From NCBI GenBank assembly GCA_943787705.1, contig CALSNL010000004.1, positions 8,158-72,157 on the forward strand: 64,000 nt of DNA, in the 5' to 3' direction. Every line of letters starts with the position of its first letter. The first letter of the stretch is position 1. Both the position numbers and the translations under genes were made by a program. The notes under the pieces were generated by a model, which had not been told where the DNA came from, made no database searches, and saw only the letters and a program-made list of their open reading frames with translations. This document shows positions 1-64,000 of the stretch, one piece after another. This DNA comes from an uncultured Pseudomonadales bacterium. Lineage in GTDB: Bacteria > Pseudomonadota > Gammaproteobacteria > Pseudomonadales > UBA7434.

Positions 1-192
1 TTAGAGACCGAAATGGTAGTCTGTGATAGAAAAGGATTTTCGCATAGAAGATGCCCTTAATAACGATCGATTAAAAACACTTATAAAAAAATCGACATAA
101 GAACAGTATTAACGTGAATGACTTAATCTATTGATCAAATCATCATATGATATGTAATCAAACTTTATCAACGAATCATCGACAAAAATAAA

Positions 193-2109
193 ATGATATC
201 TTATAAAAAAATAATGGCTTCGATAGTTAATCAATGTATTGTTTACTCAGTAATATCATTGATATTTATCTCAACGGCCTTTGCCCTCGATGCAAAGATT
301 GAGAAGCCTAATATCCTATGGATTGTGAGTGAAGATAATAGTCCTTTAATCGGAGCCTATGGTGATAGCTTCGCTACAACGCCTAATATCGATAAGCTCG
401 CTAAGCAATCCATCGTTTACGATAATGCCTTTGCTAACTCTCCTGTTTGCGCTCCCACTCGTTTTTCAATTATTACGGGGATGCATGCGAATGCTATGGG
501 CACCGGTAATATGCGTAGCCGGAATAAAATTCCAGCATTCGTTAAAACCTATACTCACTATTTACGAGCGGCGAATTACCACGTTACCAATAATAGTAAA
601 ACCGATTACAACTTCGCTACTGCAGACATACCCGATGGTAAACTGCTTAAGCATAAAGAGTGGCAAGCGATTGATAGCCAGCTCTGGAATAAAGGCAGTT
701 ACGCAGACCGCCAAGAGGGTCAGCCTTTTTTTCATGTCTACAATATATCTGAATCTCATGAAAGCCGCTTGCATAGAAAGCTCAAAAAACGCCTGCACCG
801 CCCTGAAGATGTCACCCTACCGCCCTACCACCCTGATACTTTAGAAATACGCAGTGATTGGGCATTATATTATGATCGTATAACACAAATGGATAGCATC
901 GTCGGTAATAAGCTGACTGAATTAGAAGCGGCTGGAGAACTTGAAAATACCATAGTATTTTATTATTCCGATCATGGTGGTGCGCTCGCGAGAAGTAAAC
1001 GATTCTTGTATGACACGGGCACCAAAATCCCCTTTATGGTCCATGCACCAAAAAAATATCAACACTTATTGAATCATGAAATGAGCAGTCGAACAGATCA
1101 GCTTATTGATATTGTTGATTTAGCGCCTACATTACTTTATTTGGCCGGCATCAAAAAACCTGCTCATATGCATGGCGAAAATATTTTTAGCAGCGCTGAC
1201 AATAACCGTAAACAATATAACTATTTGTATCGTGGCCGTATGGATGCACGCATAGATTTAGTGCGCGCATTGCGTAATGAGAAATTCAAATATATTCGTA
1301 ACTATATGCCGCATCGTCCTAATGGACAGCATTTAAGTTATTTATGGAAAGCTGCATCCGTACGCTCATGGCAGCAAGCCTGCCAACAGAATCAATGCAA
1401 TGAAACCCAGCAACGCTTCTGGCAAGCGCGTCCTAGCGAAGAATTATATGATACGAGCGTTGACCCCTGGGAAGTGAACAATTTAGCGAATGACGGCACT
1501 TACAGCGCTGTGTTATCTGAAATGCGCAAGGCATTGCAAGCAAAAAATCGACAGTACAAAGATATAGGTTTTATACCCGAAGGAGAGCTCGCTAAACGGA
1601 CTAAAAACAAAACCGGCTATGAACTCGTTAGAGAAGATAACTTTCCTATCGATTTAATTATTGAAACAGCAGAAATTGCCAGTTTAGCGAAACCAAAAAA
1701 TCTACCTTTACTCACCCAGCGACTATCGCACCAAGAACCCATTGTTAGATACTGGGCAGCGATGGGATGCACTATTTTAAAAGAACAGGCTATGCCGGCA
1801 AAGCTTGAACTCTTACAACGACTTCGCGATGACTCGGCAGATGTGCAAATTGCCGCCGCAGAAGCGCTTGTCCATATAGGTAATGAGCAGCAAGCCCTAG
1901 CAATCCTGATGAAACAACTCACTCACCCCACAGCCATGGTGAGAATTCATGCGGCCAATGCACTCGACGCTATAGGCATCAAAGCTAAACCTGTAGCTAA
2001 AAAACTCAAAACGATAGTTACTGCAATGCAGGCGTTAAAAACGAAAGAACTATCACCTGAAGAGAAATATTTGCTTTCAGCATTATCACATACTGTTTCA
2101 AAACTATGA
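193..2109 (+). CDS. Secreted Cys-type sulfatase (arylsulfatase family) with a C-terminal HEAT-like repeat region
   Basis: 638-aa ORF with a hydrophobic N-terminal signal-like segment. Sulfatase signature SPVCAPTRFSIITG (C-x-P-x-R formylglycine motif) and YYSDHGG. The C-terminal ~150 aa carries repeated helical motifs (PIVRYWAAMGC, VQIAAAEALVHIG, AMVRIHAANALDAIG). Confidence 0.8.
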   Translation: MISYKKIMASIVNQCIVYSVISLIFISTAFALDAKIEKPNILWIVSEDNSPLIGAYGDSFATTPNIDKLAKQSIVYDNAFANSPVCAPTRFSIITGMHANAMGTGNMRSRNKIPAFVKTYTHYLRAANYHVTNNSKTDYNFATADIPDGKLLKHKEWQAIDSQLWNKGSYADRQEGQPFFHVYNISESHESRLHRKLKKRLHRPEDVTLPPYHPDTLEIRSDWALYYDRITQMDSIVGNKLTELEAAGELENTIVFYYSDHGGALARSKRFLYDTGTKIPFMVHAPKKYQHLLNHEMSSRTDQLIDIVDLAPTLLYLAGIKKPAHMHGENIFSSADNNRKQYNYLYRGRMDARIDLVRALRNEKFKYIRNYMPHRPNGQHLSYLWKAASVRSWQQACQQNQCNETQQRFWQARPSEELYDTSVDPWEVNNLANDGTYSAVLSEMRKALQAKNRQYKDIGFIPEGELAKRTKNKTGYELVREDNFPIDLIIETAEIASLAKPKNLPLLTQRLSHQEPIVRYWAAMGCTILKEQAMPAKLELLQRLRDDSADVQIAAAEALVHIGNEQQALAILMKQLTHPTAMVRIHAANALDAIGIKAKPVAKKLKTIVTAMQALKTKELSPEEKYLLSALSHTVSKL

Positions 2110-2345
2110 TTTTCATATATTTAACAACAAGTATGCCGCACTGATTACAATGAAATTATTCATATAAATCATAAGCTTATAAAAAAACGTTATGCCAATT
2201 ATGCGGCCAATTAGCTTACACGTTAATACTTGTTTATTGATTGTTCGGCTGATACGATTAATCTAATAATTATAAAACGTAAAACCGTTCTCCCCCGAAT
2301 GGCTTTATTTGTTACTAGAAAGTAAATCACACCCTGGAGAAAAAG

Positions 2346-3160
2346 ATGTATTCCATCTTTAAGCACTTGCGTACCTGCGCGTTTGTTTCATTATCTTGCT
2401 TATCGCAGCAAGCCTCAGCTATTTATATTGATCTTAATTTCAGCGGCACACTGTCTAATTCCCAAAAAGCGCTTTTCACTCAGGCTGAACAATTCTGGGA
2501 AACTACGCTTACCGGCTATCAACCTAGCGTCAATGCCAGCTCGCTAAGCAATATCGTTATTAACGCTGAAGGGACAGCAATCGATGGCGTCGGCGGCACA
2601 CTTGGCTCTGCTGGACCAACCTATATATGGACTACCGGCGGCTATACGCTCACCTCTGAAGGCGATATGCGAGTTCGATACTGCTGACCTCTCTAACTTA
2701 GAAAGCAACGGCTCACTCGAAAGCGTGATTCTGCATGAAATGGCCCATGTATTAGGCTTAGGCACACTTTGGCAACTGAATGGCGTGTATACAGCCGGCA
2801 GTGGTCAATACACGGGTGCCAATGCTCTAAGCCTATGGCAAACTGAATTTGGCCAAACCAATGCTACGTATATTCCCTATCGAATTGGGTGGCGGACCGG
2901 GCACTGCAGGTGGTCACTGGAATGAAGTTAACAATGGCGGCGCTTTAACGGGTATCACTGATGCAAATAATAATGATCTAACTTACGAATTAATGACTGG
3001 CTGGCTAAACTCACCCACATTCATTAGTAACATGACGATAGCGTCTTTTGCCGACATCGGTTATGAAGTCGTATATTCTGAAGTCCCTATTCCTGCAGCG
3101 GCTTATTTGTTTTTATCTGCCTTAACGGGATTGGGTTACATTAAACGTAAACAACACTAA
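2346..3160 (+). pseudogene. Leishmanolysin-like HExxH zinc metalloprotease with a PEP-CTERM-like C-terminal sorting tail, split over three frames
   Basis: Three overlapping ORFs (2346-2687, 2584-2925, 2849-3160) read as one protein. It has a signal peptide (..SCLSQQASA), IDGVGGTLGSAGP, VILHEMAHVLGLGTLW, GGGPGTAGGHWNE, and the tail VPIPAAAYLFLSALTGLGYIKRKQH. At least two frame changes are needed, near 2670-2690 and 2870-2900. Confidence 0.6.
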
Positions 3161-5410
3161 CGTATGGCATCAATAACAATACTTGGCGTAAGTATTTGCG
3201 GCAGCACTACTGCCGTTTTACCAGGTGCATAATAAACATATAACGGCACGCCGTTACGAGAAAAAGTAGCTAGATACTCGGTAATTACCGGATCGCTATT
3301 AGTCCAATCGCCTTTTAAATAGGTAATGGACTGCGCTGCAAAAGCGTTCTTCACTTTATTCGTTCCTAATGCAATTCGCTCATTGACCTTACAAGTAATA
3401 CACCAGTCGGCCGTCATATTAACAAACACCGCTTCGCCATTATCTAACGCTTGTTGTAAGCGCTCTGGCGTGTATTCCTGCGCGTCACTTTCTACCGTTG
3501 CAGTATCAGTTAAGACGATATCATTACGCTCTACACTCGCCGCATACAGTGCCAGTATAATTGCAGCCACTAAAATAAACGCAGCAACAGCACGACTCAT
3601 AAAAGCATCATCACGGAATTGAGTTTGTCGCCAAATCCAAAGTGCCAGCGCCACTAATACCAGCCCCACTAACATTAAGGCAACTGCATCACCGCCCGTC
3701 TGACGCGAGAACACCCAGAGCAACCAAATAACGGTGAGGTAAATAGGAAAGGCCAAAAACTCTTTTAACCGCACCATCCAATTTCCCGGCTTAGGCAAGG
3801 CGTTAGCTAAGAACGGTATAAAGGCGATAAGCAAAAACGGCAAGGCTAAACCTAAGCCCATAGCGGCAAAAATCAGTAACGCAACGACTGCCGATTGACC
3901 CAGCGCAAAGCCCATTGCCGTTCCCATAAACGGTGCCGTACAAGGTGTAGCAACCACAGTGGCTAATACCCCAGTAAAAAATGAACCGCGCCAATCACTG
4001 CTTGAACGTTCTTTATTGCCCAGCCCTGAACCTAAGTTTTGCAGTGATGAGCCTAATTCAATAAAGCCCGATAACGATAAACCTAAGACAAATAATAGAT
4101 ACACTAAAAACGCGATAAACCAAGGCGATTGAAGTTGAAATCCCCAGCCAATTTGTTCTCCCGCAAATCGCAGAGCAATCAGTAAACCTGCAATGAATAA
4201 GAAACTTAAAATAACACCGGCAGTATAAGCAATACCATGCCGTCTTCGCTCTGTTGAATTATGATTACCGCTTTCAACTAAACTCACAATTTTTAATGAC
4301 AGCACAGGAAAAACACAAGGCATGGCATTAAGTATTAACCCGCCTGCTACAGCTAATAAAAGCGCATATAAAATACTAATAGGCGCTGCTGAGGTGTCGA
4401 CTGAAGGTGAATCAGATGAGCTTGCTGCAGTAGTTTCTTTGCGTCATTCAATAAGCGAGTTATTAGTACTCGCAAGTACTGCTTTTTTGCGTGCAGTAAA
4501 TTCGATAGCCTGAGCCTGACCCCTCTTCTGCCGCTGCCGTTACTAATAAAACAGACAGTAACTCCGGCGCCTCTTCTAAGTAGTAATCTTTTTTGGCAGA
4601 TATATGCAGTTGATCGTTAATTATTTTAATAGTTGGCTTATCAAAATTATCAACAATACCGGCACTACCAATAAACACTTGCGGTAGGCGCTCAAACGCT
4701 GGCAACTCATTTAATGCAACCGCAATATCTACCTGCTCACCCACAGCATAAGCAGCGTTATTGGTATAAATTAAACGAGGGATTTTACTGCGGGCTTCTT
4801 CAAATAATGGATGGCTCGTGGTCTCTTGAATGTTATCCAGCTTTCGATCTCGCAAAGGTAAGACTACTGTCAGTTCAGCTTTTCCAGGAATACAGACATC
4901 TTTGCAAATTAACCATTTTGCCGTTGCTGATAATGCTATCTCACCCTGGCTATTAATAGCGCCAGAAGAAATAGAAGCTGGTACAGAGATAGAGACCGGC
5001 AACCAAGTTTCACCGTGATAACCAAAATTGACCGCTCCTTGATAATCAATCCGTTCAGGCACTGGCCACTCTAAATTCCCTGCCCTAAATTGCTCAGGCA
5101 ACTGCCAAATAACGCGTGTGGGTAAACCCGTATCGCCAGGATTTCTCCAATAAGTGTGCCAGCCTTCATCAGGCAATAATCTTAGTGCTAATTGCGCAGT
5201 CTCACCAGCAACAAGGTAGCCCTGCTCACTCACTAAGCCGACCTTTATATGTGCTGCTGCTTTCTGCTCACCAAACACCGGCGAGCTTGCCAATACCGGC
5301 TTTGAGGCTATGGAAAGCATCATGCAAAATACGACAAACGCAGCTATCAAGCTGCGCTGTGGCGATAATAAGACCTTAACGGTCAAAAGGGCTTGCAACA
5401 TAGTCGACAC
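3157..5410 (-). pseudogene. dsbD: DsbD/ScsB-type thiol:disulfide interchange protein, interrupted between the N-terminal domain and the membrane core
   Basis: ORF 4463-5410 gives the signal peptide and the long periplasmic DsbD N-terminal-type domain (WHTYWRNPGDTGLPT). ORF 3157-4323 gives the membrane core (..LILNAMPCVFPVLSLK) and the C-terminal thioredoxin domain (WCITCK). Joining them needs a frame change around 4470-4530 and read-through of an in-frame TGA at 4444-4446. Confidence 0.55.
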
Positions 5411-5879
5411 TCAAAAATGAAGGTAATGGTTCATGGTAAAGAGATTATCAAATACTAAGTTAATTCAGTACTTTGGGCTGTGAGTTTGATTCAATTTGGC
5501 ATAAATGACCAACTTTGATGGCTTTCTAATAAGCAAAAGCACCATTCAAGAAGCCAAAAATGGCACCAAAAGCAAAACGGTTACATATTAACCACTCTTA
5601 TATTTGAATGCGCACTTGATTTTACCCTACTACGCCCCAATATTTAGCATAGATAACGGTGAAGTATTTCTTACGATACACACCGCAAAACAGATCGTTA
5701 CCAACCACCACTTCAACGATCTTTTTCGGCAAAATGTTAGCGCAATTATCATTATTAGCGTTGCGTTTGCAGGGGTATTGAGTATGATATTACCGTATTA
5801 GCGCAGCTTGTAAATGAGCACGCAAAACCGTTTTATATTTTCACTAGATTGAATAGACCAACACTTAGGAGTATTCACC

Positions 5880-6548
5880 ATGCAGGATAAACTTTTTAGC
5901 ACACAGGCCGCCGGTTCGCGTTCTGTTTTAGAAACCAATAAGGTACTTCGCAATACCTATATGCTGCTTTCAATCACGTTAATGTTTAGCGCTATCGCTG
6001 CGGCATCAACCATGGCAATGGGCATTGGTCGCGGCACATCACTAATGATGTCATTAGGCGCCTTAGGTTTAATCTTCTTCGCCCTACCCCGCACACAAAA
6101 TTCAGCGTCAGGTATTTGGGTTGTTTTTGCCTTTACCGGCCTTATCGGTGGTTCACTAGGCCCAATGCTTAATCACTATATGGCTATGGCCAACGGTGGC
6201 TCATTAATTATGCAAGCCTTAGGCGGCACAGCATTAGTGTTCTTTGGCCTATCAGGCTACGTGCTTACCACTAAGAAAGACTTCTCATTTATGGGTGGCT
6301 TTTTAATGGTCGGCTTGCTGGTTGCGATTGTCGGAATGATTGCAAATATCTTTCTACAGATTCCAGCCATGTCACTGGCTATCTCGGCAGGTATCGTATT
6401 GGTGATGTCTGGCTTCATTTTGTTTGATACTAGCCGTATTATTAACGGCGGCGAAACTAACTATATTCGCGCTACTGTTTCATTGTATTTAAACATCGTT
6501 AATTTATTCACTTCTATATTGCACCTTTTGGGCGCTATGGATGATTAA
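5880..6548 (+). CDS. yccA: BAX inhibitor-1/YccA family inner-membrane protein (copy 1)
   Basis: 222-aa multi-pass membrane ORF. It is clearly similar to E. coli YccA as I remember it (KVLRNTY.., LGGTALVFF, GGETNYIRATVSLY). GGAG sits 9 nt upstream of the ATG. Confidence 0.85.
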   Translation: MQDKLFSTQAAGSRSVLETNKVLRNTYMLLSITLMFSAIAAASTMAMGIGRGTSLMMSLGALGLIFFALPRTQNSASGIWVVFAFTGLIGGSLGPMLNHYMAMANGGSLIMQALGGTALVFFGLSGYVLTTKKDFSFMGGFLMVGLLVAIVGMIANIFLQIPAMSLAISAGIVLVMSGFILFDTSRIINGGETNYIRATVSLYLNIVNLFTSILHLLGAMDD

Positions 6549-6589
6549 GCAATAATTAAATCAGTCCTTTTTATAGACTGATATTAGAA

Positions 6590-6616
6590 AGCCCTGCTCT
6601 TGCGGGGCTTTTTTTT
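6590..6616 (+). terminator. Rho-independent terminator after yccA (copy 1)
   Basis: AGCCCTGC-TCTT-GCGGGGCT stem-loop followed by T8. Confidence 0.8.
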
Positions 6617-6697
6617 GGCTAAAATACCTTGAGAAAATAATGCAATACGGATGCTTTAACGCATAATAGCCTGAAATCTAGAAAGTAATTGGAGCTT

Positions 6698-7690
6698 ATG
6701 AGTAATACTAACGAACATGCTTTCGCGCAATTTATTCGTACTATCGGCAAAGGGAAAACCGGCCGACGCTCACTGACGCTGCAAGAAGCGCAAACAGCGA
6801 TGCAAATGATTTTGGCTAATGACGTTGAGCCACTTCAACTTGGCGCGTTTTTAATGGTATTACGAGTAAAAGAAGAATCGGCCGAAGAAATTGCTGGCTT
6901 TGTTCTCGCCTGTAGAGAATATATTAATAAAGATAAACCGGTGATGATAAAGCCAGATTTAGACTGGTCTTCTTATGCTGGCAAAAAACGGCAGCCGCCG
7001 TGGTTTTTATTATCGGCCCTACTGCTCGCTCAATCCGGCTATCGCGTATTTATGCACGGTGCCAGTGGCCATACACCAAACCGCCTTTATAGCGAAGAAG
7101 TGCTTAAGCAGCTTGGTATTAGCACTGCCACTAATTGGCAGCAATGCGAGCAACAGCTTAACGCTCATAACTTTAGTTTTATGCCTATTAAAAGCCTCTG
7201 TAAGCCCCTGCATGACATTATTGAGCTGCGTCCATTATTGGGTTTGCGCTCACCCGTGCATACGCTGACAAGGTTGTTAAACCCGCTGGAGTCAGACACC
7301 ACCTTACAAAGTGTTTTCCACCCTTCATACACCGATACTCATCATCATGCTGCACAACTGCTTATGCAAAAAAATGCTGCAGTATTTAAAGGTGAAGGTG
7401 GCGAAGTGGAATATCGACCGCAGGCCGACATTACGATTAAAGGCTTATCTAACGGTGAGAGTGAGCTCTATACAATTCCGCGCCAAGCTGAAGCACCTGA
7501 CGAAACCGATGTTAGCAGTCAACTATTGTTAAATTTATGGCAGGAAACGAAGTGTGATAGCCATGGATTAAAAGCCGTATTAGGCACTGCCGCTATTGCG
7601 TTAAAAACCATGGGAGTAGAAAAAAATATATCGCAAGCCCAGCAATTGGCTCAGCAACTGTGGGACAAGCGAAAAGAATCGTTAGTTTAA
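6698..7690 (+). CDS. ybiB: TrpD2/YbiB-like glycosyltransferase family 3 (anthranilate phosphoribosyltransferase-like) protein (copy 1)
   Basis: ~330-aa ORF. The N-terminus FIRTIGKGKTGRRSLTLQEA..LGAFLMVLRVKEES resembles E. coli YbiB (from memory). ATG at 6698 follows GGAG; the ORF track starts at the upstream TTG at 6689. Confidence 0.65.
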   Translation: MSNTNEHAFAQFIRTIGKGKTGRRSLTLQEAQTAMQMILANDVEPLQLGAFLMVLRVKEESAEEIAGFVLACREYINKDKPVMIKPDLDWSSYAGKKRQPPWFLLSALLLAQSGYRVFMHGASGHTPNRLYSEEVLKQLGISTATNWQQCEQQLNAHNFSFMPIKSLCKPLHDIIELRPLLGLRSPVHTLTRLLNPLESDTTLQSVFHPSYTDTHHHAAQLLMQKNAAVFKGEGGEVEYRPQADITIKGLSNGESELYTIPRQAEAPDETDVSSQLLLNLWQETKCDSHGLKAVLGTAAIALKTMGVEKNISQAQQLAQQLWDKRKESLV

Positions 7691-8605
7691 TTAAGCGTCG
7701 TCATAACCATTGGGATTAGCTGACTGCCATCGCCAACCATCCGCTGTCATCTCTTCAATACCCAACTCGGCTTGCCAGTTCAGCTCAGCTTTTGCTAGTG
7801 AAGCATCGGCATAGCAAATAGCCGCATCACCAGGGCGTCGGTCCACCAGCTTGTAAGGAATCTCACAACTTGAAGCTTTTTCAAACGCTTTAACCATATC
7901 CAATACTGAATACCCAATACCGGTACCGAGGTTATATGGAACGATGCCAGGAGCACTTTTTAGTTTTTCAAGTGCACATAAATGGCCTTTGGCTAAATCC
8001 ACAACATGAATATAATCACGAACACCGGTGCCATCATGCGTTGGATAATCACTCCCGTAAACGGAGAGCGCTGCTAATTTTTTTACTGCGACTTGCGCAA
8101 CATAGGGCATTAAATTATTGGGAATATCTTTAGGATCTTCGCCTATCAAGCCGCTACTGTGTGCGCCAGCAGGATTAAAATAGCGCAATAAAATGGCATT
8201 CCAGCGCGAATCGGATGCGCCTAAATCACGCAGCATCTCTTCAATAAATAATTTACTTCGACCGTAGGGGTTAACTGCTGATAATGGAAAGCTCTCGGTA
8301 ATCGGCACACTCGCCGGCTCACCATAAACGGTTGCCGATGAGCTAAAAACTAAATTGTATAAATCGTGACGCTGCATGGTTTCAAGTAATACCTGAGTAC
8401 CATAAATATTATTATCATAATATTTGAGTGGCTGCGCTACCGATTCACCCACCGCTTTTAAACCCGCAAAATGAATAACTGCTGAAAAAGTATGTTCAGC
8501 AAATACCGCTTCCATTTTATCTCGATCACGAATATCGATAGGGTAAAGCGTAATGCTTTTTTGAGTGATCGACTCTACACGCTTAAGCGCCTCGGTATTG
8601 CTATT
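7691..8605 (-). pseudogene. galE: 5'-truncated duplicate of galE (lacks codons 1-35, including the GxxGxxG NAD-binding motif)
   Basis: Protein-identical to residues 36-339 of the full galE at 10675-11694. A TAA at 8606-8608 lies immediately upstream in frame. The first in-frame ATG is at 8515 (residue 66 of the full protein). Confidence 0.85.
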
Positions 8606-8863
8606 TTACCCTACTACGCCCCAATATTTAGCATAGATAACGGTGAAGTATTTCTTACGATACACACCGCAAAACAGATCGTTACCAACCACCACTTCAA
8701 CGATCTTTTTCGGCAAAATGTTAGCGCAATTATCATTATTAGCGTTGCGTTTGCAGGGGTATTGAGTATGATATTACCGTATTAGCGCAGCTTGTAAATG
8801 AGCACGCAAAACCGTTTTATATTTTCACTAGATTGAATAGACCAACACTTAGGAGTATTCACC

Positions 8864-9532
8864 ATGCAGGATAAACTTTTTAGCACACAGGCCGCCGGTT
8901 CGCGTTCTGTTTTAGAAACCAATAAGGTACTTCGCAATACCTATATGCTGCTTTCAATCACGTTAATGTTTAGCGCTATCGCTGCGGCATCAACCATGGC
9001 AATGGGCATTGGTCGCGGCACATCACTAATGATGTCATTAGGCGCCTTAGGTTTAATCTTCTTCGCCCTACCCCGCACACAAAATTCAGCGTCAGGTATT
9101 TGGGTTGTTTTTGCCTTTACCGGCCTTATCGGTGGTTCACTAGGCCCAATGCTTAATCACTATATGGCTATGGCCAACGGTGGCTCATTAATTATGCAAG
9201 CCTTAGGCGGCACAGCATTAGTGTTCTTTGGCCTATCAGGCTACGTGCTTACCACTAAGAAAGACTTCTCATTTATGGGTGGCTTTTTAATGGTCGGCTT
9301 GCTGGTTGCGATTGTCGGAATGATTGCAAATATCTTTCTACAGATTCCAGCCATGTCACTGGCTATCTCGGCAGGTATCGTATTGGTGATGTCTGGCTTC
9401 ATTTTGTTTGATACTAGCCGTATTATTAACGGCGGCGAAACTAACTATATTCGCGCTACTGTTTCATTGTATTTAAACATCGTTAATTTATTCACTTCTA
9501 TATTGCACCTTTTGGGCGCTATGGATGATTAA
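8864..9532 (+). CDS. yccA: BAX inhibitor-1/YccA family inner-membrane protein (copy 2)
   Basis: Nucleotide-identical to 5880-6548, and it keeps the same 258 bp of upstream sequence. Confidence 0.85.
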   Translation: MQDKLFSTQAAGSRSVLETNKVLRNTYMLLSITLMFSAIAAASTMAMGIGRGTSLMMSLGALGLIFFALPRTQNSASGIWVVFAFTGLIGGSLGPMLNHYMAMANGGSLIMQALGGTALVFFGLSGYVLTTKKDFSFMGGFLMVGLLVAIVGMIANIFLQIPAMSLAISAGIVLVMSGFILFDTSRIINGGETNYIRATVSLYLNIVNLFTSILHLLGAMDD

Positions 9533-9573
9533 GCAATAATTAAATCAGTCCTTTTTATAGACTGATATTAGAA

Positions 9574-9600
9574 AGCCCTGCTCTTGCGGGGCTTTTTTTT
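9574..9600 (+). terminator. Rho-independent terminator after yccA (copy 2)
   Basis: Identical to 6590-6616. Confidence 0.8.
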
Positions 9601-9681
9601 GGCTAAAATACCTTGAGAAAATAATGCAATACGGATGCTTTAACGCATAATAGCCTGAAATCTAGAAAGTAATTGGAGCTT

Positions 9682-10674
9682 ATGAGTAACACTAACGAAC
9701 ATGCTTTCGCGCAATTTATTCGTACTATCGGCAAAGGGAAAACCGGCCGACGCTCACTGACGCTGCAAGAAGCGCAAACAGCGATGCAAATGATTTTGGC
9801 TAATGACGTTGAGCCACTTCAACTTGGCGCGTTTTTAATGGTATTACGAGTAAAAGAAGAATCGGCCGAAGAAATTGCTGGCTTTGTTCTCGCCTGTAGA
9901 GAATATATTAATAAAGATAAACCGGTGATGATAAAGCCAGATTTAGACTGGTCTTCTTATGCTGGCAAAAAACGGCAGCCGCCGTGGTTTTTATTATCGG
10001 CCCTACTGCTCGCTCAATCCGGCTATCGCGTATTTATGCACGGTGCCAGTGGCCATACACCAAACCGCCTTTATAGCGAAGAAGTGCTTAAGCAGCTTGG
10101 TATTAGCACTGCCACTAATTGGCAGCAATGCGAGCAACAGCTTAACGCTCATAACTTTAGTTTTATGCCTATTAAAAGCCTCTGTAAGCCCCTGCATGAC
10201 ATTATTGAGCTGCGTCCATTATTGGGTTTGCGCTCACCCGTGCATACGCTGACAAGGTTGTTAAACCCGCTGGAGTCAGACACCACCTTACAAAGTGTTT
10301 TCCACCCTTCATACACCGATACTCATCATCATGCTGCACAACTGCTTATGCAAAAAAATGCTGCAGTATTTAAAGGTGAAGGTGGCGAAGTGGAATATCG
10401 ACCGCAGGCCGACATTACGATTAAAGGCTTATCTAACGGTGAGAGTGAGCTCTATACAATTCCGCGCCAAGCTGAAGCACCTGACGAAACCGATGTTAGC
10501 AGTCAACTATTGTTAAATTTATGGCAGGAAACGAAGTGTGATAGCCATGGATTAAAAGCCGTATTAGGCACTGCCGCTATTGCGTTAAAAACCATGGGAG
10601 TAGAAAAAAATATATCGCAAGCCCAGCAATTGGCTCAGCAACTGTGGGACAAGCGAAAAGAATCGTTAGTTTAA
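9682..10674 (+). CDS. ybiB: TrpD2/YbiB-like protein (copy 2)
   Basis: Identical to copy 1 except for a synonymous AAT/AAC change (6706 vs 9690). Confidence 0.65.
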   Translation: MSNTNEHAFAQFIRTIGKGKTGRRSLTLQEAQTAMQMILANDVEPLQLGAFLMVLRVKEESAEEIAGFVLACREYINKDKPVMIKPDLDWSSYAGKKRQPPWFLLSALLLAQSGYRVFMHGASGHTPNRLYSEEVLKQLGISTATNWQQCEQQLNAHNFSFMPIKSLCKPLHDIIELRPLLGLRSPVHTLTRLLNPLESDTTLQSVFHPSYTDTHHHAAQLLMQKNAAVFKGEGGEVEYRPQADITIKGLSNGESELYTIPRQAEAPDETDVSSQLLLNLWQETKCDSHGLKAVLGTAAIALKTMGVEKNISQAQQLAQQLWDKRKESLV

Positions 10675-11694
10675 TTAAGCGTCGTCATAACCATTGGGAT
10701 TAGCTGACTGCCATCGCCAACCATCCGCTGTCATCTCTTCAATACCCAACTCGGCTTGCCAGTTCAGCTCAGCTTTTGCTAGTGAAGCATCGGCATAGCA
10801 AATAGCCGCATCACCAGGGCGTCGGTCCACCAGCTTGTAAGGAATCTCACAACTTGAAGCTTTTTCAAACGCTTTAACCATATCCAATACTGAATACCCA
10901 ATACCGGTACCGAGGTTATATGGAACGATGCCAGGAGCACTTTTTAGTTTTTCAAGTGCACACAAATGGCCTTTGGCTAAATCCACAACATGAATATAAT
11001 CACGAACACCGGTGCCGTCATGGGTTGGATAATCACTCCCGTAAACGGAGAGCGCTGCTAATTTTTTTACTGCGACTTGCGCAACATAGGGCATTAAATT
11101 ATTGGGAATATCTTTAGGATCTTCGCCTATCAAGCCGCTACTGTGTGCGCCAGCAGGATTAAAATAGCGCAATAAAATCGCATTCCAGCGCGAATCGGAT
11201 GCGCCTAAATCACGCAGCATCTCTTCAATAAATAATTTACTTCGACCGTAGGGGTTAACTGCTGATAATGGAAAGCTCTCGGTAATCGGCACACTCGCCG
11301 GCTCACCATAAACGGTTGCCGATGAGCTAAAAACTAAATTGTATAAATCGTGACGCTGCATGGTTTCAAGTAATACCTGAGTACCATAAATATTATTATC
11401 ATAATATTTGAGTGGCTGCGCTACCGATTCACCCACCGCTTTTAAACCCGCAAAATGAATAACTGCTGAAAAAGTATGTTCAGCAAATACCGCTTCCATT
11501 TTATCTCGATCACGAATATCGATAGGGTAAAGCGTAATGCTTTTTTGAGTGATCGACTCTACACGCTTAAGCGCCTCGGTATTGCTATTGGATAAATTAT
11601 CAACAACGACAACATCGTAACCAGCTTCTAATAACTCAATGCATGTGTGGCTACCAATATAGCCCGCACCACCTGTCACTAAAATCTTATTCAT
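10675..11694 (-). CDS. galE: UDP-glucose 4-epimerase
   Basis: 339 aa: [16 protein letters not shown] (Rossmann motif), [18 protein letters not shown] (catalytic YxxxK). Its stop codon abuts the ybiB stop (TAA|TTA at 10672-10677). Confidence 0.9.
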
Positions 11695-12132
11695 AAATCC
11701 CTAACCCTAATGTCTTTTTATTCATACATACCTATCTACTTAGCATAGATCATATAGCACTGAACGGTCGTAAAACATCCTGAAAGACAATCTTTTACCG
11801 TTCTTTTACCTCTGCGGCAACCTTAGCTCCTCTCACAGCCCTGACCAACGCTTACAGACTATGACTGATGATTGTTGAGTGTTTTACTTACTCATTCAAT
11901 GGCCCTTCAAATAGCTCTTTAGATAGCCCTTTAGCAAGCCTCTTTAATGAACTCTTTAAAACACAGGCAGACCCCCTATTAACTGTTAGCGCTTAGAATC
12001 GATCTTGAATTAATCCTGCAATAGCATCGCAGATAATTTATCATACCGCCTTTAGGATCTAATGATCATCAAATAAGCATAATACAGCAGCTGATGCTAG
12101 CAATTTCATCACGGTAATACGAAACCAAACAC

Positions 12133-13308
12133 ATGACTCAAGAAAAACTGTCGATACCTTCAATCAATTATGCCCCCGAGCAATACGAACAACTGCTGGA
12201 TGAAAAAGCCCAGCGAATCACACAATTATTAGCGCCATTTAACCCGCCGATCTCCGGCGACTATTTTCATCGCCGAAAAAGCACTTTCGGATGCGCGCTG
12301 AATTTCGTATTTGGCATGACAGACAAGGCGAAGATAATCATTGTTTTTATGTGATGTTTGAGCCCGATGCGCCCAGCTGTGCCAGTGAGAGTTGATCACT
12401 ACCCTATTGGTAGCTTATCAATCACCGCGCTCATGCCAGAATTACTTGCAACCATTAATCAATCCAGCACGCTTAAGCATAAACTCTTTCAAGTGGAGTT
12501 TTTAACCACCACAGGCGGCGAAGTACTCATTAGCTTAATCTATCATCGACAGTTAGATGAACTTTGGGAGGTTGAAGCGCGGCAATTAGAACAGCAATTC
12601 AATATTTTTGTGATAGGCCGTGCGAGAAAACAGCGTCTGGTTATTTCTCGTGACTATGTGGTTGAGACACTGCCTATCGTGACTGAAACACAGCCTGAAA
12701 AATCACAAGTGTTTAGCTATCACCAACAAGAAAACAGTTTTACTCAGCCTAATGCGGCTATTAATTGCAAAATGATTGAATGGGTTTTAGCGCAGTTCTC
12801 AGATAATAATAAGCAAGATTTGTTAGAGCTTTACTGTGGCAATGGTAACTTTACGATTCCGCTATCTCGACAATTTAATAAGGTGTTAGCAACAGAAATA
12901 TCTAAATCTAGCATACGACTCGCTAAGCAAAACTGTTTAATTAATGATGTCGAAAATATTGAATTTATTCGCCTAAGCAGTGATGAAACCGCATCGGCCT
13001 TAAAGCATGAGCGCGAGTTTAGACGACTTAAACATATTGATATCGATAGCTATAATTTTTCGACGGTATTGGTTGATCCGCCTCGTGCAGGACTCGATGA
13101 AAATACGCTTAAATTAGTGGCAGGGTTCGATACGATTATTTATATTTCTTGTAACCCGAATACGCTGGCAGAAAATCTGAGCACACTCAGCAATACGCAT
13201 AGCGTTAAAGAGTTTGCACTATTCGATCAGTTCCCTTACACCAACCACTGTGAATGCGGCATGATATTACAACGCCTTCCACTCAATGAGGATAACCCGA
13301 ATGTCTAA
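12133..13308 (+). CDS. trmA: tRNA (uracil54-C5)-methyltransferase TrmA, with two apparent frame breaks near the 5' end
   Basis: The N-terminus [26 protein letters not shown] and the alternative-frame [19 protein letters not shown] match E. coli TrmA (from memory). The remaining 316 aa has the SAM-methyltransferase core ([24 protein letters not shown]). Frame changes lie near 12250 and 12360-12390. Confidence 0.8.
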
Positions 13309-13582
13309 TGAACAATTAACAGATTCCGAAATCAATGAACAAGCAACACAGCTTGCTCACTGGGAACTCCAAGGCGAAATGCTTTATCGGCAATTTTTCT
13401 TTAAAGACTTTATTGCCGCATTTGAATTTATGACCAAGGTGGCAGCATTAGCTGAGCAAGCGAATCATCATCCTAACTGGAGTAATGTTTACAATAAGGT
13501 CGATATTGCCTTAACGACTCATGAATTCAATAGTGTTAGCCAAAGAGATTTTGATTTGGCAAAAAAAATTGATCAACTATAA
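13301..13582 (+). CDS. phhB: Pterin-4-alpha-carbinolamine dehydratase
   Basis: ~93 aa with the characteristic ..ANHHPNWSNVYNKVDIALTTHE.. motif. The ATG at 13301 overlaps the trmA stop. Confidence 0.85.
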   Translation: MSNEQLTDSEINEQATQLAHWELQGEMLYRQFFFKDFIAAFEFMTKVAALAEQANHHPNWSNVYNKVDIALTTHEFNSVSQRDFDLAKKIDQL

Positions 13583-13614
13583 ATCCATCTATCGTCAATC
13601 TATTAATAGTCGGC

Positions 13615-14466
13615 TTATACAATAAGCGCCTGCATCATCTGCTCTACCACATCACGCTTATCATCCAGCAACTGAATTTCATATTTATAAAGATTAAGCT
13701 CACTGAATACAGCCTGATCAACAACGGCATCTAAAAACCGAACAGGCTCACCCGTGGCTAATACGATGTCAGCTAATAGACGTGCTGCATTAACGGCTGC
13801 CACTTCTAACTGCATATCTTTAGCTAAATCATATTCATCGATATAACTAATCGTGGCCATAATCGACTCAGGTAAATGCCAAGAGCGAGCGAGCTTAAGG
13901 CCAGTTGTCTTTTGATGTTTTTCGATTAACCGCAGTAAATCATCGCGCGTAGGCAATAATTCTTGGTCGCCTAATAACTCGTTAATAGCATGCAACACAA
14001 CAGGCTTGCCGATTTGATGAAGCAAGGCATTCAGAAAAACAACCTCGGAATTAAGATGACAAAGGCGAGCAATCTCTCGCCCCCATAAAGCACATAGCAA
14101 TGAATGCTGCCATAAATAAGTAGTTATCTCGCGTGTTGACGCATTCGATTTAAAAGCGCTTTGACCAACAGTCATGGTCAAAACCATTTGCGCTATATTT
14201 TTCATACCCAATTTAGCAATGGCTTGCTGCAAGGTTTGTGTTTTACCGTAGCTGCTAAACGCCGCCGAATTAGCGACCTTCATAATATAACTGGTCAGCG
14301 ATAAGTCATTCTCGATTAGCCCTGCTAAGCCATACGCATCTGAATCTTTATCTTCCGTCAGCGCTAGCACCTGGACACCCACAGCAGGAAGCACCGGCAA
14401 CTCAATAGCACCGCTTGCAATATGCGTTTTCAATTGTTGTTCAAGGATAACCATCATTAACCTCAC
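13615..14466 (-). CDS. HDOD-domain signalling protein
   Basis: 283 aa. LPVLPAVGVQVLAL.., MKVANSAAFS.., QQAIAKLGMKNI.., ALLHQIGK are typical of HDOD domains. Confidence 0.75.
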   Translation of the reverse strand: MRLMMVILEQQLKTHIASGAIELPVLPAVGVQVLALTEDKDSDAYGLAGLIENDLSLTSYIMKVANSAAFSSYGKTQTLQQAIAKLGMKNIAQMVLTMTVGQSAFKSNASTREITTYLWQHSLLCALWGREIARLCHLNSEVVFLNALLHQIGKPVVLHAINELLGDQELLPTRDDLLRLIEKHQKTTGLKLARSWHLPESIMATISYIDEYDLAKDMQLEVAAVNAARLLADIVLATGEPVRFLDAVVDQAVFSELNLYKYEIQLLDDKRDVVEQMMQALIV

Positions 14467-14667
14467 AGGATAAATTATGAGATTAATATTGTAGTTGATA
14501 AAAGCATGCCTAATAGCTTGCTAAGGCGCTACAAAAGTAAAATTAATTGACTAGGCGCTTATTTTATCAATTAAAAAAACTAACAAGGGAATGAAAAGCA
14601 AAGAAAACAGAATAGATGGCGAAGAAATAGATACGTTTTAGCGGTCTAGATATGACCTAGATAGATA

Positions 14668-15912
14668 TTATACGCCGCCTATACAGGTAGCACATTCAGC
14701 TGCAATCAATGTGCCGACATGGCTGCGGCGATAAGGTCTAGGTTGCTGATCATGAGCAGACATAGCGCGATACATTTTATTTTCTAGCGCTATCACTTTT
14801 CTCTCATGCTGGTAAGGATACATGGCACCGCTCATACCACCACTTCGAATAAACTCACTTGTCTCTGTGAGCGTCAGCTTAGCATGGAGCAGTTCATGCA
14901 ATAATGCATCAACAGGGCTCGCTGTACAGTGTCCCGCGTCTACCTCACAAGCTTCATGCGATTTCAAAATCGCAGCTGCTCGCGTATCAAAATAAATTCT
15001 TACCGAGTTCACGTCAAAGTTGGTTCCTCTGACATCAGAGCGAAACTCTCCCGCCCTATGATGCAAAGTCCAAGGCTGCTTGCGAACACTCATTAATAAT
15101 TCATAAGCTTGAGGACGTGCAGCAATATACTGAGCCATCTCATCAATATCGTCACCAAGATAACCAGGATCTCGTTTATTTTTAATCCACTTTTTCCCTA
15201 ACAATTTGAGTACGGCTTGATATTTTTCAGGAGAAAAATCGTCGGCAACTGCCATATCGGAATGCTCATGAGCATCACTATGGGCTTCGTGTAAATCTAA
15301 CGCTAAGCCATTGCTCTTTTCATTAAAATAATCAGTTGTCGGTGAGAATAAGCCTAACGGTCGAACAATTGTTGAGGCATTAACATGACTGGCTGCAAAG
15401 AGTGTTTGTCCACTAACCGCAGCGCTATTTAAGCTGAAGTCTGACGCCATAACCGAGCTGTTATGCAATAAAAACGAGCTTGCCGCTAAACGTATAGAGG
15501 CAAGTACAACACGCTGTCGTCGATCATGCTCAACCTTATGAGCAACTTTACGGCGATCTTCTAATAAGTACCAACCCGACTGGTTCGCAACCCGTTCTAG
15601 ATGAGCAAAGGCTTCAGGGTTATTGAGACTAAAGGCAGCATGATAAATCATCGTCTGCTGGCCTTCGACAAGACAAAGCTTTACCGCATTCTCTCTACGA
15701 TAAAACATCATATCCGAAGTAAAGAAAGCGATATTCATATCCATCAAGGCATCAAACTGAGGTGAACGCAGTAAACGTCGCGCCGCATCTGTTAATGAGC
15801 AACTTACTCTGCAGGTATTCACCTGAGCATTCAGCCATGCAGACATGATGGCAATAAATTGACTTATCAAACCTGTGGCTTTAGCTATGTAAGAGACTGA
15901 TTTAGATCGCAT
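14668..15912 (-). CDS. Hypothetical protein with a C-terminal HExxH (HELLH) zinc-metallopeptidase-like motif
   Basis: Intact 414-aa ORF with no recognisable signal peptide. ..PVDALLHELLHAKL.. lies ~70 aa from the C-terminus. The family cannot be assigned by eye. Confidence 0.5.
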   Translation of the reverse strand: MRSKSVSYIAKATGLISQFIAIMSAWLNAQVNTCRVSCSLTDAARRLLRSPQFDALMDMNIAFFTSDMMFYRRENAVKLCLVEGQQTMIYHAAFSLNNPEAFAHLERVANQSGWYLLEDRRKVAHKVEHDRRQRVVLASIRLAASSFLLHNSSVMASDFSLNSAAVSGQTLFAASHVNASTIVRPLGLFSPTTDYFNEKSNGLALDLHEAHSDAHEHSDMAVADDFSPEKYQAVLKLLGKKWIKNKRDPGYLGDDIDEMAQYIAARPQAYELLMSVRKQPWTLHHRAGEFRSDVRGTNFDVNSVRIYFDTRAAAILKSHEACEVDAGHCTASPVDALLHELLHAKLTLTETSEFIRSGGMSGAMYPYQHERKVIALENKMYRAMSAHDQQPRPYRRSHVGTLIAAECATCIGGV

Positions 15913-16080
15913 TTTACCTTCTAACTCGATTTATTATTAATTCAACAAAAGCTTATGGATCAAAACTAGCATTGATCATAAAAAACACTTTTATTGTTGA
16001 TTTCTTAAAGAATAGTCTAAAAAAGTGGTAATACAACCAATTTTCAGCATTTCTTATAGCGCTTTGCAAACCTAGGTCAC

Positions 16081-16113
16081 AAAAACCAAAAAACCAGCAT
16101 AAGCTGGTTTTTT
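16081..16113 (-). terminator. Bidirectional-looking intrinsic terminator after the OmpA_C-encoding segment
   Basis: AAACCAGC-ATAA-GCTGGTTT stem-loop, flanked by an A-run (a T-run on the minus strand) and by T5 on the plus strand. Confidence 0.75.
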
Positions 16114-16500
16114 GGGACGAACATTTAAGCAGAGTGCTATCTTTTCAGCTCTACATGCACTCGGCGATTGTATGCACGATTTTCATCAGAGTCATTAAGT
16201 CGAGCAGGAAGCGATTCGCCAAAGGCATGTATTTCAAACATTTCAGGGTCGACGCCCTGACTTTCCATATAATCTGCAGTAGCCTTAGCACGACGCTCAG
16301 ATAACTTCAAATTATAGGCTTGTGATCCATTGTCATCGGTATGCCCTGAAAAGACCACTTTATCAAATCGATTCGAATTAACCACATAAGCAGAAACACG
16401 ATCAAGTCGATTAGCAGAAGCCTCTGTAATCTATTGCTATCATTTTTAAAGTGAATCAAGCTCGAAATCAATTGCTGCATTTCAGGATCTTCACAATCTT

Positions 16501-16598
16501 CCGCCGGATTCATATCTCGACCTTCCGAATACCCACATGGAAGATTCTAACGTTTCATCGCTGGAAACTAATCCTAAAGAAGCATTACTACTGTTATT
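16501..16598. repeat. Diverged direct repeat, copy A (partner at 16845-16932)
   Basis: CCGCCGGATTCATATCTCGACCTTCCGAAT is identical over 30 bp and CGTTTCATCGCTGGA(A/T)ACTAATCCT is near-identical. Overall identity by eye is roughly 85%, at an offset of 344 bp. Confidence 0.8.
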
Positions 16599-16844
16599 GA
16601 TTCCTGGCAATAGGTACATTGACGCCATGATGCAGACGTGGACCTATGATTGGTTTGACTGGATCAACTGGATCTACCGGCCGACCGGATCTACCGGATG
16701 CTACCGGATCACCGGTCTACCTGATCACCGGTTCCGGATCCACCGGATCGCCTGGATCACCTGGATCGCCTGTACCACCATCGCCTGATCACTTCTAGTG
16801 ATCAGGCTAGAATCAGCTGCTGTAGTTGACGGATCTTGACTCAT

Positions 16845-16932
16845 CCGCCGGATTCATATCTCGACCTTCCGAATCCCACTGGCGATCTACCGTTTCATCG
16901 CTGGATACTAATCCTGGCATTCTACTGTTATT
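16845..16932. repeat. Diverged direct repeat, copy B (partner at 16501-16598)
   Basis: See copy A. On the minus strand both copies encode ..GLVSSDET....WDSEGRDMNPA.., and copy A carries a 1-nt insertion. Confidence 0.8.
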
Positions 16933-16960
16933 TCCGCCAGTTCCGCCTTGGTGCCATAGG

Positions 16961-17008
16961 CACCTGTATCAACGGTTCCGCCTGTGCCACCTGTATCAAC
17001 GGTTCCGC
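16961..17008. repeat. 27-bp-period tandem repeat
   Basis: CACCTGTATCAACGGTTCCGC occurs at 16961-16981 and again at 16988-17008. On the minus strand it encodes GTVDTGGTG-GTVDTG. Confidence 0.85.
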
Positions 17009-18915
17009 TCTGTACATCCGGTATCTGGATCTAGTGCCGGAGCCCAAGTTGTAGTATTTTTGCCACCACCTGAGCCGCCTGGATCAATAATAACCGGTGG
17101 CATACTAGCCTCATTCACCACTGAAATGCGTGTCCAGCTATTAATAAAGTCACTTGAACCGTCTTCAGTAGTACCTACTGGGTTAAACACACCATTAATA
17201 ATGTCAACGTCTGCGTTGCCATCAATTCTATTAGTAACGACACCGCCGACCATATTAAAAACATCACGGCCACCAAGACCTTTAACAATAGCAACTGTAC
17301 CCGCAATATTAAACGTATCATCGCCAGCACCACCTATTAATGTGCCTATAGAAGCGCCATCAAGTATGTCTAAACTATTCTGTATTTGTGATGTTGCTGC
17401 TAAATACTCAATATTCGTAAAGCTTACCGCCGCCGTATTTTCCCAGCCATTACCTGAGCCTATACCCTCATAACTTGCAGTACCTTCATTAACGCCGGTC
17501 ACCTGGTAGTTAGCTAATCCGAATAAACGGTTAACTTCACCAGCACCTATAATAGATAGGCTAGACATACTGGTACTTAGGTTTTCATAAAACTCCAAGC
17601 GACCTTCTGAATCGGTAGTGTCCTCACCAATTGTCATAGAGACACTACCTGTGCCCGCATCAATCTGGTTAGCTAATACTATTCTGCCGGCATTTATTTC
17701 AATATCGCCGTTCGTAGCTGATGTATCCAAGTTACCCGTAGAATTGATCTTACCTCCGGTACCAATCAATCGAATGACACCGGGCGTTGAAATATCAATA
17801 CCTGTAGCGCGAATAACGCCTTTGTTATTAATCGCAAAGCTTTTAGGGTCAGAAACAATAGCGCGAATATTGATATTATTTGCACTGACTGTCGCATCCG
17901 CAGCAATATCAACAACACTGTCACCGCGGCTTGTTTGCAACGCCTCAGAGATATCAAACTGCATTAAATTATTATTATCAAAGGTAACAATGACTTCATT
18001 ACCTGCGATTAAATTCAAATCGCCAGCGGTTATTTCAATGTCACCATCAACATTAATGTCACCGGATAACAAAGCAATTTGAGCATCGGTTAAATTAGAA
18101 GTTAGGCCCTGCACGTCAATACTGGCGCCGGCGCCGTTGGTGGTAAAACGAAAATCGCCATTTTCAAAATCAGCAGTATCAATAGCGAGAGTACTTGCCA
18201 CTAAACTGGCTAAATCAACTTGCGCACCCGAACCAAAAACAATGCCATTTTGATTTACTAAAAAGACCTGAACGTTACCGTTAAGTACGCCATTAATATT
18301 ACTGGCATTACCACTCGTGTCGTTGACTAATACTGACCAGCTAGCAGCATCGCCACTATGGTTAAACGAGAGTGTTTCAGGAGCATCAACATTCACCCCT
18401 GCTCCAGAGAAATCAACAACGCGATTATCTTGGCTCACGGTTAAAGTGCCTTGACTACCATTAATGTTGTAGTTTGAATCGCCATTAACTGAATTAAAAT
18501 CAGCTGTCTGTGGAAGCGCAAATCGTATTTTGCATAATCACTGCTGAGGTGAGCATGGCAATAGTGCGCGAAAGAACCGGTTTTCTGAAGGTTACGGAAA
18601 GCTTACTCATATCATACCTACCTTATTTGGGCTATATATGGCACTGTATCTATCTGGAGCAAGACTGAGCGAAAAAAATAGAACACGCAAAGCCTAATGA
18701 ATGGGGTCAATCACTACAAAAATTTAACCAACTGCTTTAGTTTTATTATTAAAAGCTATTTAACTAGTGGGTAGCGAGACTAGATAAAAACGTTTTATTT
18801 TCAATGACTTATAAAAACAACTATTATTGGTTAAATTATAACCAACTGTGAGACTTACCAACAACCTGAAAACGATGTTTTTATCCTCTTCTTATAAGGC
18901 CCAAGAAACCAGTGC

Positions 18916-20674
18916 TTATAAATTCAGACCAACGCTCAACCAATATTGAGTACCCTCGCCATTAGCTGCCTCTGAGCCATCAAAGGGCTTAGCCGCAGAA
19001 AATCGAGCAAATCCACCAATATTCGGAAAAGTCAGCTCAGTCTCAACACCCCAACCAGCAATATCGAGTGAGTCTGTTGCTTCGCCATTGGCATCCTTCA
19101 ACTTACCCCAGCCATAATCAGCAAATACTGACAGCGATAAAATCTCACTCCAACTGTATTCGCCATAGGCAATGCCATTAGAAAATGCACCACCATTAAT
19201 AACCCAAGACAAACTAGTGAATACCGCAGTATCTCTAATGTATTCAGCAACGGGATAAGCCCTTACTGTATAGGGCCCACCTAAGCTCATGCGCTCTAGT
19301 GTAGATAATGCGTCGTCGGAATATTGGCCATTAAAGTGAAATAATAATGAGTTATTACGCACAACTGATTGCAAACGACTATAGCTTGCACTGACTTTAC
19401 TAAATTGGCCTGGCAGCGCTTGCTCACCATTAATGACGCCTAAACTTTCGCCATTACCTTGGCCATCCATTGAACCTAAAAAGTCATTAAAGCCATGCGA
19501 GAAGGTTAACGAACCACGGTGCACACCTCTAAATCGTGTATCTACCGAATCGGCTATAACTGAAGCTTCAAGTACAGTTAAACGATCGACCCCTTGCGCT
19601 ATATTGAATGATGTGAAATCGACATTGGAACGCTTAACGGCCAAACCAAGGCGCGTAGCTAAGTTAACATTTCGCTGACGTATCCATTGTGAGTTAATAA
19701 ATATATCGCCAATTTCTGTCTTGCCCTCTATTCCCAAAGCAAGGACGGCACTATCTTCGACGTTATAACTTGTCTTACTAAAGCCAAGCCCAAAAGTATG
19801 CACTAAATCGGGATGCGTTATTTGATAGGTGACTCTAGCATTGCGTAAATCACCCGGACTGAATGTTTTAACTGCGTATCTACTGACAGTTGATCGATAT
19901 GGCCAGTAATATTATTCACTTTAATGGCAAGCAATAGTCGCGCCTCACCGGTTGATTCAACACCATAATTATCGGCTTGAATAAAATAACTAATCGGGTC
20001 TTCATCAACCGTTTTAACCGTTAACGCTGTTTCACCCAAATCGTTGCCCGGCTTAAATACAGCGGTAGCAGTAAAACCAGGCATATCACTTAAGCGAAGA
20101 AGTTTACTCTCAACAAAATCAAGCTGGACCGCACTCACCGATAACGTTCTTGAAAGGTATGCTGGATAACACTGTCGCTGTATAAGACATTAGCATCACT
20201 GTTAACACCGCCAAACTTGCCGACAAATACGTGAATAGCTACGGCACCGTTCTCAATTTCTTGGGCAGGTAAAATCGCCTTTGCCAGCATTAAGCCTGAC
20301 TGCCGAAGGTTTTCTGTTACCAGAAAAGTGAGGTCATCAAGCTCAGTTAAATTAAAGTTATTATCGGAATCTAAAAGATAATCATTAACGAGATTGTTAA
20401 TGTTATTGACCTTTGTCACTAGCGATAAGTTGTGGCTCATCATAAGTCACAACCAATTTTTGCACGCTAATCACTGGGCCGCTGTCAGCATCTGTAGGTG
20501 GCGCAGCTACAGGAGGAACCGTTACGATATTTCATCAACAATAGCAGGAAGCATAGGCACTTCTCGCTCGGGCTCTAATGCACCTGGAGAATATGGTTTG
20601 AGCAACAGCAGAGGTTTGTAAAGCACACAACCATGAGTCCTGTTGCGCTGCAAATAATCCTTTTTTTTAAGCAT
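18916..20674 (-). pseudogene. TpsB (ShlB/FhaC-type) outer-membrane transporter, fragmented
   Basis: Fragments 20135-20443 (POTRA-like), 19818-20138 (LRLSDMPGF..TALTVKTVDEDP..YFIQADNYG) and 18916-19803 (beta-barrel ending ..YWLSVGLNL) are collinear. The N-terminal signal region starts at ATG 20674 and crosses a T8/A8 run at 20661-20668. I count at least five frame changes. Confidence 0.65.
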
Positions 20675-20807
20675 CGTTATATCCCACTGCATTATTTCTT
20701 ATTCCCCATGATGGCTGCGATCCTTTCGACACTAACCACTAGCCAATATAGTAGATCTACTTATTATTAAAGCAGCTTTTTTCTCTTAAACAGTAACCGA
20801 TAAGAAT

Positions 20808-21664
20808 TCAAAACCGCACATTTATACATTTATATGGCTTTCTTCGTACCATTAGCACCGCAAAAGCCGTGGCATATAATACTAGAGTTCCAGGCAAAGG
20901 TACTACTGTTGCTTGAGAATCAATACCAACTTCAAAACCATCAACAATATAAGAGCCACTAAAACTGGTTACAGAGAGATCAGTTAAATCATCTAAGATA
21001 ATTAACTAATAATTCATTAGTTTCGTAGTTCAGTCCATCTTCATCTAGCAACTCTCGATTGAATCCAAGAATTCTATCGGTATGACAGCCTTCGCCATCA
21101 TCGGGCAAAGCGTAACCACATACGGCAACCGGCGAAGTTTCAATATTGATACCTTCAAAAATGAGATCCCCAGATGATAAATCTACCGATTGATTATTAA
21201 TCGTTAACGACTGATCACTGATACTAAAAATAAATATCGAATTAAGTTCGACATTATCATCAACAGAAATATCCCAAGCTAAAGACGCTCCCGCCGACAA
21301 AACTAACGATACATCACCAGTAGCACCAGCAATACCGTTAGGGTCATCAGGGTTAAGATTATTCAAATCAACTTGAATTTCGTTTTAGACACCACCGGAG
21401 CTATTAAAGTCACTATTCTTGTAAGCGCCCAAATAGATAAGCTCTTCACCACCATTTTTCTTCAGGATTGACCAAGCCTAAACTCTCAGAATATGTCATC
21501 AAAAACCTCATCCTTCACAAAGTTTTTAAACACATTATGACTTTGACCACTAAAAACATAACTGGAAGCATCACCGTTTGCCGGTGTAGTCTATAGTTAC
21601 ACAACGCAGCACTCGCTGACACAGAAGCTACAGCCGCTAATATCAATACCGATATTTTTTTCAC
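20808..21664 (-). pseudogene. Secreted protein with a PEP-CTERM-like tail, fragmented
   Basis: GTG at 21664 follows GAGGGA and opens the signal peptide KKISVLILAAVASVSASAA. There are several frame breaks plus an in-frame TAA, then the central ORF 20989-21366. The alternative-frame 3' end reads ..VVPLPGTLVLYATAFAVLMVRRKPYKCINVRF with its stop at 20808-20810. Confidence 0.5.
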
Positions 21665-22163
21665 GAAAAAATCCCTCATCCAATTTGATTGAGGACGGAT
21701 TTATAGTGGGTTTATCAGAAGAAAATAAGATGCACGTAAGCCATGAAAAGAAGGCGGTATGCTAAGAAGGCAGCCAAATTTGGACTTTAAAATTTAACTA
21801 TCTACCCTATTTCACTCAAGACAAACTGTATAAAACAGTCCTGCCATTAATTAAAATAGGGGCCAAGGGAGTTACATAATACCTTTAAGAGGAGCAATGT
21901 CAATTAAATGTTTAATAAACAATCAGCATGGCGTATATGAGTACAAATAAGGAATATATCGTAAGCTATTGTTTTTATGGAATTAAAATGGAAATCTCAC
22001 GGATATTATAGGCGTAGCAGCGATAAAGTTAATTGAAAAAGATTTTTTACGCTCTCAATCAAGCTGAATACTTGCATGCCCCCGCCAATATGGCTGCACT
22101 GACAGTCTACTTTAAGCCTTACGCCAATACTCAGCTGAAATGAAATACGGTAAAGCACTCGCC

Positions 22164-22970
22164 CTATTCAAAAAACGCCAAGACTAAGGCGTTAAACACC
22201 TCAGGCTTTTCAGCATGTAACCAATGACTCGCACCTGCGATTTCCTCAAAAGCACTATTTGGAAAAAGCGTTCGAGTCACAGCTTCATACTCAGGCTTAA
22301 TATAATCAGAGAGTTCACCTGCAATAAATAACACGGGGTTTTCAAATACCTGATGATCTTTATCGAGTGATAGACCCTGACGAAGCTCTGCATAGTTTTT
22401 TATGATGGCTGGCAAGTTCATGCGCCAACGAAAACCCTGCTCCTGCTTTTCTAAATTTTGCATTAAAAACTGACAGGTAGAAGTATCTTCTATTGATGCC
22501 TGAAGTGATTGCTGTACCTCTGCACGATTTTTCACATGCTGTAAATCAATAGCGCTAAGGCCTGTAAAGACAGCATCATGCTGCGATGCATAAGTCACCG
22601 GGGCTATGTCAGCCACAACCAGTTTATGCACTCGCGATGGGTGACGAAGCGCTAAACTCATGGCTACTTTTCCACCGAGTGAGTGTCCAAGCACATTAAC
22701 CGCCTGCAACCCAAGGCGGTCAAGCATAGCCAAAACCTCATCGGCCATAGAGGCAATCGTCATTGCATTACTGTGTGGCGAACGACCATGGTTAGGCAGG
22801 TCAAAAGAAAAAACAGCGTATTGATCGGATAATACACGTGCAACGGTACCGAGATTACGGCCCATACCAAATAGACCATGAAGCAGAATAACCGGTGGCT
22901 TACCACTGTTCAGATTAGATTCACCGCTGCGGGTTACATAAAGATCCTGCTCAACACTCATAACCATCAT
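22164..22970 (-). CDS. ybfF: Alpha/beta-hydrolase esterase (YbfF-like)
   Basis: VILLHGLFGMGRNLG.., the nucleophile elbow GHSLGGKV, and ADIAPV resemble E. coli YbfF (from memory). Confidence 0.7.
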   Translation of the reverse strand: MMVMSVEQDLYVTRSGESNLNSGKPPVILLHGLFGMGRNLGTVARVLSDQYAVFSFDLPNHGRSPHSNAMTIASMADEVLAMLDRLGLQAVNVLGHSLGGKVAMSLALRHPSRVHKLVVADIAPVTYASQHDAVFTGLSAIDLQHVKNRAEVQQSLQASIEDTSTCQFLMQNLEKQEQGFRWRMNLPAIIKNYAELRQGLSLDKDHQVFENPVLFIAGELSDYIKPEYEAVTRTLFPNSAFEEIAGASHWLHAEKPEVFNALVLAFFE

Positions 22971-23155
22971 AACTCTTCACTTTTAATCAACGAAAATTTC
23001 AAAGGCTAAAGATTATATCGCCTTATAGCCGATAACCGGGACTGTTATTAACCAACACAATTGGTAGAATAATGGCATATCATTTATGAGCAGCGATTCA
23101 TCATTACTGAATCGCGAATAAATCACCCCTCTCTATTTTTCTAGGATTTTTATCT

Positions 23156-24001
23156 ATGTACTTTTCAGCATCAACCCATCTCGATAAAAACCAAGTATTT
23201 AAAACACGATTTGATAGCCATAAAAAAACTATCCATCGATGGCTAAGCCTATTATTAACTGGCATCCTGCTCAGCGCCTGCCAAACCACTTCATTTAATG
23301 ACACCGCCTACCCGTTTGTCATTAATAGCGAAAAAATGGCAGAGCAACCCATCGATAAGGTGATCATTGCGCATGTCAACTTAGGCAGCCCCTCTAAACA
23401 TTATTTAAACGAATATGAAAACAAAATAGATAAAGAAGTCATCGCTCAATTAGAAGCTGGCGGTTATAAAATAGAAAGTAACGCACTGTTTCAAAAAACC
23501 TGGCGTGATGCCACACGAAAATACGGCGAACCCTATAGCCCAGTCACCTCACAAGTTAATGCTAGAGCTTTTCAACGCGTAATTTACACCGCAATCAATA
23601 CATTAAAAGAACAGACAGATATCAAAGCCGTTGTATTTACCGATTTAATTGAACGACAAGTCTCGTTTGGTCATCATATTAATCGCAATACAAAGTGGGA
23701 TGGCGTATCGCGTAAACCCAAAATAAAAGGTGCCGGTACAGGTATTTCACAAGGGTTTGATTGGAGTCAAACGGTACCCGCAGCCTCACTGTCAGTCACC
23801 GTTTATCATGTCGATGGCCAGCGCTTATTTCAGAGTATTGGCGGTTTAGAAGTTACACGTAAACTTGATCCTAACAAAGGCGGCAATGGTCGATTTGTTC
23901 GAAGAGATAAATTATTCACCAGCCAAGCCAATGTGCGTCAGGGCGTCAACTTTGCATTACACCCTTTTGTCAAAATGAAAGGCTACCCAGAAAAGAAATA
24001 A
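23156..24001 (+). CDS. Hypothetical lipoprotein
   Basis: 281-aa ORF with a lipobox-like LLTGILLSAC after a basic segment. No family recognised. Confidence 0.5.
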   Translation: MYFSASTHLDKNQVFKTRFDSHKKTIHRWLSLLLTGILLSACQTTSFNDTAYPFVINSEKMAEQPIDKVIIAHVNLGSPSKHYLNEYENKIDKEVIAQLEAGGYKIESNALFQKTWRDATRKYGEPYSPVTSQVNARAFQRVIYTAINTLKEQTDIKAVVFTDLIERQVSFGHHINRNTKWDGVSRKPKIKGAGTGISQGFDWSQTVPAASLSVTVYHVDGQRLFQSIGGLEVTRKLDPNKGGNGRFVRRDKLFTSQANVRQGVNFALHPFVKMKGYPEKK

Positions 24002-24016
24002 CCTTTATAACAAGGG

Positions 24017-24703
24017 TTAACCCGCCAGATAACTTAGAATACGAGAGATCTCGCAAAGTGGCCGCCCGCTTTGCTCTGCCCATTCAACAAACGCTTTTTG
24101 CGCCTCAAGCATGGCCGTTTTGGACTTAGGCTCGCGATCAACAATGCCCAGCCCCACTAATACTGCCACCGTATCATTGGTCAATAAAAACGTATCAACA
24201 CCCGCCATTCTTAAGAATCGCGAACCCGAATGCCCTCCTAAATGGGCACCTCGCTTTTTTAAATCCAACCATAAGCTGACAATATCGTGACTCGGCCAAT
24301 CCGCTAACCACTGTCCAAAGCTGCCATGCGATTGCACAACATCACAAACCAATACCGCATTAGTACGTATCGATTTAATTTTCCCCCAGTGCCTAATAAT
24401 ACCTTCGGCCTGTAATATATCCTCTAGGCCCTCATCGCTCAGAGCCGCTAAAGCCCGTGGATTAAAGCCATAACAAGCCTTCTCAAAAGCCGGCCATTTG
24501 GCATCAACCATTTTATGCTGCAAACCCGAACGAAAAACACGGCGACATATCAGCGAAAGATAGTCTGCATCGGAGCGAGCAATCAATTGCTTTCTGGTAG
24601 CCAATCTTGGCAGTTGGGATTCAAGATCTTGCACCGAAGCAAAGCGTTTAAGTGCTTGTGTATAAATCCAATCAAATGATCGAGCGGGATATTTTGTTGT
24701 CAC
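24017..24703 (-). CDS. DNA-3-methyladenine glycosylase I (Tag/Adenine_glyco)-like protein
   Basis: ..FRSGLQHKMVDAKWPAFEKACYGFNP.., ..AEGIIRHWGKIKSIRTNA.. parallel the Tag core (GIIRHRGKI). The N-terminus differs from E. coli Tag. Confidence 0.5.
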   Translation of the reverse strand: MTTKYPARSFDWIYTQALKRFASVQDLESQLPRLATRKQLIARSDADYLSLICRRVFRSGLQHKMVDAKWPAFEKACYGFNPRALAALSDEGLEDILQAEGIIRHWGKIKSIRTNAVLVCDVVQSHGSFGQWLADWPSHDIVSLWLDLKKRGAHLGGHSGSRFLRMAGVDTFLLTNDTVAVLVGLGIVDREPKSKTAMLEAQKAFVEWAEQSGRPLCEISRILSYLAG

Positions 24704-24741
24704 TTCATTTGCCTTGCTCTAAATGTTTATTAGTTTATTGT

Positions 24742-25149
24742 TTAATGTTTATTGGTTTCTACCGCAGTAAAGTCTAAAGATGCTGAGTTGATACAGTAGC
24801 GCATACCCGTCGGCGCAGGGCCATCATTAAACAAATGACCTAAATGCGCATCGCAACTCGCACAAGTCACTTCCGTTCGTTGCATACCATGAGAGCCATC
24901 CACATGCTCAGCGACTGCACCCTCCGCGCCAGGCTGATAAAAACTCGGCCAACCAGAACCTGAATCGTATTTAGCTTGGGTATTAAATAATACTGTTTGG
25001 CAGCATTTACACAAGAACTGCCCCTGCTCTTTTATTTCATTATATTTGCCCGTAAACGCTCGCTCAGTGCCCTTTTGTCGAGTAATCTGATACTCCTCAG
25101 GCGACAGCTGCTCGCGCCATTGCGCATCCGTTTTAATCACTTTAGTCAT
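24742..25149 (-). CDS. msrB: Peptide-methionine (R)-S-oxide reductase
   Basis: 135 aa with two CxxC pairs (CKCC.., CASCDAHLGHLF) and the RYCINS catalytic motif. Confidence 0.9.
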   Translation of the reverse strand: MTKVIKTDAQWREQLSPEEYQITRQKGTERAFTGKYNEIKEQGQFLCKCCQTVLFNTQAKYDSGSGWPSFYQPGAEGAVAEHVDGSHGMQRTEVTCASCDAHLGHLFNDGPAPTGMRYCINSASLDFTAVETNKH

Positions 25150-25335
25150 ATATCACCCATTAAGATCAAGATATGTAGCTAGCTTACGTTGGTTTATGTA
25201 GATATTACATCGCCAGTTATCCCAAGGTAAGTCTATAATCGTTATATACGTTCAATAAAAATGAATAGACTTTATTGATATAGTTATTTAGATGTACCTG
25301 TTTGACGTACATATCAATAGAAAAGAGACTGAGTG

Positions 25336-26550
25336 ATGTCCAGCATTTCAAAATCCGGCAAATTACAAAACGTGTGTTATGACATTCGTGGCCCCGTGCT
25401 GCGTGAAGCCACACGCCTAGAAGATGAAGGTCACCGTATACTCAAACTGAATATCGGTAATCCGGCTGCCTTTGGCATGCTGACACCTGATGAAATCCTA
25501 CAAGATGTGATCCGTAACCTCCCCGATGCTCAAGGCTACTGTGACTCGAAAGGACTGTATTCTGCTCGCAAAGCCATTATGCAAGACTGTCAACTACGTG
25601 GCGTTGAAGGCGTCGAAGTTGATGATATCTATCTTGGTAACGGTGTTAGTGAACTGATTGTTATGGCCATGCAAGGCCTACTGAATGATGGTGATGAAGT
25701 CCTTGTACCCGCACCAGACTACCCACTATGGACAGCCGCAGTAACATTAAGTGGCGGTAAGCCCGTGCATTATGTCTGTGACGAACAAGCAGACTGGCAA
25801 CCCGATATTGACGACATAAAAAGTAAGATTACCGCTCGCACGCGTGCCATCGTTATTATCAACCCGAATAACCCAACGGGTGCCGTTTATGACAAAGACA
25901 TATTAGAACAACTGGCACAAGTGGCTCGCGACCATAAACTCGTGGTTTGCGCTGACGAAATCTACGACCGCATACTTTACGATGGCACCGTCCACACACC
26001 TTTTGCAACGCTTGCGCATGACCTACTCTGCCTATCGTTTAACGGTTTATCAAAATCCTATCGCCTAGCGGGCTTTCGCTCAGGGTGGATGATATTAACG
26101 GGGAAAAAAGAAGACTCTAAAGACTTTGTTGAAGGTTTAGATATTCTCGCGTCAATGCGACTTTGCGCCAACGTCCCTGCTCAATTCGCCATACAAACAG
26201 CGTTAGGCGGCTACCAAAGCATTAACGACCTAGTACTTCCAACCGGAAGACTAGGCGCACAACGCGATGTTGCCTATAACAAACTTATTGAAATTCCCGG
26301 GGTAAGCTGTGTCAAACCTAAGGGTGCTATTTATATGTTCCCTAAGTTAGATGAGAAGATGTACCCGATTGTCGATGATGAGAAATTTATCTTAGACTTA
26401 TTATTAGAGCAGAAGATGTTGTTAGTACAAGGCTCAGCATTTAATTTGCAAAGTAAAAATCATTTGCGAATCGTCTTTTTACCCGAGCAATTTGTATTAG
26501 GCGATGCAATTGATCGGCTGGCTAAATTTTTGGAAGATCGTAGAAAATAA
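25336..26550 (+). CDS. alaA: Glutamate-pyruvate (alanine) aminotransferase
   Basis: SKSGKLQNVCYDIRGPVLREATRLEDEGHRILKLNIGNPA closely parallels E. coli AlaA. Class I aminotransferase motifs are present (NPNNPTG, SKSYRLAGFR). Confidence 0.85.
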   Translation: MSSISKSGKLQNVCYDIRGPVLREATRLEDEGHRILKLNIGNPAAFGMLTPDEILQDVIRNLPDAQGYCDSKGLYSARKAIMQDCQLRGVEGVEVDDIYLGNGVSELIVMAMQGLLNDGDEVLVPAPDYPLWTAAVTLSGGKPVHYVCDEQADWQPDIDDIKSKITARTRAIVIINPNNPTGAVYDKDILEQLAQVARDHKLVVCADEIYDRILYDGTVHTPFATLAHDLLCLSFNGLSKSYRLAGFRSGWMILTGKKEDSKDFVEGLDILASMRLCANVPAQFAIQTALGGYQSINDLVLPTGRLGAQRDVAYNKLIEIPGVSCVKPKGAIYMFPKLDEKMYPIVDDEKFILDLLLEQKMLLVQGSAFNLQSKNHLRIVFLPEQFVLGDAIDRLAKFLEDRRK

Positions 26551-26564
26551 CTTAGCTAACGTTT

Positions 26565-26603
26565 TTATATAGCGCTCTTATATAGCGCTTTTATATAGCA
26601 TTA
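26565..26603. repeat. 13-bp tandem repeat x3 between the convergent alaA and thioesterase genes
   Basis: TTATATAGCGCTC TTATATAGCGCTT TTATATAGCATT. Confidence 0.7.
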
Positions 26604-26951
26604 GATAGGTTGTTTTTGGTCGTGCTCATCGACGTTAACAAACGTCATATGCGTTGAAAACAGCACGCGTTCAGGGTCAATATCTTTCACCTTACCGAAC
26701 ACACTAATACGATAAGTGACAGACGTCTTGCCTAAGCGCTCCTGCTCTGCCCTAAACAACAACACTTCACCTTTTTCAATCCGGTAGCGAAACTCGACAT
26801 TATCCATTGCCACCGTCACAAAACGTCGACCGGGAAAATCAACGGTCGCCGTAATATAAGCAATCTCATCAATCCAATTTAATAGATTGCCGCCAAATAA
26901 ATAGCCGTAATGATTAATATGCTCAGGCAGTACTAGTTTATAGTGATCCAT
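26601..26951 (-). CDS. Hotdog-fold acyl-CoA thioesterase
   Basis: 116 aa. ..HINHYGYLFGGNLLNWIDE..A.. is typical of the YciA/4HBT-type hotdog fold. Confidence 0.7.
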   Translation of the reverse strand: MDHYKLVLPEHINHYGYLFGGNLLNWIDEIAYITATVDFPGRRFVTVAMDNVEFRYRIEKGEVLLFRAEQERLGKTSVTYRISVFGKVKDIDPERVLFSTHMTFVNVDEHDQKQPI

Positions 26952-26989
26952 AATTATTTAAATAAACCCCAATTAACCAATCAGTTAAA

Positions 26990-27646
26990 TTATTCTTCTT
27001 GAAGAAAAGCCATAAACAGCATAGCCAAAACTGCACCCACTAACTGAGCAGCAATAAAAGCCGCAATAAAATCTGGATTGATACCAGTAAAACTATCACT
27101 AAAGCCACGCGCAATGGTGACAGCAGGATTTGCAAAAGACGTTGAAGAAGTAAACCAGTAACCGGCAGAGATATACAGGCCAACTGCCGGCGCCACAGCA
27201 AGTAAATGAAACTTTCTAACGCCTAATATCGTCATCAATAAGCCAAAGGTCGCAATCACTTCTGACAAATAAATATTAAACCCACCTCTATCATTGTCAG
27301 ACACCTGAAAAACATCTAAACCAAACATCGCATGCGCCAGCACTACACCAAACAAACCACCGGCGCATTGAAAAATAATAAAAGCGATAAAGCGCTTAGC
27401 ATCGATTTCTTTTTTTAAGAACATCACCAGACTAACGACGGGATTAAAGTGCGCGCCTGAAATAGCGATAAAAATCCAAATTAACGCGGTTAAGCCAACC
27501 CCCGTCGCGATGGTATTAGCTAACAATACACTGAGCTGATCGGCCGATAGGCCTTGAGCCATAATGCCAGAGCCAATAACCACCATCACTAAAAAACAAG
27601 TACCAACGAATTCAGCCAAACTGGCTCGAAGTAAAGCTTTACTCAT
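26990..27646 (-). CDS. MIP-family channel (aquaporin-like)
   Basis: 218 aa with six hydrophobic segments and two NPx boxes (SGAHFNPVVS, SFANPAVT). It starts 3 nt after the guaA stop. Confidence 0.8.
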   Translation of the reverse strand: MSKALLRASLAEFVGTCFLVMVVIGSGIMAQGLSADQLSVLLANTIATGVGLTALIWIFIAISGAHFNPVVSLVMFLKKEIDAKRFIAFIIFQCAGGLFGVVLAHAMFGLDVFQVSDNDRGGFNIYLSEVIATFGLLMTILGVRKFHLLAVAPAVGLYISAGYWFTSSTSFANPAVTIARGFSDSFTGINPDFIAAFIAAQLVGAVLAMLFMAFLQEE

Positions 27647-27649
27647 TAA

Positions 27650-29230
27650 TTATTCCCACTCAATCGTCGCTGGCGGCTTACTCGATACGTCATAAGCAAC
27701 ACGAGAAACAACTTCAATCTCATTAATAATTCGGTTAGATACTTTTTCAAGTAAGTCATAAGGTAAGTGAGCCCAACGAGCCGTCATAAAATCAACCGTC
27801 TCAACCGCACGTAATGCAATAACCCATTCATAGCGGCGTGCATCGCCCACTACACCAACAGATTTTACCGGCAAGAAAACCGCAAACGCCTGACTGGTTT
27901 TTTGATACCAACCAAAGTTATGTAGCTCTTCAATAAAAATAGCATCGGCTTCACGTAAAATATCGCAATACTCTTTTTTCACTTCACCTAGAATACGCAC
28001 ACCTAAACCCGGCCCAGGAAACGGATGACGATAAACCATATCGTAAGGTAAGCCTAACTCAACACCAATTTTACGCACTTCATCTTTAAACAATTCACGC
28101 AACGGCTCTACTAATTTCAGCGCCATATCATCAGGTAAGCCACCCACATTATGATGCGACTTTATGACATGCGCTTTACCGGTTTTCGATGCAGCCGATT
28201 CAATCACATCAGGATAAATTGTGCCTTGAGCCAGAAACTGAACATTATCAATTTTTTGTGATTCTTCATCGAAAATTTCGATAAACGTATTACCAATTAC
28301 TTTACGCTTGGCTTCTGGATCACTCACACCCGCTAAGCCATTTAAAAACTTATCTTGAGCATTAGCACGAATCACTTTAACGCCCATATTATTAGCGAAC
28401 ATCTCCATCACCATATCGCCTTCATTTTTGCGTAACAAGCCGTTATCAACAAAAACACAGGTCAACTGATTACCAATGGCTTTATGCAGCAACGCGGCAA
28501 CCACAGATGAATCAACGCCCCCAGACAAACCGAGTAATACATGGCTATCGCCAACCTGCTCTCGCACGCGAGCAATCTGATCTTCAATAATCGCTGCGGC
28601 AGTCCAGAGAGGCTCACAAGCACAAATCTCTAGTGCAAAATGTTGAAAAATTCGCTCGCCTTGTAAGGTATGCGTTACTTCAGGGTGAAACTGAATGCCG
28701 TAAAAGTTTTTATCTTTATTCGCCATACCCGCTATTGGGCATGAAGGCGTAGAAGCCATTAATTCAAAACCATTAGGCATTGCCACGACTTTATCACCAT
28801 GACTCATCCATACATCTAACAATGACTCACCGTCATCACTAATATGATCTTTAATATCACGCAGCAAAGCACTCTCAGATTCCACTTTAATCTGTGCATA
28901 ACCAAATTCACGCACATCGGAGTTAGCTACTTTGCCGCCTAACTGACTAGCCATGGTTTGCATGCCGTAGCAAATACCTAAAATAGGCAAGCCCATTTCA
29001 AATAAACCTTCAGGCGCGCGAGGCGCGTTATCGCCATCGGTTACCGACTCAGGGCCACCAGAAAGAATAATGCCGCGAGGATTAAATGCACGAATTTCTT
29101 CTGCGCTAATATCCCATGCACGAATTTCGGAGAACACACCAATTTCACGAATCCGTCGCGCAATTAATTGTGTGTACTGCGAACCGAAATCGAGAATAAG
29201 AATACTTTGACTTTGAATATCTGAACTCAT
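27650..29230 (-). CDS. guaA: GMP synthase (glutamine-hydrolysing)
   Basis: 526 aa: GATase (ILGICYGMQ), ATP-PPase (SGGVDSSV), and the C-terminal ..PPATIEWE. Confidence 0.95.
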
Positions 29231-29282
29231 GATGACCTAACGCTTTTTAAAAAAAATAATATAAAGAATGGGCTTAAAATTA

Positions 29283-29309
29283 AAATAAAAAACGGCGCAA
29301 ACTGCGCCG
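29283..29309 (-). terminator. Intrinsic terminator/attenuator between guaB and guaA
   Basis: CGGCGCA-AAC-TGCGCCG stem-loop, followed on the minus strand by T6. Confidence 0.65.
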
Positions 29310-29384
29310 CTATTTTAAATCGTTAGCTATGCAAAACTAACATCAACTATCTGCAAAGACCCGAGTAGTTACTAAGCCGGATAG

Positions 29385-30889
<1,505 letters not shown>

Positions 30890-31023
30890 TTATTCAACGA
30901 TTCCAGGATCAGCAAACATGGGTGAGATAAGTGCAGTAATAAAACGCGTAAATACCGCCTAATGGCAATAGCACGCTAACATCACTGAGCCCAACATTAT
31001 AAGCCGGCAAAGCATTTCGGTAA

Positions 31024-32496
31024 ATGGGAAAACTGGCATCAATACGCTATGACGCATACAATTCGCATATGCCCTATCCGTCTAGCAGTTTCGATCAAAA
31101 CACCACCAAAAACACAATTTGGAGTGTATCCGACCTCAACCAACAGGCGCGAAACTGTTTGGAGAGCGCTTTTAGCGGCGTTCAAGTCGAGGGAGAGATC
31201 TCAGACCTTATCCAACACCGCTCCGGCCACTGGTATTTCACTTTAAAAGATGATGAAGGCCAGCTGCGTGCAGCCATGTTTAGCTTCAAAAACAAGTCTG
31301 TTCGCTTTACACCCGAAAATGGTCAACACGTCATCCTAACGGGAAAGCTTAGTCTTTACGCGCCTCGCGGCAGTTATCAGTTTATTACTGAGCGCATGGC
31401 GCCAGCCGGTGCAGGTCAATTACAGCAAGCATTCGAAAAACTAAAGCGTGAACTTGAAGAGCAAGGGCTGTTTGACCCTGAGCATAAAAAACCACTGCCC
31501 AGCTTTCCCCGACAAGTGGCTATTATCACCTCGCCACAAGGTGCTGCTATTCGTGATATCCAAACCACCTTTGAACGACGCTTTTGCGGCATTCAGCTCA
31601 TCGTGATTCCTGTTGCCGTGCAAGGTGATGGCGCAGCTCAAGCCATTGCCAATGCCATCGACACGGCTAACCGCTGGTCAAAGGATAATCAAGCAAAGGC
31701 TTTATCGGCTACACCAGCGCTTATCTCTACCACCAATGTCAGCCCAGATGCCATTATTGTTGGCCGTGGTGGCGGCTCTATTGAAGATTTATGGGCTTTT
31801 AATGAAGCGGTTGTCGCGCAAGCAATTTTCCGCAGCGAGCTACCCATTATTAGCGCTGTTGGGCATGAAACCGATACCACCATTGCCGATTTTGTTGCCG
31901 ATATCCGCGCGGCAACGCCCACTGCTGCCGCAGAATTACTCAGCCCCGATCGACAAGGCTTGCTGCATCGCGTCAAAAATCTCAGTACGCGACTCAATAC
32001 TTATATCAGCTATCAAATTAACCATGCTCAATTAACGCTGCAATCATTAGCTAAACGCGTTAAACATCCGAGCTATCAATTAGCTCAACATGCACAACGA
32101 CTTGATCAGCTTGATAGTGATATGCAGCGCGCCCTAAACTATCGCTTAGAGCGCAGTCGCGAACAACTGCAGCAACTACAGCAGCGCCTGTTTTTAGCGG
32201 CTCCCGACAAATTGCTTGAGCAACGACAAAAACAGACCCGCCTTCTGCAAGATCGCATGATACGCAGTATTCGAAGTCAGCTTGATAGTCGCCAACAGCA
32301 CTGGCGCCGAGTAGTAGAGACATTAAACGTGGTTAGCCCGCTAGCGACATTAAAGCGCGGCTATGCCATTGTTGAAGACGGTAGCGGCAATATTGTTCGC
32401 TCGCATCAGGCCGTTGCTGTGGGCGATACCATCAATACTCGGCTCGGCGATGGCAGCCTTGACTGCACCGTCATTTCCACGAATACCGACCATTAG
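31024..32496 (+). CDS. xseA: Exodeoxyribonuclease VII large subunit
   Basis: OB-fold N-terminus (VSDLN..VQVEGEIS..SGHWYFTLKD), GRGGGSIEDLWAFNEE-type motif, and a coiled-coil C-terminal half. The true start may be the internal Met in MPYPSS. Confidence 0.9.
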   Translation: MGKLASIRYDAYNSHMPYPSSSFDQNTTKNTIWSVSDLNQQARNCLESAFSGVQVEGEISDLIQHRSGHWYFTLKDDEGQLRAAMFSFKNKSVRFTPENGQHVILTGKLSLYAPRGSYQFITERMAPAGAGQLQQAFEKLKRELEEQGLFDPEHKKPLPSFPRQVAIITSPQGAAIRDIQTTFERRFCGIQLIVIPVAVQGDGAAQAIANAIDTANRWSKDNQAKALSATPALISTTNVSPDAIIVGRGGGSIEDLWAFNEAVVAQAIFRSELPIISAVGHETDTTIADFVADIRAATPTAAAELLSPDRQGLLHRVKNLSTRLNTYISYQINHAQLTLQSLAKRVKHPSYQLAQHAQRLDQLDSDMQRALNYRLERSREQLQQLQQRLFLAAPDKLLEQRQKQTRLLQDRMIRSIRSQLDSRQQHWRRVVETLNVVSPLATLKRGYAIVEDGSGNIVRSHQAVAVGDTINTRLGDGSLDCTVISTNTDH

Positions 32497-32540
32497 CAGC
32501 ACAGAGAACAAAAACGCCTAAAAAAATAGGCTCAAAAAAA

Positions 32541-32566
32541 AGCCCCGCATTGCGGGGCTTTTTTGT
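32541..32566. terminator. Bidirectional intrinsic terminator between xseA and the Crp-family gene
   Basis: A8-GCCCCGC-ATT-GCGGGGC-T6. Confidence 0.85.
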
Positions 32567-32610
32567 TTCGTGTATCAATCAACATTCGTGTATCAATCAA
32601 CAAAAGACGC

Positions 32611-33275
32611 TTAGTAATTAGCGGGCAACCGACGATGAATAACGATATGTCGATTTTCAAAGCTAATATAGCCGCCAATAGTCAGATCTTTAAGTATTCT
32701 CGCGACCATTTCACGTGAAGCACCTACGCGATCGGCAATATCCTGCTGAGTTAACTTCTCTTCAACATAGAACTCATCATTGCGCTCAGTCGCTAAACTG
32801 TTAAGCACTTTAGTCACACGGCCATAAACATCTTGCAGAGCCAGCTTTTGACTTTTTCAGTCAACGCACGAACACGGCGCGTAATGTTGCGAATAAGTGT
32901 TTTAGCAATATTCGGATGCAAATCCAGCACCTGATTAAAGTCCTGCTTATAAATAATACAGAAATCGGCTTTTTCCATGGTGCGAACCGAGGCTGAGCGT
33001 CGATCATCATCTAATAACGCTAATTCGCCAAAGTAATCACCGCCGCCAAGCGTATTCATTATAAATTCTTTGCCGTTTTTATCACTGCAGTAGACTTTAA
33101 CCTTGCCTGATTCGATGACATATAAAGAATCAGCAACGTCATTCTCATTAATGATAACTGTGTTTTTAGGGTAACTTCTGCGAATACTGGATTCTTCTAA
33201 AGCAGCCAATTCCGCATCGGATAGGCCAGAAAAAATTTCAACGCTTTTCAACACACTCACTATGGTTATCTCCAC
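32611..33275 (-). CDS. Crp/Fnr-family cNMP-binding transcription factor, with one frame break at a homopolymer
   Basis: ORF 32814-33275 is the cNMP-binding domain (GDYFGELALLDDDRRSASV). ORF 32611-32817 is the HTH (LTQQDIADRVGASREMVARILKDL). In the alternative frame the junction reads ..EKVK(K)LALQDVYGRVTKVL.., and the break is at the T4/A4 run 32846-32849. Confidence 0.8.
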
Positions 33276-33715
33276 AAGATTTTAATAATCAATTTATAAC
33301 GACAAATTTCTATTCTATTTAACTTTTCTATTCATCTTTTCTATTTTATCTAATCTTCTGCCTTATGTTGCTAATTTACCAACCGGCATTTTAGATCTCA
33401 AACTCGGCAACCAAGGCTAAAACTCACCATGTCCGATTTCGGCATGCAATTCTCGACGATTTCGCCCTGTCTTTTCAAGGCAATACCTAAAAAACGGGGC
33501 AAATATAGCACTTTAATTTCATCCCTCAAAATAAACTCGCACATTTATGCAAGAAAGGCAGTAATTTATCCAAAATCGTCCCCCTTTGATCAAATTTTCT
33601 TAGGTTATCGTCGGTTTAATCGCTTTTGAAACCCTTCGCTATAACGCTATACTAACGACCTTTAACTGAATAGCTTTAATTCAATAGAAAGTGCTGATAA
33701 CCACACTTTAATAAA

Positions 33716-33733
33716 GCCAATATCGATATTGGC
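33716..33733. promoter_or_regulatory. 18-bp perfect palindrome 27 bp upstream of the cyclase gene start (candidate operator)
   Basis: GCCAATATCGATATTGGC is perfectly self-complementary. Confidence 0.4.
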
Positions 33734-33759
33734 AAATCTGTCATTGGAAAAACGCGTCC

Positions 33760-35379
33760 ATGAGTAATGTAGTTCCCACACGCGAGCTCGTTCGACTGCA
33801 AGGCCTTCAAGTGAAGGTCGGCCAGTTGCTGGTTAAAAATAAGTTAAGTGACATGTTAAAAGATGATTTAAGTCGTCTTTATGAAGCCCTTGAGCTCAGT
33901 GTCGCCAAGTTAGATGATCTCAACTTGCAAGGCGTCCCCCTCGATAGCATCGATAGTGCAGAAATGCGCCATGATATTCGCAACGCCATTGGTATTACCA
34001 AAGGCTATGCAGAATTAATTAAAGATACCGCCGAAGCGCCTAGCGCCACATTAAGCAACTTACTCGACAAAATCATGCTTTGGTCGGCAAAGACCATCTC
34101 AACCTTAGAGCGGACCCGACGCAAGCAGACCGACAGTAGCCTTTTCGCCATGACGGCGATCAAACAGCAACATCCTGATCACCGAGGCCATATACTCATT
34201 CTCGATGATGAGCCCGCCAATCGGGAACTCTTGTCTCGTCATATTCAGCAACTGGGGCTAGAAACCTTTGCCTGCGCCACCGCCGACGAAGCCTATGAAG
34301 TATTACGAAGCAATGATATCGATCTTATCCTCCTCGATCTCATTATGCCTGGTGTCAGCGGCCACCAAGTACTCGCCGACCTTAAAGCCTCACAACTATG
34401 GCGTGCGATACCGGTTATTGTCATTTCCGGCATGAGCGATCAAGACGAAGTTATTAAATGCATTCAAGCCGGTGCCGATGACTATTTGCAAAAACCGTTT
34501 AATAAAGTCTTACTGCAGGCCCGCCTACATGCCGGCCTCGATAGAAAACGCTGGGTAGACAAAGAGCGCGACCTCAGCAACGAACTCGAAAAAAGCCATC
34601 GCTTTATCAAAAACACCTTTGGTCGCTATTTATCAACAGAAATTGTTTCCAAGCTACTCGATAAACCCGATGGTTTAGATATGGGTGGCCAGCTTCAAAC
34701 TGTCAGTATATTAATGGCCGATATTCGTGGCTTCACCACCATTAGTGAATCACTCCCGCCGCAAAAAGTCGTTAAAGTCCTTAATAACTATCTAGGCACC
34801 ATGGCCGATATTATTATGGCGCACGACGGCACTGTGGATGAATTTATTGGCGATGCCATACTCGCCCTATTCGGCGCACCCGTAGCCAAAGCCGATGATA
34901 GCGATAGAGCCATTGCCTGTGCACTCGCCATGCAAGCCGAAATGGACGCCATTAACGAAAGAAACATCGCTGAGGGATTACCCAGTATCCGTATTGGCAT
35001 TGGCATCAACACGGGAGAAGTGGTCGCCGGCAATATTGGCTCTAAAAAACGCGCAAAGTATGGCGTTGTTGGTCATGCGGTCAATGTGACCTCGCGTGTC
35101 GAAGACCAAACGCAACCCGGTGAAATACTCGTGGCACAATCGACACTTGACCATTGCAGCCTCAGCTTACAAACAGGTAGAGAGCTTAGGCTTCAGCCTA
35201 AGGGTGTTAAGGAAACCATTAGCGTAACGGCTATTAATGGTATAGATAGTCATGTGATTAATGGTGACGATTCTAAAAACGATTCTAAAAACAATGCTAA
35301 AAACGATGCTGAACACATCGAATCTAACGACACTGTTTCTAATGACACTCGATCTAACAACAAATTAGCTAACGAATAA
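33760..35379 (+). CDS. Response-regulator receiver fused to a class III adenylate/guanylate cyclase, with an N-terminal H-box-like (DHp) segment
   Basis: 539 aa: EMRHDIRNAIGITKGYAELI (HisKA-like H-box, no ATPase domain), REC (ILILDDEPANREL..DLILLDLIMPGVSG..K), and cyclase (LMADIRGFTTISE, FIGDAILALFGAP, GINTGEVVAGNIG). It ends in a low-complexity N/D/S/K tail. Confidence 0.8.
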   Translation: MSNVVPTRELVRLQGLQVKVGQLLVKNKLSDMLKDDLSRLYEALELSVAKLDDLNLQGVPLDSIDSAEMRHDIRNAIGITKGYAELIKDTAEAPSATLSNLLDKIMLWSAKTISTLERTRRKQTDSSLFAMTAIKQQHPDHRGHILILDDEPANRELLSRHIQQLGLETFACATADEAYEVLRSNDIDLILLDLIMPGVSGHQVLADLKASQLWRAIPVIVISGMSDQDEVIKCIQAGADDYLQKPFNKVLLQARLHAGLDRKRWVDKERDLSNELEKSHRFIKNTFGRYLSTEIVSKLLDKPDGLDMGGQLQTVSILMADIRGFTTISESLPPQKVVKVLNNYLGTMADIIMAHDGTVDEFIGDAILALFGAPVAKADDSDRAIACALAMQAEMDAINERNIAEGLPSIRIGIGINTGEVVAGNIGSKKRAKYGVVGHAVNVTSRVEDQTQPGEILVAQSTLDHCSLSLQTGRELRLQPKGVKETISVTAINGIDSHVINGDDSKNDSKNNAKNDAEHIESNDTVSNDTRSNNKLANE

Positions 35380-35393
35380 TACAAGACGAAATT

Positions 35394-35759
35394 ATGACCC
35401 GCATACTCCTAGTTGAAGATAACGAAATGAATCGCGACATGTTGACGCGACGCTTAGAGCGCAAAGGCTTTACGATTGAAGCCGCCGGTGATGGTGAAGA
35501 AGCACTTAAAAAGATTGCCGCCTCACAACCCGATCTTGTCTTAATGGATATGAACTTACCTATTTTGAATGGCTGGGCAACCTGTCGCGAATTGCGCGCC
35601 AACCCGGCAACAGAGTCGTTACCTATTATTGCGCTAACCGCACACGCCATGGCCGAAGATGAACAAAAAGCACGAGCAGCGGGTTGCAACGACTATACAA
35701 CCAAACCCATTGACTTCCCTTTACTGCTCGCCAAAATTGATAACTTACTGACAGCTTAA
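35394..35759 (+). CDS. Single-domain CheY-like response regulator
   Basis: 121 aa: ILLVEDNEMNR.., DLVLMDMNLP.., ALTAHA.., TKP. Confidence 0.9.
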   Translation: MTRILLVEDNEMNRDMLTRRLERKGFTIEAAGDGEEALKKIAASQPDLVLMDMNLPILNGWATCRELRANPATESLPIIALTAHAMAEDEQKARAAGCNDYTTKPIDFPLLLAKIDNLLTA

Positions 35760-35814
35760 TGACTATGCTTTTAACGGCTGTTTTTATAACGACTAATAAA
35801 CGGATACACTTTTT

Positions 35815-38244
35815 GTGATTTCCCTACCAAGACTAACACTGCGCCTGCGACTCTCAATTTCAATTATTGCGATTGTGGCGTTATTTACACTGACTAACCT
35901 CACCTACCAACTCAGTAGTGAAAATCGTAATCTACGACTCGATAACTTACAAAACGCCGTTGCCAGTCAACTCGCCACCGTCACCATTCGACAATTATTA
36001 GAAAACCAAGAAAAAGAAATTCTAGTCTTAGACGCCTTAAAAGATGGCGGCAAAGAGCAGCTGAGTAAAGAAGAAATTCAGAACGGCCGATCCGACTTAA
36101 GCAGCCTGCAAGCGGAAATACGCCGTTTAAAACCCTATGTTTATGCCGAAACCGTTGATAGCTACAACACACTTTTAGCGGGATACGATGCGCTTCATGA
36201 TGGCTGGTACCGATTTTATGTTGGCTATAATAACAACCAAACACCCTCTACCATTAAAATTGAGCGCGCATTTGCTAATACCATGCAATTGCTTAGCGAT
36301 TTTGAATCCTTAGAAATTCTAGCCGCTGAACAACAAACCTTAGACTTACAAAAAACCGTGCGCTTTACCGATCGCATTACATTGACCATCTATTTATTTA
36401 CTATTGCACTCACCGTCAGTCTTGGCTATTTATTAATTCGCTATACCAATCGATCGTTAAACGAACTTAATCTCGGTACTGTGCGCATAGGTGGCGGGGA
36501 TCTCAAATACCATATACCTGTTAACAATGATGACGAAATTGGTGACCTGACTATCGCCTTTAATGAAATGTCAGATAAGTTAAGCAACGCCATGGCACAG
36601 GTCCAGCAATCGAAAGAAAAAGCCGACCAAGCCAACCGCTCAAAGACCAACTTCCTTGCCAATATGAGCCATGAACTTCGCACGCCACTGAATGCCATTA
36701 TTGGCTATAGTGAAATGATTATTGAAGATTATCGCGAAGAAAAAGCCTTAGACGCCGAGCAAGCCGTCGAAGATTTAGCACGTATTCTTAGCTCAGGTCG
36801 CCACCTTCTGCAATTAATTAATGATGTACTCGATTTAGCCAAAATCGAATCTGGCAACATGACGGTATTTAATGAGACCTTTGATAGTGTTGATATTATC
36901 GAAGAGCTAATGAGCACCATGGCGCCGATTGCAAAAAAAGGCGACAACTTATTAGTGTTAGAAAAATCTCAAGACATCCCACATCTTTATAATGATGCCG
37001 TTAAATTCCGTCAGCTATTTTTAAACCTATTAAGTAATGCCTGTAAGTTTACCCATAATGGCAAAATCACTATTCTTGTTACCTATAACGCAAAGACACG
37101 TCATGCGGTTTATCACGTCAGTGATACGGGTATCGGCATGACACCGTCACAATTAACGCGTGTCTTTGAAGCCTTTGTTCAAGCCGACTCTAGCACCTCG
37201 AAAAAATACGGTGGCACAGGGCTTGGCTTATCCATCTGCAAACAATTTGTTGAGTTAATGGATGGCTCCATGGATGTCACCAGCGCAGAAGGTGAAGGTA
37301 CAACGTTTACTATATTACTGCCTACTCGCGCGCCCATTCAAAAACGCACCGATGCCATACCAGCAGAAAACCAACAAGAGTTAAGTTTAGATCTTAAAGC
37401 ATCCAGCAGCAGTGAAACCACCAGCGTTTCTGAAGAAGATGCCCTAGGCCGTGTGCTGGTAATAGATGATGATCCTGAATCACGACAGCTACTGTTACGC
37501 CATCTCGAAAAAGAAAACTACATTGGTTTAGAAGCCAGTGATGCAAAACAAGGTATTGCAATAGCCAACGAACAACAACCCGATTTGATTTTACTGGATT
37601 TAATGATGCCCAACATTGATGGTTGGACGGCATTATCGGTATTAAAAGAATCGCCGAGCACACGACATATTCCCGTCATATTACAATCCATGCTCGATGA
37701 AAAAAATCTTGGTTTAGATTTAGGTGCAGCAGAATTCTTACCCAAGCCGGTTGATCGTCAACGTATGGCGACAATACTACGCCACCTCAACCCTCAAGAT
37801 CGTCGTGGCGCTGCATTATTAATTGCACCAGAAACAGAGTCACGAAAATTATTGCTTGAAGAATTAACCGATGAAGCATGGCAATGCATGGTGGCAACAT
37901 CAATGGCGCAAGTCATTGAACGTATTCAGCAAAAATCACCCGATATCATTTTTATTGGCCTAGGCATGCCCTATGATAGCGTGCTAGAAATACTGGCTAT
38001 GTTAAACGGTAAGTTAAACGATGGGTTAAACGCTAAACTAAGCGACAACATCGATGCATCCACAGACAGCACAGAAGACGCATTAGCATCATTAGCAACA
38101 GCAATAACAGCGCCTATTTATGTGGTCAGCGAAACACCATTGGGCAGTAGTCAATCACGTCGACTCGACCTGCCCGCTGACCAAATTATTTTATTTAATA
38201 AAGATGACAAAAGTAATCTAGAGAAAATATTAAACTTGAGCTAA
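35815..38244 (+). CDS. Hybrid sensor histidine kinase (TM-HAMP-HisKA-HATPase-REC plus a degenerate REC-like domain)
   Basis: 809 aa with a GTG start. Motifs: H-box [17 protein letters not shown]-box LLSNACKF, G-boxes DTGIGM / GGTGLGLSI, and REC ([22 protein letters not shown]). The final ~130 aa is REC-like but has IFIGLGMP where the acceptor Asp is expected. Confidence 0.85.
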
Positions 38245-38306
38245 ACCGTTAGTGCTGTTAATTATCTAGGCATCAATTGGATACTCTTCATTTATTATTT
38301 AGCTAC

Positions 38307-38762
38307 TCACTTTTTAGGTCTAAAGGTATCACTATTACTAATCATATGATCCCACTCAAACTGCGCATTAGCTAACACCAAATTCCATATCATAGACAAG
38401 GTTGGAATGCCGTCTTTGATTGCACAACCACCCGCCCAAGAACTAAGACTGCCATACTCATCCCAATTAACCGCAAAAGTCACTGCTGTAATATGATCCA
38501 AACCCTCTAGCGGCGAGGCATCATTCACCCAGCCCATCACAACAAACGTTTCACCACCGGCTTGATCAGACGAAACAAAATGCCCCGATAGTTGCCCATT
38601 GCCTTTAATATTCGAAATAATCAATGTTGAGCCTAGCTCGTTAAACCACTGCCCTTTTAAATTCTGACAAGTCGGCGTAGCCGCATAAACCGTATTCATA
38701 AAACACAGTGCATAACTCGATAATATGATTTTAATGCATCCAAAACGCTTGGATATTTTCAT
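38307..38762 (-). CDS. Avidin/streptavidin-family (biotin-binding-fold) secreted protein
   Basis: 151 aa with a signal peptide (..NTVYA). The mature part aligns along its length with chicken avidin as I remember it: C-x4-G-x-W-x-N-x-LGS, SG.F(Y in avidin).S, F.VNW, the second Cys in WAGGC (avidin TGQC), WNL, and DTF near the C-terminus. Confidence 0.8.
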   Translation of the reverse strand: MKISKRFGCIKIILSSYALCFMNTVYAATPTCQNLKGQWFNELGSTLIISNIKGNGQLSGHFVSSDQAGGETFVVMGWVNDASPLEGLDHITAVTFAVNWDEYGSLSSWAGGCAIKDGIPTLSMIWNLVLANAQFEWDHMISNSDTFRPKK

Positions 38763-39100
38763 AAATTCCTCCGTAAATTTTATCTAACAACAATCCATAG
38801 GTCGTACGTACTAAATCCGCGCGAAATACTATAACTCACTCATCAACTTTGCACTGCCTAGTTCAAAAAAAGAGCGTTAATAAGTAACGAAAACGAGAGG
38901 TAGTCGTCAATAGCAAAACACTTTAAAAAAAAAGATACATATCTGAAGAAAACGGAAAAACTGAATAGCCGTTGAAGATAAATTTAATCGCTAATAACCG
39001 GGTAAAAGAAGTGCTGAAAAAACTATAGAAATTAACAGGGATAAAAAAATTATTTTTTATAACATTAAAGTGTGCGTTTAAAATAACGCCGTAAAGCCGA

Positions 39101-39138
39101 CACAAAATATCCGCGAGCAAGCCCTCTTATTCGCGGAT
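39101..39138 (-). terminator. Possible terminator after the redoxin gene
   Basis: ATCCGCGA-(14 nt)-TCGCGGAT stem-loop followed on the minus strand by ATTTTGTG. The T-tract is weak. Confidence 0.35.
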
Positions 39139-39198
39139 ACCAGTACCTATAAAGCAAGAAGCAGAGTAAGCCCCAGCAAGATAGTTAGATCAAAATAG

Positions 39199-39804
39199 CT
39201 ATAAATATAGCTCAATCACTTGCTGAAGTTGGGCCGCCGAAGGTCGTTGACGATAATTTTCACCGGCAAAGAACCAGACAACATTACCTTCAGCATTAAT
39301 CAATACAACCGCAGGATGCGGTATAGATTCATCACGCTGCACGCCATAGGCATTAGCTATCGTTAAATCTTGATCGCTGACAAAGACATAGGGCTGATCA
39401 AACTTAGCGGCTAGCTCTTGAGAATCGGCAGAAAGATCAGGGCTAATAGCCAACAACTGTATACCCTGCGCTTTAAGCGTTGGGAATAAGTTCTGAATAT
39501 CATCTAAATGACTGACACAAAAAGGACACCAGTTGCCGCGATAAAATACTAACAATACCGGCTGCTTAGGCTGAAAAGACGACAAAGTAATCGTATTACC
39601 TTCGGCATCAACACTGCTAAAGTCTGGCGCCGGCTCACCGACTTGAAGGTTAATCGTTACATCGCCATAAGTCATGGAGTGATTAATGGCTTCATCGGGT
39701 ACGGCTTTATTATTACAACCGAATAAACTGAGCATAAAGAAGCTTGCCGCTATAAACGCCGCAAAGCGAGAGATCATGCGCTGACTGAATAGAAGAGTAA
39801 ACAT
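39199..39804 (-). CDS. Redoxin/AhpC-TSA family thiol peroxidase-like lipoprotein
   Basis: 201 aa with lipobox-like LSLFGC. ..APDFSSVDAEGN..VLLVFYRGNWCPFC.. is typical of the thioredoxin-fold peroxiredoxin family. Confidence 0.75.
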   Translation of the reverse strand: MFTLLFSQRMISRFAAFIAASFFMLSLFGCNNKAVPDEAINHSMTYGDVTINLQVGEPAPDFSSVDAEGNTITLSSFQPKQPVLLVFYRGNWCPFCVSHLDDIQNLFPTLKAQGIQLLAISPDLSADSQELAAKFDQPYVFVSDQDLTIANAYGVQRDESIPHPAVVLINAEGNVVWFFAGENYRQRPSAAQLQQVIELYL

Positions 39805-39848
39805 GATGATTTTCCTTTGGATGGCTTTTAAATGAATTTTTTTATCGG

Positions 39849-40283
39849 TTAATATAGACCTTTCGCAATCAGTAAAAGTTTCTGCTTCTTAGACAATTTC
39901 TTTATCGCACTTTCGGCAATACTCGCGGTAGAACGATTCAGCATTTGCTGCTGAAAAACCAGCTTTAAAGGGCCCTTGCCACGTAGCGCTTTAGCGCCTT
40001 TAATGCCACCTTCGCTGTGTTCAGCAAAACGTCGATTAACATCGGTTGTGATTCCCGTATAGACGCGACCATCTGCATACTCAACCATATACAAAAACCA
40101 TTCAGTTGCTATTACGGATTCGTTCTCTGACACCTTCTTGGGCAGCTTCTTTGATTCTTTCTTAGGTGCTTTCTTAGATGCTTTCTTAGATGGTTTCTTT
40201 GCCAGCTTGTTTACTACCTTCTTGGCTGCTGTGACTGGCTTTATAGTTGATGTCGTAGTTGATGTCGTAGTTGATGAAGTCAT
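39849..40283 (-). CDS. GIY-YIG (YhbQ/UPF0213-like) nuclease-domain protein with a Thr/Ser- and Lys-rich N-terminal extension
   Basis: Core: WFLYMVEYADGRVYTGITTDVNRRFAEH. The N-terminus reads TSSTTTSTTTST..KKPSKKASKKAPKKESKKLPKK. ATG at 40283 overlaps the upstream MBL stop as ATGA; the ORF track extends to GTG at 40301. Confidence 0.7.
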   Translation of the reverse strand: MTSSTTTSTTTSTIKPVTAAKKVVNKLAKKPSKKASKKAPKKESKKLPKKVSENESVIATEWFLYMVEYADGRVYTGITTDVNRRFAEHSEGGIKGAKALRGKGPLKLVFQQQMLNRSTASIAESAIKKLSKKQKLLLIAKGLY

Positions 40284-41158
40284 AGTGACAGTAGCCGCCA
40301 CTGTTGCTTATTCCCTTCGCCCACACTAACCGCCCGGCACTCTTGCTCTAACTTAATAAGGTGCGCTAATAACGACAATTGAGCATAGTCATGAAGTGAC
40401 ACGTCAACATCATCATAAACCTGAGTCACTAGCCTCGCTAAATTAACAGCAGAGTTCACGGCAAGCTTTTCAATCACCTTTGCCTCTCGAGCAAGCCGAT
40501 GCTCAACCAGCCATCGCAGTGTCTCTAAGGGACGGCCCATCAATTCGCCATGAGCGGGCGCAATTTTTAATAGTGGGTAAGTTTCGAGTAACTGCAAAGA
40601 GGCGATATAAGCCTGCATATCGCCACTGGGCGGCACTATCACCACGGTAGAACCATTCATAATATGGTCACCAGCGAGTAATACGCCCTCTTCTTCTAAT
40701 AAAAAACATAAATGATTACTAACATGACCCGGCGTATGAATAGCGCGCAGATGAAAGTCATCGGCGATAATCACATCATCATGTTGCATTGCCCAGTCAG
40801 GCTTAAAAGTATTATCTTGAAAAAGATCATCAGCAGGTGGCATACCGACTATTTGTGCGCCCGTGGCTTTAGCAAGGGGAGCAATTGCCGGTGAATGATC
40901 AAGATGCGTATGCGTAACGACCAGCCATTTAATACGATCGCCGACACTGTCGAGAATCGTATCAATATGTGATGACATAGCAGCATTAAGGCCAGAACCA
41001 GAGCCAGGAAAAGGCCCAGGGTCAACAATGGCAATATCTTTATTGCCTAAGATATAAGTGTTGGTACCAGCCCCAGTCATAAGACCGGGGTTGGGTGCGG
41101 TTATACGGCGCAGACGATCACTTAAACGAACAATATTGCCATGCGCTAAACTCGACAT
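40280..41158 (-). CDS. Metallo-beta-lactamase-fold hydrolase
   Basis: 292 aa: VVTHTHLDH motif, downstream HTPGH, and GD.I. Confidence 0.8.
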   Translation of the reverse strand: MSSLAHGNIVRLSDRLRRITAPNPGLMTGAGTNTYILGNKDIAIVDPGPFPGSGSGLNAAMSSHIDTILDSVGDRIKWLVVTHTHLDHSPAIAPLAKATGAQIVGMPPADDLFQDNTFKPDWAMQHDDVIIADDFHLRAIHTPGHVSNHLCFLLEEEGVLLAGDHIMNGSTVVIVPPSGDMQAYIASLQLLETYPLLKIAPAHGELMGRPLETLRWLVEHRLAREAKVIEKLAVNSAVNLARLVTQVYDDVDVSLHDYAQLSLLAHLIKLEQECRAVSVGEGNKQQWRLLSL

Positions 41159-41161
41159 AAA

Positions 41162-41192
41162 AATCGCTAACGATTAAAGACAGTTAGCGATT
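41162..41192 (-). terminator. Hairpin spanning the fabV stop codon, followed by T5 and the MBL start codon (terminator/attenuator-like)
   Basis: AATCGCTAA-(13 nt)-TTAGCGATT, a 9-bp stem. On the minus strand it is followed by TTTTT-ATG (the MBL start at 41158). Confidence 0.35.
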
Positions 41193-42364
41193 TTCACATT
41201 CGGATCAACTTCGGCATCATAGTCAACACCATCAATTTCAAAACCGAACAAGTTCATAAACTCGCGTTGATAACCCGCAAAGTCAGAAATTGACATCAGA
41301 TTTTCTGACGTTACCTGCGGCCAATTTTCTTCCACTTCTTTTTGCACATGCGCGGCTAACTCTTTTCTGTCGGCGCGTAAGCGACCTTCATCATCAACAT
41401 AAGGCTCGGCACCGTATAAGCTTTCTTTTAATAAGCCATACACCTGCTCAATACAACCTTCATGCGTGCCTTCCGCCTTCATCACTTTAAACAATAATGC
41501 TAAATACAAAGGCATAACCGGAATAGCCGAACTCGCCTGTGTCACTACCGCTTTTAATACCGATACGCGAGCATCGCCATTGAGTGTCGACAAACGCTGA
41601 CGAATATTTTTAACGCGTAAATCTAAATCTTGTTTAGCGCGACCAATCGTCCCATGCCAATAAATATCCCAAGTGACTTTTTCGCCAATATAGGTATAGG
41701 CCGTGGTTTTTGCGCCTTCGGCCAATACACCGGCATCGGCTAATGCATCAATCCACATTTCCCAATCTTCGCCACCCATAACAGTAACAGTATTGGCAAT
41801 TTCTTCTTCGGTGGCAGCATCCACTGTCACATCTTCGATAATTTTCTTATCGGTATTCACACAGCGCTGAGTGACACTCTTACCAATAGGCTTAAGCGTC
41901 GAATTAAATACCTCACCCGTTTTCGGGTGTTGACGACGTGGCGATGCCAAGCTGTAAACGACAAGATCAACCTGACCTAAGTCTTCTTTAATAATATCGA
42001 TAGTCTGCTGTTTAACTTCATCAGAAAAGGCATCGCCATTAATGCTTTTAGCGTAAAGCCCTTCTGCTTCGGCATGCTGGTGAAAGGACGCCGAGTTATA
42101 CCAACCCGCAGTGCCTGGCTTTCTTTCAGAACCCGGCTTTTCAAAGAAAATACCCAATGTACTTGAGCCTGCACCAAAAGCGGCGCTAATACGTGAAGCC
42201 AAACCATAACCCGTTGAAGCACCAATCACTAAAACACGCTTAGGCAAACCATCAATTTGGCCCTGCGCTTTCACATAATCGATTTGACGCTTAACATTGG
42301 CATCGCAGCCAGTAGGATGGGTAGTCACACACATAAAACCACGTACACGGGGCTTAATAATCAT
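41174..42364 (-). CDS. fabV: Enoyl-[acyl-carrier-protein] reductase FabV (trans-2-enoyl-CoA reductase family)
   Basis: 396 aa. The [21 protein letters not shown]-terminus and [16 protein letters not shown] are hallmark FabV sequences. Confidence 0.9.
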
Positions 42365-42506
42365 AGATAAACCTTTAGTCCAATCACTTGAAGTAGCGCT
42401 GCGCTATTGATAACAGTCGATAAAAGCAACATCGATAACAGCAGCTGTTGATAATGGCGATTATTGTCGAAAATACAGTCGAGCAAATAAACGGTGAGGT
42501 ATTATA

Positions 42507-43166
42507 ATGCCCAGCGCCAATGAATACAGCCAAATAATGAGGATTCACTTGTCTAACAACGCGAAATTTGACCCCAACACCGCTGAGATCAACAAAAGCC
42601 CTTTACGCTTTGCCACACCTGCAGAATGGGTGAGCACCGTCATGGCTGATTTCGACACTTTTTTACAAGATCATGCGGCCGCTGAAAAAAAGGCCTCGAG
42701 CATGGCGATGTCGATGATCTCACACTACCCCGACCGTATTGTCTTAGTTGAAGCTATGGCTGAACTCGCCGTAGAAGAGCTAAATCACTTTCGCGAAGTG
42801 GTCAAATGGCTGCATAAACGTGAGCTTCAACTGACTGCCGACAACAAAGATCACTATGTCATTGCGATGCGCAAACATATGCGAAATGGCACCGATGTCT
42901 ACCTTCTGGACCGTTTATTAATAGGCGGCATTATCGAAGCACGCGGCTGCGAACGTTTTGGCATGGTTGCCGAGGCCTTACCTGCTGGAGACTTACAAGA
43001 TTTTTATCTCGCCATTACCGAATCAGAAGAAAAACACTATCAGCTGTTTATTGCTTTAGCGCATCAATACTTCGCTGCCGATGTCGTCAATGAACGCTTA
43101 GATACACTGTTAGATGCCGAAGCAAGTATCACCGCCGATTTAATTATTAGCGCTGCCTTACATTAG
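42507..43166 (+). CDS. miaE: tRNA-(ms2io6A37)-hydroxylase
   Basis: 219 aa. The di-iron helices ..FLQDHAAAEKKAS.., ..EELNHF.., ..EARGCERF.., ..SEEKHYQLF.. are typical of MiaE. Confidence 0.8.
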   Translation: MPSANEYSQIMRIHLSNNAKFDPNTAEINKSPLRFATPAEWVSTVMADFDTFLQDHAAAEKKASSMAMSMISHYPDRIVLVEAMAELAVEELNHFREVVKWLHKRELQLTADNKDHYVIAMRKHMRNGTDVYLLDRLLIGGIIEARGCERFGMVAEALPAGDLQDFYLAITESEEKHYQLFIALAHQYFAADVVNERLDTLLDAEASITADLIISAALH

Positions 43167-43201
43167 AGTTTAGACAAGATGACGCTGAAGATGAATAGCC
43201 T

Positions 43202-44569
43202 GTGAGTAGCGTTAAACAAACGCTAAACCGTTATCTTAACCAGTATGCTGAGCCCGAAGCTAGGCAGCTAAACGGCTTAACAGATCGATTTCAACATTGT
43301 GTCTGCATACCTGCTTACAATGAAGCATCTGCCTTTATTGATCGTCTTGTTACGTTTATTAATCAGCAACCAGCAACGCTTGCTATTATCGTTCTTAACC
43401 GACCCGATAATAGTCAAAGTGAGAATGAATCTAAAACTGAAATTGAAACTGAAATTGAGACTGAAAATCATAACTGTCAAAAAGCACTCACTGAAAAACT
43501 GAGTATCCATTGGCAGCATGAACATATTCAATTACACCACGCGCAGAATCAAAGCGCTATTTTATTAGTTGATCGTTTTGACAAAGGCCCCGCCATTGCA
43601 GCTAAACAAGGTGTTGGCATGGCAAGAAAAATCGCTGCCGATATAGCGCTGCAACTTATGTATCAACAACAAATCAGCGAACCTTGGATTTACTCTACCG
43701 ATGCCGATGTAATCTTACCGGATAATTATTTTGATCGTAGCGGCTCTTTTGTAGAACAGGGTTTAAATAAAAATAGGGGAACGACTCAAGCTTCGCCAAA
43801 CAACATTGCCGCTTATATTCTGAATTACCAACATATACCTACCAACGACCCAGCCATTAATGCAGCCACTCGTCTCTATGAACATAGACTTAACGCCTAT
43901 GTCGACGGCCTGAGCTTTGCAGGCTCACCCTATGCTTTTCAAACCTTAGGCAGCACATTGTGTATTCATGCAAACCACTATGCCATGGTGCGCGGTTTTC
44001 CAAAGCGCGCCGCCGGTGAGGATTTTTACTTACTCAATAAGCTGCGAAAAACAGGGTTTATCGTATCGCTGACAACCCCAACCATTCAAATAGAATCTCG
44101 CATATCGCACCGAACACCTTTTGGTACTGGTTCATCAGTTGATGATATTTTAGCGAATGACGACCCACAACAAGCCGCTATTTTTTATCACCCGCAATTG
44201 TTTATTTTATTGCATGACACGCTGCGCTGGTTGGAATACTTAAGCAATAATGATTTAAAAATACAGAAAAGTAAGGGATGGCAGGAAGCAATAAATACTT
44301 ATAGTGAGTGGGCTAAAGAAGAAAAAACGACAATAACTGAAGCACTAACAGCCATCGATTTTAGTAGTGGCTTCACCCACTGCCTAAACAACAGCCGCGA
44401 TGCAATACAGTTTACACGTCAAATGGAGGCTTGGTTCGATGGCTTCAAAACACTCAAATATTTACATGCATTACGCGATAAAAATAATCTGGGTAATCTA
44501 TCAGAGCAACACTATCTTAAATTATTATCAAAAATAAATAGCGACGCAGGTGCTGTCTCTACATCTTAA
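43202..44569 (+). CDS. Hypothetical GT-A (family 2 glycosyltransferase-like) protein
   Basis: 455 aa with a GTG start. ..CVCIPAYNEASAFIDRL.. and ..YSTDADV.. (DxD-like) suggest a GT-A fold. An internal KTEIETEIETEN repeat is encoded at 43433-43468. Confidence 0.45.
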   Translation: MSSVKQTLNRYLNQYAEPEARQLNGLTDRFQHCVCIPAYNEASAFIDRLVTFINQQPATLAIIVLNRPDNSQSENESKTEIETEIETENHNCQKALTEKLSIHWQHEHIQLHHAQNQSAILLVDRFDKGPAIAAKQGVGMARKIAADIALQLMYQQQISEPWIYSTDADVILPDNYFDRSGSFVEQGLNKNRGTTQASPNNIAAYILNYQHIPTNDPAINAATRLYEHRLNAYVDGLSFAGSPYAFQTLGSTLCIHANHYAMVRGFPKRAAGEDFYLLNKLRKTGFIVSLTTPTIQIESRISHRTPFGTGSSVDDILANDDPQQAAIFYHPQLFILLHDTLRWLEYLSNNDLKIQKSKGWQEAINTYSEWAKEEKTTITEALTAIDFSSGFTHCLNNSRDAIQFTRQMEAWFDGFKTLKYLHALRDKNNLGNLSEQHYLKLLSKINSDAGAVSTS

Positions 44570-45467
44570 AATCTAACGATTCTAAACTGGCATAATCGCC
44601 ATCGCGTCGCTCTTGAGCGGCAGTCATTGCCTCGCTTAAATCTGCCATACGAAACATACCGCCCTGCCATGTAGCCGTATAATTCAAACCATCATCAACA
44701 CCATGGTTGCGTCCATAAGTCAGCATTTCTTTTGTGCCAGCAACCACTAAAGGAGAGTTCGCTGCGATGGATTTTGCTACCGCCATTACCGCAGCTAATA
44801 AACTTTCTTGATCGGGATACACCGCGTTAACAAAACCAGCACTTAAGGCTTCATCGGCTAACATTTTTCGGCTGGTATAAACTAACTCGCGCGCTAAACC
44901 TTCGGGAATTAATTTAGGTAAGCGCTGCAAGGTGCCTAAATCGGCAAGAATCCCTAACTGCGTTTCTTTTACTACAAAAAAACTATCGGCAGTACAGTAA
45001 CGACAATCGGTTGCCGCAATCATATCAATGCCGCCGCCAATACAACCACCCTGTACAGCAGAGAGTACAGGCATGCGACATTGTTCTAACACACTAAGAA
45101 TATTTTGTAGCTGAATAATCCAACGCCTTAATGCCTCGGCACATCGCGCAGGTTCCAAGTCGAAGCGCTCACCCAAATGGGCAAAAACATCTAAATCCAT
45201 ACCGGCAGTAAAATGTTTACCCGTAGAAGAAAGCACAATAACACGCGCTGCAGATGCATGATCAATCGCCTTAACTATACGTGGTAACTCTTCCCAAAAA
45301 TCAGAATTCATACTATTAAATTGATCAGCACGCTTGAGTTCTAAGTGAGCAATATTGTTTTCAATACTCACATTAAAAGCATTGAGATTATCAAATTCAG
45401 GCAATGTCATTATTTTTGACCTCATTAACAGCGCGTTGAGTAGCAACTTAAAAAGCGGCTCTAACAT
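44559..45467 (-). CDS. Enoyl-CoA hydratase/isomerase (crotonase) family protein
   Basis: ..GKHFTAGMDLDVF.., ..GGCIGGGIDMIAA.. The likely true start is the internal Met in MTLPEF (about 45410). Confidence 0.8.
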   Translation of the reverse strand: MLEPLFKLLLNALLMRSKIMTLPEFDNLNAFNVSIENNIAHLELKRADQFNSMNSDFWEELPRIVKAIDHASAARVIVLSSTGKHFTAGMDLDVFAHLGERFDLEPARCAEALRRWIIQLQNILSVLEQCRMPVLSAVQGGCIGGGIDMIAATDCRYCTADSFFVVKETQLGILADLGTLQRLPKLIPEGLARELVYTSRKMLADEALSAGFVNAVYPDQESLLAAVMAVAKSIAANSPLVVAGTKEMLTYGRNHGVDDGLNYTATWQGGMFRMADLSEAMTAAQERRDGDYASLESLDFKM

Positions 45468-45730
45468 TAGATTTTATTCAGTCTACTCTAAACTCGATTA
45501 ACTTAGCCAGTTTATAAATCGTAAGTAGTAAAAAGCTAAGCCTATTAAAGCCTTATTCGTACCAAGATATAAGCAATGACTGGATTTTATGCAAAGCGTA
45601 TTAAAAAGCATCGAAATATCATGGCTAAGATTGCAAGCAATTAATTTTCGATCGTATTAGACTAACCCTATAATGATTCAATACGAGCATCTTATTAACA
45701 AATAAACGTCGTGAACAAAGGCAGCCTAAT

Positions 45731-46555
45731 ATGAAAAATAAAAAAATGACCAATCAACAAGCAGCCGAAAGTATCGCTAACAAAACAGTTATGAATGCGG
45801 ATGATAGCTTTGTTTGGCCACCGCAATTTGACTCCATAGAAGCTGAACGATTGCATAGAAAACAGCGTCTTACCGCCGCATTACGACTGTTTGGTAAATT
45901 TGGTTTTGATGAAGGCGTTGCTGGTCACATTACCGTTCGTGATCCTGAACAGCCTGATTGTTTTTGGGTTAACCCCATGGGCGTTTCTTTTAAGCAGGTC
46001 TGTTTATCACAGCTGTTACTCGTTGATCATCAAGGCAAGGTATTAGAAGGCAATGGTTTATTAAATGGCGCAGCTTTTACCATTCATAGCCATATTCATA
46101 GCGCCAGGCCCGATGTGATTGCAGCAGCCCACTGCCATTCTATTTATGGTAAAAGCTGGTCATCTCTCGGTAAACATTTAGACCCCATATCTCAAGATGC
46201 TTGTGCCTTTCATAACGATCACGCATTGTTTGAAGAATTCTCTGGTGTTGTCTTAGACATGTCAGAAGGTGAAGCCATTGCCAAAGCATTAGGTGACAAC
46301 AAAGCCTGCATTTTACAAAATCATGGACTAATGACGGTGGGAGGCAGTATTGAAGCCGCTGCATGGTGGTACTTTACAATGGAACGTTCTTGTCAGGCAC
46401 AGTTATTAGCAGAAGCCGCTGGCACACCTAAAGTAATTCCTGATGCTATTGCTAAAAGCACTTATGATACGGTTGGCTCTGAATTAGCCGGCTGGTTTAG
46501 CTTTCAACCTTTATACAATGTTATTGTCGCCGAACAACCGGATATGTTTGACTAA
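45731..46555 (+). CDS. Class II aldolase/adducin-domain protein
   Basis: 274 aa. ..GVAGHITVRD.., ..HSHIHSARPD..AAAHCHS.. are metal-binding His motifs of the class II aldolase fold. Confidence 0.8.
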   Translation: MKNKKMTNQQAAESIANKTVMNADDSFVWPPQFDSIEAERLHRKQRLTAALRLFGKFGFDEGVAGHITVRDPEQPDCFWVNPMGVSFKQVCLSQLLLVDHQGKVLEGNGLLNGAAFTIHSHIHSARPDVIAAAHCHSIYGKSWSSLGKHLDPISQDACAFHNDHALFEEFSGVVLDMSEGEAIAKALGDNKACILQNHGLMTVGGSIEAAAWWYFTMERSCQAQLLAEAAGTPKVIPDAIAKSTYDTVGSELAGWFSFQPLYNVIVAEQPDMFD

Positions 46556-46586
46556 CTGTATGCTCCACTAACAAGGCAGCTTAGCT

Positions 46587-47168
46587 ATGAATGAGAAAGA
46601 TGCACCTCGCGCTTTATTTACCAAAATGGAAGATGGCACAAAAGAAGATTGGTCATTAATTATTGATGCTTCTCTGCACTTTTTTACTGGCGCAACTGAA
46701 CGCATTGTTAGTCACTTAAAATTATTGCATGGCGGCTACGGTGGCTTTGCCGTTGATAGATTAGAACACAGCTTACAAACTGCATCGCGTGCGTTTCGTG
46801 ATGGACGTGATGAGGAATATGTCGTCTGCGCCCTACTCCACGATATTGGCGATACTTTAGCACCGGCCAATCATGCCGATATGGCTGCCACTTTGCTGCA
46901 ACCTTTTGTTTCCGAAAAAAATTACTGGATGGTCAAACACCATGGTATTGTCCAAGGCTATTATTTTTTTGAGCATTTGGGTTTAAATAAGAACTTGAGA
47001 GATAGCTTACGAGAGCATCCGTACTATTCAGCTACTGAGGAGTTTTGTCGCGTCTATGATCAAGTCTCGTTTGATCCTAACTATGAATCAATGCCGCTAG
47101 AAGCATTTACTCCCCTGCTTGAGAGTGTGTTTTCTGCGCCTAAAAAAAGCATTTACACTTCGGACTAA
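46587..47168 (+). CDS. HD-domain metal-dependent phosphohydrolase/oxygenase-superfamily protein
   Basis: 193 aa: ..LEHSLQTA.. and ..ALLHDIGD.. (H...HD). Confidence 0.65.
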   Translation: MNEKDAPRALFTKMEDGTKEDWSLIIDASLHFFTGATERIVSHLKLLHGGYGGFAVDRLEHSLQTASRAFRDGRDEEYVVCALLHDIGDTLAPANHADMAATLLQPFVSEKNYWMVKHHGIVQGYYFFEHLGLNKNLRDSLREHPYYSATEEFCRVYDQVSFDPNYESMPLEAFTPLLESVFSAPKKSIYTSD

Positions 47169-47184
47169 TTTTTTAAATTAAAAA

Positions 47185-47218
47185 AACAAGATTGCTGGTC
47201 AGTACCAACAATCTTGTT
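47185..47218. terminator. Bidirectional terminator between the HD-domain gene and the porin-like gene
   Basis: AACAAGATTG-(14 nt)-CAATCTTGTT, a 10-bp stem flanked by A6 and T4. Confidence 0.75.
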
Positions 47219-47228
47219 TTACAAGGCA

Positions 47229-48032
47229 TTATAGACGGAAAGACACATCCAGAATAAAGGCGTTAGTATCAATATTATCTTGATCAGAAACAGAATAAGT
47301 GACCGCCGCTTTTAAGTTAGGCTTGAAAAACCACTCTGCAAACGCAAAAACTCTGTCATCATCCTCATCGGCAAGCGAAACATCAAAGCCTGCTCCGATA
47401 CCAAACTGAGACGTTGGGTACACTGCCGCTGAAACTGCGATACCAAACTGCTCATTATCTGTTAATGTATCTGCCATTGAAAAACTACCTTCAATAGCAA
47501 AGCCAACATCACCTGTACCTACATGCGATACCGATAAGGCAAGCGTTTTTTCTTGAGCCTCAATTTGTTTATATTTTTCACGAGCATACTGAAACGATAT
47601 TTCTGTTGTTTCAGCAACATAAAAACCAACGCTGGCTACAAGCTCATCACTAATGGCGCCGCCAGAAGTAGTGTCAGTAAACGAATAATCAAGACCTAGC
47701 GTTAATCCCATATCATTATCGCGCCAATCTATAGCTACGTTCGCTATATCAGTATCTGCTTCGCCATCAATCACTGAATAACCGAGAGTATAGCTAGAGG
47801 CACGACTAATAAATGCCGCCTTACCTAGTGGACCTACAGAAGTATCCACTTCAGAGAAAAACACCTGCTGTGAAATGCCAAACTGATCTACGTTACTTTT
47901 CTGACCTTCTGCGTCTATGTCAGCCGTCAAATAACGTCCTGAGAATTCAGAGCTATAATTTTCAGCACTACTCATTTGAGCCAAGGCACTAAACACTGTG
48001 ACTGCAACCACTTGGTAAAATTTATTATTCAT
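47229..48032 (-). CDS. Outer-membrane beta-barrel (porin-like) protein
   Basis: 267 aa with a signal peptide (..ALAQMSSA), alternating amphipathic beta-strand pattern, and an aromatic residue near the C-terminus (..DVSFRL). Confidence 0.55.
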   Translation of the reverse strand: MNNKFYQVVAVTVFSALAQMSSAENYSSEFSGRYLTADIDAEGQKSNVDQFGISQQVFFSEVDTSVGPLGKAAFISRASSYTLGYSVIDGEADTDIANVAIDWRDNDMGLTLGLDYSFTDTTSGGAISDELVASVGFYVAETTEISFQYAREKYKQIEAQEKTLALSVSHVGTGDVGFAIEGSFSMADTLTDNEQFGIAVSAAVYPTSQFGIGAGFDVSLADEDDDRVFAFAEWFFKPNLKAAVTYSVSDQDNIDTNAFILDVSFRL

Positions 48033-48158
48033 GGTATTTCTCCTTTAAAATATAAAAAGTATGCATGCCACTGAGCGCGACAAAAAGTAAATCATTATTT
48101 TTTTAATCAGTAAAACAAATTTAGATATTAAATTTTATAATTATTAACGAATCAACAC

Positions 48159-49373
48159 TTACAAAGTATCAATCCCTCGCTGCAAATCTATTAGTAAGTC
48201 ATCTAGTGCTTCAAGGCCAACGGCTACACGAATTAAATTATCAGTTATGCCTGCTGTGGCGCGCGCCTCTGGCGACAAACGACTATGTGTTGTCGTAGCC
48301 GGATGAACAATCGTTGATTTCGCATCCCCTAGATTAGCGGTTAAAGAAATCAACTGTGTCGCTTCAATAAAACGCCAAGCAGCGGCTTGATCACCCTTTA
48401 CTCTAAAAGATAAAACGCCCCCAAATTGACTTTGCTGGGTTTTCGCCAAGGCATGACCTGGATGTGATTCTAAGCCTGCATAAAAAACGGCTTCAATCTG
48501 CGCTTGTGATTCTAACCAATGAGCAATGGCTAAAGCACTGTCAGAATGTGCTTTCATACGTAAATGCAAGGTCTCTAAACCTTTTAAGAAAACCCACGCA
48601 TTAAAGGGGCTCATGCTCGGTCCGCCTGCGCGCACGACATTGCGGACTGGCTCAATATACTCTGCACTACCCACAACAGCCCCGCCTAAACAACGACCTT
48701 GGCCATCAATATACTTTGTTGCCGAATGAATAATAATATCAGCACCTAGCGATAGAGGAAGCTGAAGTGCCGGTGAACAAAAACAATTATCAACCGCAAA
48801 TAAAATATTATTCTCTTTTGCTAATGCTGATAACGCACGAATATCGCCAATTTCATTCAATGGATTAGAGGGTGTTTCAATAAAAAACAATTTCGTATTG
48901 GCCTGAACAGCATCACGCCAGCTATTGAGATCGGTTAATTTAACATAACTGATTTCAACACCAAACTTAGCAAAAAAGTTATTCAATAAAACAACGGTAG
49001 AACCAAACACATCACTTGAACAAACAATATGATCACCGGCACTTAAATGCGCTAGACACATGCTCATAATTGCGCCCATGCCCGATGAAGTAGCGATGCA
49101 ATCTTCAGCGCCTTCCATCGCCGCTAAGCGCAGCTCAAAGTTTCTAACCGTTGGATTGGTATAACGCGAATAAACACTACCTTCGACATCACCTGAAAAA
49201 CGCGCTTGCGCATCGGCACAGTCTTTAAAGACATAACTTGATGTTAGAAACAGTGCTTCTGAATGCTCGTCTTCATTAGTCCGAGACTGCCCCGCACGCA
49301 CGGCCAATGTTTGGCTTTGAGCGCCCTCTAAGGCTTTCGCTAATGTGTCTTTTGTATCATGCGTTTTTGACAT
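48159..49373 (-). CDS. metZ: O-succinylhomoserine sulfhydrylase
   Basis: 404-aa Cys/Met-metabolism PLP enzyme (..HSATKYIDGQGR.. PLP-Lys). Its position next to purF matches Pseudomonas. Confidence 0.8.
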   Translation of the reverse strand: MSKTHDTKDTLAKALEGAQSQTLAVRAGQSRTNEDEHSEALFLTSSYVFKDCADAQARFSGDVEGSVYSRYTNPTVRNFELRLAAMEGAEDCIATSSGMGAIMSMCLAHLSAGDHIVCSSDVFGSTVVLLNNFFAKFGVEISYVKLTDLNSWRDAVQANTKLFFIETPSNPLNEIGDIRALSALAKENNILFAVDNCFCSPALQLPLSLGADIIIHSATKYIDGQGRCLGGAVVGSAEYIEPVRNVVRAGGPSMSPFNAWVFLKGLETLHLRMKAHSDSALAIAHWLESQAQIEAVFYAGLESHPGHALAKTQQSQFGGVLSFRVKGDQAAAWRFIEATQLISLTANLGDAKSTIVHPATTTHSRLSPEARATAGITDNLIRVAVGLEALDDLLIDLQRGIDTL

Positions 49374-49458
49374 AATAAAACTTCATTCGCTTTCAAATAA
49401 AATAGTTGCGGTTAATCTATAACCGCAGTGCTAATAAAAAAACTAACTAACCAATTGA

Positions 49459-50991
49459 CTAAGTAGCATCATTATATAAATCAACCACCGCTGATTCATG
49501 TTTAAGCTGATGTTGGTTAACCTCAGCGCTTATTTTTGAGGCATCATTACGACGCTCATGTAACTCATCAAGGTATTGGTTGTCGATATCACCGGTAATG
49601 TATTCGCCATTAAACACTGAACAGTCAAACTGTTTAATATCCGGATTACCTTCACGAGCACAGGCAATAAGGTCTTCAATATCCTGATACACCAACCAAT
49701 CGGCACCAATCTTTTGACGCACTTCATCAACTGTTTTGCCATGAGCAATTAACTCATCAGCAGAGGGCATATCGATACCATAAACGTTCGGGTAGCGAAC
49801 CGGTGGCGCTGCAGAAGCAATATAAACGTTTTTAGCGCCAGCCTCTCTGGCCATTTGAATGATTTCGCAACTCGTTGTACCACGGACAATTGAGTCATCT
49901 ACTAACATCACATTCTTATCTTTAAACTCTAACTCAATAGCATTGAGTTTTTGTCGTACCGATTTTTTTCTCACGCTTTGGCCGGGCATAATAAACGTTC
50001 TGCCAATATAGCGATTCTTAATAAGGCCTTCGCGAAACTTAACATCTAAACGATGCGCTAAAACTTGTGCGGACACACGACTGGTATCGGGAATAGGAAT
50101 AACCACATCGATATCATGCTCAGGACGCAGCGCCATAATTTTATCTGCAAGCTTTTCGCCCATACGCAAACGACATTTATAAACTGAAATATCATCAATA
50201 ATCGAATCGGGTCTGGCAAAGTAAACATGTTCAAAAATACAAGGCGAGTATTCTGCTGTTCTTTCACTTTGATAAAGCGTTAACTCACCCAATGCATTAA
50301 TAAATACTGCCTGCCCAGGCTTCACGTCATCAATACGCTCAAAACCTAATACATCTAAGGCAACGCTTTCAGAGGCAATCATATACTCAGGACCGCGCTC
50401 AGTTTCACGCTTACCATAAACTAACGGGCGAATACCATGCGGATCACGAAAACCAACGACTCCATAATTCGCAATCATTGCAACCACCGCATAGCCGCCA
50501 GAGCAACGACGATGCACAGCTTCAACCGCAGCAAAAACATCTTCATGCGTTGGACGCAACTTGCCAATTTTTTGCAGCTCATGCGCAAACACGTTGAGCA
50601 TCACTTCTGAATCTGAATCAGTATTAATGTGACGTAAATCAGATTGGAAAACCTCACGCATTAAATCTTGCGCATTGGTTAAATTGCCGTTGTGAGCCAA
50701 GGCAATACCATAAGGTGTATTCACATAAAAAGGCTGCGCTAAAGCAGCGCTAGTGCCGCCTGCCGTTGGATAGCGGCAATGACCGATACCAATATTTCCC
50801 GACAATCTATCCATATGGTGCTGACGAAACACATCACTCACAAGGCCATTGCCTTTGCGTTGATTAAAGCGTCCATTCCCAAACGTCATCATACCCGCAG
50901 CATCCTGGCCACGATGTTGTAAAACAGTAAGCGCATCGTAAATCGACTGATTCACGTTGGACTTAGCCACCATGCCAACAACTCCACACAC
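49459..50991 (-). CDS. purF: Amidophosphoribosyltransferase
   Basis: Ntn-glutaminase plus PRTase motifs (..[12 protein letters not shown]..). GTG at 50991 directly precedes the catalytic Cys (M-CGVVGM..), whereas the ORF-track TTG start would add two residues. Confidence 0.9.
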
Positions 50992-51044
50992 GGGCAAACC
51001 CTCTTTTTTAAATAAATAAATTAATAATAGTTAGCAAAACGACT

Positions 51045-51545
51045 CTATAAACCGATTACGTCATGCCGCCACTCAGAGACATCACTAAAGGCTTGCAAGG
51101 CCCAATCTTCGAGCATTAAAAATTGCGGTATCAGCATAGACTCACGCCACCAAAGTTCTTGGTCTATCGCGACTAATGGCGGCACGATAATCAAACACGC
51201 CAATATAACAATGGCGCCACGAAAAATACCAAATACCATACCTAACAATCTATCGGTGCCGCTTAAGCCTGCCACTTTTAACAGCGAAGCGAGTATGCGA
51301 TTAATTAAACCGCCAACCAGCAAGGTACCAATAAATAATAAAATAAAGGCCAAAATCAAGCGCAAGGAATCATTTTCGACACTTGAGGCTAATAGCGCCG
51401 AAAGCTTAGGGCTAAACGCTATACCAATACCAAATGCTGCAATCCAAATAACCAGCGAAATGGCTTCTTTTACTAGGCCTCGCCATAAACTCAATAAGCC
51501 TGAGGCTGAGAGTATGGCGATAATAATCCAGTCGGCACCGTTCAT
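51045..51545 (-). CDS. cvpA: Colicin V production membrane protein CvpA
   Basis: 166-aa membrane protein (MNGADWIIIAILSASGLLSLWRGLVKE..) in the conserved dedD-cvpA-purF position. It overlaps the dedD stop as ATGA. Confidence 0.85.
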   Translation of the reverse strand: MNGADWIIIAILSASGLLSLWRGLVKEAISLVIWIAAFGIGIAFSPKLSALLASSVENDSLRLILAFILLFIGTLLVGGLINRILASLLKVAGLSGTDRLLGMVFGIFRGAIVILACLIIVPPLVAIDQELWWRESMLIPQFLMLEDWALQAFSDVSEWRHDVIGL

Positions 51546-52138
51546 TTCACACTACCAAAGCGTTTAATCATCGGGTCTTTAATGGGCGTCTGAACCTTAA
51601 CCTTCTTAACCACTGCCTCAGCTTTAGCATAAGTCAGTAATGGGCCAATCAATACCGTATAGGGACCTGATGAGCTCGAAATAGCCGGCGTAATATAGGC
51701 CTTATGTTTATTCTTGATTAAGCTGTTGCGCAAAGCATCGGCATTAGACCAACGCTTAAAACGCCCTACCTGTACAACAAAAGAAACCGGTATGCCCTGC
51801 TTATCTAAACGAGGTCTATTGGCATCATTAATTGTATTGGCTGGCTTGCCTGCAATGGGCGCCGGTTTAGCCGTATCGCTAATTAAGGCTTTTAATGGCT
51901 GTTTTTGAGTTGCGGATGGAATCGCCTTTGGCTTTGCCGCAGGTAACACAGGTTTAGGCTTGGCAACCGGCACTTTTTTAACCACGGGCATGGTAGGAAT
52001 AGTCAATGCTGGCGTCTCAAGTGCTTTTCTTTGATCAAAATCAAAAAGCAGCGGCCATAATAGGCCTGCCAATATTAGCAAAACACCTGCACCCACTAAA
52101 CGTTGTTTCAATTCACTGTTCAAATACGCATCACTCAA
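51542..52138 (-). CDS. dedD: SPOR-domain cell-division protein (DedD-like)
   Basis: One N-terminal TM segment, a Pro/Lys/Ala-rich linker and a C-terminal SPOR-like domain (FVVQVGRFKRWSNADAL..). Confidence 0.7.
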   Translation of the reverse strand: MSDAYLNSELKQRLVGAGVLLILAGLLWPLLFDFDQRKALETPALTIPTMPVVKKVPVAKPKPVLPAAKPKAIPSATQKQPLKALISDTAKPAPIAGKPANTINDANRPRLDKQGIPVSFVVQVGRFKRWSNADALRNSLIKNKHKAYITPAISSSSGPYTVLIGPLLTYAKAEAVVKKVKVQTPIKDPMIKRFGSVK

Positions 52139-52161
52139 AGTCTACTATCACGTTTATCAAT

Positions 52162-53598
52162 CTAAGCTCTTATTGACTGATTTTTTGCCCTATCGCTGGC
52201 AAAGTGTGGATCGAGAAAAGCCAACGCCTCACCCACGGTATAAAAAGATCCGAAGACCACTATTTTATCTTTATGCGAGGTGCTATGGATAGCCTCAATC
52301 AAACTTTCTTCGACGTTAAGCATGATCTTTGCGTCAATCTCACCCACATCGTCATCATTTGGCTGTTTATTTTCACCTATGGTGACTTGCCGCGCTTTTA
52401 ACAGGGATAATAACTGTTCTGGCGATTCGGCTCTTGGACAATGTTGCAGTGCAGGAAGGTACCATTTTTTGATCAATGGTAACGTACGGTCCAACATCGC
52501 TCCAATATCTTTATCTGCCATCACGGCAAAAATAGCGACCCATTTTTGATCTAAACACTGACCTTGATCAGCGCTTAAGCTCTTTTTAGCAAGGAAACCG
52601 GCCAAGCGCTCAACCGACTGGGTATTATGCGCCACATCGAGCAAAATCACCCTATCCTTATGCTCGACCAGCGATAAGCGACCCGCTAACTGCACTGAAG
52701 CAATCAGCGCTTTACATATGGCCGCAGAGGGCAAAGCCTCTAACATAAGCGCCACTTGCATAGCTGCACTCCAACTCGCTAAAGCCAGCTTAAAAGGCGG
52801 TAATTCAGGCGCGGTCATTAACGAGAGCGCTGTTACGCTGCCATCGACAGCAATACCCTGCCATTGACAAGATTCATCATCGATCACAAACCCATGACCA
52901 TCAGCGTTAGACTCTGCCACAGTATTATGCGCCCAGCGTACCTGACACTCTAACGAACTAACTCGTTCTTGCAGGCTGGTCGGCGGCTGACTATCGGCAA
53001 TGACCGCCATTTGCTTAGCCCGTAAAATACCGGCTTTCTCAACTGCAATCACTTCGCGATTGCTACCCAGCCAAGACTCATGATCTATAGCAATTTGAGT
53101 AATGACCGCGACATCGGCATCCACGACATTCACCGCATCGAGTCTACCGCCCAAACCCACTTCTAAAATAATATAATCAAGAGACGTCTGAGCAAACACC
53201 ACCAATGCAGCCAAGGTGGTAAATTCAAAATAACTCAACGATACATCTGTGACTAATCGCGCCTGATCAACGCTCTCTAGAGCTTGGCATAATGCCAACT
53301 CATCAATAGGCTGACCGTCTAAGGTGATACGTTCGGTAAAGCGGATTAAATGCGGCGAGGTATACGTTGCCACGCGAGGTGATGGCTTATCAAGGTGAGG
53401 CTGAGATAATAATGCTTGCAGTGCCGCTACGGTAGAACCTTTACCGTTGGTGCCAGCCACGGTGATTACCGTAGCAGAAAAAGATAATACCTTGAGATGT
53501 TTGGCAACAGCTAAAACACGGTCTAGCCCTAGATCAATTTCAACAGGGTGTAATTGTTCCAACCAGTTTAACCATGCATTCAGAGAGCTAAAGCGCAT
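52162..53598 (-). CDS. folC: Bifunctional folylpolyglutamate synthase/dihydrofolate synthase
   Basis: 478-aa Mur-ligase family protein (VAGTNGKGST, ..LEVGLGGRLDA..). Located downstream of accD. Confidence 0.9.
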   Translation of the reverse strand: MRFSSLNAWLNWLEQLHPVEIDLGLDRVLAVAKHLKVLSFSATVITVAGTNGKGSTVAALQALLSQPHLDKPSPRVATYTSPHLIRFTERITLDGQPIDELALCQALESVDQARLVTDVSLSYFEFTTLAALVVFAQTSLDYIILEVGLGGRLDAVNVVDADVAVITQIAIDHESWLGSNREVIAVEKAGILRAKQMAVIADSQPPTSLQERVSSLECQVRWAHNTVAESNADGHGFVIDDESCQWQGIAVDGSVTALSLMTAPELPPFKLALASWSAAMQVALMLEALPSAAICKALIASVQLAGRLSLVEHKDRVILLDVAHNTQSVERLAGFLAKKSLSADQGQCLDQKWVAIFAVMADKDIGAMLDRTLPLIKKWYLPALQHCPRAESPEQLLSLLKARQVTIGENKQPNDDDVGEIDAKIMLNVEESLIEAIHSTSHKDKIVVFGSFYTVGEALAFLDPHFASDRAKNQSIRA

Positions 53599-53669
53599 GA
53601 ATTTGATCTATACCTGTTAATTAAAATTAAAAAACAATTAAAAAACTAAACGCTTACCTTTCGTTATCG

Positions 53670-53743
53670 TTGTTCTAGTTTTTCGTAGTTGTTCTAGTTT
53701 TCATAGTTGTTGTAGATTTTCGTAGATGTTCTAGCTTTAGCTA
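53670..53743. repeat. Four tandem 18-19-bp repeats in the accD-folC spacer
   Basis: TTGTTCTAGTTTTTCGTAG / TTGTTCTAGTTTTCATAG / TTGTTGTAGATTTTCGTAG / ATGTTCTAGCTTTAGCTA. The last unit overlaps the accD stop codon (53737-53739). Confidence 0.85.
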
Positions 53744-54708
53744 TCATCTGCGACACGATCTTTAACAACAGGAATATATTCACCATCAGTCGCTTCAGCA
53801 TCAGTAACATCAAAACCCACAACCGAAGGCGATATAGTACTGCCCGCCGGTTCATGACGTAATTTACTGAGCAGCCTATCCAAGGTCGAACGCATATCTT
53901 GTCGCGATACAATCATATCGATAGCGCCACGTTCTAATAAAAACTCACTGCGTTGAAAGCCTTTCGGTAGCTTTTGTCGAATCGTTTGTTCAATAATTTT
54001 TGGACCAGCAAAACCAGCACGGGCATTAGGTTCAGCAATATTAATATCACCTAATAACGCTAAGCTTGCAGATACACCGCCATAAACGGGGTCCGTCATG
54101 ACTGACACATAAGGAATGCCGGCCTGTCGCATGCGCTCAAGCACAGCACTGGTTTTCGCCATTTGCATTAAAGAAATTAATGCTTCTTGCATGCGTGCAC
54201 CACCGGTTGCTGAAAAGCACACCATCGGACAACCTAACTCTAACGCAACATTAGCGGCGCGAGTAAACTTTTCACCTACCGCATAACCCATAGAGCCACC
54301 GTGAAAACTAAAGGCAAAGGCAACGGCAACAATGGGCTTACCACCTAAGGTTCCTTGAAAGGCAACTAAGGCATCTTTTTCGCCTGTCGTTTTTTGAGCT
54401 TGAATTAAACGGTCTTTATATTTTTTAGTATCTTTGAATTTTAAACGATCAATAGGCTCAACTTCGGTGGCCAATTCTACGCGAGACTCTTCGTCTAAAA
54501 AGATATCTAGACGTCGACGCGCATCAATACGCATATGGTGATTACACTTAGGGCAAACATCCAAATTGCGTTCAAGCTCTGGACGATACAATACCGCATC
54601 ACAGCGAACACATTTACGCCACAAACCTTCTGGGACAGATGAACGCTGCGCATCATCATCACTAGGACGAGACACAAAAGACGGCTTAATTTTATCTAAC
54701 CAACTCAT
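53737..54708 (-). CDS. accD: Acetyl-CoA carboxylase carboxyltransferase beta subunit
   Basis: [10 protein letters not shown].. start and a Zn-ribbon ([16 protein letters not shown]). The ORF track begins 4 codons upstream. Confidence 0.9.
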
Positions 54709-54771
54709 AACTATAACCAACCATTAATACTATTTTTAACGAATAAAATGAATTGTACAGTGAATCAATAC

Positions 54772-55641
54772 TTAGCGATTAGCGCCTTCAGCAATTTCAC
54801 TCACAATAGACAAAATACGCGCATTAACCACTTCTGCCAATGCCACTCTATCTTTACCGGCTAAAGGATCAACACTAGGATCGGCATCATCATCACGCGT
54901 TGCCATACCGACACTCTCACCCATACCATTAACTAATACGCTACCAACAACAACGCCATCGGCACACTGACCAATCGCTGCTGCAGAATCGCCATCTTTA
55001 ATACCAAAGCCAACACAAACAGGTAGCGATGTTGATGCTTTAATACCGTCCACTTTGCGTTTGACCTCATCGGTATCAATATGTCCTGCACCGGTTACAC
55101 CTTTGAGCGATACATAATAAATATAACCTGTCGCCATGGCGCAAATCGCTTTGGTACGTGATTCAGTCGTCGTTGGTGCAATTAAGAAAATCGTATCTAA
55201 CTGATACTCGCGAAATACAGCGTTCATATCGCCCGCTTCTTCCGGGGGCATATCAACCGTTAAAACGCCATCAACACCGGCAGTCGTGGCTGCTTTAGCA
55301 AAGGCGTCATAACCCATAACTTCAACCGGATTAGCGTAACCCATTAACACAACCGGCGTATTAGGGTCTTGCTGTCTAAACTCAGCAACCATGGCTAGCA
55401 CATCGCCCATACCTACGTTATGCGCTAAGGCTCGTTCATGACCTAACTGAATTACCGGCCCTTCAGCCATAGGATCAGAAAAAGGCACGCCAAGCTCAAT
55501 AATATCAGCGCCCGCTGCAACCAGTGTATGCATGGCTGGCACAGTAATTTCGCGCCACGGATCACCAGCAACAATATACGGAACAACGGCTTTACGACCG
55601 CTCGCTTTACAAGCCTCTAAACACGCGGCTATTCGACTCAT
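54772..55641 (-). CDS. trpA: Tryptophan synthase alpha chain
   Basis: 289 aa: ..[18 protein letters not shown].., ..YVSLKGVTG.. It has an unusually long C-terminal extension (~30 aa). Confidence 0.9.
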
Positions 55642-56870
55642 AAGGTAATACCGTCAATATCTGCAACTGTTAAAATGTCTTTATCTCCACGACCAGAAAG
55701 GTTCACCAAGATAGTTTTATCTTTATCCATCTCACGAGCTAATTTAGCCGCATAAGCTAATGCATGGCTGGTTTCAAGTGCAGGCATAATCCCTTCGATT
55801 TGCGTTAACGCTCTAAATGCATCCATCGCTTCATCATCAGTAACCGCAACATAATTAACCCTACCCATATCTTTTAACCAAGAATGCTCAGGGCCAACAC
55901 CGGGATAATCCAAACCGGCAGAAATAGAATGCGTATCAATAATCTGGCCGTTTTCATCTTCCATTAAGTAAGTACGGTTGCCGTGTAAAATGCCTGGCTT
56001 GCCATCATTTAATGGCGCTGCGTGCTTACCGGTTTCAACGCCAAAACCACCGGCTTCAACACCATACATAGCTACTGTTTCGTCTTCTAAAAACGGGTGA
56101 AATAAACCAATAGCATTGGAACCACCGCCCACACAAGCCACTAAGGCATCGGGAAGGTGGTCGGTTTGCGCTACCATTTGTCGTCGCGCTTCACGACCAA
56201 TAACCGATTGGAAATCACGCACTAATTGCGGATAAGGTGCTGGACCAGCAACCGTGCCGATAATATAAAAGGTATTATCAACGTTAGTCACCCAATCACG
56301 CAGGGCTTCATTCATTGCATCTTTTAATGTGCGGCTACCCGATGTTACGGGAATAACTTCAGCACCTAACAACTTCATGCGATAAACATTTAATGACTGA
56401 CGCTTAACATCTTCTGCGCCCATAAATACTTGGCATTCCATACCAAAGCGAGCGGCTACCGTTGCTGTAGCAACACCGTGCTGCCCTGCGCCTGTTTCAG
56501 CAATCACTCTTGGCTTACCCATATGCTTGGCTAGCAGGGCTTGTCCAATCGTGTTATTCACTTTATGCGCGCCAGTATGATTTAAATCTTCACGCTTAAG
56601 AAAAATTTGCGCACCACCAATTTGCTTACTCCAACGCTCGGCATGATAAATAGGCGATGGGCGACCGACATAGTGTGCTAAGTCTCTATCGAATTCTGCC
56701 TGAAAAGCCGCGGTATCTTTTAATGAAAGATACGCTTCCTGCAGCTCATCTAACGCTGCGATTAAAGTTTCAGACACAAAGCGACCGCCGTAGGGACCAA
56801 AATGGCCGCGTTCATCGGGCATGGCTGCATAATCAATTTTTTTAGGATCAAGACTAAAAGGTGTTTGCAT
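55638..56870 (-). CDS. trpB: Tryptophan synthase beta chain
   Basis: 410 aa: ..[16 protein letters not shown].. (PLP-Lys), [12 protein letters not shown] overlap with trpA. Confidence 0.95.
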
Positions 56871-56956
56871 AACAAATACTCTAACAACTCAAATAAAAAT
56901 TAAATAAAGCTAACGGTAATTCTTTTTATCAATCGATTCATTTACTTGTCGATTTA

Positions 56957-57688
56957 TTACTTATCGACCAACTCATTAATCGGTGCGTCAATCGGTGCAT
57001 CATTTTGCATAACCGACTGCATAAACTGATTAATTTTTGCAAGATCTTTAACGCCGGGTGACACTTCCACACCGCTGCTCACATCAACCGCATAAGGCGC
57101 AACTTCAGCCATGGCCTGCGCAACGTTATCGGCATCAAGGCCACCGGCTAACACTAAAGGTTGATCAAGTTCGGCGGGAATTTTTGACCAGTCAAAGGTC
57201 TTTCCGGTACCGCCAGGAACGCCCTTTTCATAAGCGTCCAATAAAAAGCCCTGCGCCATACTATGCGCTTCTATCTGCTGCAAAGCCTGCTCAGCATTAT
57301 CAGCACTAATTCTGATTGCCTTGATATAGGGTGTAGCAAACTGCTGACAAAAATCCGGACTCTCATCACCGTGAAACTGAATCAATGATAACGGCACAAT
57401 ATCGAGGACGGCTTGCACCTCACTGGCCGAGGCATTCACAAACAGCCCTACTCGCTCAATAAACGGCGGTAACAACTGACACAACTCAGCGGCACGTTCG
57501 GCACTGACGGCGCGCGGGCTGGGTGGATAAAACACAAAGCCCAGCGCATCGGCACCCGCATGAGCAGCTTCTACAGCGTCTTGCTCGCGAGTGATACCGC
57601 ATATTTTTACCCGTGTTCTAGTCGGTCGTTGGCTAGATTCGGAAGTTAGGCTACTCATTGCACGACTCGTTAACTTGGCCACTGGCAT
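56957..57688 (-). CDS. trpF: N-(5'-phosphoribosyl)anthranilate isomerase
   Basis: ..VKICGITREQDA..GADALGFVF.., ..GGLDADNV.. The true start is probably the internal Met (MSSLTS, about 57658). Confidence 0.85.
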   Translation of the reverse strand: MPVAKLTSRAMSSLTSESSQRPTRTRVKICGITREQDAVEAAHAGADALGFVFYPPSPRAVSAERAAELCQLLPPFIERVGLFVNASASEVQAVLDIVPLSLIQFHGDESPDFCQQFATPYIKAIRISADNAEQALQQIEAHSMAQGFLLDAYEKGVPGGTGKTFDWSKIPAELDQPLVLAGGLDADNVAQAMAEVAPYAVDVSSGVEVSPGVKDLAKINQFMQSVMQNDAPIDAPINELVDK

Positions 57689-57925
57689 GGCCAGTAAATC
57701 GGTTATTTGTACTGCATTTTAATTAAGTCGTTAGCTTAGCAAATAGGCCCCTACTTGTCGCCGGTTTATGAGCCCAGAAATACCAACTTAAAGTGCATTC
57801 CAAGGCCAATTAAGCTTATTTTGAGGTGATCTAAAAAGGCACTTATAACGTGTGCAATAAAAACACAACTTGAATCAAAGATAGGATAAAAACTTATATT
57901 CACTGAAGAGATAAACACTCAAGCC

Positions 57926-58774
57926 TTAAAAAAGCGATCGTTCAGCCTCGGGCAAGTCATATTTAGCCGGATAGGTCACCGCCATCAAATACAGGCCATC
58001 GGGCTTAGCGGTAGCTGCGGCTAGCGCCCTATTTTTTGCTAGCAACAGCGTCTTAACCCAGTTCACTGGCTGCTTTTCAGTCCCTACCGCCATCAAGGTG
58101 CCGGCGATATTGCGCACCATATGCAATAAAAAGGCATTCGCCTCAATTTCAATGCATATCCGCTCGCCGTGGCGCTTAACGCTGACCGCATGCACATTAC
58201 GCATAGCCGTTTTACTTTCACAGGCAATAGCCCTAAAAGAGGTGAAATCCTGCTCGCCGACTAAGGCCTGCGCTGCCTGATGCATTAATGATTCATTCAG
58301 TGGTTTAGAGCAATGGGTCATCAAGCTACTGAAAATACCGGGCCTAACAGCTGCGTTGTGGATCCAATATTGATAACGGCGAGCGCTTGCTGAGAATCGA
58401 GCATGGAAATCAGTGTCGACCTCTTTTGCCCAAACCACTCTTATGGCACTAGGAAGCAAGCTATTCACCCCCATGGTCCAAGCTTTTAACTCGCGAGGGT
58501 TGCTCACCTCAAAATGCGCCACCTGCCCTGTTGCATGGACACCGGCATCGGTTCGTCCTGCGCAAATAAGGGTTATTTTTTGGTCGGCGACTTTGCATAG
58601 TGCATCTTCTACGGCCATTTGAATGGTGGCTACTGGGGGCTTGGTTTGTCGTTGCCAGCCATGGAAGTCTGCGCCGTTGTATTCGACGCCAATGGCGATT
58701 CGTCTTAGCGCTGCAGGTGCAGAGTCGGAATTATCTGTATCGCTGGCAGTGGCTTTTTGAGTGTCCGATGACAA
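57926..58774 (-). CDS. truA: tRNA pseudouridine(38-40) synthase
   Basis: 282 aa: ..GVEYNGADFHGWQRQ.., ..AGRTDAGVHATGQV.. (catalytic Asp). Confidence 0.9.
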   Translation of the reverse strand: MSSDTQKATASDTDNSDSAPAALRRIAIGVEYNGADFHGWQRQTKPPVATIQMAVEDALCKVADQKITLICAGRTDAGVHATGQVAHFEVSNPRELKAWTMGVNSLLPSAIRVVWAKEVDTDFHARFSASARRYQYWIHNAAVRPGIFSSLMTHCSKPLNESLMHQAAQALVGEQDFTSFRAIACESKTAMRNVHAVSVKRHGERICIEIEANAFLLHMVRNIAGTLMAVGTEKQPVNWVKTLLLAKNRALAAATAKPDGLYLMAVTYPAKYDLPEAERSLF

Positions 58775-58947
58775 TGGTTTGTGCCTTAGTTGGTACGGTA
58801 TTAGCCGATGGATGGGTGGAGATTTTAATGTGAGGGGGATAATGCCAGATATGGCGATTATTGCAATTGGGATTGGCTGATTGGGCTTATGGATTTATGC
58901 GAGCGTTAATGGATTTGGTGATTTGGAGGAGTGAGTGTGTTTTTTTG

Positions 58948-58983
58948 AGTTTTCAGGTCAAGACCGTCGGGAGCGGCCCGACA
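58948..58983. repeat. REP-like hairpin-containing repeat, copy a (intergenic)
   Basis: AGTTTTCAGGTCAAGACCGTCGGGAGCGGCCCGACA contains the palindromic arms GTCGGG/CCCGAC. It matches the copy at 59055-59090 at 31 of 36 positions. Confidence 0.75.
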
Positions 58984-59000
58984 TGCCAGAGTCCTGATCT

Positions 59001-61076
59001 TTAAGCTTTATCTGATAGTGTTTTTATATTCTGGATTTTTAGTTTATTTTTTATAGTTTTCAGTTCAAGGTCGTCGGGGGTGGCCCGACAGCCATCATCC
59101 GTAGGTGTAGCAACCGTATCTTCAGGCCACCAATCAGCAATATTCTCAACCTCTTTTAACAAGGCCTCTGCAGCAACATTAACAGTTGGATCTACCGACA
59201 ATAAAGCCTGACAAGCATTACGGAATAAATCAGGACTTTGTTGCGCCACAAATAATTCAAGCCGCTTAAGCTGTAAATCAATCCGTGTAGGTTCGGCTTC
59301 AATGGCGTTATCTAACATTTCTCGCGCTTGCTCATAGCGACCGTAGGCTAAATAAATATCGGCCTCGGCAATAACGTCTCGCTCAGCATCGAAATCTTCA
59401 GTCGCTTTATCAGTAGCTGAAACATTGCCATCAAAATCATTCTCTAACTCAGCAGCCTCGCTTTCGCTAACTTCAGTGATGATCGACTCATCTAAATCGC
59501 GACTATCTAAATCATAGCCATCAGCATCTGCATCTGCACTTTCATCAACAGCCATATCATAACTTTCTTCTTCAGCCTCATCCTCATCGAGACTCGTATC
59601 GATATCTTCATCGGCCAGTGGCTCTACTCGCTCAAAAACCGTTGCCTCGTAGGCATCATCGCGGCGCGCAAAAAACCACATAAAAATAGCGATTAGCGCA
59701 GCAACAAAAGCAACTCCAATACCAACTAACCACTCAACACTTATTGATAATGTATTCGCTAGCGCTTCTAATGGCCCAACCTCAGCGACTGGCGTATTAG
59801 CATTGGTTTTAGGTGTTGCATCGTCTTGAGCGCTGTCTGTAGCTGCAGCCTCTAAAGCCGCTTTACGCTCTTCGATAGCCATACGCATTGATGCTAACTC
59901 TTGATCCTTTAGTGACACCAATTGCTCAAGATCACCTAACTGCGACTCCATGGCCGCTAAGCGTGTATCCATTGTCGTGTTTTCAACTGCGGCACGATCA
60001 AGGTTTTCTAAACTAATTGCCAGCTCGTTGCGCAGTCGATTAATCTCTACGCTAACGCCTTGATCTAATGCGTTACCAGCAAGACTACGCGTATCTGAAT
60101 CGTTATTGATTAATGCATTAACGGACGCAGTATCATCAACGGCTGCCAACTGTAAATGACCTTCTGTTGCCTCAGGCTGTGCAGCCGAAGACTGCGTCGA
60201 CTCACGCGCATCTAACACTGGGTTTAAATCTGTATTACTGTTGCTTTGACCGCTCTGCCAATCTAATTGCTGCTCAGCAACGGATTGCTGCGCTTCTTGT
60301 TCACTCACACGGTTGGCCGACATGCCGACAGGTAAACGTAAAACCGCGCCTTTTTTTAACAGGTTAATATTGTTATTGATAAAAGCGTTAGGGTTGGTCG
60401 CTTGCAGGGCCAACATCGTTTGATTGATAGATGCGCCCTCTTCTCTCACCCGTTTTGCAATACGCCATAAAGTGTCATTAGCGCGAACAGTCACTGCCGA
60501 GCCTGCTTCGGCAGCGAGGTTATTATTCGATGATGGCGTATTTGCCGCTGGCGTGGCCGACGGCTTTGCTGGCATGGAGGATCTTACAACGGGTTTAGTC
60601 TTAGTTCTGTTTGGCGGCGGAGTGACCGGCGGAGCAGAAACAACAACCGGCTTAACAATGCGCGCCGGTGCAGCAGAATAATTAGGTAGGTCGAGTAATA
60701 CGGTGTATTCGCGCAGTAGACGACCTTTTGGCCAGCGCAGCTCTACTAAAAAATTGAGATAAGGCTCTAACACCACATCGGGGGTCTGTAATCGTAAAAC
60801 AGGCGTGCCGGACTCGCCGCGCTCAACGGTAAATTCTAAGCTCGATAAAAAATAATTTCGTTCAACTTCTGCCCTTGCAAAATCCGCTTTAGACGCTAAC
60901 GATACTAATATCTGTGAGGCATCCAGACCATCGGCATGAACTAAGGGAATCTCAGCATTCAAACGTTCATTTACCGCTGAAGAAACCTTAATATCACCCA
61001 GTCCTAAGGCGTATAAAACTGAGGAATGCATTAAACCAACCAATGCAATCGCTGTAGCAAGCTTACTTTTCATCAT
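59001..61076 (-). CDS. fimV: FimV-like peptidoglycan-binding (LysM) motility/polarity protein
   Basis: Signal/TM N-terminus, LysM (VTVRANDTLWRIAKRV), an acidic coiled-coil middle, a TM segment (WLVGIGVAFVAALIAIFMWFF), and the C-terminal FimV motif (DIYLAYGRYEQAREMLDNAIE). Located between asd and truA as in Pseudomonas. ATG at 61076 follows AGGA. Confidence 0.8.
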   Translation of the reverse strand: MMKSKLATAIALVGLMHSSVLYALGLGDIKVSSAVNERLNAEIPLVHADGLDASQILVSLASKADFARAEVERNYFLSSLEFTVERGESGTPVLRLQTPDVVLEPYLNFLVELRWPKGRLLREYTVLLDLPNYSAAPARIVKPVVVSAPPVTPPPNRTKTKPVVRSSMPAKPSATPAANTPSSNNNLAAEAGSAVTVRANDTLWRIAKRVREEGASINQTMLALQATNPNAFINNNINLLKKGAVLRLPVGMSANRVSEQEAQQSVAEQQLDWQSGQSNSNTDLNPVLDARESTQSSAAQPEATEGHLQLAAVDDTASVNALINNDSDTRSLAGNALDQGVSVEINRLRNELAISLENLDRAAVENTTMDTRLAAMESQLGDLEQLVSLKDQELASMRMAIEERKAALEAAATDSAQDDATPKTNANTPVAEVGPLEALANTLSISVEWLVGIGVAFVAALIAIFMWFFARRDDAYEATVFERVEPLADEDIDTSLDEDEAEEESYDMAVDESADADADGYDLDSRDLDESIITEVSESEAAELENDFDGNVSATDKATEDFDAERDVIAEADIYLAYGRYEQAREMLDNAIEAEPTRIDLQLKRLELFVAQQSPDLFRNACQALLSVDPTVNVAAEALLKEVENIADWWPEDTVATPTDDGCRATPDDLELKTIKNKLKIQNIKTLSDKA
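59055..59090. repeat. REP-like hairpin-containing repeat, copy b (inside the fimV 3' end)
   Basis: AGTTTTCAGTTCAAGGTCGTCGGGGGTGGCCCGACA. The preceding T-rich ~12 bp is also similar between the two copies. Confidence 0.75.
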
Positions 61077-61618
61077 CTGGAATCCTGTTGCCAAATCGAA
61101 CAAAATCGAGTCAAATCGAAAGAGTATATTAATGGTGATACCGAAAACCCTTCATTGAGACAACAAAAGAAAGGATAGGTTTTGAACCAACGCTTAAATC
61201 ATAAAATAGAATACGACTCATAGAGTTGCTATCAACCATAGTAGTTATAGCAAATAGGAGCCTATAGCGGAGCCCAGCAATGATGATACGTTAATTGGTT
61301 CTCAGATTTTTATAGCTAACTGGAAATAATCGAGGTAATACGAAGGGATAAGAGCAGATATTAAGCATACTTCGGTTGACGAAAATGTGAATAATGGCTC
61401 CGCCTCCACACCACTAGTAGGAGACACCTGGTATGAACCCTTATTCACATTTCCCGCCAACAGAAATACTTAATTTCAGTGTAGACAGGAAATAGAGAAA
61501 AGAAAGGCGATAAGTAAATATTTTCTATAACACCAGATGCTGCTCAAACATCAAACAAAAAAGGCCGATCAACTGACGCTTTGCCAGACCGATCAACCTT
61601 TATTGATAAAACGACTTG

Positions 61619-62641
61619 CTACAAATGATCTTTGATTAAACACTCAGCAATTTGAATACTATTTAACGCCGCACCCTTTCGAACGTTATCCGACACAATC
61701 CACATATCAAGACCGTTAGGGTGTGAAATATCTTCACGGATACGACCGACATAAGTAGGATCGGTACCTGCACCATCACTGACCGGTGTTGGATAACCGC
61801 CATCGGCATGATCATCAATCACCACAATACCCGGAGCATTCTCAAGTAACTCGCGCGCTTGCTCAGCACTAATTTTTTGCTCAGTTTCAATATGCACCGC
61901 TTCAGAGTGACCAAAGAAAACCGGCACTCGAACACAGGTTGGATTCACTTGGATATTGGCATCGGCAAAGATTTTTTGCGTTTCCCAAACCATTTTCATC
62001 TCTTCTTTGGTATAGCCATTATCAAGAAACACATCGATATGCGGAAGAACATTAAAGGCGATTTGCTTAGGGTAGACTTTTGTTTCAGCAGGCTGACCAT
62101 TGAGTAATCTCGCTGTCTGTCCTGCTAATTCTTCAATCGCATCTTTACCTGTGCCCGAAACGGCTTGATAGGTTGCAACATTAATTCGCGTAATACCCAC
62201 GGCATCATAAATCGGCTTTAACGCCACTAACATCTGAATGGTTGAGCAATTCGGATTCGCAATAATATTACGATTACGATAATCAGCAATCGCATCGGCA
62301 TTCACCTCAGGCACCACTAATGGAATATCATCGTCGTAACGAAAGTGCGAAGTGTTATCAATAACGATACAGCCCGCATCAGCGGCAATAGGCGCATACT
62401 CGGCAGACAAACTTCCGCCAGCAGAAAACAAACCAATTTGCGCTTTAGAGAAATCAAAATCAACTAAGTTCTCAACCTTAACCGACTTACCTCTAAACTG
62501 AATGCGCTTTCCCGCCGAACGCTCGCTCGCCAATGGATAAAGCGTACCCACAGGGAATTCTCGCTGCTCTAAAATTTCTATCATTGCCTGACCAACAGCG
62601 CCGGTGGCGCCCATCACGACAACATCAAATGTTCTGGACAT
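61619..62641 (-). CDS. asd: Aspartate-semialdehyde dehydrogenase
   Basis: 340 aa: VVVMGATGAVGQ, the active site ..NPNCSTI.., and ..DNVRKGAA.. Confidence 0.9.
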   Translation of the reverse strand: MSRTFDVVVMGATGAVGQAMIEILEQREFPVGTLYPLASERSAGKRIQFRGKSVKVENLVDFDFSKAQIGLFSAGGSLSAEYAPIAADAGCIVIDNTSHFRYDDDIPLVVPEVNADAIADYRNRNIIANPNCSTIQMLVALKPIYDAVGITRINVATYQAVSGTGKDAIEELAGQTARLLNGQPAETKVYPKQIAFNVLPHIDVFLDNGYTKEEMKMVWETQKIFADANIQVNPTCVRVPVFFGHSEAVHIETEQKISAEQARELLENAPGIVVIDDHADGGYPTPVSDGAGTDPTYVGRIREDISHPNGLDMWIVSDNVRKGAALNSIQIAECLIKDHL

Positions 62642-62715
62642 TCTAAATTACTCCAAATAAAAATATTATGGCTAAGCTATTTAATAAGCGCTTAGGCAAA
62701 TAGCTGCATTAACAG

Positions 62716-63354
62716 CTATACGAACAACCAAGGTGCCACTTTTTTATGCCCTTCTTCAAACGCTGATATAGCGTCTGAGCTTTCTAGCGTTAATGCAATG
62801 TCATCAAGACCATTTAGCAAGCAATGCTTTCGAAAGCCATCGACTTCAAAATCAATGGTGCTGCCATCAGTCAAAGTGATTTTTTGCGACTCAAGGTCAA
62901 CCGCTAATGAATAGCCTTCATTGGCTTCAACGTTAGCAAATAACTGATCGATAATCGCCTCATCCAACTCAATCGGAAGAATGCCATTTTTAAAACAGTT
63001 ATTAAAAAAGATATCCGCAAAGCTTGGCGCAATTAAACAACTAAAACCATAATCTTCTAATGCCCACGGCGCATGCTCACGACTTGAACCACAGCCGAAG
63101 TTTTGACGTGAAATCATAATACTAGCTTCTTTGTAGCGCGGCTGATTCAACGAAAAATCGTTATTCAATGGACGCGAAGTGCAATCCATATCAGGCTCGC
63201 CTTTATCGAGATAACGCAGTTCATCAAATAAGTAAGGACCAAAGCCTGAACGCTTAATCGATTTTAAAAATTGCTTAGGAATAATCATATCGGTATCAAC
63301 GTTAGCGCGATCAAGCGGCATAACAATACCTTCATGTTGAGTAAATGCTTTCAT
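62716..63354 (-). CDS. leuD: 3-isopropylmalate dehydratase small subunit
   Basis: 212 aa: ..[12 protein letters not shown].., ..[15 protein letters not shown].. Confidence 0.95.
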
Positions 63355-63357
63355 GTC

Positions 63358-64000
63358 TTAGCCCTCTCCCATTTCACGTACATCAACAAAGCGTCCGGCA
63401 ATAGCCGCCGCTGCCGCCATTGCTGGGCTCACTAAGTGTGAACGTCCACCAAAACCTTGGCGCCCCTCAAAATTACGGTTAGAAGTCGACGCACAGTGCT
63501 CGCCCTCTTCTAGTTTATCGGCATTCATCGCTAAGCACATTGAACAACCTGGCTCCCGCCATTCAAAACCCGCATCAGTAAAAATAGTATGCAGGCCTTC
63601 GCTTTCTGCTTGTTTTTGCACTAAACCAGAACCCGGTACCACCATCGCTAATTTAATTTTGTTCGATACTTGTTGACCTTGCACTACTTCAGCAGCAGCA
63701 CGTAAATCTTCGATACGACTGTTAGTACAAGAACCAATAAACACTTTATCTAAAGGAATATCTTTAATTAACTGTCCACCGTTTAAGCCCATATATTGCA
63801 ATGCACGCTCAATAGATTGACGACGCGTAGGGTCGGCTTCGTCAGCGGGTACAGGCACACGATCAGTAATAGAGGCAACCATTTCAGGAGAAGAACCCCA
63901 AGTGACTTGTGGCGCAATATCGGCCGCTTGCATAACAACAACATTATCAAATACCGCATCGTCATCACTGACTAAATCTAACCATGATTCTGCAGCAAGA
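63358..64000 (-). CDS. leuC: 3-isopropylmalate dehydratase large subunit (3' part; the 5' end lies beyond the window)
   Basis: ..[14 protein letters not shown].., ..GCSMCLAMN.., ..[10 protein letters not shown].. The frame stays open to position 64000. Confidence 0.95.

Follow-up and report, generated by a model that had tools for sequence, protein, structure and literature searches.

The 2984-bp tandem repeat in the window, the 64 000-nucleotide stretch of DNA analysed here, is probably a false duplication from long-read metagenome assembly, in which two co-occurring strain variants have been stacked. The real genomes of the source population, an uncultured marine Cellvibrionales present in many public metagenome assemblies, would then carry one copy of dsbD-yccA-ybiB-like-galE-trmA, the locus lying in a part of the genome that varies among strains. 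As to the exact mis-join, we infer that the assembler, probably having left overlapping stretches of two closely related subpopulations unmerged, laid them end to end; this would have joined galE codon 36 to the yccA leader, and polishing with mixed reads would have kept the copies distinct at a few standing polymorphisms. The repeat is present in one assembly only, unrelated private duplications are present in assemblies of the same type, and subpopulation alleles lie on the copies, all as a false duplication would have it. The preliminary description of this DNA had offered three explanations, dosage selection, a very recent event, and an assembly artefact; the data favour the last of these over the other two.

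Structure and gene content of the repeat

The repeat is direct and head-to-tail, its two units being offset by exactly 2984 bp; it has one novel junction and lacks long flanking homology (Table 1). Aligned over 2987 bp, the copies have five mismatches and no indels (99.83 % identity), the mismatches being at 6706, 7979, 8033, 8039, and 8195 in copy-1 coordinates. Comparison at this offset bears out the period, the junction, and the 3-bp overlap as first described, with the one refinement that the term near-perfect conceals five differences, all synonymous and at third codon positions. At the unit boundaries (5619-5621 and 11587-11589), ATT is the only shared sequence, the flanks being otherwise unrelated. 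A 3-bp microhomology would be within chance (P about 0.05; for at least 3 bp, P = 0.054 given the base composition).

The earlier statement that there is neither a mobile element nor long flanking homology is upheld. There are no inverted repeats of at least 30 nt in window positions 4000-13500 and no direct repeats at the locus besides the 2984-bp unit, and none of the genes called at the homologous loci has a transposase or integrase domain. The duplicated leader was also examined for riboswitches and other structured RNAs; no Rfam family matched in the first 20 kb of the window (1-20 kb).

Table 1. Features of the repeat and its surroundings in the window, and private tandem duplications in sibling assemblies.
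Feature	Position	Strand	Remarks
Copy 1 of the 2984-bp unit	5619..8605	.	Offset-2984 identity; dsbD-yccA spacer from 261 bp 5′ of yccA, yccA, ybiB-like gene, galE codons 36-339
Bax1-I/YccA-family membrane protein, copy 1, 222 aa	5880..6548	+	NF007765, PF01027
Terminator-like hairpin and T-run 3′ of yccA	6596..6616	+	Consensus scan only
YbiB-like gene (TrpD2 / PRK09071 'glycosyl transferase family'), copy 1	6689..7690	+	NF006564
galE remnant, codons 36-339	7691..8605	-	Begins at codon N36, TAA immediately upstream
Difference-dense 217-bp patch	7979..8195 (copy 2: 10963-11179)	.	4 of 5 differences
Copy 2 of the unit	8603..11589	.	Runs on into the intact galE 5′ end
Novel junction GCT-ATT/TTACCC	8603..8608	.	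ATT is the 3-bp overlap
Bax1-I/YccA-family protein, copy 2	8864..9532	+	Protein sequence same as copy 1
YbiB-like gene, copy 2	9673..10674	+	Same protein as copy 1; 1 synonymous difference at 9690
Intact galE (UDP-glucose 4-epimerase), 339 aa	10675..11694	-	TIGR01179 448.5 bits, above cutoff 262
Strain-variable segment adjoining right boundary	11587..12474	.	
Private tandem duplication, L004			581 bp
Private tandem duplication, L005	5255-8340 (window equivalent)		3084 bp
Private tandem duplication, L005			637 bp
Private tandem duplication, contig_10149			About 10 kb, truA to purF

Two full copies each of yccA and the ybiB-like gene are present as open reading frames, in agreement with the preliminary description. 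The YccA-family protein of copy 1 scores 230.6 bits against NF007765, under the curated cutoff of 353, and Pfam PF01027 is on record for a product identical to it. The ybiB-like gene of copy 1, called as 330 aa in other assemblies, passes the cutoff of NF006564 (403.8 bits; cutoff 257) and misses that of the YbiB model (174.2 bits; cutoff 185). The terminator-like hairpin itself is at 6596-6608 and, with its T-run, is repeated at about 9580-9600 in copy 2. Reading of the frames and motifs also confirms a 5′-truncated galE without the N-terminal GxxGxxG motif, closed off by the TTA at 8606-8608, which is TAA on the minus strand. The longest open reading frame in this remnant is 7691-8515 (274 aa, start M66).

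Differences between the copies and occurrence of the locus in other assemblies

Three of the five differences between the copies (6706, 8033, and 8039) are alleles present in other contigs of the population, and four fall within the single 217-bp patch, where copy 1 reads T-A-C-G, copy 2 C-G-G-C, the common population haplotype T-G-G-A, and the L009 lineage T-A-C-A. This pattern, with all five changes synonymous, fits standing variation rather than fresh mutation in a dead gene fragment. A genuine duplication would be expected to have copies that are identical or have diverged solely through new, random mutations. The window copies do not conform to this, and the suggestion of a very recent event does not accord with five differences in 3 kb that include segregating alleles and are so clustered. 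The presence of population alleles on the copies is not decisive, however, because mixed-strain polishing of a genuine duplication could sort alleles in the same way.

Since the lineage-private alleles 8306 C and 8477 A are common to both window copies, they derive from one sub-strain or from very close ones, which is what a real duplication would give. No switch of haplotype was found to coincide with the junction, such that the left flank and copy 1 would belong to one strain and copy 2 and the right flank to another. Because both copies show one and the same mosaic and the two private alleles, we reject a plain joining, end to end, of two strains that differ greatly; two close sub-strains are possible as the sources.

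Comparison of the locus in related genomes, a check that the preliminary description had proposed, found the window junction to be private. The locus is single copy in nine of the ten long contigs (17-21 kb) carrying the identical YccA protein; the tenth, L005, has a different junction, and a 40-mer across the window junction is absent from all ten. Five JGI short-read contigs of 93-99.6 % identity also have the locus in single copy, which weighs little, as short-read assemblies cannot represent kb-scale tandem duplications. Two related species (L022 and L023) have the same gene order, again in single copy. The window junction is thus absent from every other contig covering the locus (ten long, five JGI, and two from related species), and a 26-mer across it had no match in 241 M JGI metagenome records. 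Among protein records, the 274-aa truncated GalE is found only in one 0.2-1 Mb contig and one scaffold cut by an N gap; neither this look-up nor that of the 97-aa open reading frame spanning the junction gave independent support for the junction.

Private duplications in sibling assemblies and alternative explanations

The close relatives of the window are ENA contigs with Flye-style names (contig_N or scaffold_N, ERZ10646xxx), including ERZ10646685 scaffold_19158, ERZ10646672 contig_8899, and ERZ10646675 contig_10149. This naming, together with indirect context, suggests a Flye/HiFi origin for the window. The sibling assemblies named in this way hold other private tandem duplications (Table 1), four of them within roughly 0.4-0.5 Mb of sibling long-read contigs, with junction overlaps of 0-2 bp, as expected by chance. 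None was found in about 180 kb of short-read contigs, which are from assemblies that cannot hold kb-scale tandem repeats. The copies in contig_10149 are 10 SNPs and 14 indels apart, and its copy 2 has the L051 haplotype at all five SNP sites for which both alleles are present in other samples. Because the 581-bp, 637-bp, and 10-kb duplications involve unrelated segments and cut through genes, the private duplications argue for a generic process and not for selection at the yccA locus. An even genome-wide rate of duplication is unsupported, with none among ten loci around fabV and the events clustering in or next to variable regions. In two look-ups made for counting, guaB had no exact match and the esterase matched short contigs only.

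A genuine tandem duplication confined to a single strain is unlikely, yet it is the likeliest of the alternatives. Here, the dsbD-yccA spacer and galE codon 36 would have been joined without RecA, by illegitimate recombination or by slippage in replication, to give a neutral or transient duplication. DNA of other strains would afterwards have replaced part of one copy through homologous recombination, or polishing would have sorted the alleles onto the copies. RecA-independent duplication, too, produces clean head-to-tail repeats of this kind, in which no mobile element is involved and the overlap is as short as the 3-bp ATT, and the private alleles shared by both copies are as this explanation would have them. 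Moreover, no other sampled contig represents the window strain, which has 61 alleles of its own between 11.6 and 16.6 kb, so the absence of the junction elsewhere is not exclusionary. Nevertheless, kb-scale tandem repeats collapse quickly in recombination-proficient cells, and despite this expected collapse the copies differ at five sites, three of them carrying pre-existing population alleles. None of the other data searched (contigs, JGI records, and protein look-ups) contains the junction, and the private duplications in sibling contigs, if all were real, would amount to tens per genome. The initial interpretation of the repeat as an illegitimate or microhomology-mediated duplication is right in that no mobile element is involved, and is probably wrong as a biological reading.

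The window repeat does resemble the RecA-independent, short-junction tandem duplications, and the amplification in Salmonella and heteroresistance, reportedly described by the Roth and Andersson laboratories, in that it is head-to-tail, has little junction microhomology and no mobile element, and duplicates genes with their promoters. Recent duplications of that type have identical copies, whereas the window copies differ; the junctions of such duplications can be recovered from independent reads or isolates, and sister assemblies do not show many unrelated private duplications beside them, as they do for the window.

It is doubtful that this bloom-associated population repeatedly and independently makes short-junction tandem duplications of yccA-ybiB-like and other segments; if it does, a wild population carries a high standing load of gene duplications, each private to a strain and possibly adaptive, that long reads bring to light. 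Very improbable is adaptive amplification, in which extra dosage of the YccA-family protein, which we take to be a modulator of FtsH and membrane stress, or of the YbiB-like protein would be selected in algal blooms, with recurrent duplications in the window and in L005. Two different junctions do duplicate nearly the same segment and nearly the same genes (5619-8605 in the window; the 3084-bp unit in L005), and each copy of yccA and of the ybiB-like gene keeps its upstream region in both. There are, however, only ever two copies and never more, nine of ten contemporaneous contigs have a single copy, and the region is one of high diversity, where assembler errors would be expected to cluster. 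Dosage selection, as first proposed, finds no support in the data: the junction is in no other assembly, and the siblings carry unrelated, gene-cutting private duplications elsewhere. Duplication driven by mobile elements or long repeats (IS, REP, rrn, or integrase) has a negligible probability and is effectively refuted, there being no mobile element at the unit boundaries and no shared sequence beyond ATT.

Were the junction real, a tandem duplication of kb scale would have persisted naturally in wild marine bacteria, and these genes would have been duplicated in two independent events, which would be of moderate interest for natural gene amplification. If the repeat is an assembly artefact, as is favoured here, neither the second copies of yccA and of the ybiB-like gene nor the 'truncated galE' are to be counted as gene gains or pseudogenes, and the window and contigs like it need screening for false duplications and consensus indels before claims of dosage or pseudogenisation are made. 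Unless reads prove otherwise, the tandem repeat is of little biological interest.

Known assembly errors and the strain-variable surroundings

Heterotype false duplications, with two haplotypes placed in tandem, are said to have been described in diploid assemblies by Ko et al. in Genome Biology in 2022. On the reading favoured here, the window is similar in having two slightly diverged haplotypes as adjacent copies and a spurious gene gain, but differs in that its 'haplotypes' are co-occurring bacterial strains and there is no scaffold gap between the copies.

A closer likeness is found in long-read metagenomes. According to Trigodet et al. (bioRxiv 10.1101/2025.04.22.649783), assemblers including metaFlye yield long direct repeats that are backed by no read. 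They also yield concatenated variants of subpopulations and indels lacking support, surface-ocean HiFi data being especially affected. North Sea bloom metagenomes have been made from PacBio HiFi reads with Flye 2.8 --meta (PMC10108472, PMC10182627). As in Trigodet et al. (2025), the window has a long within-contig direct repeat that other reconstructions of the population lack. The repeat is in a region that varies among strains of a surface-ocean community, apparent indels that break open reading frames accompany it, and the sibling assemblies show different instances. The errors in that study are defined by read clipping and coverage drops; the comparison with the window is one of assembled contigs.

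With regard to strain variability, the first 20 kb of the window is 97-99.4 % identical to the siblings, and the segment from 31 to 64 kb is 99.6-99.9 % identical. Private alleles of the window run from 8033 (unit coordinates) to 12474, thus into the segment adjoining the right unit boundary. The short-read scaffold L011 has a gap exactly over this segment, with its break, at window 11586, 3 bp from the right unit boundary; this break could mean that a junction is present in another sample. Among close relatives, no strain-variant boundary was found exactly at the left breakpoint, 5619. The 10-kb duplication of contig_10149 starts at 59095-59097, where every alignment to the window breaks.

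Relative to a short-read contig, two 1-bp insertions, separated by 51 nt, cut guaB short in the window; from this alignment, they are probable consensus indel errors. The window also has frameshifts in dsbD and trmA.

The repeat and its gene content

Comparison of the window with itself matched 5619-8605 (copy 1) to 8603-11589 (copy 2), 2987 bp at an exact offset of 2984 bp with no indels, confirming the head-to-tail repeat of the preliminary description. The boundaries of the unit share ATT, beyond which the flanks are unrelated. The repeat had been called near-perfect, which holds in that there are only five mismatches (copy 1 positions 6706, 7979, 8033, 8039, and 8195), but the label hides that all five are synonymous third-position changes and that four of them are packed into 217 bp of the galE part. 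The genes present are those first described, namely two yccA-family genes, two ybiB-like genes, an intact galE, and a galE remnant.

Features of the duplicated locus, neighbouring split or truncated genes, and tandem duplications in sibling contigs (window positions unless a contig is named)
Feature	Position	Strand	Remarks
Bax1-I/YccA-family protein	5880-6548 and 8864-9532		230 bits against the YccA equivalog, under its cutoff of 353
PRK09071/YbiB-like protein	6689-7690 and 9673-10674		
galE, intact	10675-11694	(-)	
galE remnant	7691-8515 (longest ORF)		274 aa, without the GxxGxxG motif; remnant starts at codon N36, closed by a TAA immediately upstream
dsbD	3157-5410	(-)	Split into ORFs of 388 and 315 aa
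trmA	12133-13308	(+)	Split; 2-bp insertion near 12257, 1-bp insertion near 12378
guaB (IMP dehydrogenase)	29579-30853	(-)	424 aa; 488 aa in sibling contigs
Tandem duplication, L004	5584-6743		ERZ10646672 contig_8899
Tandem duplications, L005	9376-15545 and 17381-18655		ERZ10646685 scaffold_19158
Tandem duplication, contig_10149	7835-27843		ERZ10646675; L046 and L045 merged

The locus and other duplications in related assemblies

In the public metagenome collection, contigs in 135 blocks encode a YccA protein identical to that of the window. Ten such contigs, of 17-21 kb, all lack the 40-mer spanning the junction (8605/8606), and the locus is single copy in nine of them. Many ENA contigs are 97-99.9 % identical to the window, none of them identical. 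Protein look-up placed the truncated GalE product on one contig of 0.2-1 Mb, presumably the one from which the window derives. Five JGI short-read contigs (93-99.6 % identity) continue through the locus in single copy, and a junction 26-mer was not matched exactly anywhere in the JGI metagenome collection; likewise, protein look-up returned no record of the 97-aa ORF across the junction. The preliminary description had proposed comparison with related genomes: in the closest GTDB representatives, uncultured Cellvibrionales/Pseudomonadales genomes with YbiB-like proteins of 92 and 85 % amino-acid identity, the same order, dsbD-yccA-ybiB-like-galE-trmA-pterin-4a-HDOD, is present in single copy.

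Other tandem duplications were identified in sibling contigs from long-read assemblies of the same population, each in one assembly only, with the same region single copy in the other assemblies. In L005, almost the same genes are duplicated with different junctions (period 3084 bp, overlap 2 bp; unit corresponding to window 5255-8340), and a second duplication of 637 bp (overlap 1 bp) lies further along. There is a 581-bp duplication with no overlap in L004, and one of about 10 kb in contig_10149, from truA to purF, with its end inside a Cys/Met-metabolism gene and its start at the variable fimV-truA spacer, where all alignments to the window break. Junction overlaps of 3, 2, 1, 0, and 0 bp match chance expectation (P for at least 3 bp is 0.054 at this base composition). 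No duplications were found in ten loci around fabV, nor in short-read contigs, but short-read assemblies cannot represent repeats of this kind.

The fimV-truA spacer is itself a variable insertion hot spot: sibling-contig alignments all stop at 59095-59097, and the spacer holds a transposase fragment (PF00872) in one sibling locus (L047) and a 143-aa ORF in another (L044).

Alleles on the two copies and the origin of the repeat

At 6706, T and C segregate in the population. Copy 1 carries A at 8033 and C at 8039, the alleles of a lineage from other samples (L009), where copy 2 carries the common G and G. The C at 7979 is private, and 8195 is triallelic, with G on copy 1, C on copy 2, and A elsewhere. 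Judged from the sequence, these differences are standing variants rather than point mutations arising after duplication, because four lie within 217 bp and two 'revert' to common alleles. Between the copies in contig_10149 there are 10 substitutions and 14 indels. Both alleles are known from other samples at five of the substitution sites, and at all five copy 2 agrees with the haplotype of another sample (L051); copy 1 is similar to other samples. In both contigs, the copies look like population haplotypes. Both window copies share two private alleles, 8306 C and 8477 A, and so derive from one lineage or from a pair of very close sub-strains; a test for a change of strain precisely at the junction was negative.

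The best explanation is probably a false duplication from long-read metagenome assembly; as a feature of the genome, the repeat is most probably not real. An assembly artefact was one of three explanations offered initially, and it is favoured by the private junction and the population alleles on the copies; a very recent event, the second, is opposed by the standing variants. When HiFi reads were compared with assemblies, false duplications appeared as long direct repeats without any read support, alongside concatenated subpopulation-specific variants and indels without read support; the problem was greatest with metaFlye and metaMDBG and, among samples, in those from the surface ocean (Trigodet et al., bioRxiv 10.1101/2025.04.22.649783). 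PacBio HiFi sequencing and assembly with Flye 2.8 --meta were used for North Sea spring-bloom metagenomes (PMC10108472, PMC10182627). The ERZ10646xxx contigs are named in the style of Flye, and they and the window may belong to that study.

The main alternative, although an unlikely one, is a genuine duplication private to one strain that arose by illegitimate recombination. In its favour, mixed-strain reads used to polish a real duplication could likewise distribute alleles between the copies, private alleles are common to both copies, and two independent junctions, in the window and L005, span the same genes. However, kilobase-scale tandem repeats collapse quickly in recombination-proficient cells, as a real one here should, and five private duplications in about half a megabase of sibling sequence would scale to tens per genome, every one of them confined to a single sample. 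The same objections apply to the dosage selection initially suggested: adaptive amplification of the yccA and ybiB-like genes is a special case of genuine duplication and very improbable. A mobile element is excluded as the cause, with no inverted repeats of at least 30 nt found near the duplication in the self-comparison and flanks alike in ATT only. If a false duplication, the repeat is of use as a warning about the quality of this contig and related ones.

Surrounding variation and broken genes

The first 20 kb of the window are highly diverse, 97-99.4 % identical to siblings and 83-93 % at 16.6-20 kb; identity at 31-64 kb is 99.6-99.9 %. There are no private alleles in the left flank (1-5618). 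A contiguous divergent segment runs from 8033 (unit coordinates) to 12474, mid-galE to the 5′ part of trmA, with 61 private alleles; these make up 61 of the 105 variable sites of 11.6-16.6 kb, nearly all before 12475. Its appearance is that of a recombination import or of a long-standing allele at a hot spot. In L011, an independent short-read scaffold (KRUG19-1_SAMN03169779 scaffold_15040), an N gap lies exactly over window 11587-12474, and therefore one contig end is 3 bp from the right boundary of the duplication; the other coincides with the right-hand limit of the divergent segment. This break may reflect a population allele that diverges there and gives an assembly-graph node; alternatively, a junction could exist in that sample.

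The galE-trmA spacer (11700-12050) is hypervariable, with a ATTCAAACATAT-like motif of about 13 nt varying in copy number around 11720 and a window-private stretch of about 140 bp (11845-11985) missing from all sibling contigs. The TPS/ShlB two-partner-secretion/OmpA region (window 16600-20000; about 17100-20669 in L001-L010) is only 83-93 % identical between assemblies and in most of them is fragmented into numerous short ORFs; it is apparently a hypervariable island.

The genes that are broken differ from assembly to assembly. Against a short-read contig (L038), guaB has two single inserted bases, spaced 51 nt apart, that truncate it, probably a consensus error rather than a pseudogene. The trmA insertions lie within the highly divergent allele; elsewhere the gene is split at a different place (301 and 100 aa) or intact (390 aa). 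The dsbD linker, especially 4358-4534, has many small indels between assemblies, and L006 and L009 carry an unbroken gene of 748 aa. In six of ten assemblies (L013, L014, L017-L020, about 19100-19760), a Crp-family regulator is broken into pieces of 150 and 68 aa, through a frameshift polymorphism that they share or through a systematic consensus error; the other four, one of them a short-read contig, have it intact (216 aa).

Follow-up and report, generated by a model that had tools for sequence, protein, structure and literature searches.

Silent differences between the copies of a tandem duplication at galE in a marine metagenome-assembled genome may reflect co-occurring strain haplotypes

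Introduction

Tandem duplications are lost quickly through RecA-dependent recombination, and conversion between the copies homogenises them. False haplotype duplications, which arise in assembly, are known from vertebrate long-read assemblies, and tools for phasing strains, such as Strainberry and Strainy, exist. The locus described here lies in a window of 64,000 nt (the whole stretch of DNA that was analysed) and consists of two adjacent copies of one segment that differ at a handful of positions. The earlier note, made from the letters of the window alone, held that these differences agree less well with random decay than with an allelic patch that had evolved under purifying selection elsewhere and had been imported by recombination or gene conversion. 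As a second route it offered the distribution of strain-level polymorphism between the copies by the assembler.

The source genome comprises 2.6 Mb in 7 contigs and is 97.8% complete. It is a consensus over a natural population and not an isolate, and is a metagenome-assembled marine gammaproteobacterium, probably of the SAR92 clade; the source databases label its proteins as coming from metagenome-assembled genomes (MAGs) of Pseudomonadales or Cellvibrionales. Its nearest contigs have Flye-style contig or scaffold names from one assembly series, or come from short-read marine assemblies. A study of a North Sea spring bloom (PMC10108472) reports 30 PacBio HiFi metagenomes, with Flye 2.8.3 --meta run on each sample, and six MAGs of the SAR92 clade, and we infer that this dataset is the origin of the genome.

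Results

Structure of the tandem unit

The duplication has a period of 2984, as determined by exact offset comparison and a boundary walk, and its two copies are arranged head to tail. The offset is constant and there is a single novel join, so that, as a sequence structure, this is a tandem segmental duplication. The trinucleotide ATT occurs at 5619 to 5621, 8603 to 8605 and 11587 to 11589, and constitutes a 3-bp microhomology at the join. BLAST of the genome against itself returns the same structure (C4:13776-16762 against 16760-19746, 99.83% identity, 0 gaps). The features of the two copies are as follows.

5619 to 8602, no strand: copy 1 of the 2,984-bp unit, with the yccA leader, yccA, the ybiB-like gene and the 3' 912 nt of galE
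8603 to 11586, no strand: copy 2 of the 2,984-bp unit, which continues into the intact galE 5' end
8603 to 8605, no strand: the junction trinucleotide ATT, in its sequence contexts
5880 to 6548, plus strand: yccA-like gene of copy 1, a Bax1-I family FtsH modulator (NCBIfam NF007765, E = 1.8e-68; Pfam Bax1-I)
8864 to 9532: yccA-like gene of copy 2, identical to that of copy 1
6698 to 7690, plus strand: ybiB-like glycosyl transferase family 3 gene of copy 1, 330 aa (NF006564, E = 4.8e-121)
9682 to 10674: ybiB-like gene of copy 2, whose sole difference from copy 1 is at 6706/9690
7691 to 8602, minus strand: truncated galE, codons 37 to 339 and the stop (profile positions 65 to 338 of the GalE model), with the copy-1 alleles at 7979, 8033, 8039 and 8195
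10675 to 11694, minus strand: intact galE, 339 aa (TIGR01179, E = 1.1e-134), with the copy-2 alleles at 10963, 11017, 11023 and 11179

By codon arithmetic, the truncated galE is without a start codon, a promoter and the first 36 codons, which include the N-terminal [11 protein letters not shown]-binding motif. The exact protein of the intact gene is found on 83 contigs of the sequence collection, and the 330-aa ybiB-like product on 19. A longer, 333-aa form of the latter with a TTG start was also looked up and gave no match; it is the 330-aa form with its ATG at 6698 that matches. Gene callers also start the gene at this ATG, which makes 6706 part of codon 3 and not of codon 6, and a third position either way.

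For the spacer between galE and trmA (11730 to 11983), which lies next to the duplication, conspecific contigs offer no close match beyond 105 bp at 91-93%. The genes that flank this strain-variable spacer are 97-99.7% identical among conspecifics.

Several genes elsewhere in the window are split or shortened, namely dsbD (3157 to 5410), trmA (12358 to 13308) and tpsA/tpsB (about 16100 to 20700). In other assemblies of the same species the corresponding proteins are intact, with lengths of 746-748 aa for DsbD, 390 aa for TrmA, 589 aa for TpsB and about 700 aa for TpsA. What interrupts dsbD is a 2-bp gap near position 4522, within a variable linker. For these genes, consensus error or a strain-mixture consensus is more likely than real pseudogenes, and since several are broken here yet intact in other assemblies, consensus problems in the MAG are likely. 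Haplotigs were looked for inside the MAG and none were found, the small contigs C5 and C7 not being near-duplicates of the large contigs.

Differences between the copies

Exact comparison of the copies over the 2,984-bp unit gives 0 indels and exactly five mismatches, which are listed below with the base and codon of copy 1 before those of copy 2. The earlier note had counted five differences, all silent and at third codon positions, and had called for an exact alignment as a check; the alignment bears out the count, with no further mismatch and no replacement, intergenic or indel difference.

6706 (9690 in copy 2), plus strand: variant site 1, T/C, in the ybiB-like gene, AAT/AAC (Asn), silent; a common SNP in the population
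7979 to 8195, minus strand: the 217-bp galE segment that holds the four remaining sites
7979 (10963): T/C, galE Leu244, TTA/TTG, silent
8033 (11017): A/G, galE Asp226, GAT/GAC, silent
8039 (11023): C/G, galE Thr224, ACG/ACC, silent
8195 (11179): G/C, galE Ala172, GCC/GCG, silent

Silent changes make up 19.6% of the possible substitutions in the unit. Five silent changes in five would arise by chance with P = 2.9e-4 (5.6e-4 allowing for the 3 transitions and 2 transversions), which is at odds with neutral post-duplication decay. The concentration of four of the five sites in 217 bp of galE, also pointed out in the earlier note, is real, and has P = 0.0065 under uniform placement. By manual count, the galE part of the unit has no excess of population SNPs (6 of 23 sites, vs 31% of the length), and the clustering in galE is mildly non-random even against this background. 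A sequence motif shared by the five sites, which could indicate a methylation-linked consensus error, was looked for, and none was found.

Alleles in the wider population

The copies were compared with a panel of 22 conspecific unit sequences from 21 contigs, and with two added panels, made up of 10 contigs that carry a second galE allele class and 6 contigs from the sister species. A scan of JGI metagenomes with GalE gave one conspecific contig, L043, among the matches listed. At three of the five sites the difference corresponds to standing polymorphism. Both alleles at 6706 are common, C being present in 7 of the 22 conspecific sequences. L043 carries the copy-1 pair 8033A/8039C, as do all 10 sampled contigs of the second galE class; at these two sites copy 2 has the alleles of the commoner class. 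The remaining two sites have no such match within the species. The copy-2 allele 7979C is private to this genome within the species, and its sole other occurrence is in the sister species. Position 8195 is A in the species; copy 1 has G (as does the sister species), and copy 2 has C, which is seen nowhere else. Across the genus, this last, four-fold degenerate position takes all four bases: the Ala172 codon of the species is GCT, copy 1 shares GCC with the sister species, copy 2 has GCG, and two other species have GCA.

The second-class alleles that copy 1 has at 8033 and 8039 are absent from the flanking diagnostic sites 8213, 8217 and 7964, and the recognisable tract is this pair only, with a length of at least 7 bp and at most 215 bp (7980 to 8194). 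A co-occurring strain that is itself a mosaic could be the source of the same tract pattern. Both copies also share a rare backbone (7964T, 8306C, 8477A). The earlier note thus fared unevenly here. Its view that the differences are alleles that had already been through selection, and not random decay, agrees with the occurrence of the 6706 and 8033/8039 alleles in other strains, but the picture of a single foreign patch across the 217-bp segment of one copy is not supported. Apart from the 8033/8039 pair, 7979C is private, the two alleles at 8195 are different and both private, and the rare backbone is common to both copies.

The distance between the copies (5 differences) is of the size seen between close strains over the same unit (median 4, range 0-10), and copy 2 is nearer to strain L130 (4 differences) than to copy 1. 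By these distances, the copies appear to behave as two closely related strain haplotypes and not as a recent duplicate pair. The sister species is 93% identical and, with third positions partly saturated, polarises the changes only weakly; this polarisation was not relied on.

A sister-species genome (G004) has two versions of galE, 93% and 84% identical to that of the window, on separate short contigs (C208 and C198), and its ybiB-like gene is interrupted by an assembly break. In that genome too, strains or alleles thus seem to be heterogeneous at the galE locus.

Two further duplications in the same genome

Comparison of the genome with itself by BLAST revealed two more tandem duplications, both with 0 indels between the copies and joins with 0 bp of homology.

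C1:111635-119912 (L133): first C1 duplication, 4,139 bp, 11 differences; nadC (3' part), an aspartic-protease-like gene and a DUF1631 gene
C1:145035-151699 (L134): second C1 duplication, 3,331 bp, 9 differences; a TonB-dependent receptor gene (its end only), an amidohydrolase gene and the greater part of a Y-family polymerase gene

When the three duplications are pooled, their 25 differences comprise 18 silent, 2 replacement (both conservative) and 5 intergenic changes, and the silent share of the coding differences (18 of 20) has a chance probability of about 1.6e-9. Independent assemblies contain both alleles at 10 of the 11 sites of the first C1 duplication and at 8 of the 9 of the second. 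This includes the replacement alleles, Ile/Val in the DUF1631 protein and Asn/Lys in the amidohydrolase, of which both forms are present in short-read assemblies of other samples. The pattern of silent differences in the window is a general property of the assembly.

The comparison of the genome with itself is dominated by a high-copy repeat family of about 1 kb, with dozens of sites that are 90-98% identical (for example C1:119912-120870 and, outside the window, C4:111820-113007). One copy has its start precisely at the right-hand boundary of the first C1 duplication. Recombination between these repeats was considered as the origin of the window duplication and was rejected, as the repeats do not flank it.

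Duplications in a sister assembly and in the sequence collection

A sister assembly, ERZ10646685, has tandem duplications of its own at the galE and nadC-DUF1631 loci, with junctions that differ from those of this genome.

scaffold_19158 (L039/L123), equivalent to 5255 to 8340 of the window: galE-locus duplication, period 3084, TG overlap, one difference
near that duplication, in the HDOD/pterin-4a region: a perfect 638-bp tandem repeat
contig_10260 (L138/L139): nadC-DUF1631 duplication of about 4.3 kb, at the same locus as the first C1 duplication

The single difference in its galE duplication is a common replacement polymorphism at 7194. In its nadC-DUF1631 duplication, the second copy (L139) opens with about 500 bp of a divergent allele of the hypervariable pilin-side flank, which is 89% identical to the flank of another strain and 76% identical to that of this genome. 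Intragenomic duplication cannot give rise to such a flank; haplotype chaining between two strains can, as can foreign DNA that is integrated additively. L139 has the form expected of chained haplotypes, and shows that haplotype chaining exists in this assembly series. No such divergent stretch is seen in the window duplication, where the copies are identical right up to the boundaries.

The galE locus of the window is single-copy in nine of the ten long-read-type contigs of the species; short-read contigs cannot tell a single copy from a duplication. The ORFs that span the window junction (97 and 74 aa) and that of the third duplication (51 aa) were not found in the sequence collection, and the truncated products NadC' (241 aa) and, in the sister assembly, GalE' (264 aa) occur there on their own contigs only. 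The only match to the 274-aa truncated GalE is a short-read scaffold (L042) in which the gene adjoins trmA, and not a duplication. The normal alleles are found on tens of contigs, and no junction-spanning product of any of the duplications was found beyond its own contig.

Discussion

The explanation that we favour, with modest confidence, is that an assembler or polisher may have sorted or joined strain haplotypes into the two copies. The MAG would have been built from long reads of a natural population with several near-identical strains, and the 2,984-bp segment with yccA, the ybiB-like gene and the 3' part of galE would have been laid down twice in tandem. Each copy would then have taken its consensus from a different subset of strain reads, and the copies would differ where co-occurring strains differ. 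These strain differences would already have passed through purifying selection in functional single-copy genes, and such filtering would explain why the differences are silent at third positions even in the truncated galE, which is free of selection. The patchiness would follow from short recombination tracts, which account for most of the difference between closely related strains. We infer that the assembler or polisher joined or sorted two haplotypes that were not resident in one chromosome; the junction itself may exist in some cells. The explanation is ordinary, and probably technical.

Several lines of evidence appear to favour such mixing, among them the signature common to the three duplications, the proximity of copy 2 to L130 and the lack of independent support for the junctions. 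The chained haplotypes of the sister assembly and the known instability of real tandem duplications point the same way. As to the two routes offered in the earlier note, import and assembler mixing, the genome-wide context favours the latter, because three duplications share the signature and the sister assembly chains two haplotypes. Against assembly mixing, the haplotypes would have to be very close sub-strains, neither of which is in the sampled panels, because both copies carry 7964T, 8306C and 8477A. Also against it, 7979C and both 8195 alleles were not found within the species, and the clean join inside galE, with its 3-bp microhomology, has the look of genuine illegitimate recombination. 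To build it, an assembler requires reads that bear the junction, and we know of no documented failure mode of Flye that gives exactly this structure.

Some of these features also speak for a real tandem duplication in one chromosome, formed at ATT by illegitimate recombination. Its copies would then have been diversified by homologous recombination with DNA of other strains, which brought pre-selected alleles into one or the other, and by a few silent mutations in the functional copy. The junction is a clean microhomology join inside a gene, and 8033A/8039C in the truncated copy resembles a short conversion tract of the second class, bounded by sites of the copy-1 backbone. The rare backbone alleles in both copies are as expected from one ancestral strain, and the same two loci are duplicated in another sample with other junctions, which could reflect recurrent, selected amplification. 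We nevertheless consider a real duplication possible but unlikely. Because tandem copies are rapidly lost or homogenised, it is improbable that three units of 3-4 kb would each persist to 5-11 differences of the population type. In addition, copy 2 is closer to another strain than to its partner, no independent assembly has any of the junctions, and the 912-bp galE fragment carries no private change unknown elsewhere, despite having about four times the neutral sites of the intact copy.

A more far-reaching form of this reading, which seems to us quite improbable, is that co-occurring strains carry recurrent, independent duplications at yccA-ybiB-galE and nadC-DUF1631, which are selected for dosage and are diversified by inter-strain recombination faster than conversion can homogenise them. 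Should this be true, it would be a case of natural gene amplification and allele capture, in the wild, in a bloom-forming marine gammaproteobacterium.

Ordinary mutation after duplication, with all five changes in functional genes and replacements purged by selection, is very improbable. Copy 2 has the only intact galE, where silent-only change would be expected, and the sister species would place three of the four galE changes on copy 2, although this polarisation is weak, as noted above. At 8033/8039, however, it is copy 2 that has the common species allele, and the pair in copy 1 is not a new mutation, because it exists as a linked pair in another allele class. The variant at 6706 is a common SNP, and in all, single-copy strains already carry segregating alleles at three of the five sites. 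The truncated copy has no replacement-type change, with about four times as many neutral sites, and the signature recurs in the two other duplications, intergenic and truncated parts included. Random sequencing or consensus errors are hardly credible: the assembly does have consensus problems, with several genes frameshifted here that are intact elsewhere, but errors would be silent in five of five cases with a probability of only about 3e-4 and would not reproduce the alleles of independent short-read assemblies, and the sites have no common motif and the copies no indel difference. The silent bias and the sharing of alleles together exclude both simple post-duplication decay and random sequencing error.

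The biological import of the differences is small; silent, patchy differences are how strain-level microdiversity in a recombining population appears. The case is mainly one for caution. The MAG holds at least three tandem duplications of 3-4 kb whose copies resemble different strain haplotypes, and several of its genes that appear broken are intact in other assemblies of the species. Readings of gene dosage, pseudogenes or gene conversion from it are therefore not to be trusted unless they are checked on the reads. Real and recurrent duplications, should they prove to be such, would be one of few natural cases in which an uncultured marine bacterium amplifies specific loci.

Comparison with known systems

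The duplication resembles the haplotype-induced (false or heterotype) duplications in that adjacent near-identical copies differ at positions that correspond to allelic differences between haplotypes of the sample, and in that several loci of one assembly are affected while independent assemblies lack the pattern. It is unlike the classical cases in its position, as those are usually located at contig ends or scaffold gaps, whereas the present join is gap-free, lies in a gene and has 3 bp of microhomology. The mechanism inside the assembler that would give such a duplication is putative.

The tandem duplications and amplifications of Salmonella and E. coli share with this locus a head-to-tail unit of a few kb, a join with 0-3 bp of homology and a gene that is truncated at the join, and the locus is also hit again, with different end points, in another sample. 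Those duplications are unstable and their copies are initially identical, whereas the copies here diverge at the level of strains and three such duplications are present in one genome.

The third comparison is with inter-strain recombination or gene-conversion tracts. The locus departs from such tracts in that a donor class can be recognised for only two of its five differences, those remaining in galE being private. The 8033/8039 pair itself resembles them, as a short tract with the diagnostic alleles of the other class and recipient-type flanks, and silent differences would be expected of donor alleles that evolved under selection.
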